Virus record (IMG/VR): IMGVR_UViG_3300050026_000055
Span: 32,281 to 96,280 of that record
DNA: 64,000 nucleotides
Strand: one strand, 5' to 3'
Origin: a virus
In this document: positions 1-64,000 of the stretch, piece after piece
Layout of the letters: each line of letters begins with the position of its first letter
Position numbering within the stretch: the first letter of the stretch is position 1
Position numbers and translations under genes: made by a program
Notes under the pieces: model-generated
What the model was told of the DNA's origin: nothing
Databases searched by the model: none
What the model saw: only the letters and a program-made list of their open reading frames with translations

Positions 1-1
1 C

Positions 2-820
2 TGCATCAAGATTGATTGCGGAGAGTATCAACTAGACCATGAAATTACCAAGCTAGTTGGTTCGCCTCCCGGTTATCTTGGTCACTCTGCGACAGCTCCA
101 CGCTTTAATACTGAAAAGGTACGCGAGCATTGGACAGAGCAATATCCGTTGACTGTGATTCTTTTCGATGAAATTGAAAAGGCAAGTCCTGATCTTCAAA
201 ATATTTTGCTTGGTATTTTGGACAAAGGAGTTATCACCACAGGCAGAAACGAGCGAGTTGATCTTACCAAGAGCATCGTCGTTATGACTTCAAACGAGGG
301 GTCAGCGAAGATGAATCAAGCATTAGAAGGTGGTATGGGGTTTGGTGGAATGACAGGAGCCAATACTCACGAAATCAACAGCATCGGACTGGCGGCTGTA
401 CGTCATAAATTTTCACCAGAGTTTGTCAATCGCTTAGATAAGATAGTGACATTCAATTCTTTGTCTAAGGCAAACATAACAAAGGTGTTGTTTACGGAAA
501 TACACCGTCTTCAGGATACCATTTTTCAGAAAACCTTTGCTGCACCGTTGCTAAGGATTTCCAACAAAGCGAAGGAAGCGTTGGTAGCGGAAGGATTTGA
601 TCCGAAGTATAATGCTCGTAATATCCGGCGTGTACTTGAACACAATATTCAAGAACCTCTGGCTAGAGCAATTGCCAGCGAACAATTAAAGCACTCGGAG
701 ACGATTTTTGTTGACATTAACAAGTCGGGGGCGTATACTTTCGGTGTAGTCGATGATCCAGAAAATAGCAAAAAAGCTATAGCATGTCCTAATCCAAAGA
801 TCGAGAGAGGTATGAATTGA
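2..820 (+). CDS. ClpA/ClpB-like AAA+ ATPase (5'-partial, D2-type domain)
   Basis: Frame open from window start: CIKIDCGEYQLDHEITKLVGSPPGYLGH pore-loop motif, Walker B VILFDEIEKA, VMTSN, FSPEFVNRLD, FDPKYNARNIRR. Confidence 0.85.
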   Translation, partial: CIKIDCGEYQLDHEITKLVGSPPGYLGHSATAPRFNTEKVREHWTEQYPLTVILFDEIEKASPDLQNILLGILDKGVITTGRNERVDLTKSIVVMTSNEGSAKMNQALEGGMGFGGMTGANTHEINSIGLAAVRHKFSPEFVNRLDKIVTFNSLSKANITKVLFTEIHRLQDTIFQKTFAAPLLRISNKAKEALVAEGFDPKYNARNIRRVLEHNIQEPLARAIASEQLKHSETIFVDINKSGAYTFGVVDDPENSKKAIACPNPKIERGMN

Positions 821-1230
821 GAGCGGAGGCAGTTGGATTTACAGGAACATCACAAATCGGTGCAGTAACCGCCAAGCAGTTAAAAGATGGTGAGCGGTTA
901 CTGTACTCACTGTATTCGGAAGGATACAAAGAGTTCCACCACGGAGACTGTATAGGAGCTGACGAACAGTTTCATGCTATTGCCAAGCGCATTGGCTTTA
1001 AAATTATCATACATCCACCGGAGAACAATAGCAAGCGCGCTTTTTGTTTTGGTGCAGACACAGTTTTAGAAGAAAAAGCTTATCTAATACGCAATCACGA
1101 CATTGTTGATGAGACTAATGTATTGATTGCTGTTCCTAAATCAGCAGCGGAGGAGTTGCGGAGCGGAACATGGGCCACTGTTCGATATGCTCGTAAAGCG
1201 AAGCATCGTATTTACATATTAATGCCGTAA
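817..1230 (+). CDS. SLOG-superfamily (DprA/YspA-like) nucleotide-binding protein
   Basis: VGFTGT, HGDCIGAD, RNHDIVD and SGTWATVRYA motifs. Confidence 0.7.
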   Translation: MRAEAVGFTGTSQIGAVTAKQLKDGERLLYSLYSEGYKEFHHGDCIGADEQFHAIAKRIGFKIIIHPPENNSKRAFCFGADTVLEEKAYLIRNHDIVDETNVLIAVPKSAAEELRSGTWATVRYARKAKHRIYILMP

Positions 1231-1238
1231 AGGAGATT

Positions 1239-1487
1239 ATGCCATATATTAAAACTGAGGGCAGAGACACATTGGACAAATTAATTCGGCAGTTTGGTCC
1301 AATGTCGGCAGGTGAATTAAATTATTGCATGACGCGATTGTGCTCTAGATTTCTGGCATCTCGCATGAACTATGAAGGTATCGCTTTGGTAACAGGCGTG
1401 ATCGAGAACGTCAAGCAAGAACTGTACCGACGCGTGGCCACTCCTTACGAAGATCAGAAAATGAAAGCGCACGGCGATGTCTATTAG
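1239..1487 (+). CDS. conserved phage hypothetical protein
   Basis: AAGGAG RBS; MPYI...GELNY...ELYRRVATPYED...GDVY pattern common in phages. Confidence 0.7.
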   Translation: MPYIKTEGRDTLDKLIRQFGPMSAGELNYCMTRLCSRFLASRMNYEGIALVTGVIENVKQELYRRVATPYEDQKMKAHGDVY

Positions 1488-1496
1488 GAGTTAATA

Positions 1497-2048
1497 ATGA
1501 AGTTAGCAACACTGTGCTCTCATGTTGATCGTAAACATTACAGCAAAGGTCTTTGTGAATCTTGTTATAAAACTTACACCAACCGAAACAATCCTGTAGC
1601 CAGATTACAAGCAAGGGCGAGATACAATAAATGGAAGGCCGCTAATCCAGGCAAAACGGCTGAATATAATAAAAAAAGTCGTGAAAAATATCGTGCTCCT
1701 TGTAGGCGGTGTGGTGCTACAATGCCGTTTCCGTCAATGGGCAAGAGATATTGCAATGAATGTTTGCCATTGGTTAGAAAAGATGGCAACACAAAAAGAT
1801 ATGAACTGCTGTCGGTAGAGTGGGATGAATACAAGCGCAGTTTAGGATGTTCAAGGTGTGGTTACAACAGGTGCGGAGCTGCTCTTGATTTTCATCATTT
1901 TGATGATAATAAAGAGCAGCGTATAACAGTCTCAAGTTGGAAGATGCCAAAAAGCCAAAACGAAATAAGTAAATGTGTTTTGTTATGTTCTAATTGTCAT
2001 CGCGAAATTCATAATGGTATAAAGGAAAAGATATGCGAGACTTTTTAG
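1497..2048 (+). CDS. HNH endonuclease
   Basis: CSRCG...ALDFHH...KCVLLCSNCHREIH. Confidence 0.8.
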   Translation: MKLATLCSHVDRKHYSKGLCESCYKTYTNRNNPVARLQARARYNKWKAANPGKTAEYNKKSREKYRAPCRRCGATMPFPSMGKRYCNECLPLVRKDGNTKRYELLSVEWDEYKRSLGCSRCGYNRCGAALDFHHFDDNKEQRITVSSWKMPKSQNEISKCVLLCSNCHREIHNGIKEKICETF

Positions 2049-2557
2049 TTTATTTGGCCGGACCTATCGACGGACTTCTGTATAGTGAAGGTCAAGATTG
2101 GCGTAACTATGTCTCTACGCGCCTCCCTGTTGAAATACGGGGCATTTCTCCGCTACGCGGCAAGGCTCAACAGAACAGCCGTCTGGGTAAAATTTCAGGA
2201 ACCAATGAGTCCTGCCCGTTGACTTCGCAAGCTGGATTGACGACTCGGGATCGTAATGATTGTATCCGTGCTGATGCAGTCATTGTGAATCTCTTGGGGG
2301 CTACGAAAGTTAGTATTGGAACCATGATTGAGGTCGGTTGGGCAGATTTGTCAAGACGGCCTTTGATTCTGGTGATCGAAAAGCAGGGAAATATCCACGA
2401 TCATCCGATGCTCAAACATTGTGCCGGATTTAGGGTTGAGAGTCTAGATGAAGCCGTTAGCGTCTGCACGGCCATTTTGATGCCGGAAGGTTATGGAACA
2501 AATAGGACGCTTGACGAATTAGAAATTGAAGAGTTAGTTCCTAAGTGGCATGAATAA
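2033..2557 (+). CDS. nucleoside 2-deoxyribosyltransferase-like protein
   Basis: VYLAGPI, D..CIRADAVIV and SIGTMIEVGWA motifs. Confidence 0.8.
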   Translation: MRDFLVYLAGPIDGLLYSEGQDWRNYVSTRLPVEIRGISPLRGKAQQNSRLGKISGTNESCPLTSQAGLTTRDRNDCIRADAVIVNLLGATKVSIGTMIEVGWADLSRRPLILVIEKQGNIHDHPMLKHCAGFRVESLDEAVSVCTAILMPEGYGTNRTLDELEIEELVPKWHE

Positions 2558-2596
2558 AGACAAAAAAAGAAGGACAGCTTTTTAGGCTGTCCTTTT
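2558..2596. terminator. bidirectional intrinsic terminator
   Basis: AAGGACAGC-TTTTTAG-GCTGTCCTT hairpin with A-tract and T-tract, between convergent genes. Confidence 0.8.
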
Positions 2597-2599
2597 GTG

Positions 2600-3283
2600 T
2601 TATAACAAAAATTTAACTAAGAATCCCGAAACAAATCCTGCACCAAACCATCGTTTCTTAGCCTTGCGGTCTGCCGCTTTCACAGCGGCGATTTCTGTTT
2701 TACAAGCAACATTGCTGTCTACGATTTGTTTATTCAATCCTACAATCAAGTTTGTCTTGTCATTGAGTAGTATTCCTAATCCTGTGATCTGTTTGTCCTT
2801 ATTGGCATTAACCGTGGTCAAATCAGTAACGCTGGTTTGCAAAACAGGAATACGTTCCAGTTGGTTGACTGTTGAGCGTGCTCCTTGATCTGTAACGGTA
2901 ATGCCAGTAGTGGTAGCAGCAATATCGCTGTCACCGAGATTGCCCAAAGCCTTCCAGCGATTAGCTAGTTCAGGCAAGGGAAGAGTCTTGTCGATTGCTT
3001 GCTGCTTCGACAATGCAGCATTATTGGCCGCTATCGTAGCAAGTAGTACTTGATTCTGATGAGTAAGGCTGGCTACCATTGCTTGATATTGAGCCTGCTG
3101 TGAAGCGGTCTGAGATGCTAATGCAGCGTTAGATTGCTCCTGCTTAACTAATGCCGCCTGAGCCGCAGCAGCTTTACCGGCAGTCTCCGCAGCCGAATAA
3201 TTCAAGTACTTATTGCCTACAAATAAAAGACCAGTCATAACAATAAACGTTATGACTGTCTTTTCTAACTCTTTAAATGTCAT
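2600..3283 (-). CDS. membrane-anchored coiled-coil protein, spanin-like
   Basis: N-terminal TM helix, Ala/Gln-rich coiled coil, C-terminal hydrophobic segment. Confidence 0.45.
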   Translation of the reverse strand: MTFKELEKTVITFIVMTGLLFVGNKYLNYSAAETAGKAAAAQAALVKQEQSNAALASQTASQQAQYQAMVASLTHQNQVLLATIAANNAALSKQQAIDKTLPLPELANRWKALGNLGDSDIAATTTGITVTDQGARSTVNQLERIPVLQTSVTDLTTVNANKDKQITGLGILLNDKTNLIVGLNKQIVDSNVACKTEIAAVKAADRKAKKRWFGAGFVSGFLVKFLL

Positions 3284-3651
3284 TTTACTCCTTTGCCAAC
3301 ATCTCTATCTAACAAAACTTCATACAGCAGTCCCTTAGCATTAAAAATAACGGCGCATAAAACCTCTTGCAAATCAGGGTCGTTTGCTTCTTTAGAATAT
3401 CCACGATGAATTAGTCTGGCATCCATAAAGTGACGCGATAATGACTTCATGTACGCATCTCTAGGTATTCCCAATGTCCAGTTATCCGAATTACGCATCG
3501 TGCCGTCCTTCTGCTTTCTATGCTTGTGCATATACTGTGCATATCTTTTTTCAACGATAGGCGACAGAAATCCTTCATAGTCAATCTTCTCATTATCATT
3601 GTCGCGAGTTGCCCCCGATGTAAACTCTCGCAAATAATTACCTTCGCTCAA
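3280..3651 (-). CDS. dATP/dGTP diphosphohydrolase-like (DUF5664-type) protein
   Basis: REFTSGATRD...NWTLGIP...SLSRH motif; GGAGG RBS before TTG. Confidence 0.7.
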   Translation of the reverse strand: MSEGNYLREFTSGATRDNDNEKIDYEGFLSPIVEKRYAQYMHKHRKQKDGTMRNSDNWTLGIPRDAYMKSLSRHFMDARLIHRGYSKEANDPDLQEVLCAVIFNAKGLLYEVLLDRDVGKGVK

Positions 3652-3817
3652 ATTTCCTCCCTAATTTTTCAAACATCCGATCAAACCAATACCAACGAAT
3701 TATAGATAACGCTGTGCTTGTTTTCTTTGTTATTTTATACGATTTGCCTTGTAAGAGGATAATATCTCCTACATCATTGTCCTCTATCTCAGCGCCGTCA
3801 TAATTCCAGCTTACCAT
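3638..3817 (-). CDS. hypothetical protein
   Basis: GGAGGAG RBS before ATG at 3817; couples to next gene. Confidence 0.5.
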   Translation of the reverse strand: MVSWNYDGAEIEDNDVGDIILLQGKSYKITKKTSTALSIIRWYWFDRMFEKLGRKFERR

Positions 3818-3901
3818 TTTCTCCTCCAAAGAGATAGCAGAATGCTGACACCAAGCACAACAAGAACTACAAACAGAAATTCAATTAACTTTTCCATAGT
3901 A

Positions 3902-5167
3902 TCAATCCACGTCTGTATAAACTACAGTGCCAATCAATCCTTCGTTTCGATTCCAGATGAATCCTTCTGCACTTCGTAGGTTACCAACGTAGCCCTGCTC
4001 CGCGTGCCAATCGTCCGGAGAACAAAGAGCACTAAGCGTGCGAACACGTACACCATACTTTTCTTCAAGACGAGTCTGGTGAATATGCCCGACATGCGCC
4101 TCACGGAACTTAGTCTCACCAAAATCCTTTGAGCATTCAGTTGCCATTAACAAAGGATACTCGTTCTTTTTTCCTTTGTCTCCGTGTGTCAGCATGAGTA
4201 AAACATTGCCAAATCTATGATACTTTCGGTAACGTGGCATGTTATCAATTTTAACATCCGCATAATTGTGAAACCAACATTCCAAAGAATCGCCCAAATG
4301 CCAAACCGAAAGAGTGTCGTGGTTTCCTTGAACCATGATTACCTTTACAGGAGCAATCTGCCGTAGCCTCTCAATGGAGTCAATAATCACATTACGAACT
4401 GTGGCAAACGTCTTTTGATAACGTCCGTCAGTGGTTACGACTGTACCGGATGTAGTCCTAGATTCAGCATCATCCGAATTAAAAAGATCATTACCAACAA
4501 TATAAACCAGTTCGTCAAACGAGTAGCCAGCGGAACGGCTGAGTAAGCAGTCCAACGCTTTTTTGTAGATACTGGCGGCTATCTTAACGTCATAGTTCTT
4601 TCCGCCTGTCTCAACGGCCCACGCCAGTTTGCCAAAGTGCATGTCAGGAAGATTTACTTCCAGCATGTTTCCTGATGGCTGTTGTCTAGTAATAAACGCT
4701 GGTGATGGAGGCGCATAACAGATTGCAGCAATCTTTAACGACTCCAGTTCGTCTTTAGCGTCAACGATATGCGTCTTTTTGCTACAGAACGCCTTGACCT
4801 GAAACAGCGGAGTTTGCGAAACGCCGACATCCCATTTATTGAATATGCATTTGTCAATGTTCCACACCGAAAGGTCAATCTTGCAATGTTCGATTAATTG
4901 CGCCTCGGTGCAAATCTGTGTCTTTGGCAAAGATATTATCCACTTGTCACCAGCAACCTCAGAAGATTCGTTTGGCTTCTGAGTTGGCTGTGTTTGGCAC
5001 AATCCTGCAGCATTCAAAAAATCTGTAAAGTTTGCGAAGACTTTGCGGTATGTGCGTTCTGAATAAACGCCCTGTGAACGATATGTTTTACGAGTAACTT
5101 TTCCTGAAAACTTGCTTGCCAATCTCTGAATATCCTTGATTAATTCTTCTTTGGTTATTTTATTCAT
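3902..5167 (-). CDS. calcineurin-like metallophosphoesterase with N-terminal helical DNA-binding-like domain
   Basis: DMHFG, GNDLF, GNHD, THGD and GHIH motifs; start re-assigned downstream of a promoter. Confidence 0.75.
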   Translation of the reverse strand: MNKITKEELIKDIQRLASKFSGKVTRKTYRSQGVYSERTYRKVFANFTDFLNAAGLCQTQPTQKPNESSEVAGDKWIISLPKTQICTEAQLIEHCKIDLSVWNIDKCIFNKWDVGVSQTPLFQVKAFCSKKTHIVDAKDELESLKIAAICYAPPSPAFITRQQPSGNMLEVNLPDMHFGKLAWAVETGGKNYDVKIAASIYKKALDCLLSRSAGYSFDELVYIVGNDLFNSDDAESRTTSGTVVTTDGRYQKTFATVRNVIIDSIERLRQIAPVKVIMVQGNHDTLSVWHLGDSLECWFHNYADVKIDNMPRYRKYHRFGNVLLMLTHGDKGKKNEYPLLMATECSKDFGETKFREAHVGHIHQTRLEEKYGVRVRTLSALCSPDDWHAEQGYVGNLRSAEGFIWNRNEGLIGTVVYTDVD

Positions 5168-5184
5168 GCTCTCCATTTGAATAC

Positions 5185-5213
5185 ATAATACCACACGAAC
5201 GATAATTTGTCAA
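5185..5213 (-). promoter_or_regulatory. sigma70-type promoter
   Basis: TTGACA-17 nt-TATTAT with extended TG. Confidence 0.75.
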
Positions 5214-5216
5214 GCG

Positions 5217-5702
5217 TTATTTCTTATTTATTGCTATTAATGTGCCGATAACACGATCAGAGCTACTGTTTATAGCATCCACCAATTTCTCATGGTTGTT
5301 TTGTGTTTTTTCAGCCACTCTCGCAATACCTGCTTCACTGATTTTCAAGGCTTCTTGCGTTTTTTCAGCCACTTTAGCGATGCCTTTTTCGCTAATTCTC
5401 AGGGCTTCTTCTGTTTTTTCGGCCACTTTAGCGATGCCTGCCTCACTAGTTTTTACAGCTTCGATCAGCTTTGCATGCCGTTTTTCTTCCATTTCTTTCT
5501 CTAACTCAGTATTTTTAGCAATTGCACTAACAATTTCTTCTTTGGCACCTACTAAGTGTGTATGAATAAAATGGTTAACAAATGTTTTTGTTTTCCAGCC
5601 TAATAAAAATAAGCCTGATAAAACTGAAAGAGGAGTCATATATGGATGAAATGCTTTAATTAAGTCAGATAAATTTCTTGCTGGATCATCGGTTACGAAC
5701 AT
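5217..5702 (-). CDS. membrane protein with three 18-aa repeats (paralog of 5715..6095), holin-like
   Basis: One TM helix, then SEAGIAKVAEKTEEALRI-like repeat x3. Confidence 0.55.
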   Translation of the reverse strand: MFVTDDPARNLSDLIKAFHPYMTPLSVLSGLFLLGWKTKTFVNHFIHTHLVGAKEEIVSAIAKNTELEKEMEEKRHAKLIEAVKTSEAGIAKVAEKTEEALRISEKGIAKVAEKTQEALKISEAGIARVAEKTQNNHEKLVDAINSSSDRVIGTLIAINKK

Positions 5703-5714
5703 AGTGTTACCTTC

Positions 5715-6095
5715 TTATTTCTTTACATTCAGCGCGATCAGTGTGTCTATCAGTCGATCAGAGCTGGCCTTTAAAGCGTCAACAATTCTTTCGTGACCCT
5801 CGACTGCCTTTTTGGCCATAGCGTTCGAGTTTTCGGCGTTTTCTTTTATGGCTTCTACAATTCTTTCGTGCCCCTCATCTTCCGCCTTTATGATTTTTTC
5901 TAGAGACTCTTCGTTACGTTTTACTGCATCGGAAATATCTTGTTTGATATGTGCCAAATGGTTATTGATAAGTGTATCCACAAATCCCCTTACTCTCCAA
6001 GCGATTACTGCTAAGGTAGTAATGATGGATAGAGGAGCGACATAAATCTTGAGTGTTTCATAAAGTCCTATAACAGGATCAGAGTTAACAAACAT
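5715..6095 (-). CDS. membrane protein (paralog of 5217..5702), holin-like
   Basis: MFVNSDP vs MFVTDDP starts; shared C-terminus HE.(I/L)VDA...SSDR.I.TLIA.N.KK. Confidence 0.55.
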   Translation of the reverse strand: MFVNSDPVIGLYETLKIYVAPLSIITTLAVIAWRVRGFVDTLINNHLAHIKQDISDAVKRNEESLEKIIKAEDEGHERIVEAIKENAENSNAMAKKAVEGHERIVDALKASSDRLIDTLIALNVKK

Positions 6096-6114
6096 GACAA
6101 AAAGAGCCCTTTAC

Positions 6115-6318
6115 TTAATTAAATATTCGATAGTCCGCGACTTGGGTGTGTTTGCTGTAATTACACGGACCGCAAAGTGGCTGGATGTTATCAATATTGC
6201 TGGAGCCACCCTTAGATACGGGAATTATGTGATCCGCAGTTGGCTTGTTAGTTGATGTGTATTCTATACCGCAGCATAGACATTTATTTCCATGCGATAT
6301 TCTTGGGTTGACATGCAT
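6115..6318 (-). CDS. minimal or truncated HNH endonuclease
   Basis: DHIIPVSKGGSSNIDNIQPLCGPCN, nearly identical to the C-terminus of the 56832..57341 HNH. Confidence 0.7.
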   Translation of the reverse strand: MHVNPRISHGNKCLCCGIEYTSTNKPTADHIIPVSKGGSSNIDNIQPLCGPCNYSKHTQVADYRIFN

Positions 6319-6323
6319 TTTCC

Positions 6324-6731
6324 TTACTTGAAGATGGTTAAAGGCCCCATATCCACAATCCGAGGATGAAGCTCTGGCTGGCCGATGATTATGTCCAAAA
6401 AAAACCTTGATTCCACATGGCGCAGGTCGGCCCAGAACATTCCGCCTTTTGCATAATCCTGAGTGTTATCGTAAATTGCCTCAATTTCGTGCAGCAATTT
6501 CACAAACGAGGGTTCCCAAATCGAAGGGAATACCAATTTTGGCTGTTCAATCGTCGCACTAAATTTGTGTAAATTCTGTAGAACTTCTAAATGCGTTCCC
6601 CATCCCGCTCGTATCCTGTTCATTATACAGGACATAATAAGACAGGACGCAAGGTGTCCACCATAAGGTAAACCGTGCGTGTAACCAACCAATACAATTT
6701 GTCCACGAAGGAAATCATCTTGACGTAAAAT
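6324..6731 (-). CDS. cell wall hydrolase (SleB/Hydrolase_2)-like protein, probable ATT start
   Basis: SCIMNRIRAGWG and DYAKGGMFW resemble SleB-like hydrolases; AAGGAGG lies 6 nt before in-frame ATT. Confidence 0.5.
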   Translation of the reverse strand: MLRQDDFLRGQIVLVGYTHGLPYGGHLASCLIMSCIMNRIRAGWGTHLEVLQNLHKFSATIEQPKLVFPSIWEPSFVKLLHEIEAIYDNTQDYAKGGMFWADLRHVESRFFLDIIIGQPELHPRIVDMGPLTIFK

Positions 6732-6910
6732 TTTGCTCCTCCTTATAAATGTATATCCCGGCCAGTCGGCATTAACCAACCGTCCGGGGCTGTGCAAATG
6801 TTCGCGACCAGTCAGCCTTTGCACAACGATGTATAATAAACGAGTCAGGCCATTTGGGACGCGCCCCACGGCTAACTTTGTTCCTGACTCGTATCTTTTC
6901 AGACAAACAG

Positions 6911-6939
6911 ATAATACCATGACGCCGTCCGTTTGTCAA
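6911..6939 (-). promoter_or_regulatory. sigma70-type promoter
   Basis: TTGACA-17 nt-TATTAT with extended TG. Confidence 0.75.
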
Positions 6940-6952
6940 GAGCTGTTCTTGA

Positions 6953-7306
6953 TTATTTTTCAGGCAAATGTAAGGTCGAATCAGGTTCGTACTTTTTGAA
7001 ATACTGCTGCAATTCACTGGCCGAATGTTGTTTTAGGTTGAATGGAGAGGCATAGAAATGCCATTTACCGCCAACTTTCTTCCAATCGCCGCCTTCTTGC
7101 TCAGGTGTATTGTGTACACTTTCCTTAGAAAATGTAATATGATTTGGAAGTTTAAACTCGTCAGTCAAATGCTTACCGCCTGATTGATCCGGTTCTCCGT
7201 ACTTGGCCCTATATCCGGCGTAGTCATAGTCGTTAGACTCCTTTTTAGGGAGCCTCCTTCGCGCTATTACCGCCAAGCGGCAAGGCAGTACCTTGGTAGA
7301 CATCAC
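6953..7306 (-). CDS. hypothetical protein
   Basis: DYDYAGY...HLTDEFKLPNHITFSKES motif seen in phage virion-associated domains; start uncertain, overlaps upstream gene. Confidence 0.5.
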   Translation of the reverse strand: MMSTKVLPCRLAVIARRRLPKKESNDYDYAGYRAKYGEPDQSGGKHLTDEFKLPNHITFSKESVHNTPEQEGGDWKKVGGKWHFYASPFNLKQHSASELQQYFKKYEPDSTLHLPEK

Positions 7307-9470
7307 GTATACCAGCTCTGTCAGACTTCGGCGGTTTGTTGCCTTTGCCGACTCCCTGAGTCACGGCAGTACTTTGAGCTGCATTTGCCAAACCTGTAGT
7401 CACCGGACTACTGGCAATTTTGCTACCAGCCCCAAATGTTTTCCAAAGAGCAGGATGAGTGCTCAAAAATTCCAAAACACTCTGGCCTGCCTTCATACCG
7501 CCAGCAGCACAAGAAAGCCCAACAATAACGGCGGCAGTTTCTACAGTATTATGACCAGTCAATTCAGTTGCTACACCGGCTCCACCAGCTACGCCAGCAA
7601 TTACACCAGCTTTTACTAATCGCTGCACCATCTGTGCGTTCTTAGCGTTAGAGATTACCTGTTGAGCAAACTTTCCGATTTCAGGCGGCATGTTTACCGG
7701 GCTTGGTCCTGTGCCAAACAATAGATTGAAGTTATCTTCCGTCAGCGTCTTTTGTGCTTTCGTAACCTGTTTTAACAAATCGCCCGGATCAAAACGACCG
7801 GTTTCCTTGTTTACAGCATCATCCATCCATGTCTTGAAAACATCTCTGCCGATTGGAAGCATTTTTTCACGGCTACCGATTAGATCACGTAGCGCGCTTA
7901 CCTTGCCATTAGAATCTCCTGACAACAGTTCTTTGCCTAAATCGTTGACAGCTTTACCCGGCTCTGTCTCAGCTAATCGTGAGATAGCCTTTGACTCCAT
8001 AAGAGCATTAGTGGTTCTATAATTACCACGCAACTTGGTATACTGATCTGCAACGGATTTAAGTTGAGGATCAGTCTTACCAGCTTTGTCAGCCATTTGT
8101 TGAATCGTGTCGTCCACGGATGTCATCATTTGCCGCCAAGTACGAGAATTGATGTCACCAAAGCCCATTCGACTCGTCGCGGCGTAATCATCTGCTCCTT
8201 TTCTAAGAGCCTGACGAAATGAAATAAGATCATTAATGGACCACGGTTTTACTTCCACTGGTTCAGCTTTTCCAGCAGGAGAAAAACCTTCCTCATAATT
8301 AAAAGTTCCCTCAGCCGCATCAGCCGCCTTAGCTGCCGGAAGTTCTCCCTTTTCTAAATTAGAAAGAAGATTCTTGGTTTTAGCATCAAATCCTTCCGGT
8401 GCTCTAGCTTGTGCAACAAATGGGTGTGTCTGTGCCGCTTCGTCTTCAGTGCCGGCCAGTATTTTACCTGCACGGCTAGCGATGGGATTGTCTTTAATAT
8501 CTATTGTTTGACCTTGCAATTTTTCTTTAATGTCATTAATACCGTGTTCAAAGTCGGTATGCATCTGCAATCGTTTGGCTTCAATCTCACTTCTGACTGC
8601 ACCGACAACTTCAGTCTTTTCCGGCGCTGTCTTTGCAACTTTAGCTAACTCATCAAGAGTCTTACCGGCTTTTGCACCAGCAGCCAAACCGCCTTTAATA
8701 GCCGCACCAGCCGCACCAACCGTGCCAGAAAGAGCAGCCATTGCACCGCCCTCTTTCAAAGCCTGACCGGTGTCACCAGTTTTAACTTTAGTCTGACCTG
8801 CCTGTACTGCGCCTTGACGAACGGCGTTGCCGACCACATTAGCAGCTTCAGGATGCTTTGCTACCATCTCTGTTCCATACTTCAACGCATTTACAATGCG
8901 TGGAGATAGTTCAAGAGTCTGAGCAATTTTAGCAGCCTTCATTAACTTAGCTCCGGTAGCTAACCCAGCCAAAGCAGGATCACCAAGAATAAATTCTGTC
9001 AAACTTTCGCCAGCATATCCTATACTTTCTGCAGTACCTTTAGGCGTAAGATCGGTTTGAAGTTGGCCTTGTGCATCTCGCATCTCAGAGCCGGTGGGTG
9101 AATCTTCAGGATTGATGCCGGAATATTCGGACGGCAACATTTGTTTGGTATTAGTAGGCACCGCATTTACAGCAGACCTAGCAATTCCTGAAATAGTTGA
9201 TCCAATGCCCTTCATGTATCCAGTAGCCGCGCCAAGCAAACCACCGGCTACTCTGGTAGCCCCCGCTTGGTTAGTGGCTGCATCTGAACCACTTAAAGGA
9301 CCGGCAGGAATAGCCTTCATTCCGTTTTGTGGAATCTCGACATTGCCGCTAGTATAGCCAGAACTAGACGCACCATTGCCCGCCTGAGATTGATCTTCAG
9401 GAGCAGGTGTAGAAGTTGGAGTCTGCCCCGGAAAGCTAACATTACCTGATGTATAGTCATTGCCTGCCAT
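7245..9470 (-). CDS. internal virion (DNA ejection) protein
   Basis: 741 aa, Ala/Gly-rich helical; lies after the transglycosylase-bearing core protein. Confidence 0.55.
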   Translation of the reverse strand: MAGNDYTSGNVSFPGQTPTSTPAPEDQSQAGNGASSSGYTSGNVEIPQNGMKAIPAGPLSGSDAATNQAGATRVAGGLLGAATGYMKGIGSTISGIARSAVNAVPTNTKQMLPSEYSGINPEDSPTGSEMRDAQGQLQTDLTPKGTAESIGYAGESLTEFILGDPALAGLATGAKLMKAAKIAQTLELSPRIVNALKYGTEMVAKHPEAANVVGNAVRQGAVQAGQTKVKTGDTGQALKEGGAMAALSGTVGAAGAAIKGGLAAGAKAGKTLDELAKVAKTAPEKTEVVGAVRSEIEAKRLQMHTDFEHGINDIKEKLQGQTIDIKDNPIASRAGKILAGTEDEAAQTHPFVAQARAPEGFDAKTKNLLSNLEKGELPAAKAADAAEGTFNYEEGFSPAGKAEPVEVKPWSINDLISFRQALRKGADDYAATSRMGFGDINSRTWRQMMTSVDDTIQQMADKAGKTDPQLKSVADQYTKLRGNYRTTNALMESKAISRLAETEPGKAVNDLGKELLSGDSNGKVSALRDLIGSREKMLPIGRDVFKTWMDDAVNKETGRFDPGDLLKQVTKAQKTLTEDNFNLLFGTGPSPVNMPPEIGKFAQQVISNAKNAQMVQRLVKAGVIAGVAGGAGVATELTGHNTVETAAVIVGLSCAAGGMKAGQSVLEFLSTHPALWKTFGAGSKIASSPVTTGLANAAQSTAVTQGVGKGNKPPKSDRAGIRDVYQGTALPLGGNSAKEAP

Positions 9471-9479
9471 TATTTGTCC

Positions 9480-12398
9480 TTATTTTGTCGCTCCCACACC
9501 AAGATCGTTGGGGTGTGCCCATTGTCCGGTCTGAGGATTCTTAACTGCAATTAATGCTCCATTTTTATACAAAGCGTTGCCTTGTATTGTCTTAGGATCA
9601 GGAAGATCGTTGGGTAATTCCACAGAAGGTGCCTGTGTCTTTCCCGTTAGTTCATTGACAGTCTTTCCACCCTTACCTGCGCCAGAAGCACTACCTGTAA
9701 TGCTGCCGCCACTCTTCATGTTTCCTAACAATTCGTTTACATAAGGATTGTTAATTTTCTGAATGGCCTTTACGGTATCTGGATAAATTAGATTATGGAA
9801 ATCTTCATTGAATGATTGCTTCCATTCTTCATTCAACGGAACAATACGAACAGCAGCCGTATGTGCCATTTCTTGAATTGAAGAATAAACGTTTTGCCAT
9901 GGTGATGTATCCTGAGATACCTGTGCTGCCATCTTTCTAGCGTCATCTGTCAAAGCGTGCTGATTGTTCAACAAGTTCTGCCAATCGGTAGAAGCCGTCT
10001 GCATGGCAACTTTAAATGCATTCCAGTCTGTATTGGTTCCAAATTTATCGTTCAACCATGCCATAGTCTTGTTGCTGTATTCAGAACTATTAAGATCAAT
10101 GCCGCTGCTTGCTTTAAGTTTATCCAAAGCGGTCAATGCGCCAGCCATGTGACCAAGAGACGTGTTGGCATTTTTAATGGCTGCTCCCTGACTAGTGGTG
10201 TTCGATCTGCCACTACCGGCAAAGTTTTCAAACAAACGAACCTTAGATTCAACTTCTTCTGGATTAAAGTCAGGATTACGCTTGTGGGCTTCTTGCTCCA
10301 AAGCTTGTCTACTGGCTTCATTACGAAGACTGGTGACATGCTTCAAATCAACCATTGACGGTCCACCCGGCACTTTATTTCCGTTTTTGTCAACACCGGA
10401 CAGTTGTGTAATTAGGTCGTCATTGTTTCGGATTGTATCCTCTCTAGACTGTTCCTTCAGACGCTCTGTTTTACCAACTGCCGCGTCAGCCTTTGTCTGC
10501 TCCGTGTTATGCAGTTCAGCCAAACGCAGTTTTTCTCTGTAATCGTTGATGAAGGATTGTCCTTGTAATTTGCCGTCTGGACTTTGCAGCAGACTCTTCA
10601 ATCGGTTTCCTGATTGCGGGTCGAAAGTGACTTTACCGCTCTTTGCCTGTTGGTCCAACATTTTGTCAATAGAAGATGGTTCGTTGCCTTTGCCGTCCAA
10701 AAATCCATTCATTCCACCGGGCAAACGATTGTACACGCCTACATCAGCTTTGGTTATACGTCCGGAACCTGCTGCGTCCATTACATCAACAGGTTTCATA
10801 GTAGGTTGAGGTAGTTCGCCTGATTCCTTTTGATCCTGTTGCTGCTGTTCAGTAGGCATTCCAGCCTTGTTGTGTACATCGTTGACGTACTTCTTAGTTT
10901 CAGGATAATTAGGCACTCCTCCGGCCTTGTTTACCGCAGGTTCACCAGCATTGTAGGCAGCTATAGCCTTTGTAGTATCTCCTTTGTATGCCTTCAACAA
11001 ATCGGACAGTAAATGCGTACCAGCATCTATGTTCTGTGCAGGATCAAATGCATCAGTAACTCCATACTTCTTGGCGGTTGCTGGCATTAATTGCATCAAT
11101 CCTTGAGCACCCTTTGGACTTAACGCATTAGGATTTCCCTTTGATTCAGTGTGCAATACAGCATTTACTAGACTGACAGGAACATCATACTTTGTAGCTG
11201 CTGTCTGAGTAGCGTCAGTAATATTTGTCGGAAGCGTAAAGTTTGTTTTCTTTATCTCAGTCGCAGGTTTTGCTGCTCCTGCCCCAACTACCTCAGTCTT
11301 TGTGGCAGATTTTCCTGTTGCATAACCATCCAAGTCTTTTTGCATATTCTTATAACCAGCTACTTCATTGATACCAGCTATAATTCGATAAGCACGTTCC
11401 TGATAGTCTTTGGGCAAGTTTAACATCTTTCCGTCTTTATCGACGTAACCTTGCACTTTATACTTAGCCAACAAATCTTTTACATCTTGCGGGAAGTCAA
11501 CCACTTTGCTTGGATCAATAATGGCGTATTTAAATTCGTATTGTTCTACACCATTTTGCATTAATGGCATTCCATCATCACCAATTTTTGGCACAATTCC
11601 AATGGGGATAGCACCATCTTTTGTTACATGATATTGCGCTAATTTGCTTGGCAGTTCACTAGCAGTGGCATAATCCTGAACACCATTAATACTCTGCAAA
11701 GCTGTGTGCAAAGATGTATACATGTCTACCATCGACTGTTGGTGTTCCATGCCCAATTTGTTTGCCTTCAACTGGTTGGTATATAAATCAAGGTTATTTT
11801 TAGTGATAGATGCCTGACGAGCAAAATCATCTTTCGCTCGTTGCTGTTGGCTTTGATCTATTTCTTTTGCATGAGCCATGCCGGCCTGACCGCCAGCAGC
11901 CAACCCGCGAGCGCCTGCTCCCGGACCACGCTGACCAGCACCAGCAAATAAACCTGTCAATGCGCCAGCAACAATGGAGTTGGCAAGTTGTGATTTAGTC
12001 TGTTGAACCTGAGTCCTTTCCATCTTGCCTGTATCAGCGTTCAAATTGTAGGTATATTTTGGGCCAGCTAACGCGCCCATTATGCTCCTAAAAATATCGT
12101 GCGGCTGATGTGACTGACTCGGACCGGCACCGGTGCCACTCTTATCAATGCCATTGTCATTCGATTGCATCGTTTTTTGAACGTCATTGTCAGCCGACTG
12201 CATAGTTTTTTGGACATCATTCGGCTGTGCTGCCGATTGTGCTGGCGGTTGAGCCGCTGGCTGTCCCATAGATTGTGCTGGCGGCTGAGTCGTGCCAGAT
12301 GCAGACGAAGAACTGTCTACAGGCGTACTAGACACAGGCATACTAGCCTGCGGCTGTATCTGATCGTTCGGTTGTTCGTTAGGAGCGTCGAGTGCCAT
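9480..12398 (-). CDS. internal virion protein with soluble lytic transglycosylase (SLT) domain
   Basis: HTESKGNPNALSPKGAQGLMQLMP, AIAAYNAG and ETKKYV SLT motifs. Confidence 0.85.
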   Translation of the reverse strand: MALDAPNEQPNDQIQPQASMPVSSTPVDSSSSASGTTQPPAQSMGQPAAQPPAQSAAQPNDVQKTMQSADNDVQKTMQSNDNGIDKSGTGAGPSQSHQPHDIFRSIMGALAGPKYTYNLNADTGKMERTQVQQTKSQLANSIVAGALTGLFAGAGQRGPGAGARGLAAGGQAGMAHAKEIDQSQQQRAKDDFARQASITKNNLDLYTNQLKANKLGMEHQQSMVDMYTSLHTALQSINGVQDYATASELPSKLAQYHVTKDGAIPIGIVPKIGDDGMPLMQNGVEQYEFKYAIIDPSKVVDFPQDVKDLLAKYKVQGYVDKDGKMLNLPKDYQERAYRIIAGINEVAGYKNMQKDLDGYATGKSATKTEVVGAGAAKPATEIKKTNFTLPTNITDATQTAATKYDVPVSLVNAVLHTESKGNPNALSPKGAQGLMQLMPATAKKYGVTDAFDPAQNIDAGTHLLSDLLKAYKGDTTKAIAAYNAGEPAVNKAGGVPNYPETKKYVNDVHNKAGMPTEQQQQDQKESGELPQPTMKPVDVMDAAGSGRITKADVGVYNRLPGGMNGFLDGKGNEPSSIDKMLDQQAKSGKVTFDPQSGNRLKSLLQSPDGKLQGQSFINDYREKLRLAELHNTEQTKADAAVGKTERLKEQSREDTIRNNDDLITQLSGVDKNGNKVPGGPSMVDLKHVTSLRNEASRQALEQEAHKRNPDFNPEEVESKVRLFENFAGSGRSNTTSQGAAIKNANTSLGHMAGALTALDKLKASSGIDLNSSEYSNKTMAWLNDKFGTNTDWNAFKVAMQTASTDWQNLLNNQHALTDDARKMAAQVSQDTSPWQNVYSSIQEMAHTAAVRIVPLNEEWKQSFNEDFHNLIYPDTVKAIQKINNPYVNELLGNMKSGGSITGSASGAGKGGKTVNELTGKTQAPSVELPNDLPDPKTIQGNALYKNGALIAVKNPQTGQWAHPNDLGVGATK

Positions 12399-12400
12399 AA

Positions 12401-13276
12401 TTAATCCTTACCTACCTTAAAATTTGCTTTAAAGTATAACTTAGCTTTACGTAAACCAAAATCAAATATCGGTTTTAACAATCCACGCACTATTTTATAC
12501 TTGTATACCAACGGTGCTACATCTCTGCCTACCAAAGTATAAAGCCGCATAATTGCACGACCGAATAGACTCTCCTCAACCCACACCTTATTCAGCCAAT
12601 AGCGCATCATATAAGTATCCGGTGAGTAAGTTCCATATATCGCTTCTGCAATCCAACAGGTTCCCCAATTCTGTCCTACCTGAGTGATTGCATTTCCAGC
12701 AATTCCACCAAGAGCACCGGTAACCGAAGATACCCAAGAATTGTTTGCATTGGTAATGTTGTTGGCTGAAGTACTAGCCGCACTGCCTGCTCCGGTAGCT
12801 GCATTGTTTACATTAGCGGTGGTGTTAAACACACCGGGTGCTAACTCCAAAGCAGTTAGAGCAGAGTTATAATTTTTATTACCTTGATCGTAACTTGCTG
12901 ATGTAATGCCTAACTCTTGGTTTGACAACTGGTTAGCAGCAGAAACACCTAGTTGTTCTCTTTGCTGTAATTCTGCACCACTTGACACACTTGATCCACC
13001 GCCGTTGGCGGCTATTTTTGCATTCAATGCTTTACTAAGATTATCATAGCTACCGGCAGTGCTGCTGATTGCTTGTGAATTAAGAACCTGCTTTTCTTCT
13101 GCCGAATAGCCTTCCTGCGATGGACCGGCAGCCACAATGGGAGCAGTGGCAGCAGTAATCTCGCCAAACACTGCATTGGCCTTTCCAAATACTTCAGCGG
13201 CCTGTGCTGTGGTCTGAGCATAGAAATCTGCCTGTTCTTTTTCTAATTGCTTTTGTTCTGAACTAGCTCCACACAT
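12401..13276 (-). CDS. internal virion/pilot protein with C-terminal CWIA (CFI-box-like) domain
   Basis: MCG start typical of podovirus core proteins; Ala/Ser/Gln-rich body; C-terminal CWIAEAIYG. Confidence 0.6.
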   Translation of the reverse strand: MCGASSEQKQLEKEQADFYAQTTAQAAEVFGKANAVFGEITAATAPIVAAGPSQEGYSAEEKQVLNSQAISSTAGSYDNLSKALNAKIAANGGGSSVSSGAELQQREQLGVSAANQLSNQELGITSASYDQGNKNYNSALTALELAPGVFNTTANVNNAATGAGSAASTSANNITNANNSWVSSVTGALGGIAGNAITQVGQNWGTCWIAEAIYGTYSPDTYMMRYWLNKVWVEESLFGRAIMRLYTLVGRDVAPLVYKYKIVRGLLKPIFDFGLRKAKLYFKANFKVGKD

Positions 13277-13277
13277 G

Positions 13278-13667
13278 TTATTTCCCCACTCTCGGTAAAA
13301 CCTTTTCATAAAGATTTGGCTCGTGTCTAAATCCTAGTCGTTTGTTGGTAAAGAAAGCGACCAACGATTTTACCTTGGAATCAAATTCTATTTTCAAACA
13401 ACCAGCAGTAGACAGAAACCCCTCCAACATCGGAAAACCTTTGCTGATAATCTTTGCATTTCTAAGTGTCTTTTTGGTGTCCATTTGTAAGTCTATGCGA
13501 GCGACCGGATTTATGCGAACAAACGCGGCCACACCATCTTCGTCTTCAAACACCAAAAGCTTCTTAGAAATCCAGTCGTCAGGCTTTAACTCTTTATGAT
13601 CGTCATCAGCCAGCATCCATTCACACAATAAAGTTTTATCTTCGTCTTTAAAATCTCTCATTATCAT
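13278..13667 (-). CDS. GNAT-like protein (T7 gp13-like position)
   Basis: MRDFKDED...LGF pattern; position between tail and core genes. Confidence 0.45.
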   Translation of the reverse strand: MIMRDFKDEDKTLLCEWMLADDDHKELKPDDWISKKLLVFEDEDGVAAFVRINPVARIDLQMDTKKTLRNAKIISKGFPMLEGFLSTAGCLKIEFDSKVKSLVAFFTNKRLGFRHEPNLYEKVLPRVGK

Positions 13668-13669
13668 AT

Positions 13670-14980
13670 TTAACCTAACTCTATAATTTGAAACTCACTC
13701 CAGTTTACAAGGCCTTGATCGAAAGTTGAAGCTGCTGCGGCAATAATTTGATAGTTATGCGATCCTGCTGTTGGATTATCCAAATAAGAAAGTGATGATG
13801 TAGTGAATAACGTTAATGAAGTACCAGTGCCAGTTTTGGCTTCACAGGTACAGGTGGCATTACCACTTACCAAAGAACCGTCTCTAAACAGAAAAAATGC
13901 ACCACCAGATAATAATGCACTACCTGTAGTTGCCAAAACAACATTAGCGTGAAATGTAATAAGTACTGGATTGCCTTTAAAGGTAGCTGTGATCGTATTA
14001 GTACCTAACTGTGCTGGTGTTGAAGACGGCGGAAAAGAAAGATTCGCCACACCTTGGTTGGCAGTCAGGATATTCTTTAACTGCAAATTACCGTTGGCAT
14101 AAATAGGAGTAATAGCTGTAGCATCTCCAGCAAACTCAGGAGTGCTCTCCAGTCCTATCTGATTTACAGATGTCACCCAATAGTAATCAACTGATCCTAA
14201 TGGCACCGTCTCTTGATATGTATATATACCGGTAGCTGATGGATCGGCTGTTAGGTTGGAAGGTTGTGACACAGCCTTTAGAAATCCTGCTGTTCCGGGA
14301 AATGAGTTACTTGAGTTTTTGTATATGTTATATCCCATTATAACATCTGCTGCTAAACCGGCTATATAATTAAACTGAAATTGATAACCAGTTGGTGTAA
14401 CACTTAACGAATTTGCAATTGATGGAGGCGACGGATTGGAAAGCACACCATTTATAGTAAGTGTAGTAGTCGGTGCAGTAGCAAATAATGGAAATACTCC
14501 TGATGGAGAAACCGAGTTAACGGTAATTAATACCGTTTCTTTTGTGGTTTCCACCAAAAAACTAACAGGAGAAATGTGCCCTGTAGTCATCAATTGAGGA
14601 TAGGGATTTCCGTTATACCCGGAAAACCATATCTGTATTCCAGACCAATTTACATCAACAGGAGGATCAAAACTAACAGATACCGCTGTAAACATCTGTC
14701 CATTCTTGTTCTTATAAGGAGACTCTGCAGCCGCCACAGAAGTGACATATGCTGGTATACCGCTAGGACTGCCACCACCACCACTAGTACCGCCAGTGCC
14801 GGGAACCACTATTGTATTGCTTACTGCTTGAGTAGGCGATACAATAGTGGTTGGAGCAGCTAGTGGTGTTTGCCAAGCAGCTTCAGTTGGAACAGAAGCA
14901 GACAAATTGGTTATATTCGTTTGTGTTATTGTATCCAAAACTGAATTTGGTATTTGACTTACTGTTGGAACACTACTCAT
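13670..14980 (-). CDS. tail-associated protein with fibronectin-III-like domains
   Basis: GYNIYK and YYWVTSVNQIGLES FN3-like motifs. Confidence 0.55.
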   Translation of the reverse strand: MSSVPTVSQIPNSVLDTITQTNITNLSASVPTEAAWQTPLAAPTTIVSPTQAVSNTIVVPGTGGTSGGGGSPSGIPAYVTSVAAAESPYKNKNGQMFTAVSVSFDPPVDVNWSGIQIWFSGYNGNPYPQLMTTGHISPVSFLVETTKETVLITVNSVSPSGVFPLFATAPTTTLTINGVLSNPSPPSIANSLSVTPTGYQFQFNYIAGLAADVIMGYNIYKNSSNSFPGTAGFLKAVSQPSNLTADPSATGIYTYQETVPLGSVDYYWVTSVNQIGLESTPEFAGDATAITPIYANGNLQLKNILTANQGVANLSFPPSSTPAQLGTNTITATFKGNPVLITFHANVVLATTGSALLSGGAFFLFRDGSLVSGNATCTCEAKTGTGTSLTLFTTSSLSYLDNPTAGSHNYQIIAAAASTFDQGLVNWSEFQIIELG

Positions 14981-15000
14981 ATTTTTCCTTTATTCAATCT

Positions 15001-17301
15001 TTACTCTGGAATTGTTGATCCATAAATACTAAAACCTAAAATCTCATTAGGATAGTTTTCGGCAATGAAGTTAAGTTGAAGCTGCATGTGTCTCAACACC
15101 GTTGCTTGACTACTTTGTAACAAGTACCAGCGATAACTATACAACGACATGCTGGTTGGTAAGTTAGGAGGATCGGGAACAAATTGAGGCAAATAAGTAA
15201 ATGGACCAGATATTTCATCTAATAGTACTGAAACTAATGGCACAGCACCTATAGCCTTTGATTCAACAACGATAGAATCTACATCTGCCAGTTGACCGGG
15301 TTGTGCCAATGTAAAACTTCCCCATGTTGCACTAGCCAAATAGGTACTTCCGTTGTCCAGATTTGATGTCCAATCTCTGTACAAAATATTGTTACCAGAC
15401 CCAATCAACAATTGAATGACACCGTATGATGTCTCAACTGCCTTCATAGCTCCTACACCACCTGCAACCACTGCTGGTGGTGACCAACAAATACCGCTTT
15501 CTGGCATTTGTACTGGATTGCATCTCCAAGTATTACCAAGACCGTCATCAAAAAACAATGCTTGATCTTGTGTACCAAAGGCATAATAAGAGACGAAGAC
15601 ATTCGATGGAACAACACTACCCCAAAGATTAGACACAGGAAATCCCAAATCCGATACACTGGCAGATGGTGTTATCTGTAATAACCGTTTGTCGGTAGTA
15701 TAAGCGTAAATATTGCTACCAAAAACATCTGCTGCATTGTATGATGACAATCCCATTCCGGGCTGAAATATAGTGCAGTTAAATATAGTTCCACTAACAA
15801 ACTGCGCTCCTATCGCAGATATATTTCCCTGAACAATGTATACATCATCAGCAGTCCACACAATCAACCCTTGACTATATGGTATCAACTTATTGATTCT
15901 TGAAGGCACTTGAAAGTAGTTTAATGCAGGCCATGAAGCCTGACCGTCACCTGTAGTGGTATCCGGTCCTGCTGCATAGTATACATAGTTTCCTATAGTA
16001 CCCCACAAACGACCTGCCCAGTATTCCAAATTAATTAGACCTCCCGGCGGCGGAGAATTTCCACCAGCCAAAGGAGCCACAATAAAAGCATTTAACGATG
16101 TATCAGGCAATTCATCCCACTGATAAGTCCATTGTGCTCCCGGAACAGTTGAGTTTGGCACTGATGCGTCATAAAGATATGTCGCACCGCCATCAGTCGT
16201 CCTGAAAATCAAAATGGTGGTGACTTGTGGGTCAGTAGTACAAAATCCAGTCAAGCCTGTTTTAAACAGAAGTCGTGGACCTGTGTTTGCAGCAGCGCTG
16301 GCATTGCTAACACTAAAATAGCCCGGATCACCCGGAACCTCAGTCGCATAAGCATATACATATGACCAACCGGTAGGTTGGTAGGTATTAGCAGTACCTG
16401 CTGCAAACGAAAGAATCGGAGGAGTATTAGGAAACAATACGTCTGGTCCTGCTATGCCCCAATTCGATACTGTTGTTCCATTAAAAATTATCTGATCTTT
16501 TCCGTCGCCTATATAAATAAGGTTGCCAACTTCTTGATAAAATGCTTGACCTGCTCCTGCTGTCTTTGTAAAGATCGGTGTTATTGCGTTTGGATTGACC
16601 ACGTTTATGTTGGTAGCTGTATCGGCAAATAGAAGTACCGAGTTATTCAAACCGTGCCAAGAATAAAATGACATGGCTGGACTAGGCAATGACAAGGATG
16701 CAGTTGATGGCAATACACCGAAAGGAATAACACTGCCACTATCAGTAAACGTTTGAGTTGTAGACGCAAGCGGAATCGAAGTAAGCAGTTGCTCACCACC
16801 GGTAGTTCTGCCGTAGATATTATATCCAGTCGCGCCAATAACTGCTCCCCAATTGATTGTGGCAGTATTCAAATCGTTACCTGTAGCTGTATGTTGTGAA
16901 TACTCAGTTGAAGCTAAGGTAGTTCCAGAAGCATTAATAGCTGCCACTCTATAGTAATATGTTGTATTTCCAAGCAATGATCCGCCGCTATTAATCGTAG
17001 AAGCTGAAGCAATAACTGGAACCGCAAGAATACCAGGATCAACTATCGAGTTTTTTATGAAACTTGTATACCCCGGACGGCGAACTAGTGTAGTCTTGTT
17101 GGTAATCTCTACGTTGTAACCGCCAATAAGAGTGTCCGGGTGTCCACCATAAAACTTAATGTCAGGACGAGCGCCCGGACCACACAGCACGTTTCTATTA
17201 GTATACAGTCCAGTAAACTGAGTTCGTACAGTCAACGGAGTGTATTTTGTGGGTTTTGTGGGCTGATTGCCTAATGCTGCTAAAAGTGCTACATCTGACA
17301 T
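15001..17301 (-). CDS. tail nozzle/stabilisation protein (tail tubular B / P22 gp10-like)
   Basis: 766 aa beta-rich; N.....L.RRPG N-terminal motif; synteny. Confidence 0.65.
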   Translation of the reverse strand: MSDVALLAALGNQPTKPTKYTPLTVRTQFTGLYTNRNVLCGPGARPDIKFYGGHPDTLIGGYNVEITNKTTLVRRPGYTSFIKNSIVDPGILAVPVIASASTINSGGSLLGNTTYYYRVAAINASGTTLASTEYSQHTATGNDLNTATINWGAVIGATGYNIYGRTTGGEQLLTSIPLASTTQTFTDSGSVIPFGVLPSTASLSLPSPAMSFYSWHGLNNSVLLFADTATNINVVNPNAITPIFTKTAGAGQAFYQEVGNLIYIGDGKDQIIFNGTTVSNWGIAGPDVLFPNTPPILSFAAGTANTYQPTGWSYVYAYATEVPGDPGYFSVSNASAAANTGPRLLFKTGLTGFCTTDPQVTTILIFRTTDGGATYLYDASVPNSTVPGAQWTYQWDELPDTSLNAFIVAPLAGGNSPPPGGLINLEYWAGRLWGTIGNYVYYAAGPDTTTGDGQASWPALNYFQVPSRINKLIPYSQGLIVWTADDVYIVQGNISAIGAQFVSGTIFNCTIFQPGMGLSSYNAADVFGSNIYAYTTDKRLLQITPSASVSDLGFPVSNLWGSVVPSNVFVSYYAFGTQDQALFFDDGLGNTWRCNPVQMPESGICWSPPAVVAGGVGAMKAVETSYGVIQLLIGSGNNILYRDWTSNLDNGSTYLASATWGSFTLAQPGQLADVDSIVVESKAIGAVPLVSVLLDEISGPFTYLPQFVPDPPNLPTSMSLYSYRWYLLQSSQATVLRHMQLQLNFIAENYPNEILGFSIYGSTIPE

Positions 17302-17310
17302 ATTATGCTC

Positions 17311-18213
17311 CTATTGGTTAGAACGTACTTGCATTCCTTGCTTAAGATTAGCCTGTTGTTCGCCGGAAATGTTACTCCAGTTTTGAAGAAAAATGGAACG
17401 TGCTGTTTCATCCAATCCTTCGTTAGCTCCCAACAAATGTGCCACAAACTTTGCATTAGCCATTTGCCAACGCGGATCATCGGCAAATAACCACATCATT
17501 GTCAAGAATCCCCAGTTGTATATATACGAAAGTTCGTCTGGTATCGGTGCCCATGTTTGTAAAATATCAGAAAATACAGGGGACTTTTTCTGAATGTGAA
17601 TTGTTACCGGATATGCCTGATTAGGAACTGGAGTCATTGTAAAGCCAATATTACCGTTTCCATCATCATAATGAGCTGAAATGAAGCGCGGTCTTGCCGT
17701 AGATGAATCTAACGACAAGGACATTTCCGGCTGCATATCATACCATTTAGGAGGAGTCAATGTAATATCTTGAACAGAAGCGTGCTCTATCCATGCAAAA
17801 TCAGGACAACTAATAATGTACGTCTGTATATCACCAACAGTCCATGTCAAGTTTCCGTCGCTAGTAGTGCTCATGTTGGCTAGATTGGTGCCCCAAGTCG
17901 GTTGAGTGCCGCCACTCTGAAATGGTGTAGAACCTATAGATGTTACTGTCTGCATGTTACCATTCGGGTCTTTAAAACTATAACCCAATGGGTATGCTGT
18001 ACCTGCAGTCCATACGGCGGCCGGACTAAGACAAGTAAACTGATATTGGTTTCTATTCCAGCGCCACTCAAAAGGTGGACCTAAAATTGCCTGTATCACA
18101 CAATTAGCTGAAGTCAAAGCTGGTTCATTGCCAACTAAAGCACACGGCCTGCCTCTATTAAAGAAACTCGCCCATGTCATCGTTTTGTTTAGTGTATTTG
18201 TTGCATTAGGCAT
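17311..18213 (-). CDS. head-tail adaptor/tail tubular A-like protein
   Basis: PFEWRWNR, P.P.QAY and PIPDE motifs; paralog of 21871..22932. Confidence 0.6.
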   Translation of the reverse strand: MPNATNTLNKTMTWASFFNRGRPCALVGNEPALTSANCVIQAILGPPFEWRWNRNQYQFTCLSPAAVWTAGTAYPLGYSFKDPNGNMQTVTSIGSTPFQSGGTQPTWGTNLANMSTTSDGNLTWTVGDIQTYIISCPDFAWIEHASVQDITLTPPKWYDMQPEMSLSLDSSTARPRFISAHYDDGNGNIGFTMTPVPNQAYPVTIHIQKKSPVFSDILQTWAPIPDELSYIYNWGFLTMMWLFADDPRWQMANAKFVAHLLGANEGLDETARSIFLQNWSNISGEQQANLKQGMQVRSNQ

Positions 18214-18222
18214 TGTTTATCC

Positions 18223-20292
18223 TTATAACTCCGCTGACAATGTTACATAGGTTGATGTACCAGTAGTCCACCATTGCGCCGGATTACTGACTGTAACCAC
18301 TGTTGTCATACCAATAGTCGATGTTCCGGCTCCTGCAACATTAGGTTGAGAACAATTAGATGCCCCCCACGTGCCTACTACAACGGCAGTTGGTGATGTA
18401 CGCATTGTCACTGGCAAACTAAGATTGGTAGTTAGATTAGTACCTGTCTCGTTGTATCCGGCGACTAATATGTCGTAAACTACGGAACCACCTAACTTCT
18501 GGTAATACCGCTGACACATAACCAACTCTCTACCATAATCTCTGCGCTCAAACGGAGTAGCTACAGAACCCACCTCAAACTGAGTTTTACCGAGAGTGCC
18601 TGCATTGAATTCAACAGTCGCACTAGTGGCAGCCGTCAATCCAGTTACAGTAATTGGACTGGCCGCATAACTTCCAGCACCAACACGTCCCTGTGCGGTA
18701 CCTGCCCATGAAAGAGTATAAGTTCCGCCTTCGGGCAGATTCAAATCTTCAATAACCTGTTGTATTGTGCCAGCAGTAATAGTAATGGTTGTATCACCTT
18801 TAGTCTGAGTAAAGGTGTAAGTTCCACCACCAGCGCCAGCCTTCCATCTATCGTGCATATACACACCGGCAGAAGTGGCTGTACCTGACACATAAACACG
18901 TTGATTTATAACAAAATTGCCATTTATCAGTCTGTTCCGAAATCCATTCACGCTGGCGAGAGAAAGTCCAGAATCTTCAAGTAAAGTGCCTATTGTATTG
19001 TTAAATGATGCAATGTTGCCAGACACAGAACTGGCAGGACCAATCACGTTCCCCCCACTAGCAGGGGCAGCCCATGAAGTAGTGGTTCCATTAGAAGTCA
19101 ATATCTGACCGTTTGTTCCAACCCCCCCACTAATCTCTATAGCACTAGTAACATTGATGGTGGGTGTAGTTACTATTCCAGTAAATGTCGGATTGGCGAT
19201 AGGAGCATAAATAGTGTTTATATTTGCCCCACCGATCTGCAAAATAGAACTAGCATTAATAGTTGGTGCTGCCAGCGTTCCCGTAAAAGTCGGATTAGCC
19301 AGCGGTGCACGGCTGGTGTCGCTAGCATGAACGTGATCTTGACGGGAATATAGGGTAGACACACCTACGGCCACCGAACCGTCCATTACAGGATTTGAAG
19401 TTCCAGCTTGACCTAAAACAAAAGCTGTAGTTGCTAAATCTGTAGTATTATTATTAACACTCTGAGTAGTAGCTGTAGTACCATTAGGCAATGCTGGAGT
19501 ACCGCTCAAATTTCCTGCTGTAGTTGCAGAAGTAGCAGTAGTAGCATTTCCGCTGGTATTACTAGTGATACTACTCGGTAAATCGGCTGCTACTAGCGCC
19601 CTAAGAGTCGGAACTGCTGCCGTAACTCCGCTTGTATTCGTAGCATAGACATAATTAGGAATACCAGTAGTCGATATATTAGATGCTGTTCCAGTTGTAC
19701 TTTGATTCCATGTAGGAACTGTACCCGTTAACCCGGCATAAGGTGCAGATGTAGCAATAATACTGCCTGATCCACTTGCAGACAAACTGCCTAACGAACC
19801 AACATACATTGTAGCTGTACTAGTACCACTTAGTATACTAGAAAAAGGTACATCGCTAGTAATGCCCCCAGTGACAACTAATGATCCATAAATAGTTTGT
19901 ACCGCAGAACTTGGCGGATTGGAGACTATATAGTTAGGCAAATAAGGATTTGGTGTAGAAATCATAGGCGCAACTGCGCTCAAATCGAATGTCCCTGTGC
20001 CATTCAGAATGTATGGAATCTGAGCTATTTGAAGTCCTGCGTCAGAAACAAACGTAACCAAATAGTATGTACCAGACGGTGTAATTACATCATTTCCCCA
20101 TAATGCGGTGCTAAAAGCGCCCGAACCGTTGGCGGTAACGGATTGTACGGTTTCAACCAAAAATCCGGTGCCAGACACTCTCGGAACATTTAACCCATAA
20201 TTCTCAAGGGAAAAAATTATCTTATCATTAGGGTAAAGCACACCAAAGATATTTTCCAGATTTCCAGTTATAATAATTGTGGGGCTGCTCAT
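18223..20292 (-). CDS. tail fibre protein
   Basis: LATTAFV, SRQDHVH, APLANPTFTG, FRNRLINGNF.INQR and EL.MCQRYY fibre motifs. Confidence 0.85.
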   Translation of the reverse strand: MSSPTIIITGNLENIFGVLYPNDKIIFSLENYGLNVPRVSGTGFLVETVQSVTANGSGAFSTALWGNDVITPSGTYYLVTFVSDAGLQIAQIPYILNGTGTFDLSAVAPMISTPNPYLPNYIVSNPPSSAVQTIYGSLVVTGGITSDVPFSSILSGTSTATMYVGSLGSLSASGSGSIIATSAPYAGLTGTVPTWNQSTTGTASNISTTGIPNYVYATNTSGVTAAVPTLRALVAADLPSSITSNTSGNATTATSATTAGNLSGTPALPNGTTATTQSVNNNTTDLATTAFVLGQAGTSNPVMDGSVAVGVSTLYSRQDHVHASDTSRAPLANPTFTGTLAAPTINASSILQIGGANINTIYAPIANPTFTGIVTTPTINVTSAIEISGGVGTNGQILTSNGTTTSWAAPASGGNVIGPASSVSGNIASFNNTIGTLLEDSGLSLASVNGFRNRLINGNFVINQRVYVSGTATSAGVYMHDRWKAGAGGGTYTFTQTKGDTTITITAGTIQQVIEDLNLPEGGTYTLSWAGTAQGRVGAGSYAASPITVTGLTAATSATVEFNAGTLGKTQFEVGSVATPFERRDYGRELVMCQRYYQKLGGSVVYDILVAGYNETGTNLTTNLSLPVTMRTSPTAVVVGTWGASNCSQPNVAGAGTSTIGMTTVVTVSNPAQWWTTGTSTYVTLSAEL

Positions 20293-20302
20293 ATTTTTTC
20301 CT

Positions 20303-20635
20303 CTAAAATGGTGTTAAGGTCGATAAATCAACCGTACCAGAACCAACCAAGCTGTATCGGCACTGTGCTGTCTGCAAATTCTTGTCAGACATAAATGTTA
20401 CTAAATAGTATGTACCGCTTGGGGCAATAAGATCGTTGCCCCAAATCAAAGTAGAAATCAGACCATTTATATCGGCAGTTGCAGTTACTCTAGGCGAAAC
20501 CACGAATCCAGTGCTTATGACTCTTGGAACACTTGATCCATAGTTTTCTAACTGAAAAACAGGTGTTCCTTTTGGATAATTGGCACCGAATATGGACTGA
20601 ATATTGGCTGTAATTGTTAAACTCGGAGTTATCAT
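20303..20635 (-). CDS. stand-alone copy of the tail fibre N-terminal (anchor) domain
   Basis: Aligns to first ~110 aa of 18223..20292 (LENYG..VPRV..TGF, WGND.I.PSGTYYLVTF). Confidence 0.7.
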   Translation of the reverse strand: MITPSLTITANIQSIFGANYPKGTPVFQLENYGSSVPRVISTGFVVSPRVTATADINGLISTLIWGNDLIAPSGTYYLVTFMSDKNLQTAQCRYSLVGSGTVDLSTLTPF

Positions 20636-20642
20636 AATTACT

Positions 20643-21269
20643 TTACTTTATTTTCGATAAATCATTTTTATTGAAGTGCAACGCAAACGCACCGGCTAAA
20701 TGAAAGCTGTTGTATACATAACTAATGCTGTCTACATCCACAATTTCTCCAAAACTATTAAAAATGGCTGACCCAGAATCACCATTAGTGCTATTAAGAT
20801 CATATAGATATATATCATATACACCATTGAGTATTCCGGGTGCAGGGTCAGTTTCGGAAATACTTCCTGCAAAAGTGCCTTCCCTTACTATATTAGGAAG
20901 ACCTTTGGGATTACCACAAATCCATACATGCTGCCCAATTCTGGCTTTTTCATTAGAAAATCTAGCAAAATGTTTAAATTCTGTTTTTACAATCATCAAT
21001 TCATGGTCATAGTGGTCAAACACTTTCTCAATTATTATTGTAGATTCACCGTCTATAATTACAACATTATTTTCTGAATCACAATGTGTTGCAGTCAGTA
21101 AAGTATGCTTGCCCACAGCCGTAGCAGAACAGATTTTAGTGCCGTACCCTTCAGTAATTTCTATACGATGCGATGTATTAATAGCTATTTTAGTAGGATT
21201 ACACGCGGTACAACAAATAATCAATGACAGTAAAAATACAGATAGACTTTTCACAACTATGTCTCCCAT
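20643..21269 (-). CDS. trypsin-like serine protease, predicted exported or lipoprotein
   Basis: LLTATHC and GDSGSAIF catalytic motifs; hydrophobic N-terminus ending in CTAC. Confidence 0.8.
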   Translation of the reverse strand: MGDIVVKSLSVFLLSLIICCTACNPTKIAINTSHRIEITEGYGTKICSATAVGKHTLLTATHCDSENNVVIIDGESTIIIEKVFDHYDHELMIVKTEFKHFARFSNEKARIGQHVWICGNPKGLPNIVREGTFAGSISETDPAPGILNGVYDIYLYDLNSTNGDSGSAIFNSFGEIVDVDSISYVYNSFHLAGAFALHFNKNDLSKIK

Positions 21270-21856
21270 TTATTCAAATAGTCCAAAAATTTTTGAATAT
21301 ACTTCTTGTCATCTTCCAGCTTTCCTAACAACAGACTGCACTTGGCGCAAAGTATGCCCCTGTGAGTACCCGGTTTAGTATGGTCGTGGTCAATGTGCCA
21401 AGTATTGTTAAATCCTTGCCCCCAATCACACCCGCCGGTGCCACAAACAGCGCAACGGTTACTCTGGGAGGCCAACAGAGCGTCACGGCTGTCTTCATCC
21501 AGCCCATAAAGGATTCTATTCTGTCGATTCATTTTTCCTCTTGCTCGTAACTCTGGGTGTCTTTTGTTGTATTTTAAACCATCTATACGATTACATATCC
21601 GGCATCTCCTACCATTCTTTTTGCCATTTTTTGTAAATAACGGAATGATGTTGTTGCCGACTAATTCGTGACCGTGCTTACAAAATTGACGCGGAATGCC
21701 GCCAGTTTTCTTAATCTCAGGGTTTTTAATCCTATACGACTTCATTGCCGCGATTGCATGACATTGTTTACAGTAATATTTGTCGTTACCGTTGCGTTTA
21801 TACCGGTAAATATTTTCTTCAACCAATACATGACCTAAGTTACATAAGTTCTTCAT
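21257..21856 (-). CDS. endonuclease VII-like HNH endonuclease
   Basis: Q..RCAVC...HIDHDH...RGILCAKC. Confidence 0.8.
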   Translation of the reverse strand: MKNLCNLGHVLVEENIYRYKRNGNDKYYCKQCHAIAAMKSYRIKNPEIKKTGGIPRQFCKHGHELVGNNIIPLFTKNGKKNGRRCRICNRIDGLKYNKRHPELRARGKMNRQNRILYGLDEDSRDALLASQSNRCAVCGTGGCDWGQGFNNTWHIDHDHTKPGTHRGILCAKCSLLLGKLEDDKKYIQKFLDYLNKWET

Positions 21857-21870
21857 TCTAAACCGTTTAA

Positions 21871-22932
21871 TTAGAAGGGGCCATAAGGACGAGCGGGTGT
21901 TATCTGGTATCCGGCCCAACCAACGTCCATGATGGACTGACTGGGGTAGAATCCAAAATCATCCATCTCGCGCTGGCCTGATCTTAGCGAATTATCTAAT
22001 GCTTTTAACCATAATGCGTATTCTTCTTTAAACTTTGTTCTTACTTTAGGATCGGGACTTCTACGGAAGCATTGAGCATAAAATCCTTGCTTAAAAAATG
22101 TTACATAATCATCAGGAATGGGCTCAAGCGTCTGCGCTAAATTAAGAAATGTTGGTGCTCGCATCTGTGAGACTACGTTTATCATCCATACCACTCCTGT
22201 TTGCGGAGGCGTAGGATTGAGTCTAAATGCCTGACCCTTTGGGTTGATTGCAGTCCATACGCAAGAACCGTCTGCAACTGTAGTGGCAACTATGTGTTGA
22301 CTGTTAAATGTAGGATAGACCGGAGTGGTCGGCCATGTCGGTTGCACTGAACCACAGACACCAAACGTGGTCAAACACCAAAGATTACCATTAGGGTCTT
22401 TAATGCAAGTCGTTGGATTGTTTGGCTGTGTAATCTGATTAATCGGATTTATATATACAACACCGGGACCGGGATTAGTCAAACCAGAGTCACTCACTAA
22501 TGCAGTTTGTCCCCATGTTCCTGAAATAGCCTGATCGTTAGGAATCCAGCAAATCTTGTCTGGATAACCGGTTTGCGAATAAGTTACCAGAAGATCACGT
22601 CGAACTTCTAGATCGACCTTCTCTTTTGGAATTGAAGTGCTATTGATGTTCGATGCCCATGCGTACTCTAACCAAGAAACATTGACCACACCGGGTACAA
22701 AATAATCTTGCTGCAAGGTAATGGTAGTAAATGGAGTCACATTAAAGCGATTCCACTTCCAATTAAAAGGCTGGCCGTCTGGACCCCCGAACAGCATATC
22801 GGCCATAACATCATTTGCCACACTCAATGCTGGAAGATCGGAATAACCGCCTGTGGCTAAAGCCGGCGCTAGATCACCAAATGAGTTGGCATCGTCTACG
22901 ATTTGCTGCAATGGTATTGTACTGTTGGGCAC
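21871..22932 (-). CDS. head-tail adaptor-like protein
   Basis: PFNWKWNR and PIPDD motifs; paralog of 17311..18213; GTG start with AGGAG. Confidence 0.6.
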   Translation of the reverse strand: MPNSTIPLQQIVDDANSFGDLAPALATGGYSDLPALSVANDVMADMLFGGPDGQPFNWKWNRFNVTPFTTITLQQDYFVPGVVNVSWLEYAWASNINSTSIPKEKVDLEVRRDLLVTYSQTGYPDKICWIPNDQAISGTWGQTALVSDSGLTNPGPGVVYINPINQITQPNNPTTCIKDPNGNLWCLTTFGVCGSVQPTWPTTPVYPTFNSQHIVATTVADGSCVWTAINPKGQAFRLNPTPPQTGVVWMINVVSQMRAPTFLNLAQTLEPIPDDYVTFFKQGFYAQCFRRSPDPKVRTKFKEEYALWLKALDNSLRSGQREMDDFGFYPSQSIMDVGWAGYQITPARPYGPF

Positions 22933-22947
22933 ATTATCTCCTTAGAC

Positions 22948-22982
22948 ACAAAAAAAAGCAGGCCATGACATTAATCATGGCC
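22948..22982 (-). terminator. intrinsic terminator
   Basis: GGCCATGA/TCATGGCC hairpin followed by T-tract on the minus strand. Confidence 0.7.
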
Positions 22983-22988
22983 GAATAA

Positions 22989-23570
22989 TTACCGCAAGTT
23001 CACGTCAGCCATTTTCAAACGAGCATCGTCGCCTCCGTCACTATATCTGTATTGAATACTGCCGCTCGTAACATTTCTAGTCTGGAACTGAAGTGCGGTT
23101 TGATAATCGGAAACTGCTTTATTAAAGGACGCTTCATTAAACTTGCCGTTAGGAACAACCACGCCCTTTTCGTTGAACATAAACTGTTCTTTAATGGGCG
23201 GTTTCCAAGTCTGACCACAACGCAGACAGCGAACCCAGGTGTCTCCCCAAGGCATGATATGCTTCAGCACGCAGAACTGAGAGTCATCTCCCTGTCCACC
23301 TATAATGCCTTCAGCGCCATTGCCACCCTTTTTGTGGTTGCAGCGAGCCTGAGTTGCCTCGAATCCGCGCTTAATCTGTGCAAGAGTCTGTCCATTTGTA
23401 GTACTACGCTGACGTTTATTGTCGCGCTTTAATTCTCGTTCTTGAAGACGCTCTTCCAAATCCTGAAGTTCTGCCTTCTTTGCTTTGATTTCAAGCTGTT
23501 TTAGTTCTAACTCAGCTTTCTTCATTTCTGCATCACTAGGTTCTACAATTTTCATAAGATTTTCTGCCAT
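22989..23570 (-). CDS. hypothetical protein, coiled coil plus Zn-binding motif
   Basis: CNH...CLRC; GGAG RBS. Confidence 0.6.
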   Translation of the reverse strand: MAENLMKIVEPSDAEMKKAELELKQLEIKAKKAELQDLEERLQERELKRDNKRQRSTTNGQTLAQIKRGFEATQARCNHKKGGNGAEGIIGGQGDDSQFCVLKHIMPWGDTWVRCLRCGQTWKPPIKEQFMFNEKGVVVPNGKFNEASFNKAVSDYQTALQFQTRNVTSGSIQYRYSDGGDDARLKMADVNLR

Positions 23571-23581
23571 TTCCTTCTCCT

Positions 23582-24232
23582 TTAAACAGCCGTTACCATT
23601 TTATTCCGCGCTTCATAAAACAATGAATTGTATTTAAAAGCTGCTGGACCTGTGGCTTTACCGAATACTCTTTCGATGACCGCCTCAGAAAGAAATCCTT
23701 TCAGCAGTATTTGCATCAAACAAGTACGCCATCCTCGATATTTTTCATTCAAAGGAATGCCGCGCTCATCGAACCGCATTATGGTAAACTCAGTCGTATA
23801 TCCGTTTTGTACCCAACATGCCACTTCGGGGTACGCATTTTTGTCTTTGCGTTGTACAAGAAGTGTTAATTTATCTGGATGTGGATGTTGACGATACCAG
23901 CAATTCAAGTTGCACTCTTCTCGCAGTTTTTTGATAAACTCGCTAGAGTGCATAACCTTGCCTTTTCTAGCCTCTTCATCGGCATAATCAGCAGGATCAA
24001 GCCAGCGATAATCTTTAACCACTTCGGCTGTCAATTCTTGCTGTCTACACAATTCTTCTTCATTTTGCTGGCTGCTGTGTTCGTGAACATGTTCAGCATA
24101 TCGCTCAATCTCACCTTCTAATTGTGGATCAAGTTTCTCCTCAAAACTGGCAGCATATGTTTCCCAAGGAGGCGCATCTTGCTTGCGAGTGCCTTGGTTT
24201 TTCATCATCTCTTGATACTGTTCTTGTTCCAT
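23582..24232 (-). CDS. hypothetical protein
   Basis: GGAGG RBS before ATG at 24232 (MEQEQY). Confidence 0.65.
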   Translation of the reverse strand: MEQEQYQEMMKNQGTRKQDAPPWETYAASFEEKLDPQLEGEIERYAEHVHEHSSQQNEEELCRQQELTAEVVKDYRWLDPADYADEEARKGKVMHSSEFIKKLREECNLNCWYRQHPHPDKLTLLVQRKDKNAYPEVACWVQNGYTTEFTIMRFDERGIPLNEKYRGWRTCLMQILLKGFLSEAVIERVFGKATGPAAFKYNSLFYEARNKMVTAV

Positions 24233-24530
24233 TTTCCTCCAAAAATCTACCACACCGCCGAAGGCAATCACTCTCGGCGGGGGCAGTGCCACAACTCGGC
24301 TGGCCTGCCTGACAGTGTGGCAAAAGACTGTTGCATTTACTTTGGTATAAATAGTAATCCAACTATTGATACCATTCAATACAGCAGACAAAAAATTTAT
24401 TAATTTTTTCTTGACAAAACACCGGTGCCTATACTATTTTATACAACCTCGTTACCTGCCTAAAACCAGTTCCCCACCCATTTGCCCCCGGTGATGTAGT
24501 TGGAAATCGTGGTGCTGTTAACGACAGTCC

Positions 24531-25316
24531 CTACCTAAACACGCCCTTGCCAACCCCGTAGAGCACCGTACCGCCAGAACCGCCACCTGAATAACTCAGC
24601 GCGTGCATCGCATTTCCCAGTGCCGTGCGGGCCGACTGCAAGCCCGTTCCACTGGTTTCAAACGTGTAGGAGTTTGTGATCCAACTTGAAATTTGCGCTG
24701 AGACCAAAGAGCTTTTTCCGTTGTTCTTCAAGACATTCAGATATTCGTAATCCTGTACTCCGTCGCGGATTAACTTGAGACGCACACTGGGAAGAATGAG
24801 CGGCGTGGTTACACCGGAGCCCATGTAACACACTGCACTGCTATTACTGCTGCCTACGCACCCTGGATAAACGAGTGTTCCATCACCCCAACCGCCAGAA
24901 TAGTAAATCCCATTCCAGGGGTTCCACGTCACGCCAGACGGGACGCAATAGGGGTTGTAAGAAGGAGTGTTGCAGACATCAGCAGCATAGTAGAGTTCGC
25001 CCGTTTGTCCGTGCAAATAGGTTAGCCACTCCATCGCGCGGGCCGCTGCTGGTTTGCCATCGACGTTATAGTTCGGCCATGTGGTGTATGTGTATCCTGA
25101 CGGACTAGGACCAGGTACTCCATTCGAACAGGTTCCGGCTTCTGAACACGATTGATAAGACCACTCGGTGCCAGTAAGGGCGCAGGCTGATGGGCAGCCG
25201 TTTGATGTGGGAGCGGTCGCTGTTACCGTTTGCGCCGGAAGGCTGCTGACGTTTTTCTGCGCCTGAGCGACACACGAGATAAGTAAAAGAAGCGAGATTG
25301 CTAAAATCTTTTTCAT
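24531..25316 (-). CDS. signal-peptide protein with DUF4091/GH123-like C-terminal domain
   Basis: MKKILAISLLLLISCVAQA signal; GDGTLVYPG and PSVRLKLIRDGVQDYEYL motifs. Confidence 0.7.
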   Translation of the reverse strand: MKKILAISLLLLISCVAQAQKNVSSLPAQTVTATAPTSNGCPSACALTGTEWSYQSCSEAGTCSNGVPGPSPSGYTYTTWPNYNVDGKPAAARAMEWLTYLHGQTGELYYAADVCNTPSYNPYCVPSGVTWNPWNGIYYSGGWGDGTLVYPGCVGSSNSSAVCYMGSGVTTPLILPSVRLKLIRDGVQDYEYLNVLKNNGKSSLVSAQISSWITNSYTFETSGTGLQSARTALGNAMHALSYSGGGSGGTVLYGVGKGVFR

Positions 25317-25369
25317 GTTAGTTCACCTGCTCTAAAGTGCAAGCTGCGTTCGCTAGTACCGTAATCTCG

Positions 25370-27121
25370 TTACCTGTAAACCCCTGCCCGATTGTTGCTC
25401 CCACGATTCGGGGGAGGCATTGAACCACTCGGGTTAAACGTTGCGGTTACTGTGCAGTTGCTCGCTGGCATGTTGCCCGTGAAAGTTGTCGTGCCCGAAC
25501 CGCCGCAACCGCTTACGGTCGCCAGGGTCGAACCGCCCGACGCTGATACTGTGCAGGAGTATGCCGTGCCGCTGCTTATACCGCTCCCAGATGGCGAGCA
25601 TGACACTGTGCCTGATCCGGTGCCAGCCGTAGCCGTGCTTAGGGTGTAGGTCGATCCACCGCAGCTCTGTGTGATTGTCGGAGTAAGCCCAAGAAGCGAG
25701 CTATCAATCCCGACCGTTCCCACATTGCAATAGGTGAGGCTCACGGTATCATTCACTAAGTTTCCGCTAGTGGCCGCAGTGCGCTCGTTTTGCGCGGTGA
25801 ACTTGTCACCAGTGCCAGCTTGCCCAGGGATTGCCGATGCGTTCTCATTATTCAGGGTAATAATCGAGCGTGTCCCGTTGCCTTGCGGCTGTACAGCTCC
25901 ACCGCCCCAAGCGCCAGTGCAGCCACCCGCATTGCAGGTGTAGGTGTTGCCTGAAAAGAGAATACCGTTCGTCGATGACCAGGCGCGAAGGAAATAAATG
26001 CCAGACCTTCCTGGCCCCAGGTCACACTGATTATTGGTTACGGTTAAGCCTTGCAGGTCGTTATCTCCGTTGTCCGGGTCGCCGATGTGGAAGCAATGGG
26101 CATTCGTACTATTACTTGGGTCGAGCACAGATAAGCACTGGTTATTGTTCCAGGTCGTGTTGATGGAGTTGCGGGTGCGGAAGCAACGATTGTTATTGGC
26201 AATGACCGTGTTGTTATATGCCTGCGCTCCTGCGCTGCCTATTACATTCAATGGCGAAGTGTACGTACCGCTAACAGCTTCTCCCCCATCCAAGATGATA
26301 CCGCGACCAAAGCTGTTATTTGGATAGCTGCTCTCGGGAAGTAGAGTGTTGGCGACCAGATTGATGTAGTTGTTGTGGACGAGGCTGTTGGCGATGTTGT
26401 AGAGCGCTATTCCTTGGCAGCTTGAAGACGTTGCCGGACAGGTCAGGTTGTTGTAGTAGACCTCAAACGGATCGTAACCCGCGCTGCTGCCCAACAGGTA
26501 AAAGTTTGCCGTTCTGGAACTGGTGGTGTTCGCCGGGGCGGTTGAGGTGATGTTGTAAATTTGGACTGTCGGGTTCACTGAGCACTGACTTGCCGGTGGT
26601 CCCGAACTCACGAACAAATTGAAATCAGCGTCCACGCCAGAGGTGACGGTTAGGTGGTGCAACCGAAGCGGAGACGACGCGGGGCAACCCAAACCCGTGA
26701 AGTAAATTCCCGCATAAGAGTACATGCCAGCGGCGATCTGTTGGTCGTACCCTATGTCGTGGGTCACGGAGCCGTTATAAATTTCTGCATCCTGGGCGGT
26801 GCTGTTGGCGTAGATGCCGCCAGTGACCGTGTGACCGTTCAGGTTCAGCGTGATCCCTGTACCGGCCAAACTAAAACAAGCCGACTGTGCTGCCGTGTTC
26901 GTGCTATAGGGGGTGGCAGTCACGTCTTGCGTGAGATAGTAACTTCCTGCTCCAAGTGAGAGGTTGCAGGCCGAGAGCGGTGTTTGCCCGACGGTCGAGA
27001 AACTGCCACCTACGTTGCCGCAAGTGCTTTGATCGGTTCCAGTCCCGCAGCCCGCTGGTAAAGCGAAAGACAAGCGGGCTGCCAGCAGGAGAACACAAGC
27101 GAGTTGAAATAGTCGCCTCAT
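25370..27121 (-). CDS. signal-peptide, Cys-rich parallel beta-helix protein with C-terminal InlB-B-like repeat
   Basis: Sec signal; Asn-ladder beta-helix repeats; YTLSTATAGTGSGTV...CTVTATF domain. Confidence 0.65.
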   Translation of the reverse strand: MRRLFQLACVLLLAARLSFALPAGCGTGTDQSTCGNVGGSFSTVGQTPLSACNLSLGAGSYYLTQDVTATPYSTNTAAQSACFSLAGTGITLNLNGHTVTGGIYANSTAQDAEIYNGSVTHDIGYDQQIAAGMYSYAGIYFTGLGCPASSPLRLHHLTVTSGVDADFNLFVSSGPPASQCSVNPTVQIYNITSTAPANTTSSRTANFYLLGSSAGYDPFEVYYNNLTCPATSSSCQGIALYNIANSLVHNNYINLVANTLLPESSYPNNSFGRGIILDGGEAVSGTYTSPLNVIGSAGAQAYNNTVIANNNRCFRTRNSINTTWNNNQCLSVLDPSNSTNAHCFHIGDPDNGDNDLQGLTVTNNQCDLGPGRSGIYFLRAWSSTNGILFSGNTYTCNAGGCTGAWGGGAVQPQGNGTRSIITLNNENASAIPGQAGTGDKFTAQNERTAATSGNLVNDTVSLTYCNVGTVGIDSSLLGLTPTITQSCGGSTYTLSTATAGTGSGTVSCSPSGSGISSGTAYSCTVSASGGSTLATVSGCGGSGTTTFTGNMPASNCTVTATFNPSGSMPPPNRGSNNRAGVYR

Positions 27122-27122
27122 G

Positions 27123-29477
27123 TTATTGATGCTCCAACAGCAAGTTGAGTGCAGACCATCCAGTACTCCAACTAAGGGTTCCGGTACACCCCTTTGACCC
27201 GTTGCTGCTTATTAGTTGATCACCCACCACAAGGTAGTTATCGTCTACGGATAACCGTGTGGTTGCACCATTAGTCCAAGTAATGCCTGGATCACCGCCG
27301 CCAGAGTTATAAAACGCGCAAATCTGCGTGTCCGGTTGTGCCGATGCCGTGACGGAGCCGCTAGACAATGCCGTGCCTGTCCCGCCGGTTACAACGGGAG
27401 TACCATCCAGCGTGCATGATCCGCTGCTGTGCTCGAGCTCTACTATTCCGCCGTAGTTCGTCACGTTCGATAGAGTAATGGTTCGACTTCCGCCCGGAGA
27501 ACTTGCCAGACAAAAAGCGTAGAAAGAATGTCCAGTACCGTCAGGAATACCGCCAGTGCCAAGCAAAGGCGTATAGGCGTTGCTTAGATCATCGACCATT
27601 GAAACACCGTAGAAGTTTGCTGCGCCCGAAAAGAATAAGGTAATTCGGTTTCCTGATGTCGAACTAAACGCCGTCAGATTGCAGGGTTCTGATGAGCAAG
27701 TGCCAAGAGGATGTGCAACGACAAACGCCGGATTAGACGCAGCTATCGTGTACACTGCGTCATGCTCCGCGCTGGCTGCATAATTGGCTTTATACCCGAT
27801 GCTCTTGAGCGTGAACGTTGAACCCGGAGAAGTGAACGCGCCTGTATAATGCGTGCCTGTTGAGCAGCTCGAAGCTGTCCCCGCTGGCGTCGAACCGTTC
27901 GCCGTGTAGCACTTGTAATCACCACTCGATCCACCGCCAAGCGTTACCGACTGCGCCCCTCCATAGCTGCCAACTCCCGGCGAGTCAGTAATCGCACCGA
28001 CTTGGAAAGTCAGATCACTTCGCACCGGAGCCGAGGTCTGGAAGTGTGCTTCCTCGCACCGTGAGGCAAAACTGGCCTTAGTGCTGGAATCTGGCACAAC
28101 CGAAACGCCCGTAGTGTAAGCGGTGACTCCAGCAAGCGTGCAAGACGTTCCTTGGCAGCTTGAATAATAGGGAGTGCCGCCGCTGCACCCTGTAACGGTT
28201 TCAGTCACGTCATTGTTGACCGTCGCTGTGGTCTGCGAATTGACCGTTACGGGAGCCGTGGGCCAATCCGTTGAGCCTGCCGAAACCGTGCAGCTACCAC
28301 CCAAGGCGCAAGTCTGACCATTGACCGTGGTGCTAGCGTTCGAGGCTGCCTTGGTGTCGGCGTAGGTCTTGACGGCTTTCTGTGACGGAACTTTCGTATC
28401 GTCAGTGCCGAGCGTTCCGGTTGTGTCCAGCTTTGCCGAAGGAATAAACGTACTTTGCGGAACTGAGCCACCGTTCGTTTGCAGATCGCCCGACGATCCG
28501 GCAGCAGGACTTCCGCCCTTGAGCGTCCACGTATCGCAATTTCCGGTCGTCAAGTGCGTGCAAGCGTAATCCTGCTGTTTCGTTCCGCCACCAGCCGGAC
28601 AATCACCGTCGTAGACGCTCACCGTTTCATACAGGGTTGATCCGGTCAAAGCCGCCATTTGAGCGCAGGTTTTCGGGCCGCCTCCAGCTACTATCGCGCT
28701 TGCCTCGAGGGTACCTGGCGTCGAGATGTTTCCAGAGCTGTCGATGGTCACCGGCGTAGTCTTCACGTCGCCGTTGCCGGCCACCACCACCACCTTGCTG
28801 GCGTTGCCGCTGCTCAGATCGGCCGCGGTGTTGGTCACCGTTGTGGCGCAGGACACAGATCCATCCGTGCCGATGGATTGTACAAATTGGCTGGGGCAGG
28901 CATTTGACTCCACCCCACCCAACGTGGATGCGGTTGGTGCTGGCAGTTGTGCTGCTGGAATCTTTGTATTTGAATCCAGTGAAGCTATGCCGCTCGCTGC
29001 GCCTACCGATGAGGTTGGAACCTTGGTTGAATCGTAAACCGTGCAACTGGAGCCTAGAGCGCAGGTCTGACCATTTACAGAAGTGGAAGCACTGGAAGCA
29101 GCCTTCGCATCGAGCGCAGTCTGAGTGGCGGAACTGATTGGCTTGTTGGCGTCGGATGTGTTGTCCACGTTCCCCAGGCCGACATCGCCTTTAGCCTTTG
29201 CACCAACTGCTACCCAAGCCGAGCCGTTGGACCGGCAAAGCGCGGGCGTCGTCCCGCTGCCGACTGTGCAATCGGTTACGCTTGCCGCATCGCTGACGAT
29301 GGTTGTGCAGCCCGAACAGGAGGCCGCAGCTGGAAGCTGATTTGCGCCTGAGCCGATGGTCTTGGGACCGAGTATTATCGTGCCCGCCGCGGATGAACCC
29401 GCCGCGGATGAAGGATTTTGTATTTGGCTAAATAGTGGCATTGATAATAGGCACATAATAATAAATAATTTTTTCAT
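27123..29477 (-). CDS. signal-peptide, Cys-rich tail-fibre-like protein
   Basis: MKKLFIIMCLLSMPLFSQ signal; fibre motifs GLGNVDNTSDANKPISSATQTALDAKA and KVPSQKAVKTY; YTANGSTP FN3-associated-like motif. Confidence 0.65.
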   Translation of the reverse strand: MKKLFIIMCLLSMPLFSQIQNPSSAAGSSAAGTIILGPKTIGSGANQLPAAASCSGCTTIVSDAASVTDCTVGSGTTPALCRSNGSAWVAVGAKAKGDVGLGNVDNTSDANKPISSATQTALDAKAASSASTSVNGQTCALGSSCTVYDSTKVPTSSVGAASGIASLDSNTKIPAAQLPAPTASTLGGVESNACPSQFVQSIGTDGSVSCATTVTNTAADLSSGNASKVVVVAGNGDVKTTPVTIDSSGNISTPGTLEASAIVAGGGPKTCAQMAALTGSTLYETVSVYDGDCPAGGGTKQQDYACTHLTTGNCDTWTLKGGSPAAGSSGDLQTNGGSVPQSTFIPSAKLDTTGTLGTDDTKVPSQKAVKTYADTKAASNASTTVNGQTCALGGSCTVSAGSTDWPTAPVTVNSQTTATVNNDVTETVTGCSGGTPYYSSCQGTSCTLAGVTAYTTGVSVVPDSSTKASFASRCEEAHFQTSAPVRSDLTFQVGAITDSPGVGSYGGAQSVTLGGGSSGDYKCYTANGSTPAGTASSCSTGTHYTGAFTSPGSTFTLKSIGYKANYAASAEHDAVYTIAASNPAFVVAHPLGTCSSEPCNLTAFSSTSGNRITLFFSGAANFYGVSMVDDLSNAYTPLLGTGGIPDGTGHSFYAFCLASSPGGSRTITLSNVTNYGGIVELEHSSGSCTLDGTPVVTGGTGTALSSGSVTASAQPDTQICAFYNSGGGDPGITWTNGATTRLSVDDNYLVVGDQLISSNGSKGCTGTLSWSTGWSALNLLLEHQ

Positions 29478-29489
29478 TTAAAATCCTTG

Positions 29490-29774
29490 TTAAACAATAT
29501 ACAAAACATCTATTACATCGTTTTGTGTACCTATAATATACCACTCATTCAAATTAGTAACATTATTAATATTAAAGGCTCCTGCGTTAATGGACCCTCC
29601 TCCACCACCGCTTTGTGTTACTAATTCAATGCCTTTAGTCGTTGAAACAGTAGAATCTCCAACTCTACAACTATGTGCGGCATTATTTTGAATCATTAAT
29701 TGCCGTATTCCGACTTTTGTAGCTGAAATCTGTGTAGCTCCTGCTCCTAATGTTATTTGTAAAAGATTAAGCAT
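29490..29774 (-). CDS. small virion structural protein (putative)
   Basis: Beta-rich 94 aa; GAGG RBS; virion operon. Confidence 0.5.
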   Translation of the reverse strand: MLNLLQITLGAGATQISATKVGIRQLMIQNNAAHSCRVGDSTVSTTKGIELVTQSGGGGGSINAGAFNINNVTNLNEWYIIGTQNDVIDVLYIV

Positions 29775-29791
29775 AATTTTTTCCTCAAGAT

Positions 29792-29817
29792 AAAAGGGGA
29801 GAATTAAGTCTCCCCTT
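29792..29817 (-). terminator. intrinsic terminator
   Basis: AAGGGGAGA/TCTCCCCTT hairpin with T-tract. Confidence 0.65.
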
Positions 29818-29827
29818 ACTACACAAA

Positions 29828-30451
29828 TTACTCCATAGACATTGTGAATTCAGTGATTGCACATGTCTCAGACGTATCAGATACACTATTCAAAACCGAT
29901 GCACAGAACGAAATGGCCGGGGTATTATTACCAAGCGGGGGCGTTATATAGCCCGAACTCGGGGTCGAATTGGCGAACAAAGCTGTGTTCAAATTCGGAC
30001 AAGTCAAAGCAGCAGTAACGGTACTAATCGAAACCGCAGCTCCACAAATCATAACCGAAGGCAAAACAGCAACTATTGTTCCAGCATTTACATCACCAAA
30101 GAATTCCTGCTCAACACAGAAATCATAGTATGTGCCTGCTGTCAATGTTCCAGATGCAGCCGTGGTAAAGGTATCAGCTGGAGAGCCAGTCAATGCCAGC
30201 CCAGACCATGCCTGCCACAAAAGACCAAGTTTCACAGTCTGAGAAGTACCGTGAGCCTTAATCCATCCACCAAGGTTAACCTTAAATCGCTTGCCCTGCA
30301 TCTGATTCGCAGAAGGGCCATTCAGATAAAGATTACCGGCAGTTTGACCAGCAAGTACACCAGCAGCATCAACCTGTATAATCTGCTCCGCTAATCCAGC
30401 AGCGGTAGTGAAAGCACTGTAAATTTCATATGCTCTTGCAACGATAGCCAT
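29828..30451 (-). CDS. virion structural protein (tandem paralog of 30490..31125)
   Basis: Shares GKRFKVN.GGW.KAHG.SQTV and LTAGTYYDF..EQEFFGD motifs and the RBS AGGAGATTTTTATG. Confidence 0.65.
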   Translation of the reverse strand: MAIVARAYEIYSAFTTAAGLAEQIIQVDAAGVLAGQTAGNLYLNGPSANQMQGKRFKVNLGGWIKAHGTSQTVKLGLLWQAWSGLALTGSPADTFTTAASGTLTAGTYYDFCVEQEFFGDVNAGTIVAVLPSVMICGAAVSISTVTAALTCPNLNTALFANSTPSSGYITPPLGNNTPAISFCASVLNSVSDTSETCAITEFTMSME

Positions 30452-30489
30452 AAAAATCTCCTTAAAAATTGTGTGTTCCTTGGTCTAAA

Positions 30490-31125
30490 TTACTCCATAG
30501 ACAAAGTGAACTCAGTCAAAGCGCATGTCTCAACCAAATCAGAAACCTGCGTGTTTGTTATCGAAGCACAGAACGCTATCACCGGAAGGTTCATACCAAC
30601 CGTAGGTGTAAGATAACCAGTGCTCTGTCCAGAGGCTTGCCATGCGGCACTCGCATTTAGGTTCGGACACGTTAATGGGGCAGTCACAGTGATGGTAGTC
30701 ACCGGAACGCCTGCAATCGTAACCGAAGGCAGATAAGCGATTATCTTTCCGGCATTAGCATCACCAAAAAACTCCTGTTCAATTACGAAGTCATAATAAG
30801 TGCCAGCCGTAAGTGCAGCCGATGCAACCGGGGTAAACGTGTCAGCCGGTGTAGAATTCAATGCACCTGCCGAAGTATATGCCTGCCACAAAAGGCCGAA
30901 TGCTACAGTCTGAGAGGCACCGTGGGCCTTCAACCAGCCGCCAACATTAACCTTAAATCGCTTTCCAGAAAGTTTATTACCGTCAGGACAGTTGTTAAGA
31001 TAAAAATTGCCAGCAGTTAGACCGGCGATAACTCCGCTAGTACTAACAGGAATAATCTGTTCAGATGTTCCCGCAATCGACGTGTATGCGGAAAATGCAA
31101 CTGGCGCTTGTGCTAGAATAGCCAT
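30490..31125 (-). CDS. virion structural protein (tandem paralog of 29828..30451)
   Basis: Same shared motifs; both end TEFT.SME. Confidence 0.65.
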   Translation of the reverse strand: MAILAQAPVAFSAYTSIAGTSEQIIPVSTSGVIAGLTAGNFYLNNCPDGNKLSGKRFKVNVGGWLKAHGASQTVAFGLLWQAYTSAGALNSTPADTFTPVASAALTAGTYYDFVIEQEFFGDANAGKIIAYLPSVTIAGVPVTTITVTAPLTCPNLNASAAWQASGQSTGYLTPTVGMNLPVIAFCASITNTQVSDLVETCALTEFTLSME

Positions 31126-31148
31126 AAAAATCTCCTTTACTACTTTGA

Positions 31149-31304
31149 TTACTCTTTAACCGGAACGTCAAGAACTGGAGTTAATTGGGCCAACCAATAT
31201 TCACAATCCTGAACAGCACCGTTCAAAGCATTATAATTGGCGTGGACTGCTGCCATTTGATTCTTCAATTCAGCAATCCGCGCCTCAAGTGCTTCTTTAT
31301 TCAT
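31149..31304 (-). CDS. small coiled-coil protein (51 aa; absent from ORF track)
   Basis: GGAGGAG RBS; MNKEALEARIAELKNQ...GAVQDCEYWL. Confidence 0.7.
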   Translation of the reverse strand: MNKEALEARIAELKNQMAAVHANYNALNGAVQDCEYWLAQLTPVLDVPVKE

Positions 31305-31340
31305 TTTCTCCTCCATTATTAGTATTACGCATACAACTCG

Positions 31341-31889
31341 TTACCCAAGATACTTCAGACGAAGATGAAATGAGTATTTCATTTGAGCAGCAGTATCCGA
31401 AGTATATCCAACAGCATACTGGATTACCGAAGCAGCCTTAGCATTAACTGTAGCCGAACCGGAAAGCATTGTGGTCGTCAAGTTACCAGACGAACCGGCA
31501 ACACCAACTGTGCTAGGAATCGTAGAATCATCTTTATCTGTGTAAGTAAAGACAACTCCAGTAGAACCAGTCAACGTAGATGTTCCAGCACCAGTGCTAG
31601 CAACAGTCGTTACCTTTGCTTCCCAATCAATTTTATAAAGACCCGCCATATTAGCCGGAACTGTATAAAACGTTGTTGCGCTAATCGCTGCGGCCTGTGC
31701 CAATAAATCTAGTTTAGTTACAACAGACCCAAGCAACGGAACCCAACCGTTGCCCATAGACACGTAACTAGTACCATTTAATGTATCCAAACCGATAGAT
31801 GGATATTGCGCAGAGCCGGGAGCAACAATTGCGCCACTTCCAGTACCAGTCGGGGGAACGCCTTGAAAAATATAATCAATATTTGCCAC
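31341..31889 (-). CDS. capsid decoration/minor structural protein (putative)
   Basis: Directly after the capsid gene and its terminator; GTG start with AGGAG. Confidence 0.5.
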   Translation of the reverse strand: MANIDYIFQGVPPTGTGSGAIVAPGSAQYPSIGLDTLNGTSYVSMGNGWVPLLGSVVTKLDLLAQAAAISATTFYTVPANMAGLYKIDWEAKVTTVASTGAGTSTLTGSTGVVFTYTDKDDSTIPSTVGVAGSSGNLTTTMLSGSATVNAKAASVIQYAVGYTSDTAAQMKYSFHLRLKYLG

Positions 31890-31912
31890 AAATTTCTCCT
31901 TAAAATCAACCC

Positions 31913-31941
31913 AAAGGTGCCCAAATTAATGAGCACCTTTT
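31913..31941 (-). terminator. terminator after major capsid gene
   Basis: AAAGGTGCTCA/TGGGCACCTTT hairpin. Confidence 0.65.
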
Positions 31942-31957
31942 GGTATTGTTGATTTTA

Positions 31958-34900
31958 TTAACTGATAGCAGAACCAGCGTCGATATAACGCAGACGAATC
32001 GTGGTATCAGGCCCAAGACTAACTGTAAAATGGACCTTATCATTCTGTTATCGTGATATTATTTAATTCCTTGGCGAGTTGTTCGACTTCTCGTACTCGT
32101 CGTAGAACTGTGTCGTCATCAACTTGTTTTCCACAAGCACGCGACATGTTAATTTTCATCCAAGAGAATAAAGTAAACTTTGATTTACTCACTTGGCATG
32201 ACATATAAGCGCTATTTTGATTTGAAGAGCAGCATGGAACAAGATTTCCCGGTTTGTGACCAAAATTTGAATCAACTCTGTCCAGCCCCCAAACCTTGCT
32301 ATCTGGCGGATAAGCCCCGCAGTAAGCACATGGCCGTGGTTTTCCAGTTTCATCCAAATAATAATGAATCGCTTGCGTTGGATTATCAAACCCAAATTCT
32401 CGATTCTCTACTTTATCTGTCCATTTCATCCCTAAGTATCGTTTTCTTAAAGATGGATAATATCCTCTTGACATTATCTTTGCTTTTTGTGAAAACTCCA
32501 TGCCAGCTTTTACATAAGCCGTTAAGAGTCCTTCTTTTCTCCAAATGCCCGCCCAACTTTCGATAGTTACAGGTAAAATACCGGTTCTATTGGTAATTTC
32601 CTTGTACGCTCTCTTAGATTGCAGCAGTTCAAGCACTTGTTGCTTCTGTTCTTTCGAATATGTCATAATTAACTAATTATACCACAGGTTAAGCATTTCT
32701 GTCAACCTCTTTTGATTGTTTTTCTCAAAAGTTCGGACTATCACATCACCACGTTAGTGGTGCTCTCTTGTTTAGTCTCTCACGGTGCCTTGCGGCTTCC
32801 GCCTTGTTGTCATTTCAGATTTCAAGTCAATTAAAGAGAGTTCTCACATTTGCTTTTCAGCAAAGTGACCCATACTTTTTAGGATGTCCATCCCGGAATC
32901 AAACCTTCCGGATCAGCTACCGATGGCTCGGCATTTTGCACGACATTGCATTTTATATTCTGCCACTCGCCCGAATCATAGCCCGTATCGCCCTGTGCGC
33001 CAAGATTAATGGCGAACACGCCGTCACGACCAAAGATATAGGTACGAAGCGCAGTCAGACCAGTAATCGCACCAGAGCCGGGATTGTAGTTGGCAGTCGT
33101 AGTAACAAGGTTTGTCTGGAAGAAATGAACGCCGGAAGCCGGAAGTTCGATAACTTCAGTCAAATCTGTACTAATCAACTCGTCCATCTTTGCAAAACCC
33201 ACCGGGGTGTGCTTCAAAATGTCGATAGGAGCATCGTTGCTATTATCGGCCAATATGTCACCAAGAGCAAACGGGTGAATACATTTGTGTTTAGGCTAAA
33301 TCAGAAACAATTTCTGAACCCTGATTCACATCAGGTGCGCTCTTACTGTCACCAGTAAGATCAGACTCTCTCATCACAGATTCATCATCTGCGTTTAGCG
33401 TATTAGTCGTTACGGATAATCCACGTTTATTTAGTGCTTGACACTCAAGCATCAGTTCCTTACGCCTATCTACATTTTTTAGTTCAGTACCACAAGACTG
33501 ACCTAAACGAATGTACTCAAGAATAAGTTTTGCTTGTTTTCTTTTTATCACTAAATACGGCAGAATTCCGAGAATCAATTCCTCAGTATTCTTTTTACCT
33601 TTAGGACGCCAACTATAAGCAATTTTATGTATTTCTTTTGCTCTACGGTGATGATAATAAACACCGCCAAAGTTTTTTATCAACCACTCCATCAGTTCGA
33701 TGTTAGTGTTTGTTATTTCAACCCTTTGGTTGGTGAAATTATATTGCCTTTCTTCACCAAGTTTAGTTGTGTAATAATTACCGTGATTTTGATAAATTGA
33801 AAATGTTCCTTCACCATCAAACAATCCGGCCAGATACGACCAGTACACCTTGTCAGGTGTTTTCATTTGGACTCTTTCCTCGGTATTGTCTCAGAAGCGT
33901 TCTGAGAGTTTCACCGATATAGCTAAATTATAGGGCGCTATTATAAACTAACGCCAGCAAACGACTTGCTTGCTTCATCGAACGGACGAACCGAACGACC
34001 AGCAAGAGACTGCACTTGGTTACGAATCTGAGACAGACTCAGAGTTGTAAAAGCAGTGGTACTTGCAGCAGCCAACTTTACAGCTACCGAACTATCAACA
34101 GTAGCCGCGCCATCAACAACCGCACGCACCAGAGCCGACAAAGACTCACCAAGACGATAAGACATCTCGCGAGCCACATTCTCAACCGTATTATCAATGG
34201 CAGTTGCCAAACTAAGCGAACTGAAATTTGCATAATCCTGTGTTGTTTAGGCTACCTGTATCACTACAGGAGCACTCTTATAGTTTTACCTATAAGATCG
34301 GACTCTATCATCACGTAAAATTACGTGTCTAACGTATTAGTCTCTAGGGATTTCCCACTATTAAGAGCCATACAAGCTACATGAAGTTCGGCTCGTCGTA
34401 AAGGATTTTCTTGTCCTCTCATACGAACCCATTCAAGTGCTATCAACGCCTGCTCTCGTTTTATGATATGATAAGGAAGAGTGCCAAGAAGAATAATTTC
34501 CATTCTCTCGTAACCACCATTTACAAACCATTCAAAACAGGTCTGTACACCTAGTTTACCCTTCTGCTTCGGCCTAAATTCTCCACCAAAATATCGTACC
34601 AACCAGCGCATCAACTTCATTGATGTGTTTGCTACCGATACTTTTAGATCGTATCCGAAGTATTCGTTGCCCTTTTTAGTTTGAAGTGTTGTTCTTGATA
34701 TTCCAATACAACCTTCGGCATCAATTGCCATAGCTAAACGAGCCCATTTAGTCTTATCATTAGTCATAATCTTAGGTCTTTCCTCGGTATTGTCTAATCA
34801 GACTGAGCTGAATAGGTTTTCACCGATATAGTTAGATTTTGATTACCGAGAACGCCAATTAAGCAAAAGCGTACTCGCCGATCACAGCAGTCGTAGTCAG

Positions 34901-35143
34901 GACGGAAACCTGAATCGGATTGCCGACTGTACCTTCCGAAACCTGAGAGGTATTGCCTGCCAGCGGAACGTACATAAACATCTGATACTGATTGCCGGAC
35001 TTAGTAGGCAGATCGAGACGTTCTGCACAAGCTACAAACGGAGTTTGAGCCTTTAGATTCTCCCGAAATTTTTTGTCGTAGTACTTCACTGTGCTCTGAG
35101 GGAGGTTACCAGTGTTGTTTACTGCAGGATTAAAACCAGCCAT
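31958..35143 (-). CDS. major capsid protein (N4 gp56-like), spliced: join of 35143-34868, 34237-33951, 33281-32881, 32040-31958; 348 aa
   Basis: Exons join in frame (276+287+401+83=1047 nt) giving IGEYA|DYANFS, SFAGV|IHPF and GWTSY|KVHF, matching N4-gp56-family motifs; follows scaffold gene. Confidence 0.9.
32040..32666 (-). CDS. intron-encoded HNH-family homing endonuclease with N-terminal HTH
   Basis: CAYCG...GLDRVDSNFGHKPGNLVPCC; related to the 50125 and 54035 endonucleases. Confidence 0.75.
   Translation of the reverse strand: MTYSKEQKQQVLELLQSKRAYKEITNRTGILPVTIESWAGIWRKEGLLTAYVKAGMEFSQKAKIMSRGYYPSLRKRYLGMKWTDKVENREFGFDNPTQAIHYYLDETGKPRPCAYCGAYPPDSKVWGLDRVDSNFGHKPGNLVPCCSSNQNSAYMSCQVSKSKFTLFSWMKINMSRACGKQVDDDTVLRRVREVEQLAKELNNITITE
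32041..32880 (-). mobile_element. group I intron 3 in major capsid gene
   Basis: Exon ends UCCU; IGS UAUGGG pairs with both exons; P3 CUCUCUU/AAGAGAG, P7 GACUA/UAGUC; ORF in P9 region; terminal G at 32041. Confidence 0.85.
32676..32705 (-). promoter_or_regulatory. intron-internal promoter for the HNH gene
   Basis: TTGACA-18 nt-TATAAT with extended TG, 9 nt before ATG. Confidence 0.7.
33282..33950 (-). mobile_element. group I intron 2 in major capsid gene
   Basis: P1 GGCGU/GCGCC with U.G, P10 UAUU/AAUA, P3 UUUAGC/GCUAAA, P7 GACU/AGUC, terminal G at 33282; core similar to intron 1 (TATATCGGTGAAA...GACAATACCGAGGAAAG). Confidence 0.9.
33291..33866 (-). CDS. intron-encoded LAGLIDADG homing endonuclease
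   Basis: WSYLAGLFDGEGTF; ILPYLVIKRKQA. Confidence 0.9.
   Translation of the reverse strand: MKTPDKVYWSYLAGLFDGEGTFSIYQNHGNYYTTKLGEERQYNFTNQRVEITNTNIELMEWLIKNFGGVYYHHRRAKEIHKIAYSWRPKGKKNTEELILGILPYLVIKRKQAKLILEYIRLGQSCGTELKNVDRRKELMLECQALNKRGLSVTTNTLNADDESVMRESDLTGDSKSAPDVNQGSEIVSDLA
34238..34867 (-). mobile_element. group I intron 1 in major capsid gene
   Basis: 5' splice after U with P1 GAGUACGCU/GGCGUUCUC (U.G), P10 GAUUAUGC/GCUUAAUU, P3 UCUAAC/GUUAGA, P7 GACU/AGUC, terminal G at 34238. Confidence 0.9.
34321..34767 (-). CDS. intron-encoded LAGLIDADG homing endonuclease
   Basis: WARLAMAIDAEGCI motif; C-terminus overlaps intron P7/P3. Confidence 0.85.
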   Translation of the reverse strand: MTNDKTKWARLAMAIDAEGCIGISRTTLQTKKGNEYFGYDLKVSVANTSMKLMRWLVRYFGGEFRPKQKGKLGVQTCFEWFVNGGYERMEIILLGTLPYHIIKREQALIALEWVRMRGQENPLRRAELHVACMALNSGKSLETNTLDT

Positions 35144-35158
35144 AAATTACACCTTTAT

Positions 35159-36094
35159 TTATTGAGGTTGTCGCGATTTTTTCCATTCAGGAATGAGTAC
35201 TTTTCTTTTGTACTCTTCTGAACCCATCCGATCAATCTCTTCCTGTGAATAGCCTCTCTTTGGTTCAATACCGGTGTCTGAAGATTGTGTTCGATTCAGA
35301 CCAGATGAAGCTTCTCTCACAGTACGCTTTGTTTGCGCCGGTTCAACGTCAGTAATCCGACTGACATCTTCCTGTGCTGGCGGCGTATTTGCCAGCGTTC
35401 TCTCCGGTTCTACAACTACCGGAATTTCCTCACGCACAATTGGAGCCTCCAGAAGTAATCCGACTTCTGTTAGCTTGCTGAATGCTAGTTGAAAGTTTGC
35501 GCGAACTGGTGCCAAATCATTCTTGACCATCCAATTCGTAATAGTTTCAAAGTTTTCATTACAAGGGTAATACTCTGGGGTTGTTGCTACCCAAAGTTCT
35601 GCTTCCATCTTAGCTCGCATGGAAGAAATGTTTTGCTGAGAACTGTTCAATACTGCGCGAATCTTGTCAGGAGATGCGCCGATTGTTGCTTCAAACAACT
35701 TTTTGGAAGCCTCATCAAATCTTTCGGGATCATTTAAATCCCTCGACAACGTAAACCTCTCCTCTGGTGTAAGAGTCACTGGATTAAATTCAACCGTCTC
35801 TGAACCAAAATGAGCGGCATCGTCAGGAATCTCATCGTTGTCATACTTTCCAATCCGCATATTCTTTTTCAATTCGCGGTTCAATTTTATTAATTCTTTA
35901 TTAGCGTTAGCAACTTTATCTAAAACTTCTTGCGCTGTAGCTCCTTTAAATACCTGCTTTGCTCCTAGAGCGCGGCCGCTATCATCAACGGCCTGATACT
36001 CATAGACAAACAGTTCTGGCACTACCACAACCTGCTCTACAACAGGTTCTACAACTACTTCGACAATAGGTTCTTGCACAATCTCAGCTTCCAC
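35159..36094 (-). CDS. capsid scaffolding protein (putative)
   Basis: Acidic, helical, immediately upstream of capsid; C-terminal EEIDRMGSEEY; GGAGG RBS with GTG. Confidence 0.65.
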   Translation of the reverse strand: MEAEIVQEPIVEVVVEPVVEQVVVVPELFVYEYQAVDDSGRALGAKQVFKGATAQEVLDKVANANKELIKLNRELKKNMRIGKYDNDEIPDDAAHFGSETVEFNPVTLTPEERFTLSRDLNDPERFDEASKKLFEATIGASPDKIRAVLNSSQQNISSMRAKMEAELWVATTPEYYPCNENFETITNWMVKNDLAPVRANFQLAFSKLTEVGLLLEAPIVREEIPVVVEPERTLANTPPAQEDVSRITDVEPAQTKRTVREASSGLNRTQSSDTGIEPKRGYSQEEIDRMGSEEYKRKVLIPEWKKSRQPQ

Positions 36095-36108
36095 TTTGAA
36101 TATCCTCC

Positions 36109-36420
36109 TTATTCATCCAACAATGCCTCAGTAATATCAGGCATTGGTTCATCATTTTCTCTTGGCACATGACTGTAAATCTCAATCTCATTGTTTAAAC
36201 GACTTATGAGAGCTACATAAAACTGAGCGGCAGCTTGTGCTATAGAATGCCGCTCAACCAATTCTTCAGTATTTCCCGGTTTCACATTGATTAGTGCAAC
36301 CTTAAACTTCTCAACCTCACTTTCGCATATTTTCTGAAAAATCTGAAATCCGTCAGTTTTAACTAAATATGCTATATGTGCTCTTTCTTGAGCTGTTAAT
36401 TCAAACTCTGGATCAATCAT
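36109..36420 (-). CDS. small head-module hypothetical protein
   Basis: Typical small gene between portal and scaffold. Confidence 0.6.
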   Translation of the reverse strand: MIDPEFELTAQERAHIAYLVKTDGFQIFQKICESEVEKFKVALINVKPGNTEELVERHSIAQAAAQFYVALISRLNNEIEIYSHVPRENDEPMPDITEALLDE

Positions 36421-36427
36421 TCTCCCC

Positions 36428-37261
36428 CTAAAATACCTTCAATGCTGTGCCACACTGTGAACAAAAACTGAATCGACTTGGATTCACTTTTCCGCAGGTC
36501 ACACAAATAGGTTTACGATCAACTGTTATTGGTCTACTTATCACCGAACCGTTGCATTCACCGACCAGTCGTAGTATCATTATGTTGTTTTGATCTTCAG
36601 TGTTAAACCAACCACCTTGTCTAAACTTTTGTGTACTCTCACTGCCCGGAACAGTAATGCCGGTTTCCGACACACAATTTGAAAGCGAATTACATAAACA
36701 ACTCATTGCCTTAATAGAAGACATTGATGGTATTCCAGCAGAAATCTGTGCTTGACCTGTTCCATAACTTGCAGTATTGGTATTTCTAACAATTCCGGTT
36801 GCCCCACTAAGCACTGTGTTTGAATTATACCACTGTGTCTGGTAGATTGGGGTCGAATATGTATGTTGAATAGGCCAGTAATTACAGTTATAGTTGTAAA
36901 TCGTAGGCGGTTTCTCAAACTTATATTCTATCCTAATCAAACCGTCTTCTACTCCTATACCGCGATGTTCCTCAATTTGTTCTGTTCGTTCAATAAATCG
37001 AAATCTATTTCCTTTTTCAAAATTGCCTTTGCGAATAGACCGTTCCAGCTCCAAATGGCTATTTGCATACACAATCAATCCGATTCCACCTGTAATATCA
37101 TCGCCATCAATAAATATGTTAACAAGCGCTCGAACTGTATTCATATTCTTTAACAATATGTTGTACTCAGAACCAAATGGCAACATTACTACTTCTTTAT
37201 TCTCTCTTAAAATACGCCCATCTACTTTAATGGCCGCGACCATCTTCTGTGAATACATCAT
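36428..37261 (-). CDS. conserved hypothetical protein with C-terminal zinc ribbon
   Basis: LPFGSEYNILLKN...FRFIERT; CVTCG...FCSQCG. Confidence 0.7.
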   Translation of the reverse strand: MMYSQKMVAAIKVDGRILRENKEVVMLPFGSEYNILLKNMNTVRALVNIFIDGDDITGGIGLIVYANSHLELERSIRKGNFEKGNRFRFIERTEQIEEHRGIGVEDGLIRIEYKFEKPPTIYNYNCNYWPIQHTYSTPIYQTQWYNSNTVLSGATGIVRNTNTASYGTGQAQISAGIPSMSSIKAMSCLCNSLSNCVSETGITVPGSESTQKFRQGGWFNTEDQNNIMILRLVGECNGSVISRPITVDRKPICVTCGKVNPSRFSFCSQCGTALKVF

Positions 37262-37372
37262 TTTACTCTCCTTTTAACCGCTCATAGGCTAAGAGCGCAT
37301 TGTTTAAAGCCTATTAGTGTGGCCGTGCTCTGGGTAACTTCGTTCGTGTCCAGCAATACACGGCCACTACAC

Positions 37373-39475
37373 TTACGCAATAGTAGGTGTTTCAGCAGCA
37401 CCTTGAAGACCATTGGCGCTAGGTTGACCAGTTTCAGCCTGACCCATAGCAGAGTTTCTGAATGACTCTCTAACAATGTCTCGCTTAATACGATTGTCAG
37501 TTCCTTCGTCGTCCAACTTCTGTTTGTTTTCAAACTTCTGTTGTTCGGATTGCTGACTAACTGCGGCCTTGCTTTGTGCCAAGGCTTGTTGAGACGCTGC
37601 TGCCTGTTTCTGTTTCATTTCAGGAGTCATCTTCTTAATGATGTCCTGCTTGTTCTTCCATTCACTTGACTCCATCCACATTTCAAGTATTGGTTTAAAA
37701 TCGATATACTCTTCGTTGATGTCAGCCAAATTCTTTTGGATGTTAGGTTGTGAGAATATCTGAGTAATAAGAGTCATGGACTGAGCCATAATTCGCTTTG
37801 CAGCCAGACTAGCTCCTGCCAAGACTTCATACTCATGTTTGGCATCATGGAACTCTTGCATGTCCAAGACGTATTCTTTGCCTAACTCTTCGCCGATGAT
37901 CGATTTGATTTCAGCGTCCGAAATGTAATGAAAAATCAAATAATCTAGAATGTATAAGAATGGTTTAAATACCTGTTCAATGAAGTTATCAAGTGGTCCA
38001 TCTAAGCGAGTGGCAGATGCACTGGCCAGAATTCCGGCACCACCAGCAGTCCTACCCATCGATGAACGCGGACCTGCGGTACTTCCTTGAACCAACATTT
38101 GGTCTGCACCGGAACTAGATTCACTTGCTTTTTCCGATTCGGATAATGCTTGCCATACTTCAGGAGGAACCTTGGGAACCTCAAGAAGATGATAAGCTTC
38201 CTTGGCATTGCCGTCTACGGTAAGAATTTTGCCTAATCCGGTACGAATCATCTGAGTGGGGCTATTTGCACCACGATTGCGCAGATAAATCGGATTTACA
38301 CCAAAACTCAACACCTTCAAAATAGCATTGATTGTTCCTTGATCGACTCGTTGGTTTTGACCAACGATTAATCCAAGGCCCATTCCATAAAATGCTTTTG
38401 GGCGATTCCACCAGTTAGCAGATAAAAATGGTATCTGTTTAAACTTATTTTCGCCTGTGTATATTACCTTTTTGCGATCCAGAACTAAAATCTTTCGCTG
38501 CTTGTCCCAGTATTCCAGTATTTCTAGCTTTTTAAGCAACGGGTCTGGGCCAACCTTGATGTTTTCATCCTCGGCGTGATGCACAGCGCCCGTAATATAC
38601 GCCTGCTGATCGGTTGCTAGTTTTGGGGCAACATTGTCTTCTGGTGGCAACCACAGGTTTATTAATGATGTCGGAAAACTCCAACCCTCTAATGATCTTC
38701 CTTTTTCATCAGAGTTGGTTTCCTTCAATTCCTTCATTTGATAGAAGTCCATGTAACGAACATCAATCACATGGTCAGCTTCTCTAATGTCACCGACCAG
38801 TAGGTGTGGATCAACAAGCACTCTAGCAATTGGTCGATACTCAAAAAATGGTCTAGGAACAAATTTAACAGTAGTTGTTATATCAGGTTCATCATCTAAA
38901 GGAACACTTACATTTGATCCTGCGACTCCTGATGGACCAGACTTAATGGTAGTAGTCGTTGCTTTTCTAGTAACGATTTCAACTTTTTCGTAACAAATTC
39001 CCCACTTCCAAATACTTGTGCCAAGTTGAGCCATTTGTTCCAGACCCCACTTGGTATCGCGTCTAAATTTACAGGCGTCCAACAAGTAAGAGAACATGGC
39101 TGTTTTAGCAGTAGTAATGTCTTGCGATGTGCCCGGTCTAGGACGAAGAATCATGGGCGGATCAGCATAGAATAATCCTTTATACAACTGCGGCACCACT
39201 GCATTACAAATCTTAGCTACAGTAAATCTCTGTACGTTCGGTTCCAGAACATAGGTGTTCTCATAAACCGTCATAGGTCGTGGATTTTGATAAAGTAAGT
39301 CAACATCTCTCCAGAGCAAAGCCCACTGCTTGTTAGCGATAAAATCTTCAGCAACCGATGCTGACTGAACCACTAACGCTAAGTCTCCGCTTTTTGTTTT
39401 TATCTCGCCGTCATTAGTAAAATCCTCTTTTACTAAATTGCGGTTGGCGTTGCCTTCTGATTCAATCATCGACAT
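37373..39475 (-). CDS. portal protein
   Basis: 700 aa directly after terminase; FYGMGLG...NQ and RTAGG portal-like motifs. Confidence 0.8.
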   Translation of the reverse strand: MSMIESEGNANRNLVKEDFTNDGEIKTKSGDLALVVQSASVAEDFIANKQWALLWRDVDLLYQNPRPMTVYENTYVLEPNVQRFTVAKICNAVVPQLYKGLFYADPPMILRPRPGTSQDITTAKTAMFSYLLDACKFRRDTKWGLEQMAQLGTSIWKWGICYEKVEIVTRKATTTTIKSGPSGVAGSNVSVPLDDEPDITTTVKFVPRPFFEYRPIARVLVDPHLLVGDIREADHVIDVRYMDFYQMKELKETNSDEKGRSLEGWSFPTSLINLWLPPEDNVAPKLATDQQAYITGAVHHAEDENIKVGPDPLLKKLEILEYWDKQRKILVLDRKKVIYTGENKFKQIPFLSANWWNRPKAFYGMGLGLIVGQNQRVDQGTINAILKVLSFGVNPIYLRNRGANSPTQMIRTGLGKILTVDGNAKEAYHLLEVPKVPPEVWQALSESEKASESSSGADQMLVQGSTAGPRSSMGRTAGGAGILASASATRLDGPLDNFIEQVFKPFLYILDYLIFHYISDAEIKSIIGEELGKEYVLDMQEFHDAKHEYEVLAGASLAAKRIMAQSMTLITQIFSQPNIQKNLADINEEYIDFKPILEMWMESSEWKNKQDIIKKMTPEMKQKQAAASQQALAQSKAAVSQQSEQQKFENKQKLDDEGTDNRIKRDIVRESFRNSAMGQAETGQPSANGLQGAAETPTIA

Positions 39476-39488
39476 CTGTTAACCTCTC

Positions 39489-41429
39489 TTAGAACAAATC
39501 CTTAAATGGATCAACATCACTCAAAACTTCCGGGCTATTCTCCATATGGAAAACTGTAACCGGATTATCCTCAAGTGCATAATTGATGTTATATTTACTA
39601 TACTTGCCTAAACCATAAACCATATCATGCATCTCTTGTGCTTGACGATCTGCTACATATTGAGAGGAAACAAAGTTTATTTTAGCATCCATATCAGCAT
39701 AGGCCGCAAACTGATCCACTAATATTGATAAACCAGAAACGATGTCATCGTGTGTTCCGTTTGGAAACTTACTTAACTCGTTATAAATATCTTCCATACC
39801 GGCGCATGAATTTGAAAAATATAGTCTCTCATCACCTAACAATCTTAACACCGGCTTGGCTTTTACTTCTTTTGATTTTGTCTTATTTCCGGCACCCAGA
39901 GAAACGTATTCAACTGGTATGCTTATACTCAATTTATCCATCTCTCTACGAAGTTCACGGCTAAACCAGCGAACTCCTACAGAATCCTCGATTGCTATGC
40001 GCTTTGGCTTCCATTTGAATCCAACTCCCGCGATTACTGCTGGAAGTTCAAATTCATTGTATCGTCCTCTAGCCATGTCAATGACGTAGAATTTACCAGC
40101 AAATATTAACGATGTGAGAATGACTGTGTAATCTGCAAAACTCTTGGTTGAATATGCTGTGTCCACTGTTGTGACAATCATACCGCTTGACGGCAATGAG
40201 TTGGCTGGAATGGTTCGTCTAATTAATAATTCTTTTGGAAACTTGACTTGATGAACCTTACGCGGATCGTTCAGATATTTTAACGCAAATCCAACAGGAT
40301 CACGCCGTAGTTCTGTCATCAAAAACTTATAAGACAACCCTTCAGGAAACCAAAGAACCCAGTCGGCTTCTTTCATTTCCTCTTCAATTTTACCTACTTT
40401 AATAGCTTCATCAGTAGGCCACCATGCTGCCTTCAAATACACAATTATGGTTGGTGCTTCGCCGTCTGCTTTTAGTTTGTCTTCAGCAGCCATGTCTAAA
40501 CCATAACTGTCCATTTCATCGTACCATGTTCCGATTTTGTCGTAAAATCCATAGGTATGAAGCATGGCTTTGTTGATACTAATTTGGCGATTAACAGATT
40601 CCAGACGAGTAATCGTGCAACTATTTTCGTTACTAACCACGTCATCTAACTTCATTATACAGTAGTGGAATCCAGACAATGCCTGTTCAATACTGGCGGC
40701 TGTAACCGTCGCTTCTTTATCCGGCATTCTATTGGCCGGTGTATTAAACTCTGCTTGTTTATCATCTCCCGGTTTAATGCAATGTTCAGGAAATAAAATC
40801 TGAAACAAACTTGGTGTTCCATCTTGCGTTAATTTAGGACCATATGCCGGTTTGTTGTCAGCTCCTAACTTGCCTGTACTCTGTAAAGTAAAATGCTCTC
40901 TTAACTCACCCACAAACTTTGTAGCCAATGCCAAAGTTGCAGTCATAATCAAAATTGTAACTTCGGGAAAACAAACAATCCATTGAGCACAATCAGCCAC
41001 ATCAATGCTGGACTTAAACCCGCCTCGCGGAACTAACAGCAATCTTTCTTTTAGATCACTATAGGACTTTGCAAAATCTTTGAAACTGTTAAAATTGGCC
41101 GGGTCTTTTTTAACGAAGAAGGAGTTGCATATCTCTTCGTGCGTTCGTAAAGTTGTGTCTCTATATTTCTCTAAGACATGACACAAAAAGTATAGGTTTG
41201 TTTGGCAAAGAAATCGATAAAATGCCAGTTCTTTTCCGTCAACTTCCAACTTGTTTTCGTCACAAAACTTCTTCCAACTATTAAGTACCAATTCGCGATC
41301 CGAGTCAATCAATCGTTTCAAACTAAGAGAAGCCAGTCTATCTAATTCTTTACGATCCATTCCTTTATACTGATAGTTTGGGTTATTTATTGCTTGCTCT
41401 GCTAATTCTTTTAGTTTTTCTATCTTCAT
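39489..41429 (-). CDS. terL: terminase large subunit
   Basis: LLLVPRGGFKSS Walker A, MKLDDVV Walker B, VDTAYS and FPNGTHDD nuclease motifs. Confidence 0.9.
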   Translation of the reverse strand: MKIEKLKELAEQAINNPNYQYKGMDRKELDRLASLSLKRLIDSDRELVLNSWKKFCDENKLEVDGKELAFYRFLCQTNLYFLCHVLEKYRDTTLRTHEEICNSFFVKKDPANFNSFKDFAKSYSDLKERLLLVPRGGFKSSIDVADCAQWIVCFPEVTILIMTATLALATKFVGELREHFTLQSTGKLGADNKPAYGPKLTQDGTPSLFQILFPEHCIKPGDDKQAEFNTPANRMPDKEATVTAASIEQALSGFHYCIMKLDDVVSNENSCTITRLESVNRQISINKAMLHTYGFYDKIGTWYDEMDSYGLDMAAEDKLKADGEAPTIIVYLKAAWWPTDEAIKVGKIEEEMKEADWVLWFPEGLSYKFLMTELRRDPVGFALKYLNDPRKVHQVKFPKELLIRRTIPANSLPSSGMIVTTVDTAYSTKSFADYTVILTSLIFAGKFYVIDMARGRYNEFELPAVIAGVGFKWKPKRIAIEDSVGVRWFSRELRREMDKLSISIPVEYVSLGAGNKTKSKEVKAKPVLRLLGDERLYFSNSCAGMEDIYNELSKFPNGTHDDIVSGLSILVDQFAAYADMDAKINFVSSQYVADRQAQEMHDMVYGLGKYSKYNINYALEDNPVTVFHMENSPEVLSDVDPFKDLF

Positions 41430-41457
41430 TGACTGTTAATCCTTAATACGAACACCT

Positions 41458-41673
41458 TTACAGTTTGCGCGTGCCGTCTTTTATAACCTGACCTGCCAAT
41501 TTAGCCATCGCTTCTTTTATTTCATCGTTGACACGAATCATATCGCCGCGATTTATATGATAACAACAACTACCTTCTGCTTCACCCTCTTGTTTGTTCG
41601 ATTGTTCAGATTCTTTAAATACCGATGGAACAGGGTTATCGTCATCAGCTTTTATTTTCTTAATCATTGCCAT
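41458..41673 (-). CDS. hypothetical protein
   Basis: GGAG RBS before ATG 41673. Confidence 0.5.
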   Translation of the reverse strand: MAMIKKIKADDDNPVPSVFKESEQSNKQEGEAEGSCCYHINRGDMIRVNDEIKEAMAKLAGQVIKDGTRKL

Positions 41674-41674
41674 G

Positions 41675-42016
41675 TTATGCTCCCATTCCGGGCATCGGTG
41701 CAGCTCCACCGGCAGGCGGTGCTCCAGCCGCAGGTGCTCCAGCCGCAGGTGGTGCAGCACTCGCATCCTGACCTTCGCCGGCATTTGGTGTACCCATATG
41801 CTCCATCATGTGACTAGCTAACTCGTCGTTCCCGTTTGTCGTATGTTCTTCCATCGGGTGATCTACCGGATTAGTGTGATGATGTTCAATAATATGGCCA
41901 TGATTCTTGGCCTTACGAACTCGAACTTCTTTTACTTCCTTTTTCGACTTAGGTGCTTCCTTTTTGGCCTCATGACCACCCAAAGCGCCCTTAACCACTG
42001 CCATAGATTCGTGCAT
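41675..42016 (-). CDS. His-rich hypothetical protein with AGAPP repeats
   Basis: GGAG RBS; low-complexity C-terminus. Confidence 0.55.
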   Translation of the reverse strand: MHESMAVVKGALGGHEAKKEAPKSKKEVKEVRVRKAKNHGHIIEHHHTNPVDHPMEEHTTNGNDELASHMMEHMGTPNAGEGQDASAAPPAAGAPAAGAPPAGGAAPMPGMGA

Positions 42017-42017
42017 T

Positions 42018-42446
42018 TTATTTTTCTCCAAACTCTTCTTTTTCGGCTAGTCGCCTTCGTAACAATCCGGCCACAACTATACCGCCAGCTTTGTCCCACT
42101 TTTCAAACTCGTTGACCGCATCTAACAAATCATTTTTGTTTATCAGAATAAGTAACGTTGAGTGCTCAAAATTTCCTGTGCCACAATTAAACACAAAATC
42201 AACACAAGCGTCAAATTCTGGTTGTGTGAGTTGTATCTTGACCAATAGGTTTACTCGTCTAGATGCCCACTGAATATCTTCAGCCAACCACAGACCGGCC
42301 TGTTCAAGTGTGCAAGTCATTCCTAAATATACTCCTGCTGTATGACCATAACCGATGGTAGGAATTCCATTTGAATCCAAGTAGGCGACTAATCTACATC
42401 CTTCAAACTGTTCAGTAAGAACCAACCCTTTATTGCTGTATGTCAT
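42018..42446 (-). CDS. lysozyme (GH24 endolysin)
   Basis: FEGCRLVAYLDSNGIPTIGYGHT; GLLRRRLAE. Confidence 0.9.
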   Translation of the reverse strand: MTYSNKGLVLTEQFEGCRLVAYLDSNGIPTIGYGHTAGVYLGMTCTLEQAGLWLAEDIQWASRRVNLLVKIQLTQPEFDACVDFVFNCGTGNFEHSTLLILINKNDLLDAVNEFEKWDKAGGIVVAGLLRRRLAEKEEFGEK

Positions 42447-42963
42447 TGGCAGTAGCATTCTTGTACCTCAATTTTGCGTACTTCATTTTAGTGTATTGCT
42501 CAACGCCTTGGCCGGGATCATATTTAGGATATAGTGCCTTCATAACTTTTTCGGCATTCCTAAATACATCGTTTCTAAACTCTCCTATTGTTTCCAAATA
42601 CAAGAGAGTAACACTTGGCCCTCTACTGTGCCCTTGATTGCACGCAACTAAGACATTGTTTCCATCTGCCAGTTTCTTGCCTATAAACTCAAGTGCGTGA
42701 TCGATACCGTCATCCGGCATAAAATGCGGATCATCTAAATCTAAAATATTTATAGCTAGAATGTTACCTTTGATGACGTACTGATAATGCGAATCTTTTG
42801 GGGCGCCTACTGTCTTGTAACCTAGTAATGCTCTGTGTCCACCCGGACCTTCCTTACAGCACCTTACGAAACTAAATCCAGACTTGTCTTCAGTCTTTGT
42901 AAAATCGTTGTCATCTCCTATGTACAGTTTGCCTCCACTCGGATGTACATAAATCTCAGTCAT
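42430..42963 (-). CDS. dual-specificity (CX5R) phosphatase
   Basis: LYIG, LDLDD, VLVACNQGHSRG P-loop. Confidence 0.8.
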   Translation of the reverse strand: MTEIYVHPSGGKLYIGDDNDFTKTEDKSGFSFVRCCKEGPGGHRALLGYKTVGAPKDSHYQYVIKGNILAINILDLDDPHFMPDDGIDHALEFIGKKLADGNNVLVACNQGHSRGPSVTLLYLETIGEFRNDVFRNAEKVMKALYPKYDPGQGVEQYTKMKYAKLRYKNATANDIQQ

Positions 42964-42964
42964 C

Positions 42965-43204
42965 TTAACCTTCCAAAACTAATTTTTCTTTTTCTGCTGC
43001 CAATCTTAACTGCACCTGTGCTTCAATAACCTTTGCCATATTCGCTTCTGCTTGAACAAAAAATGATTTTAGCACTACATTTGCAAAATCAGTGGCGAAT
43101 GTCAAAGCAACGTTGTCTAACGGAACAGCAACACCGTTGTAATTCCACACGTTGCTAAACTTCTTTGCTTCATCTTTATTCACTGATGGCACTAGCATCT
43201 TCAT
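42965..43204 (-). CDS. hypothetical protein
   Basis: GGAGG RBS; operon context. Confidence 0.55.
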   Translation of the reverse strand: MKMLVPSVNKDEAKKFSNVWNYNGVAVPLDNVALTFATDFANVVLKSFFVQAEANMAKVIEAQVQLRLAAEKEKLVLEG

Positions 43205-43517
43205 CTCCTCCGAAAATCTGATTGGACATCTTTTTTAAAACTTCTTGCGCCTCTACGCGCTCTTTTGTTTCTTTTATGTCGCCTTCGACGGTGGCACTTT
43301 TATCAGTCCATTGAATAGATTTGGTTCCATACGCTCTCTCAACCAACGAGATTGGGATCACCCCCTCAACGTACATGCATACCAGCGTGGCGTAAAGACG
43401 ACGAGACGGCTGGAGCTGCTCGTTCCTTGCTAATTTACGCAACGTAGCTATGTGTATTCTTAATGAATTTTTTGATGGTATTTTTGTAGTTTCATTCATA
43501 AATAGAAAACGGAACAC
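43176..43517 (-). CDS. hypothetical protein, possible terminase small subunit
   Basis: Size and position upstream of terL only; start uncertain. Confidence 0.35.
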   Translation of the reverse strand: MFRFLFMNETTKIPSKNSLRIHIATLRKLARNEQLQPSRRLYATLVCMYVEGVIPISLVERAYGTKSIQWTDKSATVEGDIKETKERVEAQEVLKKMSNQIFGGDEDASAISE

Positions 43518-43809
43518 AGGGGATTTGCCCGATCTGTGTTCCGCTCATTAATTGCCCCAAGAGAGGCAGGGCCGTGTTATTAAAATATTAATGTACGGCT
43601 TATTAAAAAAACTATCGTAGTGTATATTATACACTTTCTCACTCCGAAAAGGAAGGAGGCCAGAGTGTTTAACTCTGGCCCGAGCCGAAGAAACGTGCGG
43701 TGTTTTAAAACTCGCGCCGTTGGAGGAGGTCTTCGGCAAAATTCAAGCGGTTCGCGTAATAATACTCTCTCTTATCTTGAAGAGTGCTTCAACCGCTTGT
43801 TACAACATC

Positions 43810-44235
43810 TTACGAATTAGGACCAGCAGCGGGTGCCACAGGCGCTACAACCTTCGGCTTCAATGCGGCCACAAGGTCTGCAAAATTTCCCGTCAACGCT
43901 TCAACTGCGGCAGCATACTTAGTCTCATCAGCAACTTCATTAGCAGTCAGTAGACCGCTGTTTTTAATCAACATATCTACTGCCGGAACAGCAATTGCTA
44001 GTTTATTTACACCAGTAGCAGCAGCGCTCACCGTATTAGCAATAGCACCAGCACCAGTAACAATAGTAACCAACTTAGCCACAAACGGATCAAATGCAGC
44101 CAATCCTTCAACGCCAAGAACAACTTCAACACCAGCGCCGACTGCGGGAGCAATCCTAGCTGCTACTTGCAACGCTTTTCCTGCATCCTTCTCAGCAACC
44201 TTCAAAAAGCTTTCAAAACTAGTAACAAGACTCAT
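43810..44235 (-). CDS. Ala/Val-rich hypothetical protein
   Basis: AAGG RBS; coherent composition. Confidence 0.6.
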   Translation of the reverse strand: MSLVTSFESFLKVAEKDAGKALQVAARIAPAVGAGVEVVLGVEGLAAFDPFVAKLVTIVTGAGAIANTVSAAATGVNKLAIAVPAVDMLIKNSGLLTANEVADETKYAAAVEALTGNFADLVAALKPKVVAPVAPAAGPNS

Positions 44236-44236
44236 T

Positions 44237-44488
44237 TTATTTTCCTTTTGTAATTTCTGTTTCTGGAAATCGGCTTATGGGCGGATTTTCCTCCGGTGTA
44301 GACCCTAATGTATTATCCATACGATGATTCATCGTTAGATTTGGTATTGGAAGCAAATGAAGGAAATGGTAAAAATATCTGTATTTCCTAGAATCAGTAG
44401 GCTGCAACTCCATTGCACCGATAGCGGCAGCAAGAACCACGAGAAGCGCACCACTAACGTGCGGCCAGTACATAGCCAAAAAATTCAT
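44237..44488 (-). CDS. small membrane protein, holin candidate
   Basis: N-terminal TM helix; AGGAG RBS. Confidence 0.45.
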   Translation of the reverse strand: MNFLAMYWPHVSGALLVVLAAAIGAMELQPTDSRKYRYFYHFLHLLPIPNLTMNHRMDNTLGSTPEENPPISRFPETEITKGK

Positions 44489-44596
44489 AAACTCCTCCTA
44501 TCTCTATCTTTAATTATAATAACACACTCGTCAAGACCTTAGTCATGCGGCCATCATATAAGTATATAAGAACAAAGCAAATATTTTAATCTTTTT

Positions 44597-45142
44597 TTAA
44601 TCTTTGTTCTGCAAAATTAACCAAGGATGTATGATTTTATGGCAAGATTCACACAAAGGCACTATATTATCGGCAGTATTTTCTCCACCATTCATTAAAG
44701 ATATTTTATGATGTCTATGGCAAGCCAATGCTCCGCAACAATAACACACCGTATTCTTGTTAAAGGGGTGTATTCGAGTTTTCATTCTGTTAAATGCCGC
44801 TCTACGCCTACCTAACCATTTTCCGATCAATGGGCAAGAAATGGTGACAATCTTATTCATCGCCAATATATAATTTATTCTATCCTGAGTCGTAGTCTTT
44901 AGCATCTTAAAGCACGCCTCAAGTTGGGTAGACACTTCTGGATTTGAGTGATACCATACAGGCTTAGTTGCATCCTTCTTCTTTGCTCTCTTAGTTTTTG
45001 CTGCCTGCGCTGCCTGCACTTCCGCATACTCAACCGATTCCTGACGACGAACGTCTCCTAGCTGCTTTGTCTCTATAACTGGCTTATAATCAGATTTTTT
45101 ATATTCATTAATAATCCTGTCTATTTCTTGACTAAAATTCAT
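44597..45142 (-). CDS. HNH endonuclease (paralog of 45693..46295)
   Basis: CYCC...RHHKISLMNGGEN...NIVPLCESCHKIIHPW. Confidence 0.8.
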   Translation of the reverse strand: MNFSQEIDRIINEYKKSDYKPVIETKQLGDVRRQESVEYAEVQAAQAAKTKRAKKKDATKPVWYHSNPEVSTQLEACFKMLKTTTQDRINYILAMNKIVTISCPLIGKWLGRRRAAFNRMKTRIHPFNKNTVCYCCGALACHRHHKISLMNGGENTADNIVPLCESCHKIIHPWLILQNKD

Positions 45143-45692
45143 TTTTCTCCTAAACCGCGCAGAAATTACACACTTTCTATAAGTCCTTTGTTTTCAACAA
45201 ACCTGTCCTCAGAGCAGGCTTCGCCCATTCCCTACCGGATGTCTTACGACTCCGATAAAGCTATATTACTGTATAGAATATATGGTATATACAGTAATAT
45301 ATTAATATGCTTAATGCTGGTAAATGATTGAATTGATTGGTTGTTAACCGGATCGTTATGCCGATTCTGCCAATCTTGGATGTCAACTGCCGACCTAAGT
45401 TATATCAAGCATAATAAAACACTTATACTCGACATGGCTAACAAGCGCAATGCTAATAGTCCATGTTTGGTTCAACTTATGTCCAGTGCCGCCATATCCT
45501 ACAGCGCACCTTCGGTTGTTCAGGCCGCCCTATGCAGGTTCCCGTTCCGTTCAATGCGGAACATCATCGTCTGTGTTTAGCTACCCTATTACTAGGCCGT
45601 ATAGGTTCCATAAAAGTTTTTTGAACACTTCGCAGGCATAACCGCGAGGGCTATGGGCTGCTCAAAATAACACAGGTAGATGTTGTTGTCCA

Positions 45693-46295
45693 TTAAGCCA
45701 AGTTTACCGCTTGCCTTAATTGACTTAGTACGCCGTTCTCGCGCACGTTGCCAGCAGTTACGACAGGCATGTATACCTGACCGCCTTGCATTTCTGGCAT
45801 CTGTTTTAGCTCTGTATGCAGAGCAGATTTATTGTCTAACTCATTATCAATTGGATTTATGAAATCCATCCACGGATGAATGTTCATATGACACGTTTCA
45901 CACAACGGTACAAGATTATAAGGCTCGTTAGTACCGCCGTTTGTTAATAAAATTTTGTGGTGCCTTATTGTTGCCGGTTTATAGCAGCAAAAACACAATG
46001 TATCTTCGTGCAACGGTAAAAGTTTATGTCTATGTGCCTCATAATAAAGTCTTTTTTTAGACAATTTAGCCACTCCGGTTTTATTTTTTGCACCTATTTT
46101 ACTGCACTTAATGAGATACCGCAAACGATCTTCAACTGTTATTAGATTTTTTTTCTTAGTTTTTGGTGTTTTTGGAGCATTATCTAACTTCTTGCGCTTT
46201 TTTGGATGCTTCTTCGCGCTGACATTGTGATTTGCATAGTTAAGTGACAGATCACGATACCGATCCCCAATCGTTTTGGCTAAACCTTTTTCCAT
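45693..46295 (-). CDS. HNH endonuclease (paralog of 44597..45142)
   Basis: CFCC...RHHKILLTNGGTN...NLVPLCETCHMNIHPW; start set just after promoter. Confidence 0.8.
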   Translation of the reverse strand: MEKGLAKTIGDRYRDLSLNYANHNVSAKKHPKKRKKLDNAPKTPKTKKKNLITVEDRLRYLIKCSKIGAKNKTGVAKLSKKRLYYEAHRHKLLPLHEDTLCFCCYKPATIRHHKILLTNGGTNEPYNLVPLCETCHMNIHPWMDFINPIDNELDNKSALHTELKQMPEMQGGQVYMPVVTAGNVRENGVLSQLRQAVNLA

Positions 46296-46302
46296 TTTCC
46301 CT

Positions 46303-46331
46303 ATTATACTCCTTTGAAGAGCAAATGTCAA
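46303..46331 (-). promoter_or_regulatory. sigma70-type promoter (near-leaderless)
   Basis: TTGACA-17-TATAAT, 7 nt before ATG. Confidence 0.8.
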
Positions 46332-46344
46332 GCAAAATCTTTAA

Positions 46345-46803
46345 CTAAATCACCTTAACACTTTGGTGTGCCTTAGATAAAATGTCGCACTCTTCGTTCT
46401 TTTCTCGTGGAATCCAATCAATACATACAGTTACACCGAGTTTACGAATTTTCTTTAAAGCATTGACAGCTCGTATGTACTCGTGATAATATGGCTTATT
46501 AGAATGTGCTGACCACTTTTTGTTTAATTGATTAATAACTAACATAGAATCACCACGAACGAGTAGTAATTTAGGAAGAAAATAACCTAATGACACACAG
46601 TATTCATAAAACCAATTTAACCCTTCGGCGCACGCGAAGTGTTCGGCTAAATTGTTCGTAAAATTAGGCCCAGAACCAATGACTCCATGTTTATCAACAA
46701 CATGTCCGCTGGAAGAAGAAATCAAGAATCCATAAGCGGCCGTGCCACCGGGATTGATCGGTCCACACGAACCGTCAAAATTAAGTACATATGTTTCAAT
46801 CAT
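46345..46803 (-). CDS. ribonuclease HI-like protein
   Basis: FDGSC..NPG, TNNLAEH, RGDSMLVINQ, WIPREKNEECD. Confidence 0.9.
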   Translation of the reverse strand: MIETYVLNFDGSCGPINPGGTAAYGFLISSSSGHVVDKHGVIGSGPNFTNNLAEHFACAEGLNWFYEYCVSLGYFLPKLLLVRGDSMLVINQLNKKWSAHSNKPYYHEYIRAVNALKKIRKLGVTVCIDWIPREKNEECDILSKAHQSVKVI

Positions 46804-46809
46804 AAAAGC

Positions 46810-46839
46810 ATTATAACATGCCGACCGCTTTTCTGTCAA
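46810..46839 (-). promoter_or_regulatory. sigma70-type promoter (leaderless), divergent pair
   Basis: TTGACA-18-TATAAT with extended TG, 6 nt before ATG. Confidence 0.75.
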
Positions 46840-46863
46840 GAGAAAAATAAATAAAAAAAGTGC

Positions 46864-46892
46864 TTGACAAAACTGCGTCTGGGGTATATACT
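46864..46892 (+). promoter_or_regulatory. sigma70-type promoter for replication genes
   Basis: TTGACA-17-TATACT. Confidence 0.8.
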
Positions 46893-47010
46893 CTTTAAAT
46901 CATATGGAAAAGCCAATTTTCAAAATTACAATCGAAACCGATAAATTTACCGAAGCGGCTAGTACCGCATTCGATTACACATTTACTGGGTTGTACACAC
47001 GAATATATAG

Positions 47011-47645
47011 GGGACTTATATACTTAACTCCCCGAAAGACACGAAAGACACGAAAGGCAGGATATGACGGAAATTGCTAAGAACACACTTGAAGTCGGCA
47101 CAAATGGAGCTGGGGAGGTAGTAGTCAATCACCCCGATTTACAGCCGGACGCAAATGGCGTCGGGCACATCGTATTCTCGCCCGAGCAGGCCCGCCAGCT
47201 AGCGTTTCTTCTTCAGCAAAAAGCACACAACGCAGAGGAAGAGATAATCGCAAAACTGCGGGCGGAAGCCGAGAAAATTCCTGTTGACCGAAGCGCTCAA
47301 GTCCTTACGAATGGCTCGCCGGTACCGACAGATCGGAGCCACACTACGCTTCGCGCCGATGGGCAGCAAGAAGGCTATGTGGTGTTGACTCCTGAAGAGA
47401 GAACCAAGGGTTTCGTTCGGCCATATCGTGACGCCTACCGCCACTTGAAATGCGGGAAGATCACAACCATGGGCCGCTCCATTGCGGAAACCTACGCCCG
47501 TGACCCAGACTTCTACACCGGCACATTCTGTATAACGTGCGGAGGGCATTTTCCGATTGGCGAAGGTGGAGAATTCGTTTGGTACGAGATGGATGGGAAA
47601 ACAGGGCCAAAGGTTGGAACTTAGGGAGTCATGTATATAAGTCCC
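47011..47645. mobile_element. non-autonomous IS1595-like mobile cassette (TIRs, 8-bp target duplication, one passenger gene)
   Basis: 22-bp TIRs GGGACTTATATACTTAACTCCC / GGGAGTCATGTATATAAGTCCC (20/22 complementary); ATATATAG duplicated at 47003-47010 and 47646-47653. Confidence 0.8.
47064..47624 (+). CDS. passenger hypothetical protein with Zn-binding motif
   Basis: GC-richer than flanks; GFVRPYRDAYRHLKCG...TYARDP.FY..TFC..C. Confidence 0.75.
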   Translation: MTEIAKNTLEVGTNGAGEVVVNHPDLQPDANGVGHIVFSPEQARQLAFLLQQKAHNAEEEIIAKLRAEAEKIPVDRSAQVLTNGSPVPTDRSHTTLRADGQQEGYVVLTPEERTKGFVRPYRDAYRHLKCGKITTMGRSIAETYARDPDFYTGTFCITCGGHFPIGEGGEFVWYEMDGKTGPKVGT

Positions 47646-47665
47646 ATATATAGGTAAAGGATCGA

Positions 47666-50125
47666 ATGTCTGAAACAGCAGAACTAAAACCGATGGTATT
47701 GATGCCGCCTCTAAACCCAACACTGGTTACAGATGGCGCTGGTCTTGAAAAAATTAAATCATTTCTAAATCGATCTGTAGATAAGATTATCGGATGGGAC
47801 AAAGAAACAACTCCGACGAAGGATTTTTATTGGCGGAAGGATCGGACTTGGCAGATTGGTGACAAAACCGAGCAATACGTTGTCGATCTGCTGGCGTTCG
47901 TTGATGGAGATTCTGACCTGCTGTATTCCTGTCAAGGTGAATACGGCAAAAAGATGAGTCCTAAGTTACAGCCGGTAATTGATGTGTTTGATCCGGCATT
48001 GTGTACCAAAGAATTTTTGAAGGTCGGCGTAAATCTTGGATTTGAATATGAGCAGTCGCGTTGGAACTTCGGGCAGAGAACATGGAATTTCTATTCCGTG
48101 GATATGGTTGAGCGTGTAATTTGCGCTGGACTGCATTCGCTGAAGGATTATGACTACTATTCTTTGGCCGAAATGATGGCTCGTTATTTCAAGATGTATG
48201 TTGATAAAGAGTTGCAGACATCGTTTAATTTAAGTAACCCTCTGACGCAGGCACAAGTTGAGTATGCCGCGCTAGATACTAGGCTACCACTGGCGTTGCG
48301 TCGATCACAGCTCAAGACTATTAAAGCAGATGGACTTGAAGAGACGTGCAAAATTGAGAATGATGCTATCGGTGCATTTGTCGATATGCACATTCATGGA
48401 CAGCGCATTAATAAAGAAAAGTGGATCATACGCGACAACAAGTACCGCGCTGAAGTAGCGATAGCGATTGCCGAATTAGACAGTCATTTTCTACCAATCG
48501 TAGGTTCTAAGAACGTACAGATTACAGACGCAGAAATAGCTGAAGCCGACCTGAAGTGGAAATCATACAACAAGATTTCTGATGATGAGTTGAGTCTGAA
48601 AAATGAAATAAAGAAATCAAAAACTGCGACTGGCATAGAATTACTAATTGAAAAAAAGAATGGCCTTGAAGTTGCTCGTAAAATTGAGAAAGAATATTAC
48701 AAGCAGATAAAGTCCGAACTTGGTAAAAAACGAACCAAAGTTAACAAACTAATTGACAAGTGCGAAGGAGAAGCATTAATCAATTACGGCTCTGGTGCTC
48801 AACTGTTGGCTGTGTTTGCCGGTATGAAGGGACTCAAGAGTTTAAAAGACACTGAGGACGATACTCTTGAAAAATTCAAGAATGTTCCGGTAATTGCTTC
48901 TTTACAGAAGTTTAGGAAAGCAAGCAAGCAGGTAAGCACATATGGTATACAGTGGACACAACAGTGGGCCACTAAACCGTGTAATGAAGAAGGTTGGCTG
49001 CATCCGGGGGATGGCAGACTTCATTCTAAATTTAATCAGTTAGAGGCAGAGACAGGACGAAGTAGTAGTTCACAACCTAATGGTCAAAATCTGCCAAAGG
49101 ACAAAGATACTCGTTCTTGTTTTATCGCTGATTCACCGGATGAAGAAGAGCCGGAAGGTTATTGCTTAGTTACTGGTGATATGGCTGGTGCCGAACTTAG
49201 AATTCTAGCTGAATTGTCAGAAGAGAAGGTTTGGCTAGAAGCATTTCTAAAAGGGCAGGATGTTCATGAAGTTTGCGCCGAAATGATGTATCCGGCCGAG
49301 TGGCCGGGATGGGCAGTAGACGGTTGTGCTTTTTATAAAATCAATCCTGAAACTAATGAGCCGTTTAAGTTTAAATGCGATTGTCCTATTCATAAGGAGA
49401 AAAGAGACGAAGCTAAAGTACCAAACTTCTTGATTCCGTATGGTGGCGGTCCACCGAATCTTGCTGCACAGACCGGAAAAACTATTGAAGAGGCTAAAGC
49501 TATTTTAGCGCACCATAAAGAAAGCTTTCCTACACTTTGGAAGTATCTTGATGAAAGCGGCAAAATGGCCAAATTGAACAAAGAGTCTCGTTCAATGTAT
49601 GGTCGCAGGCGGCTGTTTCCTGATCCGACTTGGGAATTGGCAATTGAAAAAGCAAAAGATGATCGTGAAAAACAACTCAAGTTACCTAAAGAAGAGGCTG
49701 ATAAAAATGTTGCGACATTCTTAGCGTTACATAATCGTAAGCCGACAAGCGCCGAAAAATGGTTTCTTGTTCATAGAATGCCAAATCAAAAAGAAATCGC
49801 AAATGCGTATGCTGCGATGTTTAGCACAATTGAAAGAAGGGGCAAGAATCACGCAATTCAGGCTAGCAATGCTGACATAATTAAGCTGGCTATGGGCTGC
49901 GGTCACGATAAAAACGGCAAGCCTTATTTGTGGCATATTTTTCCAAAGTTAGGAGCTAAGTTGATAGCAATGATACATGACGAACTGCTTATTCAGGTGC
50001 CAAAAAGAAATGCCGCACTTGTAGTGGAGGCTATAGGCGATGCTTTTAAACGAGCGGCGGCAGAAAAATTTACTAAAATTGCCATGGAATTCGACAGCCA
50101 TGTGTCAGATTGCTGGACTAAATAA
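47666..50125 (+). CDS. DNA polymerase family A with 3'-5' exonuclease
   Basis: ExoI DKET, YAALD, ETGRSSS, motif A DMAGAELR, motif B AKVPNFLIPYG, motif C IHDELL. Confidence 0.92.
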   Translation: MSETAELKPMVLMPPLNPTLVTDGAGLEKIKSFLNRSVDKIIGWDKETTPTKDFYWRKDRTWQIGDKTEQYVVDLLAFVDGDSDLLYSCQGEYGKKMSPKLQPVIDVFDPALCTKEFLKVGVNLGFEYEQSRWNFGQRTWNFYSVDMVERVICAGLHSLKDYDYYSLAEMMARYFKMYVDKELQTSFNLSNPLTQAQVEYAALDTRLPLALRRSQLKTIKADGLEETCKIENDAIGAFVDMHIHGQRINKEKWIIRDNKYRAEVAIAIAELDSHFLPIVGSKNVQITDAEIAEADLKWKSYNKISDDELSLKNEIKKSKTATGIELLIEKKNGLEVARKIEKEYYKQIKSELGKKRTKVNKLIDKCEGEALINYGSGAQLLAVFAGMKGLKSLKDTEDDTLEKFKNVPVIASLQKFRKASKQVSTYGIQWTQQWATKPCNEEGWLHPGDGRLHSKFNQLEAETGRSSSSQPNGQNLPKDKDTRSCFIADSPDEEEPEGYCLVTGDMAGAELRILAELSEEKVWLEAFLKGQDVHEVCAEMMYPAEWPGWAVDGCAFYKINPETNEPFKFKCDCPIHKEKRDEAKVPNFLIPYGGGPPNLAAQTGKTIEEAKAILAHHKESFPTLWKYLDESGKMAKLNKESRSMYGRRRLFPDPTWELAIEKAKDDREKQLKLPKEEADKNVATFLALHNRKPTSAEKWFLVHRMPNQKEIANAYAAMFSTIERRGKNHAIQASNADIIKLAMGCGHDKNGKPYLWHIFPKLGAKLIAMIHDELLIQVPKRNAALVVEAIGDAFKRAAAEKFTKIAMEFDSHVSDCWTK

Positions 50126-50706
50126 TGAGTACAAATCTGTGTGAATGTGGATGTGGAACGGAAACAAGTACTGGCAAACGTTTTGTTGTCGGGCACAATT
50201 GTAGGTGTGAGGATTTAACCGGAAAGATATTCGGTAAGTTGATAGTCATAGGGGTATCTGATAAACCAAAAAAGAGATGGAGTAGGTACTGGCTATGTCG
50301 ATGCGATTGTGGCAAAGAATATCCAGTACTTAGCCAAAGGTTAAAAAACGGCAGAAGCAAGGGATGTAGATTGTGTAATAATTATAAAAAAAGACCATAC
50401 GAGTCCTTATATAATAGGCTATGTAGTCAGGCGTTCGCACACAACAAAAATGTTAACTTAACATACAATGATTATTTATTGTTAACAGACACAAAAGAGT
50501 GCCATTATTGTGGAAAACTGGTAGTTTGGAAAGAGTACAACAACTCTGGATACGGCCATAACATTGACAGAAAAGATAACAACATTGGATATGTCAAGGA
50601 AAACTGTGTTGTATGTTGTCCGCGGTGTAATTGGGCCAAGCAGGACCAGTTTACTTACGACGAGTGGTTACAAATCGGTAAACTTATTAAGAGCTGGCAA
50701 AAATAG
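50125..50706 (+). CDS. HNH-family homing endonuclease
   Basis: DLTGKIFGKL...CRCDCG; IDRKDNNIGYVKENCVVCCPRCN. Confidence 0.8.
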   Translation: MSTNLCECGCGTETSTGKRFVVGHNCRCEDLTGKIFGKLIVIGVSDKPKKRWSRYWLCRCDCGKEYPVLSQRLKNGRSKGCRLCNNYKKRPYESLYNRLCSQAFAHNKNVNLTYNDYLLLTDTKECHYCGKLVVWKEYNNSGYGHNIDRKDNNIGYVKENCVVCCPRCNWAKQDQFTYDEWLQIGKLIKSWQK

Positions 50707-50709
50707 TTC

Positions 50710-50738
50710 TTGACAAGATGGCTTTTGGAGAGTATAAT
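50710..50738 (+). promoter_or_regulatory. sigma70-type promoter (near-leaderless)
   Basis: TTGACA-17-TATAAT, 8 nt before ATG 50747. Confidence 0.8.
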
Positions 50739-50746
50739 AGGAAAAT

Positions 50747-51013
50747 ATGGCAAAAGAAACAGAAGTTAAGAAAGCAAAGACATTAGAACCGACAGAGACG
50801 GAACAGATGAGGCTGGAAAACCTACAGTTGAGAGCACTTTTGTTCCAGACACGCGGAGTTAACGCACAAAAAGAAGTTGAATCGCAGAACCAAAACTTTC
50901 AGGCTGCTGTTAAAGCGCTGAATGAGTATGGGCAAGAAGTAATTAAGGCTCACGATTGTAACTCTGAAGATGTTAACTTTGATGCTAATACATTAAAGTT
51001 CACTTGCAAGTAA
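50747..51013 (+). CDS. hypothetical coiled-coil protein
   Basis: ORF directly after promoter. Confidence 0.6.
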   Translation: MAKETEVKKAKTLEPTETEQMRLENLQLRALLFQTRGVNAQKEVESQNQNFQAAVKALNEYGQEVIKAHDCNSEDVNFDANTLKFTCK

Positions 51014-51030
51014 AATATAGAAAGGCCGAT

Positions 51031-51390
51031 ATGCTTAAACAGGTGAGTCTAAAAGTACACCAAGGCGATTATATCAATATTGAGGATGTCGGCCCGGTGT
51101 ATTTAAAAGCACCAACACATAGGTATCTAGTTAATACTCGTACCTCTGGAGTGGTGATTGGGGAAATCAAGTGGTACAGTCAGTGGCGAAAATACGCTTT
51201 CTTTCCGACTGATGCAATTTTTGAACAAAATTGTTTAAGAGATATTGCTGACTTTCTTGAGTTAGTGACTGTTGAACACAAACACAGGAAATGGCGGCGA
51301 TATAACCCGCTTCCAAATCCTAGAATAGTCTCGGTTACGAAGCAGGTCTTGGAAGAAAACGAACGAAAACGTTCTCAGACGAAGAACTGA
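51031..51390 (+). CDS. hypothetical protein
   Basis: GEIKWYSQWRKYAFFP...CLRDIADF motif common in phages; start uncertain. Confidence 0.6.
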   Translation: MLKQVSLKVHQGDYINIEDVGPVYLKAPTHRYLVNTRTSGVVIGEIKWYSQWRKYAFFPTDAIFEQNCLRDIADFLELVTVEHKHRKWRRYNPLPNPRIVSVTKQVLEENERKRSQTKN

Positions 51391-51418
51391 GTGGTGGAGG
51401 GCCGTTGGCCCCTAAAGT

Positions 51419-51555
51419 TTGCGTAGCGGCGTGGATGGACATGCGCCCGATCACGATGGGGTAAGTGGAGTTGGGAATGACAGTTTAAAGTCGTGAATCT
51501 GTCAGGTAAACCCAATTAAATCGCTCCGAACTGGAATCAAGTACAGTCTACGCAA
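51419..51555 (+). ncRNA. tRNA-like structured RNA with very long central arm (putative)
   Basis: Closing stem TTGCGTAG/CTACGCAA, D-like arm GCGTG/CATGC, T-like arm ACTG/CAGT, long internal stem; no CCA. Confidence 0.45.
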
Positions 51556-51603
51556 TGCAATAAGGCGCTGTAAGTTATGCATTGTAAAGATAGTGACATT
51601 TAT

Positions 51604-52071
51604 ATGAAACAGGTTCACCTTGGTAATGGCATGTCGGCATTAGTTGATAATACCGACTACGATAACATACGCACATATTCGTGGCACGCCGTTAAGTATC
51701 CAAAGCGTAATACGTGGTATGCGGTCACTGCTATTGGGGGCAAGACTGTTCAAATGCATCGGCTTATTTTAGGTTTATGTGCCGATGATCCACAAGTTGA
51801 CCATGCCAATTGTTACGGCCTAGACAATCAGAGACACAACATTAGGATAGCAACTGGGTCGCAAAATGCGATGAATCGACCTCCCAAACAGGGTCGCAGG
51901 TTCAAAGGCATCTACAAAACAACTACTGGTAAATGGGCCGCAAAAATTCAAACTCCGGGTAACGAACAGCATTATCTCGGTGTATGTACTTTACCAGAAG
52001 ACGCAGCGCGGCTTTATGATGCTGCGGCAATGATATATTTTGGAGAGTTTGCATATCTGAACTTTCCTTAA
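51604..52071 (+). CDS. HNH-AP2 homing endonuclease
   Basis: MHRLIL...VDHAN..GLDNQRHNIR; FKGI...WAAKI...AARLYD.AA...FGEFAYLNF. Confidence 0.85.
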   Translation: MKQVHLGNGMSALVDNTDYDNIRTYSWHAVKYPKRNTWYAVTAIGGKTVQMHRLILGLCADDPQVDHANCYGLDNQRHNIRIATGSQNAMNRPPKQGRRFKGIYKTTTGKWAAKIQTPGNEQHYLGVCTLPEDAARLYDAAAMIYFGEFAYLNFP

Positions 52072-52353
52072 CGAGAACGCATGTCAACCATTTAATGCAG
52101 TATAATCGGACCCGGTTAGCATATACCGGCAGGTCCACCATACTAATACATACTTCATAAATGTTGTTGTTTTAATTTGGGCCTGACAAGATTCGACGGT
52201 TGTATCTTGGTTAAGTGTTCGTGCAACGGAAGTATGTCCCGTTTAATAAATACATATAAACTAAAAAACGCCAATGAGGAAACTCTGGCTATGGAAGCCG
52301 CCGCGTAAGTTGCGGTTTTCGGGGTCTGGCCCACCTAGCAACAGAACGGGCCA
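52070..52353 (+). ncRNA. ssrA: permuted two-piece tmRNA: acceptor piece ~52070-52140, coding piece 52179-~52353
   Basis: 3' end CAGGTCC-A-CCA at 52140 precedes 5' end GGGCCTGACAAGATTCGAC at 52179; acceptor stem has G3.U70; tag ANEETLAMEAAA* at 52270-52308. Confidence 0.88.
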
Positions 52354-52374
52354 ATTATTTTTTATAGAGGATAA

Positions 52375-54027
52375 ATGACAGAAGACTCGATGCAGATGGG
52401 AGAATTTTCTCGAACGATTTTTAATGAACGGTATGCTCAGGAAGTAGAAGGAAGAAAAGAAACTCTTCAAGAAGTTGGTCAACGATGCGCTAACGAGGTA
52501 GGTAAGTCAGTAGGCATGAAGAAAGCTTTGCGCGGGGAGATAGCTCGCTTGATTACACTCCGCAAGTTTCTTCCCGGTGGCAGGTATCTCGCACAAACCG
52601 GAAAGCCATACCATCAAGTAAATAACTGCCTGATGCTTAGAGCAGAAGATAGTCGTGAAGGTTGGGCTGAAATAATGCACAATGCTTCTCTCGCTTTGAT
52701 GACAGGCGCAGGCATTGGTGTTAATTATAGTCATGTTAGACCAGAAGGAAAACCTATCCGCAAAACAGGCGGTACAGCAACCGGACCGCTAGCATTGATG
52801 CAGATGGTCAACGAATCGGCACGATGGATTAGACAAGGTGGAACACGTAGAGCAGCGTTGTGGGCCGGATTGAACTGGAAGCACGCTGACATTCATAAAT
52901 TCATTACATTAAAGAACTGGGTTCCAGAAGTACGAGCATTAAAAGCTAAGAACGTAGACTTTCCGGCAGCAATGGATATTACCAATATATCTATCGGGCT
53001 GGATGACGAATTTTTTAAAGCGTACAACGACGAGAAGCATGCATTAAACTCTCTTGCCACTTCCGTCTACCGTACTGCTGTCGAACGTATGTTAAAAACA
53101 GGGGAACCGGGGTTTTCAATTGACACAGGAATTAACAATGGCGAAGATTTGCGAAATGCTTGCACCGAGTTGTGTAGTCGTGATGACAGTGACATTTGCA
53201 ATCTCGGTAGCATTAATATGTCTAGAATCGATACCTTGGAAGAAATGCGGGAAGTTACTGAAATTGCTACAGCGTTTCTTTTAGCTGGCACTGTGTATAG
53301 CGATGTGCCTTATGCCAAGGTCGATCAAATAAGGACTAAGAACCGTCGTCTTGGTTTAGGGTTAATGGGAATCCATGAATGGCTTTTGAAGCGTGGCAAG
53401 AAATATGGGCAGGACGACGAACTGGCAAAGTATCTGGAAGTCTACCGTGACGAGAGTAATAGAGCGAGTGCTCAGTACGCCGAACAATGGGAATTGAGCA
53501 AGCCATTGAAGTGTAGGGCAATTGCCCCAACGGGCACTATAAGTATTTTAGCCGAAACTTCTGGGGGAATTGAACCCATATTTGTTTCAGCGTATAAGCG
53601 TTTGTACTATAAAGGAAATCAACGGTATTACCAATATGTAGTTGACCCTACAGCTAAGAAACTTATAGAAAGTGGCATAGAACCAGACAACATTGAAGAT
53701 GCTTATGTGTTGGCTGAAACTCCCGAAAGGAGAGTTAAGTTTCAAGCATGGGTTCAAAAATATGTAGACCACTCTGTATCATCAACAGTTAATTTGCCCC
53801 ATTGGGGATCAGAAATTAATAATGAAACTAAAACGATAGAATTTGGCGACATGTTGATAAAAACTTTACCAAGTATACGTGGTATTACTGTCTATCCAGA
53901 TGGAGCGCGATCAGCGCAACCAATGCAGCCTGTAAGTTACAAAACCGCCATAAAACATGTTGGCGAAGTGTTTATAGAAACAAGCAATATTTGCGATATA
54001 ACAGGTGGCGGGACATGTGGTTCGTGA
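52375..54027 (+). CDS. nrdJ: class II (B12-dependent) ribonucleotide reductase
   Basis: FLPGGR, NNC, NACTE, CNLGSIN, APTGTIS, C-terminal Cys pair; no small-subunit gene nearby. Confidence 0.85.
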   Translation: MTEDSMQMGEFSRTIFNERYAQEVEGRKETLQEVGQRCANEVGKSVGMKKALRGEIARLITLRKFLPGGRYLAQTGKPYHQVNNCLMLRAEDSREGWAEIMHNASLALMTGAGIGVNYSHVRPEGKPIRKTGGTATGPLALMQMVNESARWIRQGGTRRAALWAGLNWKHADIHKFITLKNWVPEVRALKAKNVDFPAAMDITNISIGLDDEFFKAYNDEKHALNSLATSVYRTAVERMLKTGEPGFSIDTGINNGEDLRNACTELCSRDDSDICNLGSINMSRIDTLEEMREVTEIATAFLLAGTVYSDVPYAKVDQIRTKNRRLGLGLMGIHEWLLKRGKKYGQDDELAKYLEVYRDESNRASAQYAEQWELSKPLKCRAIAPTGTISILAETSGGIEPIFVSAYKRLYYKGNQRYYQYVVDPTAKKLIESGIEPDNIEDAYVLAETPERRVKFQAWVQKYVDHSVSSTVNLPHWGSEINNETKTIEFGDMLIKTLPSIRGITVYPDGARSAQPMQPVSYKTAIKHVGEVFIETSNICDITGGGTCGS

Positions 54028-54034
54028 GGCAATA

Positions 54035-54607
54035 ATGTGGAAAGTTATAGAAGAAATTACACACAATAAAAGAAAACAGTTCAAAGTGGTATGTGATTGT
54101 GGAAGGATAGAGATTAGGCGCAAAGATCATGTTTTAAGTCACAGAACTATCGAATGTAAATCATGTAGCGCAAAGAGAACTGTTAGCACACATCCAATGT
54201 ACCATAAAGAAACAGGTCTGGGCCTAATATCTGGAACACTTTGGACACACATACGAGCAGGTGCTCGTAGAAGGGGCATTGAATTTAAGATTACTCCGGA
54301 ATATGCCTGGGATTTATTTGAAAAACAGAACAGGCTTTGTGCGCTATCTGGTGTGCCAATACTTTTATCAAGAAAGAATAGGAACAACGGTCCAGACTAT
54401 AGCAAGATAACCGCATCATTGGACAGGATACATCCTGGTTATGGTTATATAAATGGTAATGTGCAGTGGGTACACAAAACAATGAACTATGTAAAAAGAG
54501 ACTTGCTGAACAGAGAGTTTATAAACTGGTGCAAATTGGTTGGAGACAATAATAGAAGTTTTATCTCAAAAGACGCCGGGGGGTACATGTGGATCGTAAA
54601 TCATTGA
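54035..54607 (+). CDS. HNH-family homing endonuclease
   Basis: CALSG...ASLDRIHPGYGYINGNVQWVH. Confidence 0.8.
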   Translation: MWKVIEEITHNKRKQFKVVCDCGRIEIRRKDHVLSHRTIECKSCSAKRTVSTHPMYHKETGLGLISGTLWTHIRAGARRRGIEFKITPEYAWDLFEKQNRLCALSGVPILLSRKNRNNGPDYSKITASLDRIHPGYGYINGNVQWVHKTMNYVKRDLLNREFINWCKLVGDNNRSFISKDAGGYMWIVNH

Positions 54608-54732
54608 CGTGGAACGAACTGACAGATAGTGAGCGCGAATTTATTAGTGGTATTGTAGATATGAATTATAATTCAGAACAGTATGCTATGCGATACGAAC
54701 CTGTCTTTATAAAAGGAAAGTTGCAATTAGTC

Positions 54733-54761
54733 TTGACAAAACCTTCAAAAAAGAGTAGGAT
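54733..54761 (+). promoter_or_regulatory. sigma70-type promoter (leaderless)
   Basis: TTGACA-17-TAGGAT, 6 nt before ATG 54768. Confidence 0.65.
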
Positions 54762-54767
54762 AAAGAA

Positions 54768-55208
54768 ATGATGTTTACTGAAAAGTGGGACAAACGATTT
54801 TTGGAAATGGCAACACTGGTGTCTACTTGGTCTAAAGACCCTAGTACTCAGTGCGGAGCAGCTATTGTGCGGCCCGATAAAACTGTGGTATCAGTCGGCT
54901 TTAATGGATTTCCAAAGCAGATGCCAGATAGTCCTTCATGGTATGATAACCGAGAAGATAAGTATTCTCGCATTGTCCATTGTGAAATGAACGCGGTGTT
55001 GCACGCATATGAAAAGTTAGAAGGGTGCGTGTTATATACAACCGGGCCGTGTTGTGATAGGTGTGCGGTGCATATGATTCAAGCAGGCATTACGCATTTT
55101 GTTGCCTATACTGCTCCTGAAATGTGGGAGCGATGGGGCGAAGCGTTTGCTAAAACATTTAGGTATTATGACGAATGTGGCGTAACACACAAAGAGTACA
55201 GCAAATAA
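54768..55208 (+). CDS. dCMP deaminase
   Basis: WSKDPSTQCGA, GFNGFP, HCEMNA, PCCDRC. Confidence 0.9.
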   Translation: MMFTEKWDKRFLEMATLVSTWSKDPSTQCGAAIVRPDKTVVSVGFNGFPKQMPDSPSWYDNREDKYSRIVHCEMNAVLHAYEKLEGCVLYTTGPCCDRCAVHMIQAGITHFVAYTAPEMWERWGEAFAKTFRYYDECGVTHKEYSK

Positions 55209-55222
55209 TCGAGGATAATTAT

Positions 55223-55765
55223 ATGAAGGTATGGCTCTACACTGATAGTCACTTTTTTCACGACAAGATGGTGGAGTTTTGTGGCCGTCCGGTTGACCAT
55301 ACTGAACGTCAGGTGGCGAACTGGAAGCGTCTAGTTGCGCCAGAGGATTTAGTTTTTCATTTGGGAGACGTTGCACTTGGAGTAGGCGGTAGAATGCGGG
55401 AGCTACAGGCACTACTCCAAGGTCTGCCGGGTAAGAAGGTTCTTATACTTGGAAACCACGATAAGCAGAGTCCTACTTGGTATATGCGTAACGGATTCGA
55501 TGCGGCAGTAACCAGCATAGTTTATAAAAGAGTGTTCTTGACTCATAAACCTGCCGATAGATTGCCGCCCGGTGCATGGCTGAACGTTCATGGACATCTA
55601 CATAACTCACCGCACCATAAATGGGAGCACATAGAGAAGCCGTGGCATAGACTGCTTCATATCGAAGATCGTTTAGAGCCTGTTGAATTTGACAAGTTCG
55701 TTAATGCTGATCTTAGTCGTGAGCAGATACGAAGAGACATGGTTAAGAGACTTAACTATGTGTAG
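55223..55765 (+). CDS. metallophosphoesterase
   Basis: DSHFFH, HLGD, GNHD, THKP, HGHLH. Confidence 0.85.
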   Translation: MKVWLYTDSHFFHDKMVEFCGRPVDHTERQVANWKRLVAPEDLVFHLGDVALGVGGRMRELQALLQGLPGKKVLILGNHDKQSPTWYMRNGFDAAVTSIVYKRVFLTHKPADRLPPGAWLNVHGHLHNSPHHKWEHIEKPWHRLLHIEDRLEPVEFDKFVNADLSREQIRRDMVKRLNYV

Positions 55766-55919
55766 AGTAAAGACTTGTTTTTGGTGTGAACATGAAGACA
55801 AGTTTCCGATAGAATGGGATGCCACACCGATGTATGGGGGCGTGTGGCATCGCATTGATGAAGTCACTGTTGTTGCGTGCAGTGGAAAGGAGAGTTACCA
55901 TTCCTATCAGGGAGTTTAA
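55758..55919 (+). CDS. small hypothetical protein
   Basis: MCRVKTCFWC; overlaps both neighbours. Confidence 0.4.
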   Translation: MCRVKTCFWCEHEDKFPIEWDATPMYGGVWHRIDEVTVVACSGKESYHSYQGV

Positions 55920-56103
55920 ATGCATAATGGGACATGTTACTGAAGAAATTCTTTTTGGACAACTTGATGAGGTACAGACAGTTGTGCTATGTCCTAGATG
56001 CGGAGAATTTGCCAAACGGCAAGATGTATCACGGCCCGGTGCTCCAATTTTAAAAGAGGGTAACGGGGGATTCTATAAGCCTAGTAGAGAGGAACGAAAA
56101 TGA
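55900..56103 (+). CDS. FmdB-like zinc ribbon protein, probable ATT start
   Basis: (M)PIREFKC..GH...CPRCG...GGFYK; AAGGAG 7 nt before in-frame ATT. Confidence 0.7.
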   Translation: MPIREFKCIMGHVTEEILFGQLDEVQTVVLCPRCGEFAKRQDVSRPGAPILKEGNGGFYKPSREERK

Positions 56104-56750
56104 AAGTCTGTTGTATTTCCGATACGCACGGTCAGCACCGGTGTAAATCTATGGCTATTCCTAAATGTGATCTGTTGATTCATGCAGGTGACATTGCCGG
56201 CAAGGGTTCATTTGCAGTTATACGCGATTTCAATGATTGGATCGGTGAACTGAAGTCTAGTAATGTTGTAGGAGAAGCAGTCGTTATTCCGGGCAACCAC
56301 GACTTGTCTCTTGATCCAGTTAAGGTAGGCAGGCCATGCAACGATGCAATAAGTTTGTTTACGAACTGTGAGTTGTTGATAGATGCAGGAATAGAGTTGA
56401 ATGGCATAAAGATTTGGGGCAGTCCGTATACGCCAGCGTTTATGGATTGGGCATTTAACAAGAAGCGCGGGCAAGAGTTGAGAGAACAGTGGGAGAAGAT
56501 TCCAGAGAATCTTGACATTCTAATTACGCACGGACCGCCGTATGGAATTCAAGATAAAGCAATGGTTCAGCATTTAGGAGATATAGAATTGTATGATGCA
56601 ATTGTTACAAAGTCGCCTAGAGTGCATATCTTTGGACACATTCACGGCGGTTACGGCATAGCGGTTGGCTTTGGAACGCTGTTCGTAAACGCATCACTGC
56701 TGGATGAAGATTATCATATCGCCAACCAGCCAATAGTATTTACGATCTAA
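56100..56750 (+). CDS. metallophosphoesterase
   Basis: ISDTHG, HAGD, GNHD, THGPP, FGHIH. Confidence 0.9.
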   Translation: MKVCCISDTHGQHRCKSMAIPKCDLLIHAGDIAGKGSFAVIRDFNDWIGELKSSNVVGEAVVIPGNHDLSLDPVKVGRPCNDAISLFTNCELLIDAGIELNGIKIWGSPYTPAFMDWAFNKKRGQELREQWEKIPENLDILITHGPPYGIQDKAMVQHLGDIELYDAIVTKSPRVHIFGHIHGGYGIAVGFGTLFVNASLLDEDYHIANQPIVFTI

Positions 56751-56822
56751 GCCACGTGTCTCTACGCGAGAGAAATTCCTTTGTAAGGGATTGAGGTGGT
56801 TGAACTCCGACTCGCGGCTCCA
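56751..56822 (+). pseudogene. degenerate or atypical tRNA-Thr(TGT)-like gene
   Basis: GCC...GGCTCCA ends, anticodon arm ATTCC-TTTGTAA-GGGAT, mismatched acceptor and T stems. Confidence 0.5.
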
Positions 56823-56831
56823 AGAGTATTT

Positions 56832-57341
56832 ATGGAAACTAATAAAGAAAATCGAGAAGAAGTAATTGCGTATGCTAAGAAGTATTATGCCGACAATAAA
56901 GAAAAATTAAAGTCATACACGAAAAACTATCGTGTTGCCAATTTAGAGAAAGTCAAGGCGGCTGTTAAAAAATGGCAGCACGACAATCCTGATAAAGTGA
57001 AGGCGTACAGTAAACAACATTATGCTGCTAATGCTGACAAAAGGAAGGCGTATAGTAGTAAGTGGCAGCGTGCCAACCCAGAGAAAGCAAAAGCGTTCTG
57101 CCATAAACGTCGAGCAAGGAAGGCCGGTAACGGCGGTTCTTTCTCTACTGAAGAATGGCAAACACTGTTGGTGCTCTACGAGAATAAATGTGTGTGTTGT
57201 GGGCTTGAGTGCAAGCTAGAAGCAGATCATATAATTCCTATAGCTAAGGGCGGCACCAGTAATGTTGATAACATTCAGCCACTTTGCGGTCCGTGCAATC
57301 GCAGCAAAGGTACTAAAACCATTGATTACAACAAGACGTAA
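56832..57341 (+). CDS. HNH endonuclease with N-terminal helical repeats
   Basis: N.EK.KA repeats; DHIIPIAKGGTSNVDNIQPLCGPCN. Confidence 0.85.
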   Translation: METNKENREEVIAYAKKYYADNKEKLKSYTKNYRVANLEKVKAAVKKWQHDNPDKVKAYSKQHYAANADKRKAYSSKWQRANPEKAKAFCHKRRARKAGNGGSFSTEEWQTLLVLYENKCVCCGLECKLEADHIIPIAKGGTSNVDNIQPLCGPCNRSKGTKTIDYNKT

Positions 57342-57346
57342 TATTA

Positions 57347-57422
57347 GCCGGGATAGCTCAGTTGGTAGAGCAGTGGTTTTGTAAACCTCAGGTCGCAGGT
57401 TCGATTCCTGTTCCCGGCTCCA
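57347..57422 (+). tRNA. tRNA-Thr (TGT)
   Basis: Canonical cloverleaf GCCGGGA/TCCCGGC, D-arm TAGCTCAGTTGGTAGAGC, loop TTTGTAA, GTTCGATTC, encoded CCA. Confidence 0.93.
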
Positions 57423-57468
57423 CACTTTATTCATGTATAGACAATGAACCAATATTATTTAGGTGTTT

Positions 57469-57813
57469 ATGAAAAATGGAGACTATAATTTAATAATAGC
57501 GCCGATAGATTATCCCGGCAAACGGTATCGTGGTCGTTATGCATATGAACACATCGTTGAATTTTGGAAAACCACAGGAAGACTGCCTATTCCGGGGCAT
57601 ATAATTCATCACGACAATGAGAATAAACGAGACAATGTTTTTTGTAATCTTAAAGAGATACAAAATGGTGTACACACAAGTATGCACCATTTGCCATCAA
57701 CCGCTGAACATGGAACTGCAACGCGGTATCGGCGCGGTTGCCGCTGCATAGATTGTAGAGTAGCAAAAACAGAGTCACAAAAACGGTGGCGTAACAGAAA
57801 AAGGACAGCCTAA
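57469..57813 (+). CDS. HNH endonuclease
   Basis: YAYEHIV...IIHHDNENKRDN...NL...H; HGTATRY...CRCIDC. Confidence 0.8.
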   Translation: MKNGDYNLIIAPIDYPGKRYRGRYAYEHIVEFWKTTGRLPIPGHIIHHDNENKRDNVFCNLKEIQNGVHTSMHHLPSTAEHGTATRYRRGCRCIDCRVAKTESQKRWRNRKRTA

Positions 57814-57837
57814 AAAGCTGTCCTCTTTTTTTTGTCT
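57799..57837. terminator. bidirectional intrinsic terminator
   Basis: AGGACAGC/GCTGTCCT hairpin with T-tract between convergent genes. Confidence 0.8.
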
Positions 57838-57859
57838 ATATATTATTATTATTTAGTTA

Positions 57860-58039
57860 TTACCTTTCTTTCCACCAATTGCATAGGCTATCCCAGATAC
57901 GCGGCCCATGCCTGTCATCTGGAGACGTGTGGCAATAATTAGAGCCATCACTCTCTCGTACCCACATACAACGGTCTGCAGCGAACACTAAATCGTATAC
58001 AATACATTTATTACAAAAGCGACATCTAGCTATCTTCAT
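57860..58039 (-). CDS. hypothetical protein
   Basis: GGAGG RBS before ATG 58039. Confidence 0.5.
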   Translation of the reverse strand: MKIARCRFCNKCIVYDLVFAADRCMWVRESDGSNYCHTSPDDRHGPRIWDSLCNWWKER

Positions 58040-58235
58040 ATTCCTCCTTGATGTAACTCTGACAGCGTAATTCTCTTCCACACATCCGCTCGTAAAAATA
58101 CGCATCAAATTTCGGGATAAAGACTATTCTTGTACTATCAGGCGGCGGCGACTCTTCCCACGGTCCAAATAGCGAGTAGAAATAAGATACCGGACGGTTG
58201 GATAGCCTTAGCTTAATTCTTGTCTTTTGTCTCAT
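58026..58235 (-). CDS. hypothetical protein
   Basis: Translationally coupled (ATGA overlap). Confidence 0.45.
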   Translation of the reverse strand: MRQKTRIKLRLSNRPVSYFYSLFGPWEESPPPDSTRIVFIPKFDAYFYERMCGRELRCQSYIKEEYEDS

Positions 58236-58441
58236 TTTGAGACACTATTTTCAATATTCAAGAGTCGCCTGAGTATTTCATTATGAGAACAGACACATTC
58301 ATCATAAGGATACTTACAGACAACGCAAGTGCAGCACGGACCATGACAGCCGGGAAAAGAGTTCTTAGGAAGTATCTCTACGCCCTTCAGAACGCCTTCG
58401 TCAATAAGAACAGAGAGTATACGTTCCATAACTTTAGTCAT
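58232..58441 (-). CDS. Cys-rich hypothetical protein
   Basis: Leaderless start after promoter; CHGPCCTCVVC...CVC. Confidence 0.55.
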   Translation of the reverse strand: MTKVMERILSVLIDEGVLKGVEILPKNSFPGCHGPCCTCVVCKYPYDECVCSHNEILRRLLNIENSVSK

Positions 58442-58447
58442 GCAAAC

Positions 58448-58476
58448 ATAATAACACACCAGAGGCATACTGTCAA
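58448..58476 (-). promoter_or_regulatory. sigma70-type promoter (leaderless)
   Basis: TTGACA-17-TATTAT with extended TG, 6 nt before ATG. Confidence 0.75.
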
Positions 58477-58664
58477 GATAAAAAGAAGCGATTTGCGAAG
58501 CTAGAGCATAAGATAATGTACACCATATAGAGTAGGGTTAAGAATCAGACCACAATAGATAATAGTGTATAGCGTACCAAAAATTTTAAAAAATATAGGG
58601 CACCTATCTCATACAAAACAAAAAGAAAAGAGACACGCAGAAGTATATAGAAACCTAAATCTGA

Positions 58665-58698
58665 AACGTCACGGAACGTCACGGAACGTCACGGAACG
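58665..58698. repeat. 10-bp tandem repeat AACGTCACGG, about 3.4 copies
   Basis: Direct reading. Confidence 0.9.
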
Positions 58699-59015
58699 GC
58701 GTGAGGCCGGGTAAGCATAGGCTGGCGTGCGAGACGGCGTGGGGCGCTCTGGCGCCCGGTAAGGCAAACACTTTAGGTACTACTAACGCCATTAGAATCA
58801 TATAGATACAGACCAAACTTATACATCTATAAGCTGTGCTTATGGCCGCGAATAACTGGGTCGATCTGGTTTAAACTTGGCGCGATTCGCCCGCCCCGTA
58901 ATTCTCTGGTAACATTGGAGTTACCCGTACTATACATTATAGTGTAGTGTATAGCCAACAGCTCACGTCCGCCCCCGTCCGTCTCATTTTGAGAATGGCA
59001 GCAAAATTGCCGGGC

Positions 59016-59290
59016 TTGCGGGTCGCTTCGTTCGTCTCTGTTCTTGTGTCGTGCTGGTTGCGGGTCGCTTCGTTCGTTCGTGTGTCGTGTCTGCTGGCTG
59101 GCTGCAGGTCGCTTCGTTCGTCTCTGGTTCGTCTCTGGTTCGTGTCTGGTTCGTGTCTGATCTGGTCTGATCTGGTTCGAGTGTATACGGTACACTCAGC
59201 TTTCTGGCGTCTCTGATCTGTTCGTCTCTGGTCTGTCTGTCTGTCTCATTCTATTTTGTTCGTCTCTCATTCTGTCTCTGTTCTGTTTCA
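59016..59290. repeat. A-poor degenerate repeat tract
   Basis: TGC(G/A)GGTCGCTTCGTTCGT at 59016, 59058 and 59102, then GTTCGTCTCTG/TCTG units. Confidence 0.8.
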
Positions 59291-59430
59291 GATGACTAGC
59301 ACTTTCGTCTTATTAACTATTAGTAACTATCTGTTCAAGACTAGTAATTAATCATACACTCCACAGTTTGAACGCATATAACAATGATAAAATCGGACGT
59401 TAAAATCTGCTCGTTATTATCACTGCTATC

Positions 59431-59473
59431 TGTGATCAGCATCACAGAATTACGGCACGTTATACGCTAGTCT
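59431..59473 (+). promoter_or_regulatory. CRP-box class II promoter
   Basis: TGTGA-TCAGCA-TCACA, 21 nt, then TAGTCT. Confidence 0.7.
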
Positions 59474-59518
59474 AACCAAGTCGTAAGCACAGAATATACT
59501 AGTTACTAGGGAGATAAC

Positions 59519-59701
59519 ATGCAAAATCGTGATACGGAATCTATTGAATTTTGGGCCATGATAGGCTCAAGTCTATCTGTACCTCACATATTGGCCGATG
59601 CGTCAATCGTTCTGCCCGCGCCCACAATAGTTCGGACGATTCAACCCGTAGCTAAGGGCAACGGTTTACTGTCACTCGAAGTATTCAAAAGGAGTGTATG
59701 A
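59519..59701 (+). CDS. hypothetical protein
   Basis: GGAG RBS. Confidence 0.45.
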   Translation: MQNRDTESIEFWAMIGSSLSVPHILADASIVLPAPTIVRTIQPVAKGNGLLSLEVFKRSV

Positions 59702-59928
59702 CAATGTTACATTTACTTTTTCTTGGTTTCATGTTCGGCTTATTAATTCGTGCATGTTATGTCGTCTACTATGCTGGTTGGGGAGCAGCGCGCAAAGAGT
59801 GCAAAGAATTGAAAGCAAAAAGGCTGCAAGAAGCAAACTGTTCAATAGGCAAGCATGATTATGCTTATGGCTTAATGGTGTGCTCTTGCAGACACAAATG
59901 GGGCGTGCCTAATGACTCGAATCTGTAG
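59698..59928 (+). CDS. small membrane protein
   Basis: AAGGAG RBS; N-terminal TM helix. Confidence 0.55.
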   Translation: MTMLHLLFLGFMFGLLIRACYVVYYAGWGAARKECKELKAKRLQEANCSIGKHDYAYGLMVCSCRHKWGVPNDSNL

Positions 59929-60109
59929 CACTTGCAAAATTGAACTTGGCGAAAAATGCGAAAAATGTGGCGTTAAAATCACTGCGACTTGGGCAGAGGG
60001 CGAGGGCGCTTTTGTCTGTACTTGTGGGCACACGTTTGATAAGGGTTCGGGCGGAATCTCTCATGGCTATTGTAGCCCGTGTCTTGAAGTATTCAAAAGG
60101 AGTGTATGA
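59912..60109 (+). CDS. small Zn-finger-like protein
   Basis: CSTC, CEKC, CTC and SHGYCSPC. Confidence 0.6.
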   Translation: MTRICSTCKIELGEKCEKCGVKITATWAEGEGAFVCTCGHTFDKGSGGISHGYCSPCLEVFKRSV

Positions 60110-60234
60110 CAATGCCTAACGATATGCTTGGTAAAATCGTTTTCGTTTCACTGTTTTTGTTCTTGCAGTGTTTGTTAGCTTATGGTGTCGGGCGTCTAAT
60201 TATGTTTTTGTTCTGTATGCTCACAAAAGCATAA
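60106..60234 (+). CDS. 42-aa hydrophobic peptide (absent from ORF track)
   Basis: AAGGAG RBS; MTMPNDMLGKIVFVSLFLFLQCLLAYGVGRLIMFLFCMLTKA. Confidence 0.5.
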   Translation: MTMPNDMLGKIVFVSLFLFLQCLLAYGVGRLIMFLFCMLTKA

Positions 60235-60245
60235 TCACCATGGTC

Positions 60246-60288
60246 TGTGACCAGTATCACAGAACTATATTGCTCGGAAGTCTAATCT
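60246..60288 (+). promoter_or_regulatory. CRP-box class II promoter
   Basis: TGTGA-CCAGTA-TCACA, 21 nt, then TAATCT. Confidence 0.7.
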
Positions 60289-60309
60289 TGTTTCAAGGAG
60301 ATTATTAAA

Positions 60310-62307
60310 ATGACCATTGCGACACAAGGCGTGGAATACGGTCTTGAGCCGTTATATCGCACGCAAAAAGCAAAAGGAATTAAGGCACTTAAAGACTCAG
60401 GGTTTAAAGTCCCCGAGTTTGCAGTGTACGAGATAGAACAGTTTGTGGAATCTAACTTGGGGTTCGGAAAATTATCGCCTGATGTTTTGATTGGGCGATT
60501 CGTGCGCCCGTGCCCTATGGTTCCGCGTCATGGTTTTGTAGACTCTCGCCCAATCCGTAACACGCAAGAAGCCGAACAGATAATTGCAGAGACGTATGCC
60601 GTAGAACACGAAGCCGAACTAGTTTCAATGCCAGTAGTCAACGCGGACTATAGTGCGATTTTTACTAATGGCAAGCTAATCGTTGGGCCTAATAACGATG
60701 GCGCAACGGCGGGTATCGGGAGTAGAGTTATTCCGACTATTGGAAAGCCCCACTTGCACGATTATAAATGGTCAGAAGCCTGCGAACGGGCGGGAATAAC
60801 AGAGGAACCTTTTGCTGAGTTACTGTGGAATAAAATCAGCTCTGAAGAATACTATTGCTCCTTCGTTCAATTACGGAATGGGCCCAAAGTCCCCGATGTA
60901 CGCGACTTTATACCCGCTGAAACAGTAGTCAAAAAGATAGTGCAATGCATTACTGCGGAAATTGACGGCAAACCCGCCGTAGTCGACGAAAACGGCGTGC
61001 TAATTGACTTGGTAGCATGGGAGACTACTGTAAAGACGTTCACCCCCGGGACTGTAGTCTATTTTCCGGGCGGAACACTAGCTGCGCATATTGGGATCCA
61101 TTGTTTTTTGTCCAATGTACCTGTAGTCACTACGTTCAAACCAGAAGTCGGGCAAACCTTGAAACAATTGGAAGCAAAACCAGAGCAAAGTATTGATAAA
61201 ATCAAGGCGGGCTTTGTGCTGGGATGTAATGCTAAAATCAGCTATAAGGTAGCTTGTTATGCAATGTTAGCGGGCTGCCATAGTATTACAGCATGGTCCG
61301 GGCGACAGGATGTACTGTTAGGCTTTGCGCTGGGTTGCTGTTATCGGCTGCTAATCACTGCGGGCTTGGGGGAATATCGCCATTCGCCAAAGAGAGAGAG
61401 GGCGCGAAAACCTCACAGAGACTCAGTATACTCTCACTGCTGGAATAAAATACTTGCTCAAACCACGCGCGCAAAATACTGCAAAAGTATTGACTCATTT
61501 GCAAATGAGCCATGGGGCGCGTCTTTTGGCGGGAAAAATTGGCTGCTACTTACAGGCTATGCGGGGTTAATCTTCAATAGCCTGCTAGATGGCAGTATAA
61601 AATCAGCTTTGGAAAATTTAAATCTTGCAGTAAACTGTTCGCATAATGGCGGGTGGGGCTTCAATAAATTCGTGTCGGAAGCTACCATGAGCGAAGCCGC
61701 AGAGTCGCCCGCCGCAATGTTACTTAGATGCGCCCCAGAGCTATACCAAGCTATTCTGGCGGACGAAGGCAACCCAAAGCTGGCTTCGTGGTTTGTAAAG
61801 CGTAAACACTACGATCTGTCAGAATTAGATGGCATCGAAAACAAGTCATTCAAGTCGGAAGAATTAGACGAATCTTGCAACTGCGGCGAATGTAATTGCG
61901 GCGAATGTAATCCAGATGGGGACTGCGGAAATTCTGACTGCGATTATTGCTATCCCGATCACGACAGTGAGCCGAAAACCAGCAAAACAAAATTAACTAG
62001 TGGGCCGATAGTTTCAGCTCAAGTAAAAATCGTAGAAAATAACGACAATACACTGCTGGCGCATATACAGTACAGACAGCAGACAATGGCTTCCGGATTG
62101 TCGCATCTTACTAAAAATATCACTGTTTCGGGTGGTGAGGTTTACCTGTTAAAGCAGATTGCAAGCAAAACAAGTGCAAGTAAACTAAGCCATACAGGGA
62201 GCAAAACAGAATACTTCCCACTAGTGCATAGTGGTAACTCTAGCTACTGGGTGCTCGGGGAATTGGGAATCCATGGGTTCTATTTTAAATTGCTAGTCAA
62301 CGAATAA
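60310..62307 (+). CDS. divergent PEP-synthase/PPDK-like phosphotransferase (ATP-grasp + phospho-His swivel + unknown C-terminal domain)
   Basis: QKAKGIKALKDSGFKVPEFAV, FVRPCP and VQLRNGP resemble the PPDK ATP-grasp; GGTLAAHIGIHC...VPVV resembles the swivel His motif. Confidence 0.6.
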   Translation: MTIATQGVEYGLEPLYRTQKAKGIKALKDSGFKVPEFAVYEIEQFVESNLGFGKLSPDVLIGRFVRPCPMVPRHGFVDSRPIRNTQEAEQIIAETYAVEHEAELVSMPVVNADYSAIFTNGKLIVGPNNDGATAGIGSRVIPTIGKPHLHDYKWSEACERAGITEEPFAELLWNKISSEEYYCSFVQLRNGPKVPDVRDFIPAETVVKKIVQCITAEIDGKPAVVDENGVLIDLVAWETTVKTFTPGTVVYFPGGTLAAHIGIHCFLSNVPVVTTFKPEVGQTLKQLEAKPEQSIDKIKAGFVLGCNAKISYKVACYAMLAGCHSITAWSGRQDVLLGFALGCCYRLLITAGLGEYRHSPKRERARKPHRDSVYSHCWNKILAQTTRAKYCKSIDSFANEPWGASFGGKNWLLLTGYAGLIFNSLLDGSIKSALENLNLAVNCSHNGGWGFNKFVSEATMSEAAESPAAMLLRCAPELYQAILADEGNPKLASWFVKRKHYDLSELDGIENKSFKSEELDESCNCGECNCGECNPDGDCGNSDCDYCYPDHDSEPKTSKTKLTSGPIVSAQVKIVENNDNTLLAHIQYRQQTMASGLSHLTKNITVSGGEVYLLKQIASKTSASKLSHTGSKTEYFPLVHSGNSSYWVLGELGIHGFYFKLLVNE

Positions 62308-62357
62308 CTGCTAATCGGAAAACGTAGTCAAAATTTAAACAAAAGGAAAACAAGAAA

Positions 62358-63380
62358 ATGAGCAAAAACAAAAAAAGTAAGAGTAAGCCGATTAGCACCC
62401 CAGAATTGCAGAACTTAGTTCTGGAAAGTTCCTCTGTGTCTAATCCAGTGAACGTTTCAAAATTCGATATTGAGCATATAACAGGAATTACGGGTACCTG
62501 GCAAGATGCGCTTTGTGTGTGTCCCTGGTGCAATGGGGATCAGTTTGTTTACGCTTTTGAAGACCACCAAACATTTTACTGTGCAGAATGTAGTGAAGAA
62601 TTTTCTAAAGATGATTGTGACGATTATATGTCCGAAAAAGCGATTGATACCTCGGGAGTAACTCCAAACCAGTACTTGTCTGAAGAGATAGCAGAAGTTA
62701 AAAAGGCATCGGAAGCCGCTTACCAGCGGGGTATAGATGCTGCACAAGACTTGAATAAACAGACACAAGGTAATACATCACAGATACAGCGCGATATCGA
62801 CTTGTCTATTGGAATAACTGGAAAGCAAAAGTCTTTCGATAATTGGAAACCCCAGTTAAAATGCTGCCATGCACCCCAGCAGTTAATAGCAGGTAAGGGC
62901 TGGGGAGTTTGGGCGGGAACAAAAAGCGATTGTTTAGACTCTGCAAGGAATTATGATGTAGTTATGAATCTTACATTTTCCAGTATTAAAGAAAATCACA
63001 GCATCCCAATTCCTGAATTGCAAAAATGGGAGAATTATTCTAGTCCATTTATAGAACTGCAAATGGATTGGCCCGACTACGGTGTTATTGGATTACCGCG
63101 TGCCTTTTGGGAAGATCTAATTACCTACTTGGAACGAAATCATGCAAAGTTGTTAGTGTTTTGCCAGGGTGGGCACGGGCGAACGGGTGCGGCAATCGCT
63201 TGCCTTATGGTAACAGGATTAGGCTATACTGCAAAACAAGCCATAGCATGGATTAGGAAAAATTATTGTGCATCGGCCATAGAGTCTACCTCACAAGAAA
63301 ATTACATTCGCAAAATTGCACGCAAAAGCCGTAAACAAGACGAACCGGAAGTCAAGGCATACGAAGCCGAAAGCAATTAA
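62358..63380 (+). CDS. protein-tyrosine/dual-specificity phosphatase with N-terminal zinc ribbon
   Basis: DWPDYG loop, VFCQGGHGRTG P-loop, IESTSQ loop; CPWC...CAEC. Confidence 0.85.
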   Translation: MSKNKKSKSKPISTPELQNLVLESSSVSNPVNVSKFDIEHITGITGTWQDALCVCPWCNGDQFVYAFEDHQTFYCAECSEEFSKDDCDDYMSEKAIDTSGVTPNQYLSEEIAEVKKASEAAYQRGIDAAQDLNKQTQGNTSQIQRDIDLSIGITGKQKSFDNWKPQLKCCHAPQQLIAGKGWGVWAGTKSDCLDSARNYDVVMNLTFSSIKENHSIPIPELQKWENYSSPFIELQMDWPDYGVIGLPRAFWEDLITYLERNHAKLLVFCQGGHGRTGAAIACLMVTGLGYTAKQAIAWIRKNYCASAIESTSQENYIRKIARKSRKQDEPEVKAYEAESN

Positions 63381-63455
63381 ACAATCGCTGTAATGGTCTG
63401 CAATTGAGATAGTGGGCCATTACAGCATTATAGCCGAACACGAAAGGACAAGAAA

Positions 63456-63731
63456 ATGACTAACTGCAAACCTAATCCAGTTTATTCAATGTATACAGCA
63501 AAAGACTACAGAGACGAACCCATGTATTCACTGTATGCTGATTCAATTGACTTCGAGCAGATGTTAAAAAGACAGAACGAACACGGAAACCTATCTAACG
63601 GGTATTGGGCTGCATGGTTTGCTGCTCGTCGTACGGCTGAGTCTCTCTTAAATGAGGCCAGAGCTATTGGCTGTACTCCAGAGCAATTGGAAGCCTTGAG
63701 AGTAGTTGCTGCCCGAGTTGCGACAGATTAA
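63456..63731 (+). CDS. hypothetical protein
   Basis: AAGGA RBS. Confidence 0.55.
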   Translation: MTNCKPNPVYSMYTAKDYRDEPMYSLYADSIDFEQMLKRQNEHGNLSNGYWAAWFAARRTAESLLNEARAIGCTPEQLEALRVVAARVATD

Positions 63732-63752
63732 AAAGTCCATAAGATTTTCTTA

Positions 63753-63781
63753 TTGACTTATTAGTTCAAAAGTGCTAATAT
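63753..63781 (+). promoter_or_regulatory. sigma70-type promoter
   Basis: TTGACT-17-TAATAT with extended TG. Confidence 0.6.
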
Positions 63782-63923
63782 AGATTCAGGTTTTGATAAG
63801 GAAATCTAATCTATGTTAGCACTTATTATTTATAAGCTGTTTTCGCCATTTTCTACAATTCCACAATTCTGCTGGAATATCGCACAAAATAGCTTGCACA
63901 GTTTAACTGTGAGACGTTCACGA

Positions 63924-64000
63924 GCCAGCGGTGAGCCAGCACGCCGTCCGATGGCCAGCGGTGAGCCAGCACGCCGTCCGATGGCCAGCGGTGAGCCAGC
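63924..64000. repeat. 30-bp GC-rich tandem repeat, runs off window
   Basis: GCCAGCGGTGAGCCAGCACGCCGTCCGATG, about 2.6 copies. Confidence 0.9.

Follow-up and report, generated by a model that had tools for sequence, protein, structure and literature searches.

Introns in phage capsid genes have precedents, both single and multiple. In mycobacteriophage LittleE, a capsid intron was proven by RT-PCR and N-terminal sequencing, in a paper that also cites a capsid intron of phage Tuc2009 (Pope et al. 2013, PMC3706429), and in the Zeta group of the crAss-like phages several group I introns interrupt the capsid gene (Yutin et al. 2021, PMC7886860). A further point of reference is orf142 of Staphylococcus phage Twort, a study of which (Landthaler and Shub 1999) is listed by title in PMC6669764. 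The first-pass annotation of the locus described here had presented its capsid location as unusual, which was overstated, given the single- and multi-intron capsid genes already published (PMC3706429; PMC7886860). Our locus lies in a 64,000-nucleotide stretch of DNA (the window) from an uncultivated soil phage related to the Acidobacteriota podophage Tunturi_3, whose genome is complete (96,280 bp, with terminal repeats) and contains a single capsid gene.

The gene runs on the minus strand in four exons. Exon 1 (34868–35143), placed from the ORF list and an alignment to gp6 of Tunturi_3, encodes residues 1–92; exon 2 (33951–34237) extends from residue 93 through the first two bases of codon 188; exon 3 (32881–33281) extends from the third base of codon 188 through the first base of codon 322; and exon 4 (31958–32040) supplies the last two bases of codon 322 and continues to the stop codon. 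The exon lengths (276, 287, 401 and 83 nucleotides) sum to 1047 nucleotides, or 348 codons plus the stop. Junction 1 falls between codons (GCU and GAU), junction 2 separates GU from U, and junction 3 separates U from AU, with an exon U preceding each of the three introns, a G as the last base of each (34238, 33282 and 32041), and in-frame stops 0–3 codons past every 5′ splice site. Residues 3–348 of the joined product are 79% identical to gp6, the intronless 343-amino-acid major head protein of Tunturiibacter phage Tunturi_3, and the sole gap in the alignment is four amino acids within exon 3, with none at any junction (exon 3 by itself is 75% identical to the Tunturi_3 protein in a tblastn search). 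The claims that four exons join in frame to a 348-amino-acid protein, and that two of the junctions split codons (given in DNA letters as GT/T and T/AT), thus both held up, and the protein is contiguous with that of an intronless relative.

The family assignment of this protein needs more qualification. Exon 1 alone matched TIGR04387, the N4-gp56 family major capsid protein (E = 7.6e-5), as well as the major head protein family phrog_1357, and the nearest-neighbour cluster of the capsid protein in the atlas is named N4-gp56 family. An intronless homologue scored 44 bits against TIGR04387 (E = 1.8e-11, profile positions 4–194 of 324), under the curated cut-off of 60 bits. The proposed N4-gp56 kinship thus needs a qualification, as the profile scores point only to a sub-threshold relative of that family. 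When we searched 50,697 phage records with gp6 by tblastn, we recovered only Tunturi_3 and three weak uncultured matches, and an AF2 model of the intronless homologue had a pLDDT of 29.5.

The introns fall into two sister ribozyme families: introns 1 and 2 are of type A and lack P2, and intron 3 is of type B and has P2. In all three, a U.G pair marks the 5′ splice site, the P10 guide lies directly 5′ of the P1 guide, and both P3 and P7 are present. Intron 1 (34238–34867, minus strand, 630 nucleotides, terminal G at 34238) has a 5-bp P1, ACGCU/GGCGU (34868–34872 with 34852–34856), a 5-bp P10 (guide 34857–34861), P3 (34831–34836 with 34328–34333), P4 (34821–34826 with 34784–34789), a weak P6a, P7 (34339–34342 with 34301–34304), P9 (34277–34296) and P9.1 (34255–34270). 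Intron 2 (33282–33950, minus strand, 669 nucleotides, terminal G at 33282) likewise has a 5-bp P1, GGCGU/GCGCC (33951–33955 with 33934–33938), together with a 4-bp P10 (guide 33939–33942), P3 (33922–33927 with 33394–33399), P4 (33912–33917 with 33880–33885), P5 (33889–33907), P7 (33405–33408 with 33364–33367), P8 (33376–33392), P9 (33342–33359), P9.1 (33320–33335) and P9.2 (33301–33317). Intron 3 (32041–32880, minus strand, 840 nucleotides) has its core in the first ~195 nucleotides: P2 (32849–32864), P3 (32834–32840 with 32763–32769), P4/P5/P6/P6a (32782–32826), P7 (32774–32777 with 32736–32739), P8 (32747–32762), P9 (32709–32731) and P9.1 (32687–32707). Its P1 consists only of CCU/GGG plus one intron pair (3–4 bp), its P10 is 3 bp, and 627 nucleotides, including an ORF, separate the core from the 3′ splice site; a conserved tail with the terminal G is at 32041–32050.

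We built covariance models of the two families, R1 (type A) and R2 (type B), solely from relatives of this phage. R1 matched intron 2 at 96.9 bits (E = 2e-19) and intron 1 at 84.5 bits (E = 1e-16), with each match ending at the predicted terminal G, and R2 matched intron 3 at 129.1 bits (E = 9e-23) with 27 of 27 pairs formed; searches of the 96,280-bp genome with both models found no further introns of these two families. The general Rfam model RF00028, which has a gathering score of 50 bits, reached 25 bits on intron 2 and 22 bits on intron 1 and did not match intron 3, and a gathering-level Rfam scan of the window found no group I match. We attribute these low scores to the large ORF inserts, which depress them: among ORF-less homologues, a type-A intron (L059) scored 55 bits, passing the threshold, and L004, which contains a 181-nucleotide homologue of intron 3 at the same site, scored 48.5 bits. 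The predicted helices also covary. Pairing cells make up 95% of the 3′ block, as compared to 72% in shuffles; 13 of 20 pairs have changes on both sides, and slid controls gave 29–44%. Compensatory changes occur in P3, P4, P5, P8, P9 and P9.1, including the long-range P3 pairing (20 introns compared); P4 alternates between UCGGUG/UACCGA and UCCGUC/GACGGA, and P5 and P8 are hairpins of varying sequence. The pairing of exon U with guide G, the P10, P3 and P7 helices, and the terminal G that the first-pass annotation had reported at every junction are thus present in all three introns, and its identification of the inserts as group I introns is upheld by the splice-site pairings, the relatives-only models and the covariation, with RF00028 itself remaining sub-threshold.

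Elsewhere in the window, polA (47666–50125), the class II ribonucleotide reductase gene (52375–54027) and the portal gene (37373–39475) are single uninterrupted ORFs, as is a 646-amino-acid ORF (39489–41429) that had been presumed to be terL. The earlier statement that polA, nrdJ, terL and portal are intron-free holds for all four ORFs; the one presumed to be terL matched no Pfam family.

Each insert carries an endonuclease-like ORF, as had been proposed, all on the minus strand. The ORF of intron 1 (34321–34767, 148 amino acids, single-motif LAGLIDADG) lies in the P6 loop and extends across P7 and P3′ into P8, and that of intron 2 (33291–33866, 191 amino acids, LAGLIDADG) starts in P6 and overlaps the entire 3′ core. 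Against Pfam LAGLIDADG_1 (PF00961, cut-off 23.1 bits), the intron 2 product scored 29 bits and the intron 1 product 20.4 bits, which is under the cut-off; both matched phrog_5046 (E = 1e-24 and 7e-14, respectively). The two hold the motifs ...IDAEG and ...FDGEG and are 38% identical to each other (E = 1e-26); they come from paralogous single-motif LAGLIDADG genes. The ORF of intron 3 (32040–32666, 208 amino acids) is placed differently, in the 3′ tail between P9.1 and the final ten nucleotides, with its stop codon spanning the 3′ splice site. Its product has an N-terminal HTH and a probable HNH domain resembling PacI and endonuclease VII, an assignment that is weak. It matched phrog_1035 (endonuclease VII, E = 1.4e-5), and its AF2 model (pLDDT 86.6) had PacI (3ldy_A) as its best Foldseek match, with a probability of 0.99 but an E value of 0.07; a VIA comparison gave a Z of 6.6 and an rmsd of 4.5 over 113 residues. 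CxxC, DR, H, N and C residues are invariant across 35 homologues. Searches of Pfam and NCBIfam with this ORF gave no match, those of the PDB by sequence gave weak HTH matches only, and no Pfam nuclease domain turned up among ~100 homologues.

Among 80 relatives, 51 have an intronless capsid gene, and the remainder have capsid-gene introns at no fewer than 15 sites. Introns homologous to those in the window occur in other relatives at all three of its sites (aa 92, 188 and 321), and homologous introns recur at exactly matching positions in contigs of separate samples and in independent assemblies. Across the clade, the place of the endonuclease gene within one and the same ribozyme varies among P6, P8 and the 3′ tail. 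In two pairs of contigs (L068/L076 and L052/L044), the flanks are ~99.5–100% identical, and the members differ by introns and by a divergent exon tract between the introns. We asked whether the intronless members, L044 and L076, could represent RNA copies of L052 and L068 from which the introns had been spliced, and rejected this idea on the grounds that the inter-intron tracts differ (3 SNPs in 69 nucleotides; ~83% identity over 107 nucleotides). Differing exon tracts beside 99.5–100% identical flanks fit co-conversion of DNA, not spliced RNA. The patchy presence of introns at fixed sites and the co-conversion in near-identical pairs together argue that the capsid introns are mobile.

We therefore favor a model, to which we assign a probability of roughly 0.88, in which a capsid precursor with three group I introns undergoes guide-directed excision to produce the mRNA for the 348-amino-acid capsid protein, and the introns spread by endonuclease-driven homing. 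The gene would be transcribed as a ~3.2-kb precursor, in which the internal guide of each intron would form P1 with the last bases of the exon before it, where a U.G pair marks the cleavage site, and P10 with the first bases of the exon after it. The P3–P9 core, with its conserved P7 and J8/7, would then catalyze guanosine-initiated excision and exon ligation, and the ligated exons would serve as the capsid mRNA. When phages co-infect a cell, the intron endonucleases presumably cleave those capsid alleles that lack introns. The structures suggest that the introns are self-splicing, and intron 3, with its very short P1, may need help. A search of metagenome contigs for the exact 27-nucleotide pattern of spliced junction 1 found none.

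An alternative is that the inserts are removed from RNA but not autonomously, with at least one of them, intron 3 above all, requiring a protein cofactor, a maturase or the catalytic core of a neighboring intron. The short P1 and P10 of intron 3 and the ORF that separates its core from its 3′ splice site are compatible with such dependence, and some introns of relatives lack a core and so cannot splice alone. However, the canonical helices are all present and covarying, 181–224-nucleotide ORF-less type-B versions look complete, and the short P1 of intron 3 is shared by its homologues at that site and is therefore apparently tolerated. On balance, we consider non-autonomous removal unlikely.

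Two explanations that dispense with RNA splicing by group I introns fare much worse. Gene callers detect only fragments of the capsid gene, and split phage genes with free-standing endonucleases exist, a precedent for a gene that has been broken by selfish insertions and is either non-functional or yields several polypeptide pieces that come together post-translationally. We regard such breakage as very improbable because exons 2–4 do not begin with a start codon, two junctions split codons, exon coding is conserved at 79%, the complete, terminally repeated genome offers no second capsid gene, and independent assemblies contain these introns as well. It is scarcely credible that we are dealing with inteins, group II introns, translational bypass elements or assembly chimeras. 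Inteins too can carry LAGLIDADG and HNH domains, and the contig is metagenome-derived; yet in-frame stops follow each 5′ junction, the insert ORFs are out of the exon frame, reverse transcriptase is absent, no group II model matched at the Rfam threshold, the group I models matched precisely, and homologous introns occupy identical sites in contigs of different samples.

Relatives also contain core-less mini-introns of 40–98 nucleotides in the same capsid gene. These keep only the guide, with a P1 of 6–8 bp that includes the U.G, an adjoining P10 of 5–8 bp and a terminal G, and for every mini-intron that could be checked a full intron was present in the same gene; in L038, for instance, a mini-intron lies at 3935–3982 and a full intron at 4090–4707. 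We rejected translational bypass for these inserts, which have no matched take-off and landing codons restoring the conserved reading and which precisely retain P1, P10 and their terminal G; a search of viral contigs for the pattern of a spliced mini-intron junction found none. Some introns of relatives end in A, such as that at 4378–5000 of L070, and we looked for in-frame junction alternatives ending in G and found none. A tentative idea, to which we give somewhat less than an even chance, is that the capsid-gene introns form a guild in which full introns, possibly including the ribozymes of the window, also act as shared catalysts. If so, mini-introns spliced in trans would constitute a natural split into a trans-acting ribozyme and minimal dependent introns, and they would spread by hitch-hiking within the co-conversion tract of the helper. 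The mini-introns and A-ending introns may prove more important than the introns of the window.

In this phage and in about one-third of its relatives, the capsid gene goes unrecognized by automatic annotation, and the exon model corrects this for a clade of soil phages that is widespread and has a link to Acidobacteriota. If the introns are spliced as predicted, the most highly expressed late gene would require three RNA-splicing events. Such dependence on splicing would suit the locus well to studies of intron load, homing and competition between phages in soil. The clade offers two related ribozyme families, at least 15 insertion sites and varied placement of endonuclease genes.

As in the crAss-like Zeta phages, a major capsid gene is split by group I introns encoding endonuclease domains, in both cases inferred from metagenome-assembled genomes. 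Those phages are gut phages of Bacteroidota, whereas ours are soil relatives of an Acidobacteriota phage; their introns occur genome-wide and are known by protein domains only, whereas here they occur in the capsid gene only, and the ribozyme architecture, the precise junctions and a homologue without introns are documented. LittleE likewise has an endonuclease-gene intron in a capsid subunit gene, the same exon-U/intron-G rule and an intronless relative for comparison, but it has one intron with RNA proof, as opposed to three for which splicing is predicted. Twort orf142 shares the presence of three group I introns within one phage gene but represents another gene and other intron families; its introns reportedly self-splice. 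The td, nrdB and nrdD (sunY) introns of T4 resemble ours in being group I introns with homing-endonuclease ORFs looped from peripheral helices and in co-conversion, and the sunY intron has a 3′-proximal ORF, as does intron 3. The T4 introns, however, reside in nucleotide-metabolism genes and encode GIY-YIG or HNH enzymes, whereas those of this phage interrupt a structural gene and encode two LAGLIDADG proteins and a putative HTH-HNH protein.

The minus-strand ORF list contained capsid-like pieces alternating with three other ORFs. Joining 35143-34868, 34237-33951, 33281-32881 and 32040-31958 (all on the minus strand) gave 1047 nucleotides encoding 348 amino acids, of which residues 3-348 aligned at 79% identity to gp6, the uninterrupted 343-amino-acid 'major head protein' of Tunturi_3, with only one gap (4 amino acids), distant from every junction. 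Junction 1 lies between codons, and junctions 2 and 3 lie within them, splitting GUU after GU and UAU after U. At all three introns an exon U precedes the 5′ end, the last intron base is G, and the exon frame is closed by stops 0-3 codons past the 5′ splice site. Because the joined product matches gp6, the U/G rule holds and stops close the frame, the exon coordinates and junction peptides proposed in the first-pass annotation, which we checked by gp6 alignment and junction inspection, were correct. The capsid protein matched phrog_1357 major head protein. Its proposed N4-gp56 kinship held as a distant relationship but not as formal membership: an intronless homologue scored 44 bits on TIGR04387 (N4-gp56 family; cut-off 60), and the capsid protein's language-model neighbour cluster carries the N4-gp56 name.

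The general Rfam group I model found no match in the window at its threshold; models built from relatives matched all three introns called as group I. In E-value mode the Rfam model matched the 3′ core of intron 2 at 25 bits and that of intron 1 at 22 bits, scores that are low because large ORFs sit inside the introns; a 254-nucleotide ORF-less insertion in L059, homologous to introns 1 and 2, reached 55 bits on RF00028 (threshold 50), and the ORF-less insertion in L004 reached 48.5 bits. R1, a covariance model of the 3′ block of the family containing introns 1 and 2 (type A; P7, P3′, P8, P9, P9.1 and tail) built from relatives only, matched 33282-33414 in intron 2 at 96.9 bits and 34238-34348 in intron 1 at 84.5 bits, both matches stopping precisely at the predicted terminal G. 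R2, likewise built from relatives only, covers the core (P3 to P9) of the sister family of intron 3 (type B) and matched 32709-32842 at 129.1 bits with 27 of 27 pairs formed. The two families share P7 and J8/7 sequences, and each model gave weak cross-matches (R1 on intron 3, E 0.05; R2 on intron 1, E 1e-4).

Covariation supports the predicted fold. In the type-A 3′ block, 95% of cells paired, where shuffles reached 72% and slid controls 29-44%, and 13 of 20 pairs had changes on both sides. Nearly every intron maintains the long-range P3 pairing, which bridges up to ~900 nucleotides including the ORF, with a different sequence (intron 1, UCUAAC/GUUAGA; intron 2, UUUAGC/GCUAAA). P4 changes as one unit, and P5 and P8 are hairpins whose sequences are unrelated among introns.

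Introns 1 and 2 (34238-34867 and 33282-33950) lack P2 and have a 5-bp P1, with a P10 of 5 and 4 bp, respectively. Their ORFs (34321-34767 and 33291-33866) start just past P4′/P6, where the conserved GAGGAAAG also resembles a ribosome-binding site. The intron 1 ORF terminates within P8, and that of intron 2 crosses the whole 3′ core, with its stop codon in the conserved tail. Intron 3 (32041-32880) has P2, P6a and P9.1; its core occupies the first ~195 nucleotides and is followed by a 208-codon ORF (32040-32666). Its final ten nucleotides, including the terminal G, match the 3′ ends of ORF-less homologues, and L004 has a 181-nucleotide ORF-less version at the identical site. Predicted self-splicing is least secure for intron 3, given its short P1 (CCU/GGG with one additional intron pair) and short P10 (3 bp), features that homologues at this site share. 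Within its P9.1, a perfect TTGACA, 18-nucleotide spacer and TATAAT (32676-32705, minus strand) ends 9 nucleotides upstream of the ORF start and might act as a dedicated promoter for the endonuclease gene.

The annotation had given each intron a homing endonuclease, which stood for introns 1 and 2 as LAGLIDADG genes and for intron 3 as a probable HNH gene only. The products of the intron 1 and intron 2 ORFs are 38% identical, and both match phrog_5046; on LAGLIDADG_1 (cut-off 23.1) they scored 20.4 and 29 bits, below and above the cut-off, respectively. Their sizes (148 and 191 amino acids) fit single-motif homodimeric enzymes. In both proteins a conserved C-terminal T-N-T-L is specified by the ribozyme segment of conserved P7, J7/3 and P3′ (34328-34345 and 33394-33410, minus strand), and protein and RNA constraints therefore share bases. 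None of the ~100 metagenomic homologues of the intron 3 ORF had a Pfam nuclease domain. Its product has an N-terminal HTH, invariant Cys, His and Asn residues and a weak PHROG match to endonuclease VII, and the top solved match of its confident AF2 model (pLDDT 86.6) was the HNH enzyme PacI (probability 0.99, E 0.07, Z 6.6 over 113 residues), making an HNH endonuclease probable.

We examined 80 of the 243 capsid-gene relatives in IMG/VR; the gene was uninterrupted in 51 and bore insertions in the rest. Intron 1 had same-site homologues in L019, L048 and L059 (~80% nucleotide identity), intron 2 in L075, and intron 3 in L004 and six others, among them L053. Insertions occupied ~15 sites (amino acids 21, 23, 27, 30-32, 53, 55, 90, 91, 92, 110, 188, 190, 317, 321 and 330), and R1 and R2 scans gave 56 matches, nearly all within the capsid gene, which in this clade is an intron hot spot for two sister ribozyme families. 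Among otherwise homologous ribozymes, the endonuclease gene varies in position, occupying P6, P8 or the stretch past P9.1. In the pairs L068/L076 and L052/L044, flanks are 99.5-100% identical, and the two members differ by the introns and by a divergent inter-intron exon tract, a pattern that is the signature of homing with co-conversion. Across 10 kb, L068 and L076, whose shared sequence is 99.5% identical, are set apart by at least six insertions (among them L068:3245-3819, 6178-6708, 7334-7746 and 9136-9703); neither R1 nor R2 matched the three outside the capsid gene, which may represent stand-alone endonuclease genes or some other kind of element. The insertion at L038:4090-4707 and intron 1 carry homologous LAGLIDADG genes (~77% nucleotide identity) at sites 5 nucleotides apart, the L038 insertion after GAGU and intron 1 after ACGCU, and each guide matches its own site.

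The relatives also contained 13 mini-introns of 40-98 nucleotides at six capsid-gene sites that hold full introns in other genomes (among them L038:3935-3982, L014:3918-3964, L071:3936-3978, L013:3567-3606, L052:195-243, L073:3787-3858, L004:3629-3679 and L017:1835-1932). Each has a 6-8-bp P1 with a U.G pair, an adjoining 5-8-bp P10, a terminal G and in-frame stops, and is too small for a core. Their pairing was equalled in 0-7 of 2000 shuffled sequences, and between L052 and L073 the guide and the exon change in concert. In all carriers that could be assessed, including two additional contigs detected by scanning for the pattern, the gene bearing the mini-intron holds a full intron as well. 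Mini-introns may be spliced in trans by the core of the neighbouring full intron and may spread through co-conversion.

Of 20 type-A introns, seven terminate in A instead of G (L019:4023-4712, L053:2915-3903, L070:4378-5000, L075:4117-4805, the aa 53 and aa 92 introns of L048, and the aa 92 intron of L059). Their junctions were set by coding continuity, and six also have a 5-9-bp P10; we found no in-frame alternative 3′ ends in G and no accompanying change in P7.

The window spans bases 32281-96280 of its source record (96,280 bp with direct terminal repeats), which is rated complete in IMG/VR. Its nearest named relative, Tunturiibacter phage Tunturi_3 (PP885686), is a 97.6-kb podovirus of an Acidobacteriota host from tundra soil, described in a paper that leaves introns unmentioned (PMC11924767). 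Scans with R1, R2 and Rfam found no further group I introns in the whole 96 kb. The genes annotated as intron-free (polA, class II RNR, portal and terL) are indeed each one uninterrupted ORF, but the 646-amino-acid ORF taken as terL matches no Pfam family. Directly upstream of the RNR gene, inside the phage genome, 52027-52355 (plus strand) matched the Rfam permuted tmRNA (RF04321, 62 bits) and alpha tmRNA (RF01849, 59.9 bits).

Twort orf142 reportedly contains three introns, and so resembles this capsid gene in having three in a single gene. Among capsid genes, that of mycobacteriophage LittleE has an intron proven by RT-PCR, and one in Tuc2009 is cited alongside it (PMC3706429); a crAss-like Zeta-group capsid gene is described as broken into five fragments, and group I intron domains are encoded by three segments (PMC7886860). 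In Jug phages, group I introns number ~18 per genome and are backed by metatranscriptome data (PMC12880540). Because of these precedents, the interrupted capsid gene described here is not a new kind; capsid-gene introns were already known from other phages, and for this soil phage clade we found no earlier case.

Follow-up and report, generated by a model that had tools for sequence, protein, structure and literature searches.

Organization of the boxed region

The two proposed promoters described here originate from a phage genome of 96,280 bp, and the region that contains them is present in peat metagenome runs, none of the runs listed for it being an RNA run. All coordinates refer to the window, that is the complete stretch of 64,000 nucleotides that was analyzed (positions 32,281 to 96,280 of IMG/VR record IMGVR_UViG_3300050026_000055). 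On the + strand, the preceding operon is closed by an intrinsic terminator (57802-57824), which consists of an 8-bp stem with five GC pairs and a subsequent T-run. A non-coding repeat field (58500-59400, not assigned to a strand) then lies between a leftward promoter at 58476 and box 1. It is made up of the repeat families D1, D3, D5 and D7 and has no match in Rfam. The two palindromic elements termed box 1 and box 2 constitute the first + strand promoter candidates past this repeat field. The physical ends of the genome were not deduced from the 'direct terminal repeats' label given to G000 and to the relative G001, as in G000 the labelled sequence corresponds to a tandem repeat at the contig ends. 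A 13-mer, TCTCATTTTGAGA, is common to the contig end of G001 and to positions 58230 and 58982 and provides a weak hint on the ends.

Transcription unit 1 (59519-60234, + strand) consists of four small ORFs for proteins of 60 (59519-59701), 76 (59698-59928), 65 (59912-60109) and 42 amino acids (60106-60234), none of which falls into a Pfam or PHROG family above threshold; the third is cysteine-rich and the fourth is hydrophobic. A local duplication, family D2, is found at 59652-59706 and 60060-60114. Three ORFs form transcription unit 2 (60310-63731, + strand), encoding proteins of 665 (60310-62307), 340 (62358-63380) and 91 amino acids (63456-63731). The 340-residue protein carries a phosphatase domain of the DSP/PTP type (PTP-SAK/DSPc). 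An N-terminal ATP-grasp fold is predicted for the 665-residue protein, the AlphaFold model of which (pLDDT 82.8) matched D-Ala-D-Ala ligase, RimK and synapsin in Foldseek with a probability of 1.00 over about 190 columns. This assignment comes solely from the fold search: a profile search of the protein's family against PDB sequences returned nothing. Close relatives of the protein were not found in viral contigs. The preliminary description of this DNA had placed a kinase/phosphatase pair here; the phosphatase holds, whereas the supposed kinase is to be replaced by a protein with ATP-grasp fold. It is plausible that the boxed units are early genes.

Sequence and uniqueness of the boxes

Both boxes have an exact TGTGA-N6-TCACA core, TGTGATCAGCATCACA at 59431-59446 and TGTGACCAGTATCACA at 60246-60261, and the reading CTGTGA-N6-TCACAGAA is common to them. 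The inverted repeat as a whole comprises 7+7 bp (TCTGTGA-N6-TCACAGA) and is exact at both positions, 59429-59448 for box 1 and 60244-60263 for box 2, with no strand being assigned to either. The boxes are intergenic, lie 815 bp apart, and each precedes its own gene group. Two perfect CRP boxes had been reported in the preliminary description together with the suggestion of a genome-wide motif scan. The cores at 59431 and 60246 are indeed exact, and they are the only two exact matches across the whole 96,280-bp genome. When a single mismatch was allowed, just one further site appeared, and this is located within a coding region. In 100 dinucleotide-preserving shuffles the mean number of matches was 0.09, and two or more matches occurred in none of the 100. 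A relaxed scan for sites with at most two mismatches and TAnnnT at offset 21-22 pointed to one further place that is unlike a promoter, and enrichment was found neither for half-sites nor for words of the AGTCTA type. An extra element resembling a half-site is present on the + strand 6 nt 5' of each box, TCACT (59420-59424) at box 1 and TCACC (60235-60239) at box 2, and has a parallel in bacteria. We propose that both boxes serve as binding sites for a dimeric host regulator of the CRP/FNR family.

Geometry of the proposed promoters

As originally claimed, a putative -10 hexamer follows each core after exactly 21 nt. On the + strand, TAGTCT (59468-59473) belongs to promoter 1, with a predicted start at about 59479-59481, and TAATCT (60283-60288) to promoter 2, with a predicted start at about 60295. 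Both hexamers agree with TATAAT at just three of six positions. The pattern TAnnnT is met at 1.8% of genome positions, and the chance of finding it at offset 21 at both boxes amounts to about 3e-4. The absence of a TTGACA -35 element, said to set these promoters apart from the others, was also borne out: hexamers located 16-18 nt 5' of each -10 match TTGACA at two of six positions at most, whereas elsewhere in the genome TTGACA-16/18-TATAAT is matched 40 times with at most two mismatches, and about 25 of these 40 sigma-70-like matches are intergenic, near-consensus and of the form cTTGACAaaa-17-TAtAAT. Two hallmarks of the class II arrangement are present, a symmetric 16-bp core and an overlap with the -35 position that leaves 21-22 nt to the -10. 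If transcription starts at the predicted point 7 nt past the hexamer, the centre of the site is placed at -41.5.

Better -10-like hexamers than the proposed ones exist 10 nt 5' of each TGTGA, TATTAT (59415-59420) and CATAAT (60230-60235), which match TATAAT at five of six positions; exactly 8 nt separate each of them from the arm. In addition, a sigma-70-like site with a 9/12 match is present at 59378-59406. Use of either the upstream hexamers or this site as promoter would put the boxes at or past the start, at about +2 to +21, and a host CRP/FNR protein would then act as repressor or roadblock. Host cAMP-CRP does repress phage promoters, namely those of pir, dam and recE in phage T1 (PMC6737242). 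We nevertheless regard repression at the boxes as decidedly unlikely. The upstream hexamers are accompanied neither by a -35 element nor by a TGn extension. In the close relative L003 the upstream hexamer reads TCTAAT and no longer contains the A at position 2, a critical base, whereas TAnnnT persists downstream. Moreover, upstream of bacterial boxes TAnnnT was found in 0/118 cases at gap 10, the position that a repressor model demands, yet it is sharply concentrated where class II activation would require it.

Conservation of the boxes

The two boxed sites share a unit of 37 nt with nine substitutions, none of which affects the 14 arm positions (hypergeometric p 0.0066), and the sites may be paralogous copies and hence non-independent. 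Judged by this sequence comparison, the box arms are under constraint. The 37 nt common to both sites, together with other local duplications nearby such as 59652-59706/60060-60114, also bear the possibility that the boxes are nothing but a non-regulatory relic of a local promoter-cassette duplication and resemble CRP sites by chance. We consider this very improbable, as nine out of nine differences fall outside the arms, a window is expected to contain 0.09 exact matches to a 10-base consensus, and box 2 persists in L003 despite unrelated upstream DNA.

Conservation was assessed in this one relative, which is 97% identical and stops just short of box 1, its similarity beginning only about 15 nt 5' of box 2. 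In L003, box 2 shows a single change, which lies in the spacer, and the upstream half-site-like element reads TCACT. The -10 hexamer of promoter 2 is TACCTT there, with three changes that are all confined to the non-critical positions 3-5. L004, a relative with 47% identity, carries TTGACA-17-TACATT at the place of promoter 2, ending 20 nt before the ATG as compared to 21 nt here. Because this is an ordinary sigma-70 promoter, a promoter belongs at the place of box 2. The box is lacking in relatives at 47% identity or less and throughout five related phage records of 62-109 kb, which indicates that the feature is young or lineage-specific. A further relative, P0001, shares 69% identity and is represented by a contig of 31.6 kb, and there are relatives whose RecA is 83-89% identical. 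When the region was compared at the DNA level with 50,697 phage records, no match emerged, and the extended 20-nt box pattern was not found in viral contigs. In four DNA runs covering the region, neither the boxes nor their flanks varied, an observation that is uninformative on constraint.

The arms are able to pair, and box 2, flanked on either side by a gene group of the same orientation, could be reached by transcription from upstream. The repeats might consequently act as RNA, with a 7-bp stem and a 6-nt loop forming a processing or stabilising hairpin in a leader or intercistronic region. Such a function appears improbable in the extreme: a T-run follows neither box, a terminator scan was empty at both sites, and Rfam provided no match at E up to 1. 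The differences between the copies are located in the loop and never compensate each other in the stem, so that pairing is neither supported nor tested by them, and the fixed spacing to TAnnnT as well as the third half-site would be meaningless for a hairpin.

Search for a phage-encoded regulator

Pfam detected no CRP/FNR protein among the 161 phage ORFs, and six-frame searches of the phage with HTH_Crp_2 and with P0241, a CRP/FNR-family protein from Terriglobia, likewise found no protein of this type; as a positive control, the six-frame family search produced a match in 14/14 genomes. HTH, CRP-like or other DNA-binding families were detected neither in the 161 ORFs nor in six frames, and the recognisable HTH protein beside clustered operators that characterizes a phage repressor/operator module (CI/Cro-like) is absent.

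The phage could still encode a dimeric DNA-binding protein whose family escapes recognition and which uses the boxes as its operators, either as a MotA-like activator or as a timing repressor. Roughly two in three ORFs of the phage are without family, private palindromes are frequent among phage regulators, the phage has just two sites that adjoin each other in one region, and the box is missing in relatives at 47% identity or less, as would be the case for a private regulator-operator pair. On the other hand, the searches revealed no DNA-binding family, and the box is letter for letter the consensus of a regulator family that is widespread in bacteria. A private operator would have no reason to copy the 21-nt spacing, the G flank, the third half-site and the Y/R rule for the spacer that are seen in bacteria. 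On balance, we take a phage-encoded regulator to be unlikely.

Likely host group and occurrence of the box in Terriglobia

The likeliest, though putative, host group is the Terriglobia (Acidobacteriota). The nearest isolated relatives of the phage infect Acidobacteriota. A point against is the G+C content, which is 42-43% for the phage versus 54% for the sampled neighbourhoods of Terriglobia sites. An alphaproteobacterial host, suggested by a permuted tmRNA of the alpha type, was dismissed, as Acidobacteria phage Tunturi_3 and G001 carry the same kind. RecA homologs were of no help in assigning a host, the best 120 matches all being metagenome proteins. Enrichment of the box was also given up as a host discriminator, given that a class of Chloroflexi is enriched too: this control gave 223 boxes versus 39 control matches (summed by hand), with at least six boxes in 10/66 genomes.

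The bacterial set comprised 151 genomes from the Terriglobia, the class of an Acidobacteriales MAG, with the reversed box as control. A total of 593 boxes contrasts with 159 reversed controls, a 3.7-fold enrichment, and at least six boxes occur in 38/151 genomes as opposed to 2/151 for the reversed control. Spacing was studied on 59 bacterial sites from five Terriglobia genomes. At 25 of the 59 sites TAnnnT follows at one of two offsets, 21 (12 sites) or 22 (13 sites), with about one occurrence per other offset (p 1e-20). The outer spacer positions conform to Y..R in 111/118 bacterial half-sites, a G directly 3' of TCACA is present at 16/25 sites, and an element similar to TCACA is enriched 6-7 nt upstream (10/25 and 16/68 bacterial sites). 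All three features, that is the Y/R spacer rule, the G flank and the upstream half-site, are present at the phage boxes. The Terriglobia sites thus appear to have the same class II geometry as that predicted for the phage promoters.

A candidate regulator in Terriglobia

P0241, a gene of the CRP/FNR family, is located in a Terriglobia island that holds six boxes. Homologs are encoded by 54 of the 151 Terriglobia genomes, and at least six boxes are found in 32/54 genomes with a homolog versus 6/97 without, as raw counts that ignore kinship. The recognition helix of the homologs, RETVxR, is invariant and of the CRP type. At the same time, P0241-type proteins possess invariant N-terminal cysteines (C-x2-C-x8-C plus a further Cys) reminiscent of FNR, and residues 4-227 of P0241 match the FNR structure 5cvr. 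We infer that P0241-type regulators bind an Fe-S cluster. The regulator is surrounded by genes for cytochrome bd, Usp, cytochrome c and NorB, and in two Terriglobia genomes cytochrome bd subunit I is encoded 3' of boxes. Because of the FNR-like cysteines and this gene neighbourhood, oxygen, NO or redox state is a more likely signal than cAMP, while a cAMP-binding regulator would still be compatible with the data. The link to host carbon or cyclic-nucleotide state that had been put forward initially is therefore not upheld, the box-associated regulator having FNR-like cysteines and cytochrome bd, Usp and NorB neighbours. The broader idea of gating by a host CRP/FNR regulator gains support from the comparisons, namely the lack of a phage CRP, the conserved arms and the class II sites in bacteria.

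Model for host-dependent activation

The best reading, which we hold to be somewhat on the probable side, is that a host CRP/FNR-family activator operates at the class II position. According to this model, a dimeric host factor of this family would bind both boxes, each of which would occupy the -35 place of a sigma-70 promoter with its centre about 41.5 bp 5' of the predicted start. The bound factor would recruit host RNA polymerase to the weak TAnnnT -10 and thereby bring about class II activation. Unit 1 with its four small ORFs and unit 2 with the ATP-grasp enzyme and the DSP-type phosphatase would be transcribed only while this regulator is active in the host, and the physiological state of the host would probably decide the switch-on of the boxed phage genes. 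The proposed signal would be oxygen, NO or redox, perceived by an FNR-like sensor, rather than cAMP. We infer binding, activation, start sites, host and signal from the comparisons presented here. A much more specific version, according to which an acidobacterial FNR-like Fe-S regulator of cytochrome bd, Usp and NorB would activate the first two rightward promoters and confine their products to hypoxic cells, is tentative and, taken as a whole, rather doubtful. If true, it would establish a hypoxia-gated branch of the infection programme in waterlogged peat, and a host class II promoter would have been copied to the position at which relatives have an ordinary sigma-70 promoter.

Relation to known systems

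In class II CRP promoters of E. coli such as galP1 and melR, TGTGA-N6-TCACA lies over the -35 region, is centred at -41.5 and is combined with a weak -10. The phage promoters resemble them in that the box overlaps the -35 position, lies 21 nt from a weak -10 and is not accompanied by a -35 element. However, the flanks of the E. coli CRP consensus are A/T-rich as opposed to TC/GA at the phage boxes, and the peat phage has an extra TCAC half-site 6 nt upstream. Furthermore, the likely regulator of the phage boxes is another protein than enterobacterial cAMP-CRP. FNR recognizes TTGAT-N4-ATCAA via a recognition helix of the form E--SR. The P0241 family is similar to FNR-type sensors with regard to its N-terminal cysteines and its location in low-oxygen gene islands, but both its helix RETVxR and the DNA box are of the CRP type. 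In middle promoters of T4 the sigma-70 -10 is kept while the -35 is replaced by the asymmetric box of the phage-encoded MotA. The boxed promoters likewise keep a -10 and have an activator box in place of the -35; in contrast to the MotA box, theirs is palindromic and fits a family of host regulators, and the searches of the phage disclosed no activator.

The early programme of phages is usually ascribed to constitutive promoters of the host type or to the phage's own factors. Should the model be correct, this phage would make part of its programme depend on the physiology of the host, probably on a shortage of oxygen in peat, without a regulator of its own, and most of its promoters, being strong and constitutive, would contrast with two that are predicted to be tied to an environmental regulator of the host. 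Searches of the full-text literature, subscription journals apart, yielded neither a class II CRP/FNR-activated phage promoter nor a description of the acidobacterial regulon seen here. The nearest match was phage T1, where repression of pir, dam and recE by host cAMP-CRP together with phage Pir forms part of a lysogeny-lysis switch (PMC6737242). T1 shares with the arrangement predicted for our phage that a global regulator of the CRP family from the host acts directly on phage promoters and ties development to the state of the host, but the geometry of our boxes corresponds to activation, and neither a phage regulator nor a lysogeny module is evident. The cAMP-binding Crp1 of Mycobacterium smegmatis is reported to activate cydAB under respiratory stress (PMC7739888), so that a CRP-type box and regulator are associated with cytochrome bd, which resembles the Terriglobia regulon; the Terriglobia proteins differ by their FNR-like cysteines, and no phage is involved in the case of Crp1. 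A testable handle on gene regulation in the Acidobacteriota, a phylum abundant in soil, comes from three elements in combination: the box, the regulon, and the predicted regulator, in which an FNR-like sensor is joined to a CRP-like helix. The phage promoters would be compact natural reporters for it.

Two CRP-type boxes with class II spacing

The exact motif TGTGA-N6-TCACA occurs twice in the window, at 59431-59446 (box 1) and 60246-60261 (box 2), and both sites share the extended sequence TCTGTGA-N6-TCACAGA-A. Shuffled sequences (n=100) contained 0.09 matches on average, and none of the 100 contained two. The window covers the last 64,000 nt of a phage contig of 96,280 bp; the genome-wide motif scan that the preliminary description had proposed revealed no third exact site in the whole genome and one site with a single mismatch, which lies within a gene. 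Exactly 21 nt past each box a candidate -10 hexamer is present, TAGTCT at 59468 for box 1 and TAATCT at 60283 for box 2. Since TAnnnT occupies 1.8% of the positions in the phage genome, the chance of finding it at offset 21 for both boxes is about 3e-4. Inspection of the sequence at both boxes revealed no -35-like hexamer, unlike the situation at other promoters of the phage: TTGACA-16/18-TATAAT with at most two mismatches has 40 matches in the genome, about 25 of which are intergenic promoters of the type cTTGACAaaa-17-TAtAAT. The two perfect boxes, the exact spacing and the missing -35 element put forward earlier are thus all borne out.

The best reading, to which we assign a somewhat better than even probability, is predicted class II activation of both promoters by a CRP/FNR-family protein of the host. 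A dimer of this protein would bind each box, centred at about -41.5, and bring sigma-70 RNA polymerase to a promoter devoid of a -35 element, such that both transcription units would hinge on the signal of the host regulator. It is unlikely that a private regulator of the phage, which might be of a fold not yet known, binds the boxes instead: neither a CRP/FNR or cNMP-binding protein nor a recognisable HTH was found by Pfam in the 161 phage ORFs, and searching the phage in six frames gave no match to HTH_Crp_2 or to a bacterial CRP/FNR protein, while the control detected the family in 14 of 14 genomes.

Genes in the vicinity of the boxes

The phage is tailed and encodes an SU10-like portal and adaptor, terminase, DNA polymerase A, primase-helicase, RecA, a class II ribonucleotide reductase and many HNH/EndoVII proteins; family searches found no RNA polymerase among its genes. 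The + strand operon ahead of this region is closed by a strong terminator (57802-57824). A leftward promoter close to consensus at 58476 (- strand) serves three small - strand ORFs, and past a non-coding repeat field (58.5-59.4 kb) the first candidate for a + strand promoter is box 1. Four small ORFs (59519-60234) lie downstream of box 1, and ORFs for a 665-aa protein, a 340-aa DSP/PTP-type phosphatase and a 91-aa protein lie downstream of box 2. Of the kinase/phosphatase pair described previously, the phosphatase stands; 'kinase' is unproven for the 665-aa protein, because the N-terminal fold of its structure model (pLDDT 82.8) is ATP-grasp, with Foldseek probability 1.00 to D-Ala-D-Ala ligase, RimK and synapsin across about 190 columns. 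The protein has no match in Pfam, PHROG or PDB sequences, and on the basis of the model there is a fair case for an ATP-using enzyme. The proposed early expression of the genes behind the boxes is plausible, since + strand genes continue into the contig-start stretch, which is rich in strong promoters and small ORFs.

A duplicated gene-junction cassette (59652-59706 and 60060-60114) joins unrelated small ORFs downstream of box 1. It comprises the final codons of one gene (LEVFKRSV plus the stop), a Shine-Dalgarno sequence and the start of the following, overlapping gene, and suggests that modules are shuffled at a fixed junction. A diverged copy is present in L003, a metagenome contig encoding a 97%-identical homolog of the 665-aa protein. 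The phage is also unusually rich in genes for signalling proteins and phosphatases: it encodes a stand-alone response-regulator receiver domain of 132 aa (L001 5176-5574), a PP2C phosphatase (L002 15151-16014; L001 and L002 are parts of the genome preceding the window) and, within the window, two additional proteins of the DSP and metallophosphatase types (42430-42963 and 55175-56750).

Conservation of the boxes and comparison with related phages

Both boxes reside in a common 37-nt unit (59416-59452 and 60231-60267; 76% identity), and none of the nine differences between the copies falls into the 14 arm positions (p 0.0066). That the boxes are a mere relic of this duplication is very unlikely in our estimation, and we give hardly any credence to a role as an RNA hairpin. 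L003, in which the DNA farther upstream is unrelated, retains box 2 with one change, located in the spacer, and also the TCAC element 6 nt upstream of it; the downstream hexamer is TACCTT versus TAATCT, altered in positions 3-5 only. This comparison covers box 2, as the contig stops just short of box 1.

Among 109 homolog loci (984 kb), a box precedes the gene in L003 only, two other exact matches being located elsewhere, and the box is absent from all five related records of 62-109 kb, which were searched in their entirety. In a 47%-identical relative, TTGACA-17-TACATT stands before the homolog and ends 20 nt ahead of the ATG; the proposed TAATCT of the phage ends 21 nt before the ATG of the 665-aa ORF. 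Sequence comparison thus indicates that a promoter belongs at the position of box 2, where the phage lineage would have exchanged the -35 element for the box. No RNA run containing the region turned up, and the DNA sequencing runs over it represent one uniform population.

The same promoter type in Terriglobia

In the class to which the Acidobacteriales MAG G007 belongs (Terriglobia), 151 genomes contain 593 boxes versus 159 in the reversed control, with at least six boxes in 38 versus two genomes; these tallies include the unpublished genome G083, without which the sums shift by 7 and 1. Promoter geometry was analyzed for 59 non-redundant exact sites from five genomes (all 44 of G102 and G116, 7 of 7 in G007, 4 of 6 in G059 and 4 of 6 in G051), sites too close to a locus end having been dropped. 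In the 118 oriented half-sites, TAnnnT follows TCACA after 21 nt in 12 cases and after 22 nt in 13, with a background of about one per offset (p 1e-20 for the peak); of these 25 sites, here termed class II-like, two represent copies of an IS200-like element and are not independent. At the outer spacer positions, 111 of 118 half-sites conform to Y..R, 16 of the 25 class II-like sites have a G immediately after TCACA on the promoter side, and a TCACA-like element (at most one mismatch) lies 6-7 nt before TGTGA in 10 of the 25 and in 16 of 68 other half-sites (p ~1e-11). The phage boxes exhibit every one of these details, with spacer edges TGTGAT/ATCACA and TGTGAC/ATCACA, the G flank, upstream elements TCACT or TCACC at a 6-nt gap, and offset 21.

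Both candidate -10 hexamers of the phage are weak, and better-looking ones are found 10 nt ahead of each TGTGA, as would suit a host factor acting on the boxes as a repressor. We nevertheless consider repression quite unlikely: the L003 counterpart of the upstream hexamer has lost its key A, and TAnnnT occurs at the position required by this model in 0 of the 118 bacterial half-sites.

The genes behind the 25 class II-like sites encode cytochrome bd subunit I (2), Usp (4) and c-type/cbb3-type cytochromes (3), furthermore a CBS protein, a P-type ATPase, acetyl-CoA hydrolase, citrate synthase, alanine dehydrogenase/PNT, IS200-like transposases (2), a HipA-like kinase, a 23S-IVP protein and six ORFs without family. 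The IS200-like transposase genes (L123 in G116, L126 in G102) have the box upstream at class II spacing; other mobile elements in those genomes therefore use the promoter type of the candidate regulator described below.

A candidate regulator

P0241 from G007 is a CRP/FNR-family protein of 229 aa with cNMP_binding, HTH_Crp_2 and Crp domains. Its gene is part of a 53-kb island with six boxes (G007:C11:122000-175000, L174-L176), together with seven tandem-Usp genes and genes for hemerythrin, alcohol dehydrogenase, acetate kinase, phosphoketolase, multihaem cytochromes and NorB. Homologs (E <=1e-20) are present in 54 of the 151 genomes. These contain a median of six boxes (at least six in 32 of 54) versus a median of one in the others (at least six in 6 of 97), an association with an odds ratio of 22 (p 1e-12, uncorrected for phylogeny). 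Exceptions are six box-rich genomes lacking a homolog match and ten with a match but at most two boxes. As judged from coordinates, boxes adjoin the regulator gene in several genomes.

Among proteins of solved structure, E. coli CAP, mycobacterial CRP, Vfr and GlxR come closest, and FNR aligns over residues 4-227. An N-terminal C-x2-C-x8-C motif, one further cysteine and the helix T(S/T)RETVxR are invariant in an alignment of 17 homologs. From what is known of E. coli CRP and FNR, we take the RE..R helix to specify TGTGA, and the cysteines presumably hold an Fe-S cluster. The preliminary description had the phage genes gated by host carbon or cyclic-nucleotide state; if the host is a member of the Terriglobia with a P0241-type regulator, oxygen, NO or redox is more likely the signal than cAMP. 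Terriglobia islands that combine a regulator bearing FNR-like N-terminal cysteines and a CRP-type RETVxR helix with tandem-Usp, cytochrome, NorB, acetate kinase and phosphoketolase genes and numerous TGTGAY-N4-RTCACA boxes were observed, and searches of openly accessible full texts retrieved no earlier description of this putative low-oxygen regulon.

Class II CRP/FNR promoters as such are well known, and host CRP acts on promoters of phage T1 (PMC6737242). What appears to be novel, judged by the same kind of literature search, is the activation geometry, copied from an acidobacterial-type regulon, on promoters of a phage whose promoters are otherwise constitutive.

Host affiliation

We regard Terriglobia as the most probable host class, with a chance of about one half. 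The isolated phages with the most similar DNA polymerase are Tunturi_3 and Tunturi_4 (42-43% identity), which infect Tunturiibacter (Acidobacteriota; PMC11924767). Cellular homologs of the 665-aa protein in reference genomes stem from two Acidobacteriales and one Chloroflexi MAG, a named match in the protein search is Acidicapsa ligni, and the sequencing runs containing the region are labelled peat metagenomes. The G+C content of the phage (42-43%) is low for Acidobacteriota hosts. Box enrichment was rejected as a host identifier, because CRP-type boxes are widespread and a Chloroflexi class is enriched as well (223 boxes versus 39 in controls, summed by hand; at least six in 10 of 66 genomes, the unpublished G203 included). 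Only the Y/R rule, the G flank and the third half-site, features scored in Terriglobia sites alone, lean towards Terriglobia.

A permuted (two-piece) tmRNA at 52027-52355 (+ strand; 59.9 bits to Rfam alpha_tmRNA, 62 bits to tmRNA_permuted; not reported by ARAGORN) was rejected as a host marker, since Tunturi_3 (W01 88172-88396) and the related phage record G001 (G001:C1:7493-7769) also have one. The word 'tmRNA' is absent from the text of the Tunturi paper (PMC11924767).

Further features of the phage genome

Throughout the genome, many sigma-70 promoters among the strongest have only 6-10 nt between their end and an ATG (for example 58476-58439, -; 50710-50750, +; 46331-46295, -), so that the resulting mRNAs would have no leader or almost none. 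For the leftward promoter at 58476, the start falls on the ATG at 58441, not on the longest-ORF start at 58468. The repeat field (58500-59350), which has no Rfam match, contains a 10-nt unit three times (58665-58698), a 42-44-nt unit three times (59017-59140) and 11-nt GTTCGTCTCTG units at 59116-59159, and could represent an origin or a region for packaging. The 13-mer TCTCATTTTGAGA occurs at 58230 and 58982 and again 172 nt from the G001 contig end. A 30-nt tandem repeat of about 70% G+C, versus 42% for the genome, bridges the contig-end junction (L001 1-78 plus window ~63925-64000) and coincides with the 'direct terminal repeats' label. LAGLIDADG and Hom_end domains in the middle of the 996-aa primase-helicase (L002 5610-8600; genome 21610-24600) suggest an intein, and the genome contains more than 12 HNH, EndoVII and LAGLIDADG endonuclease genes.
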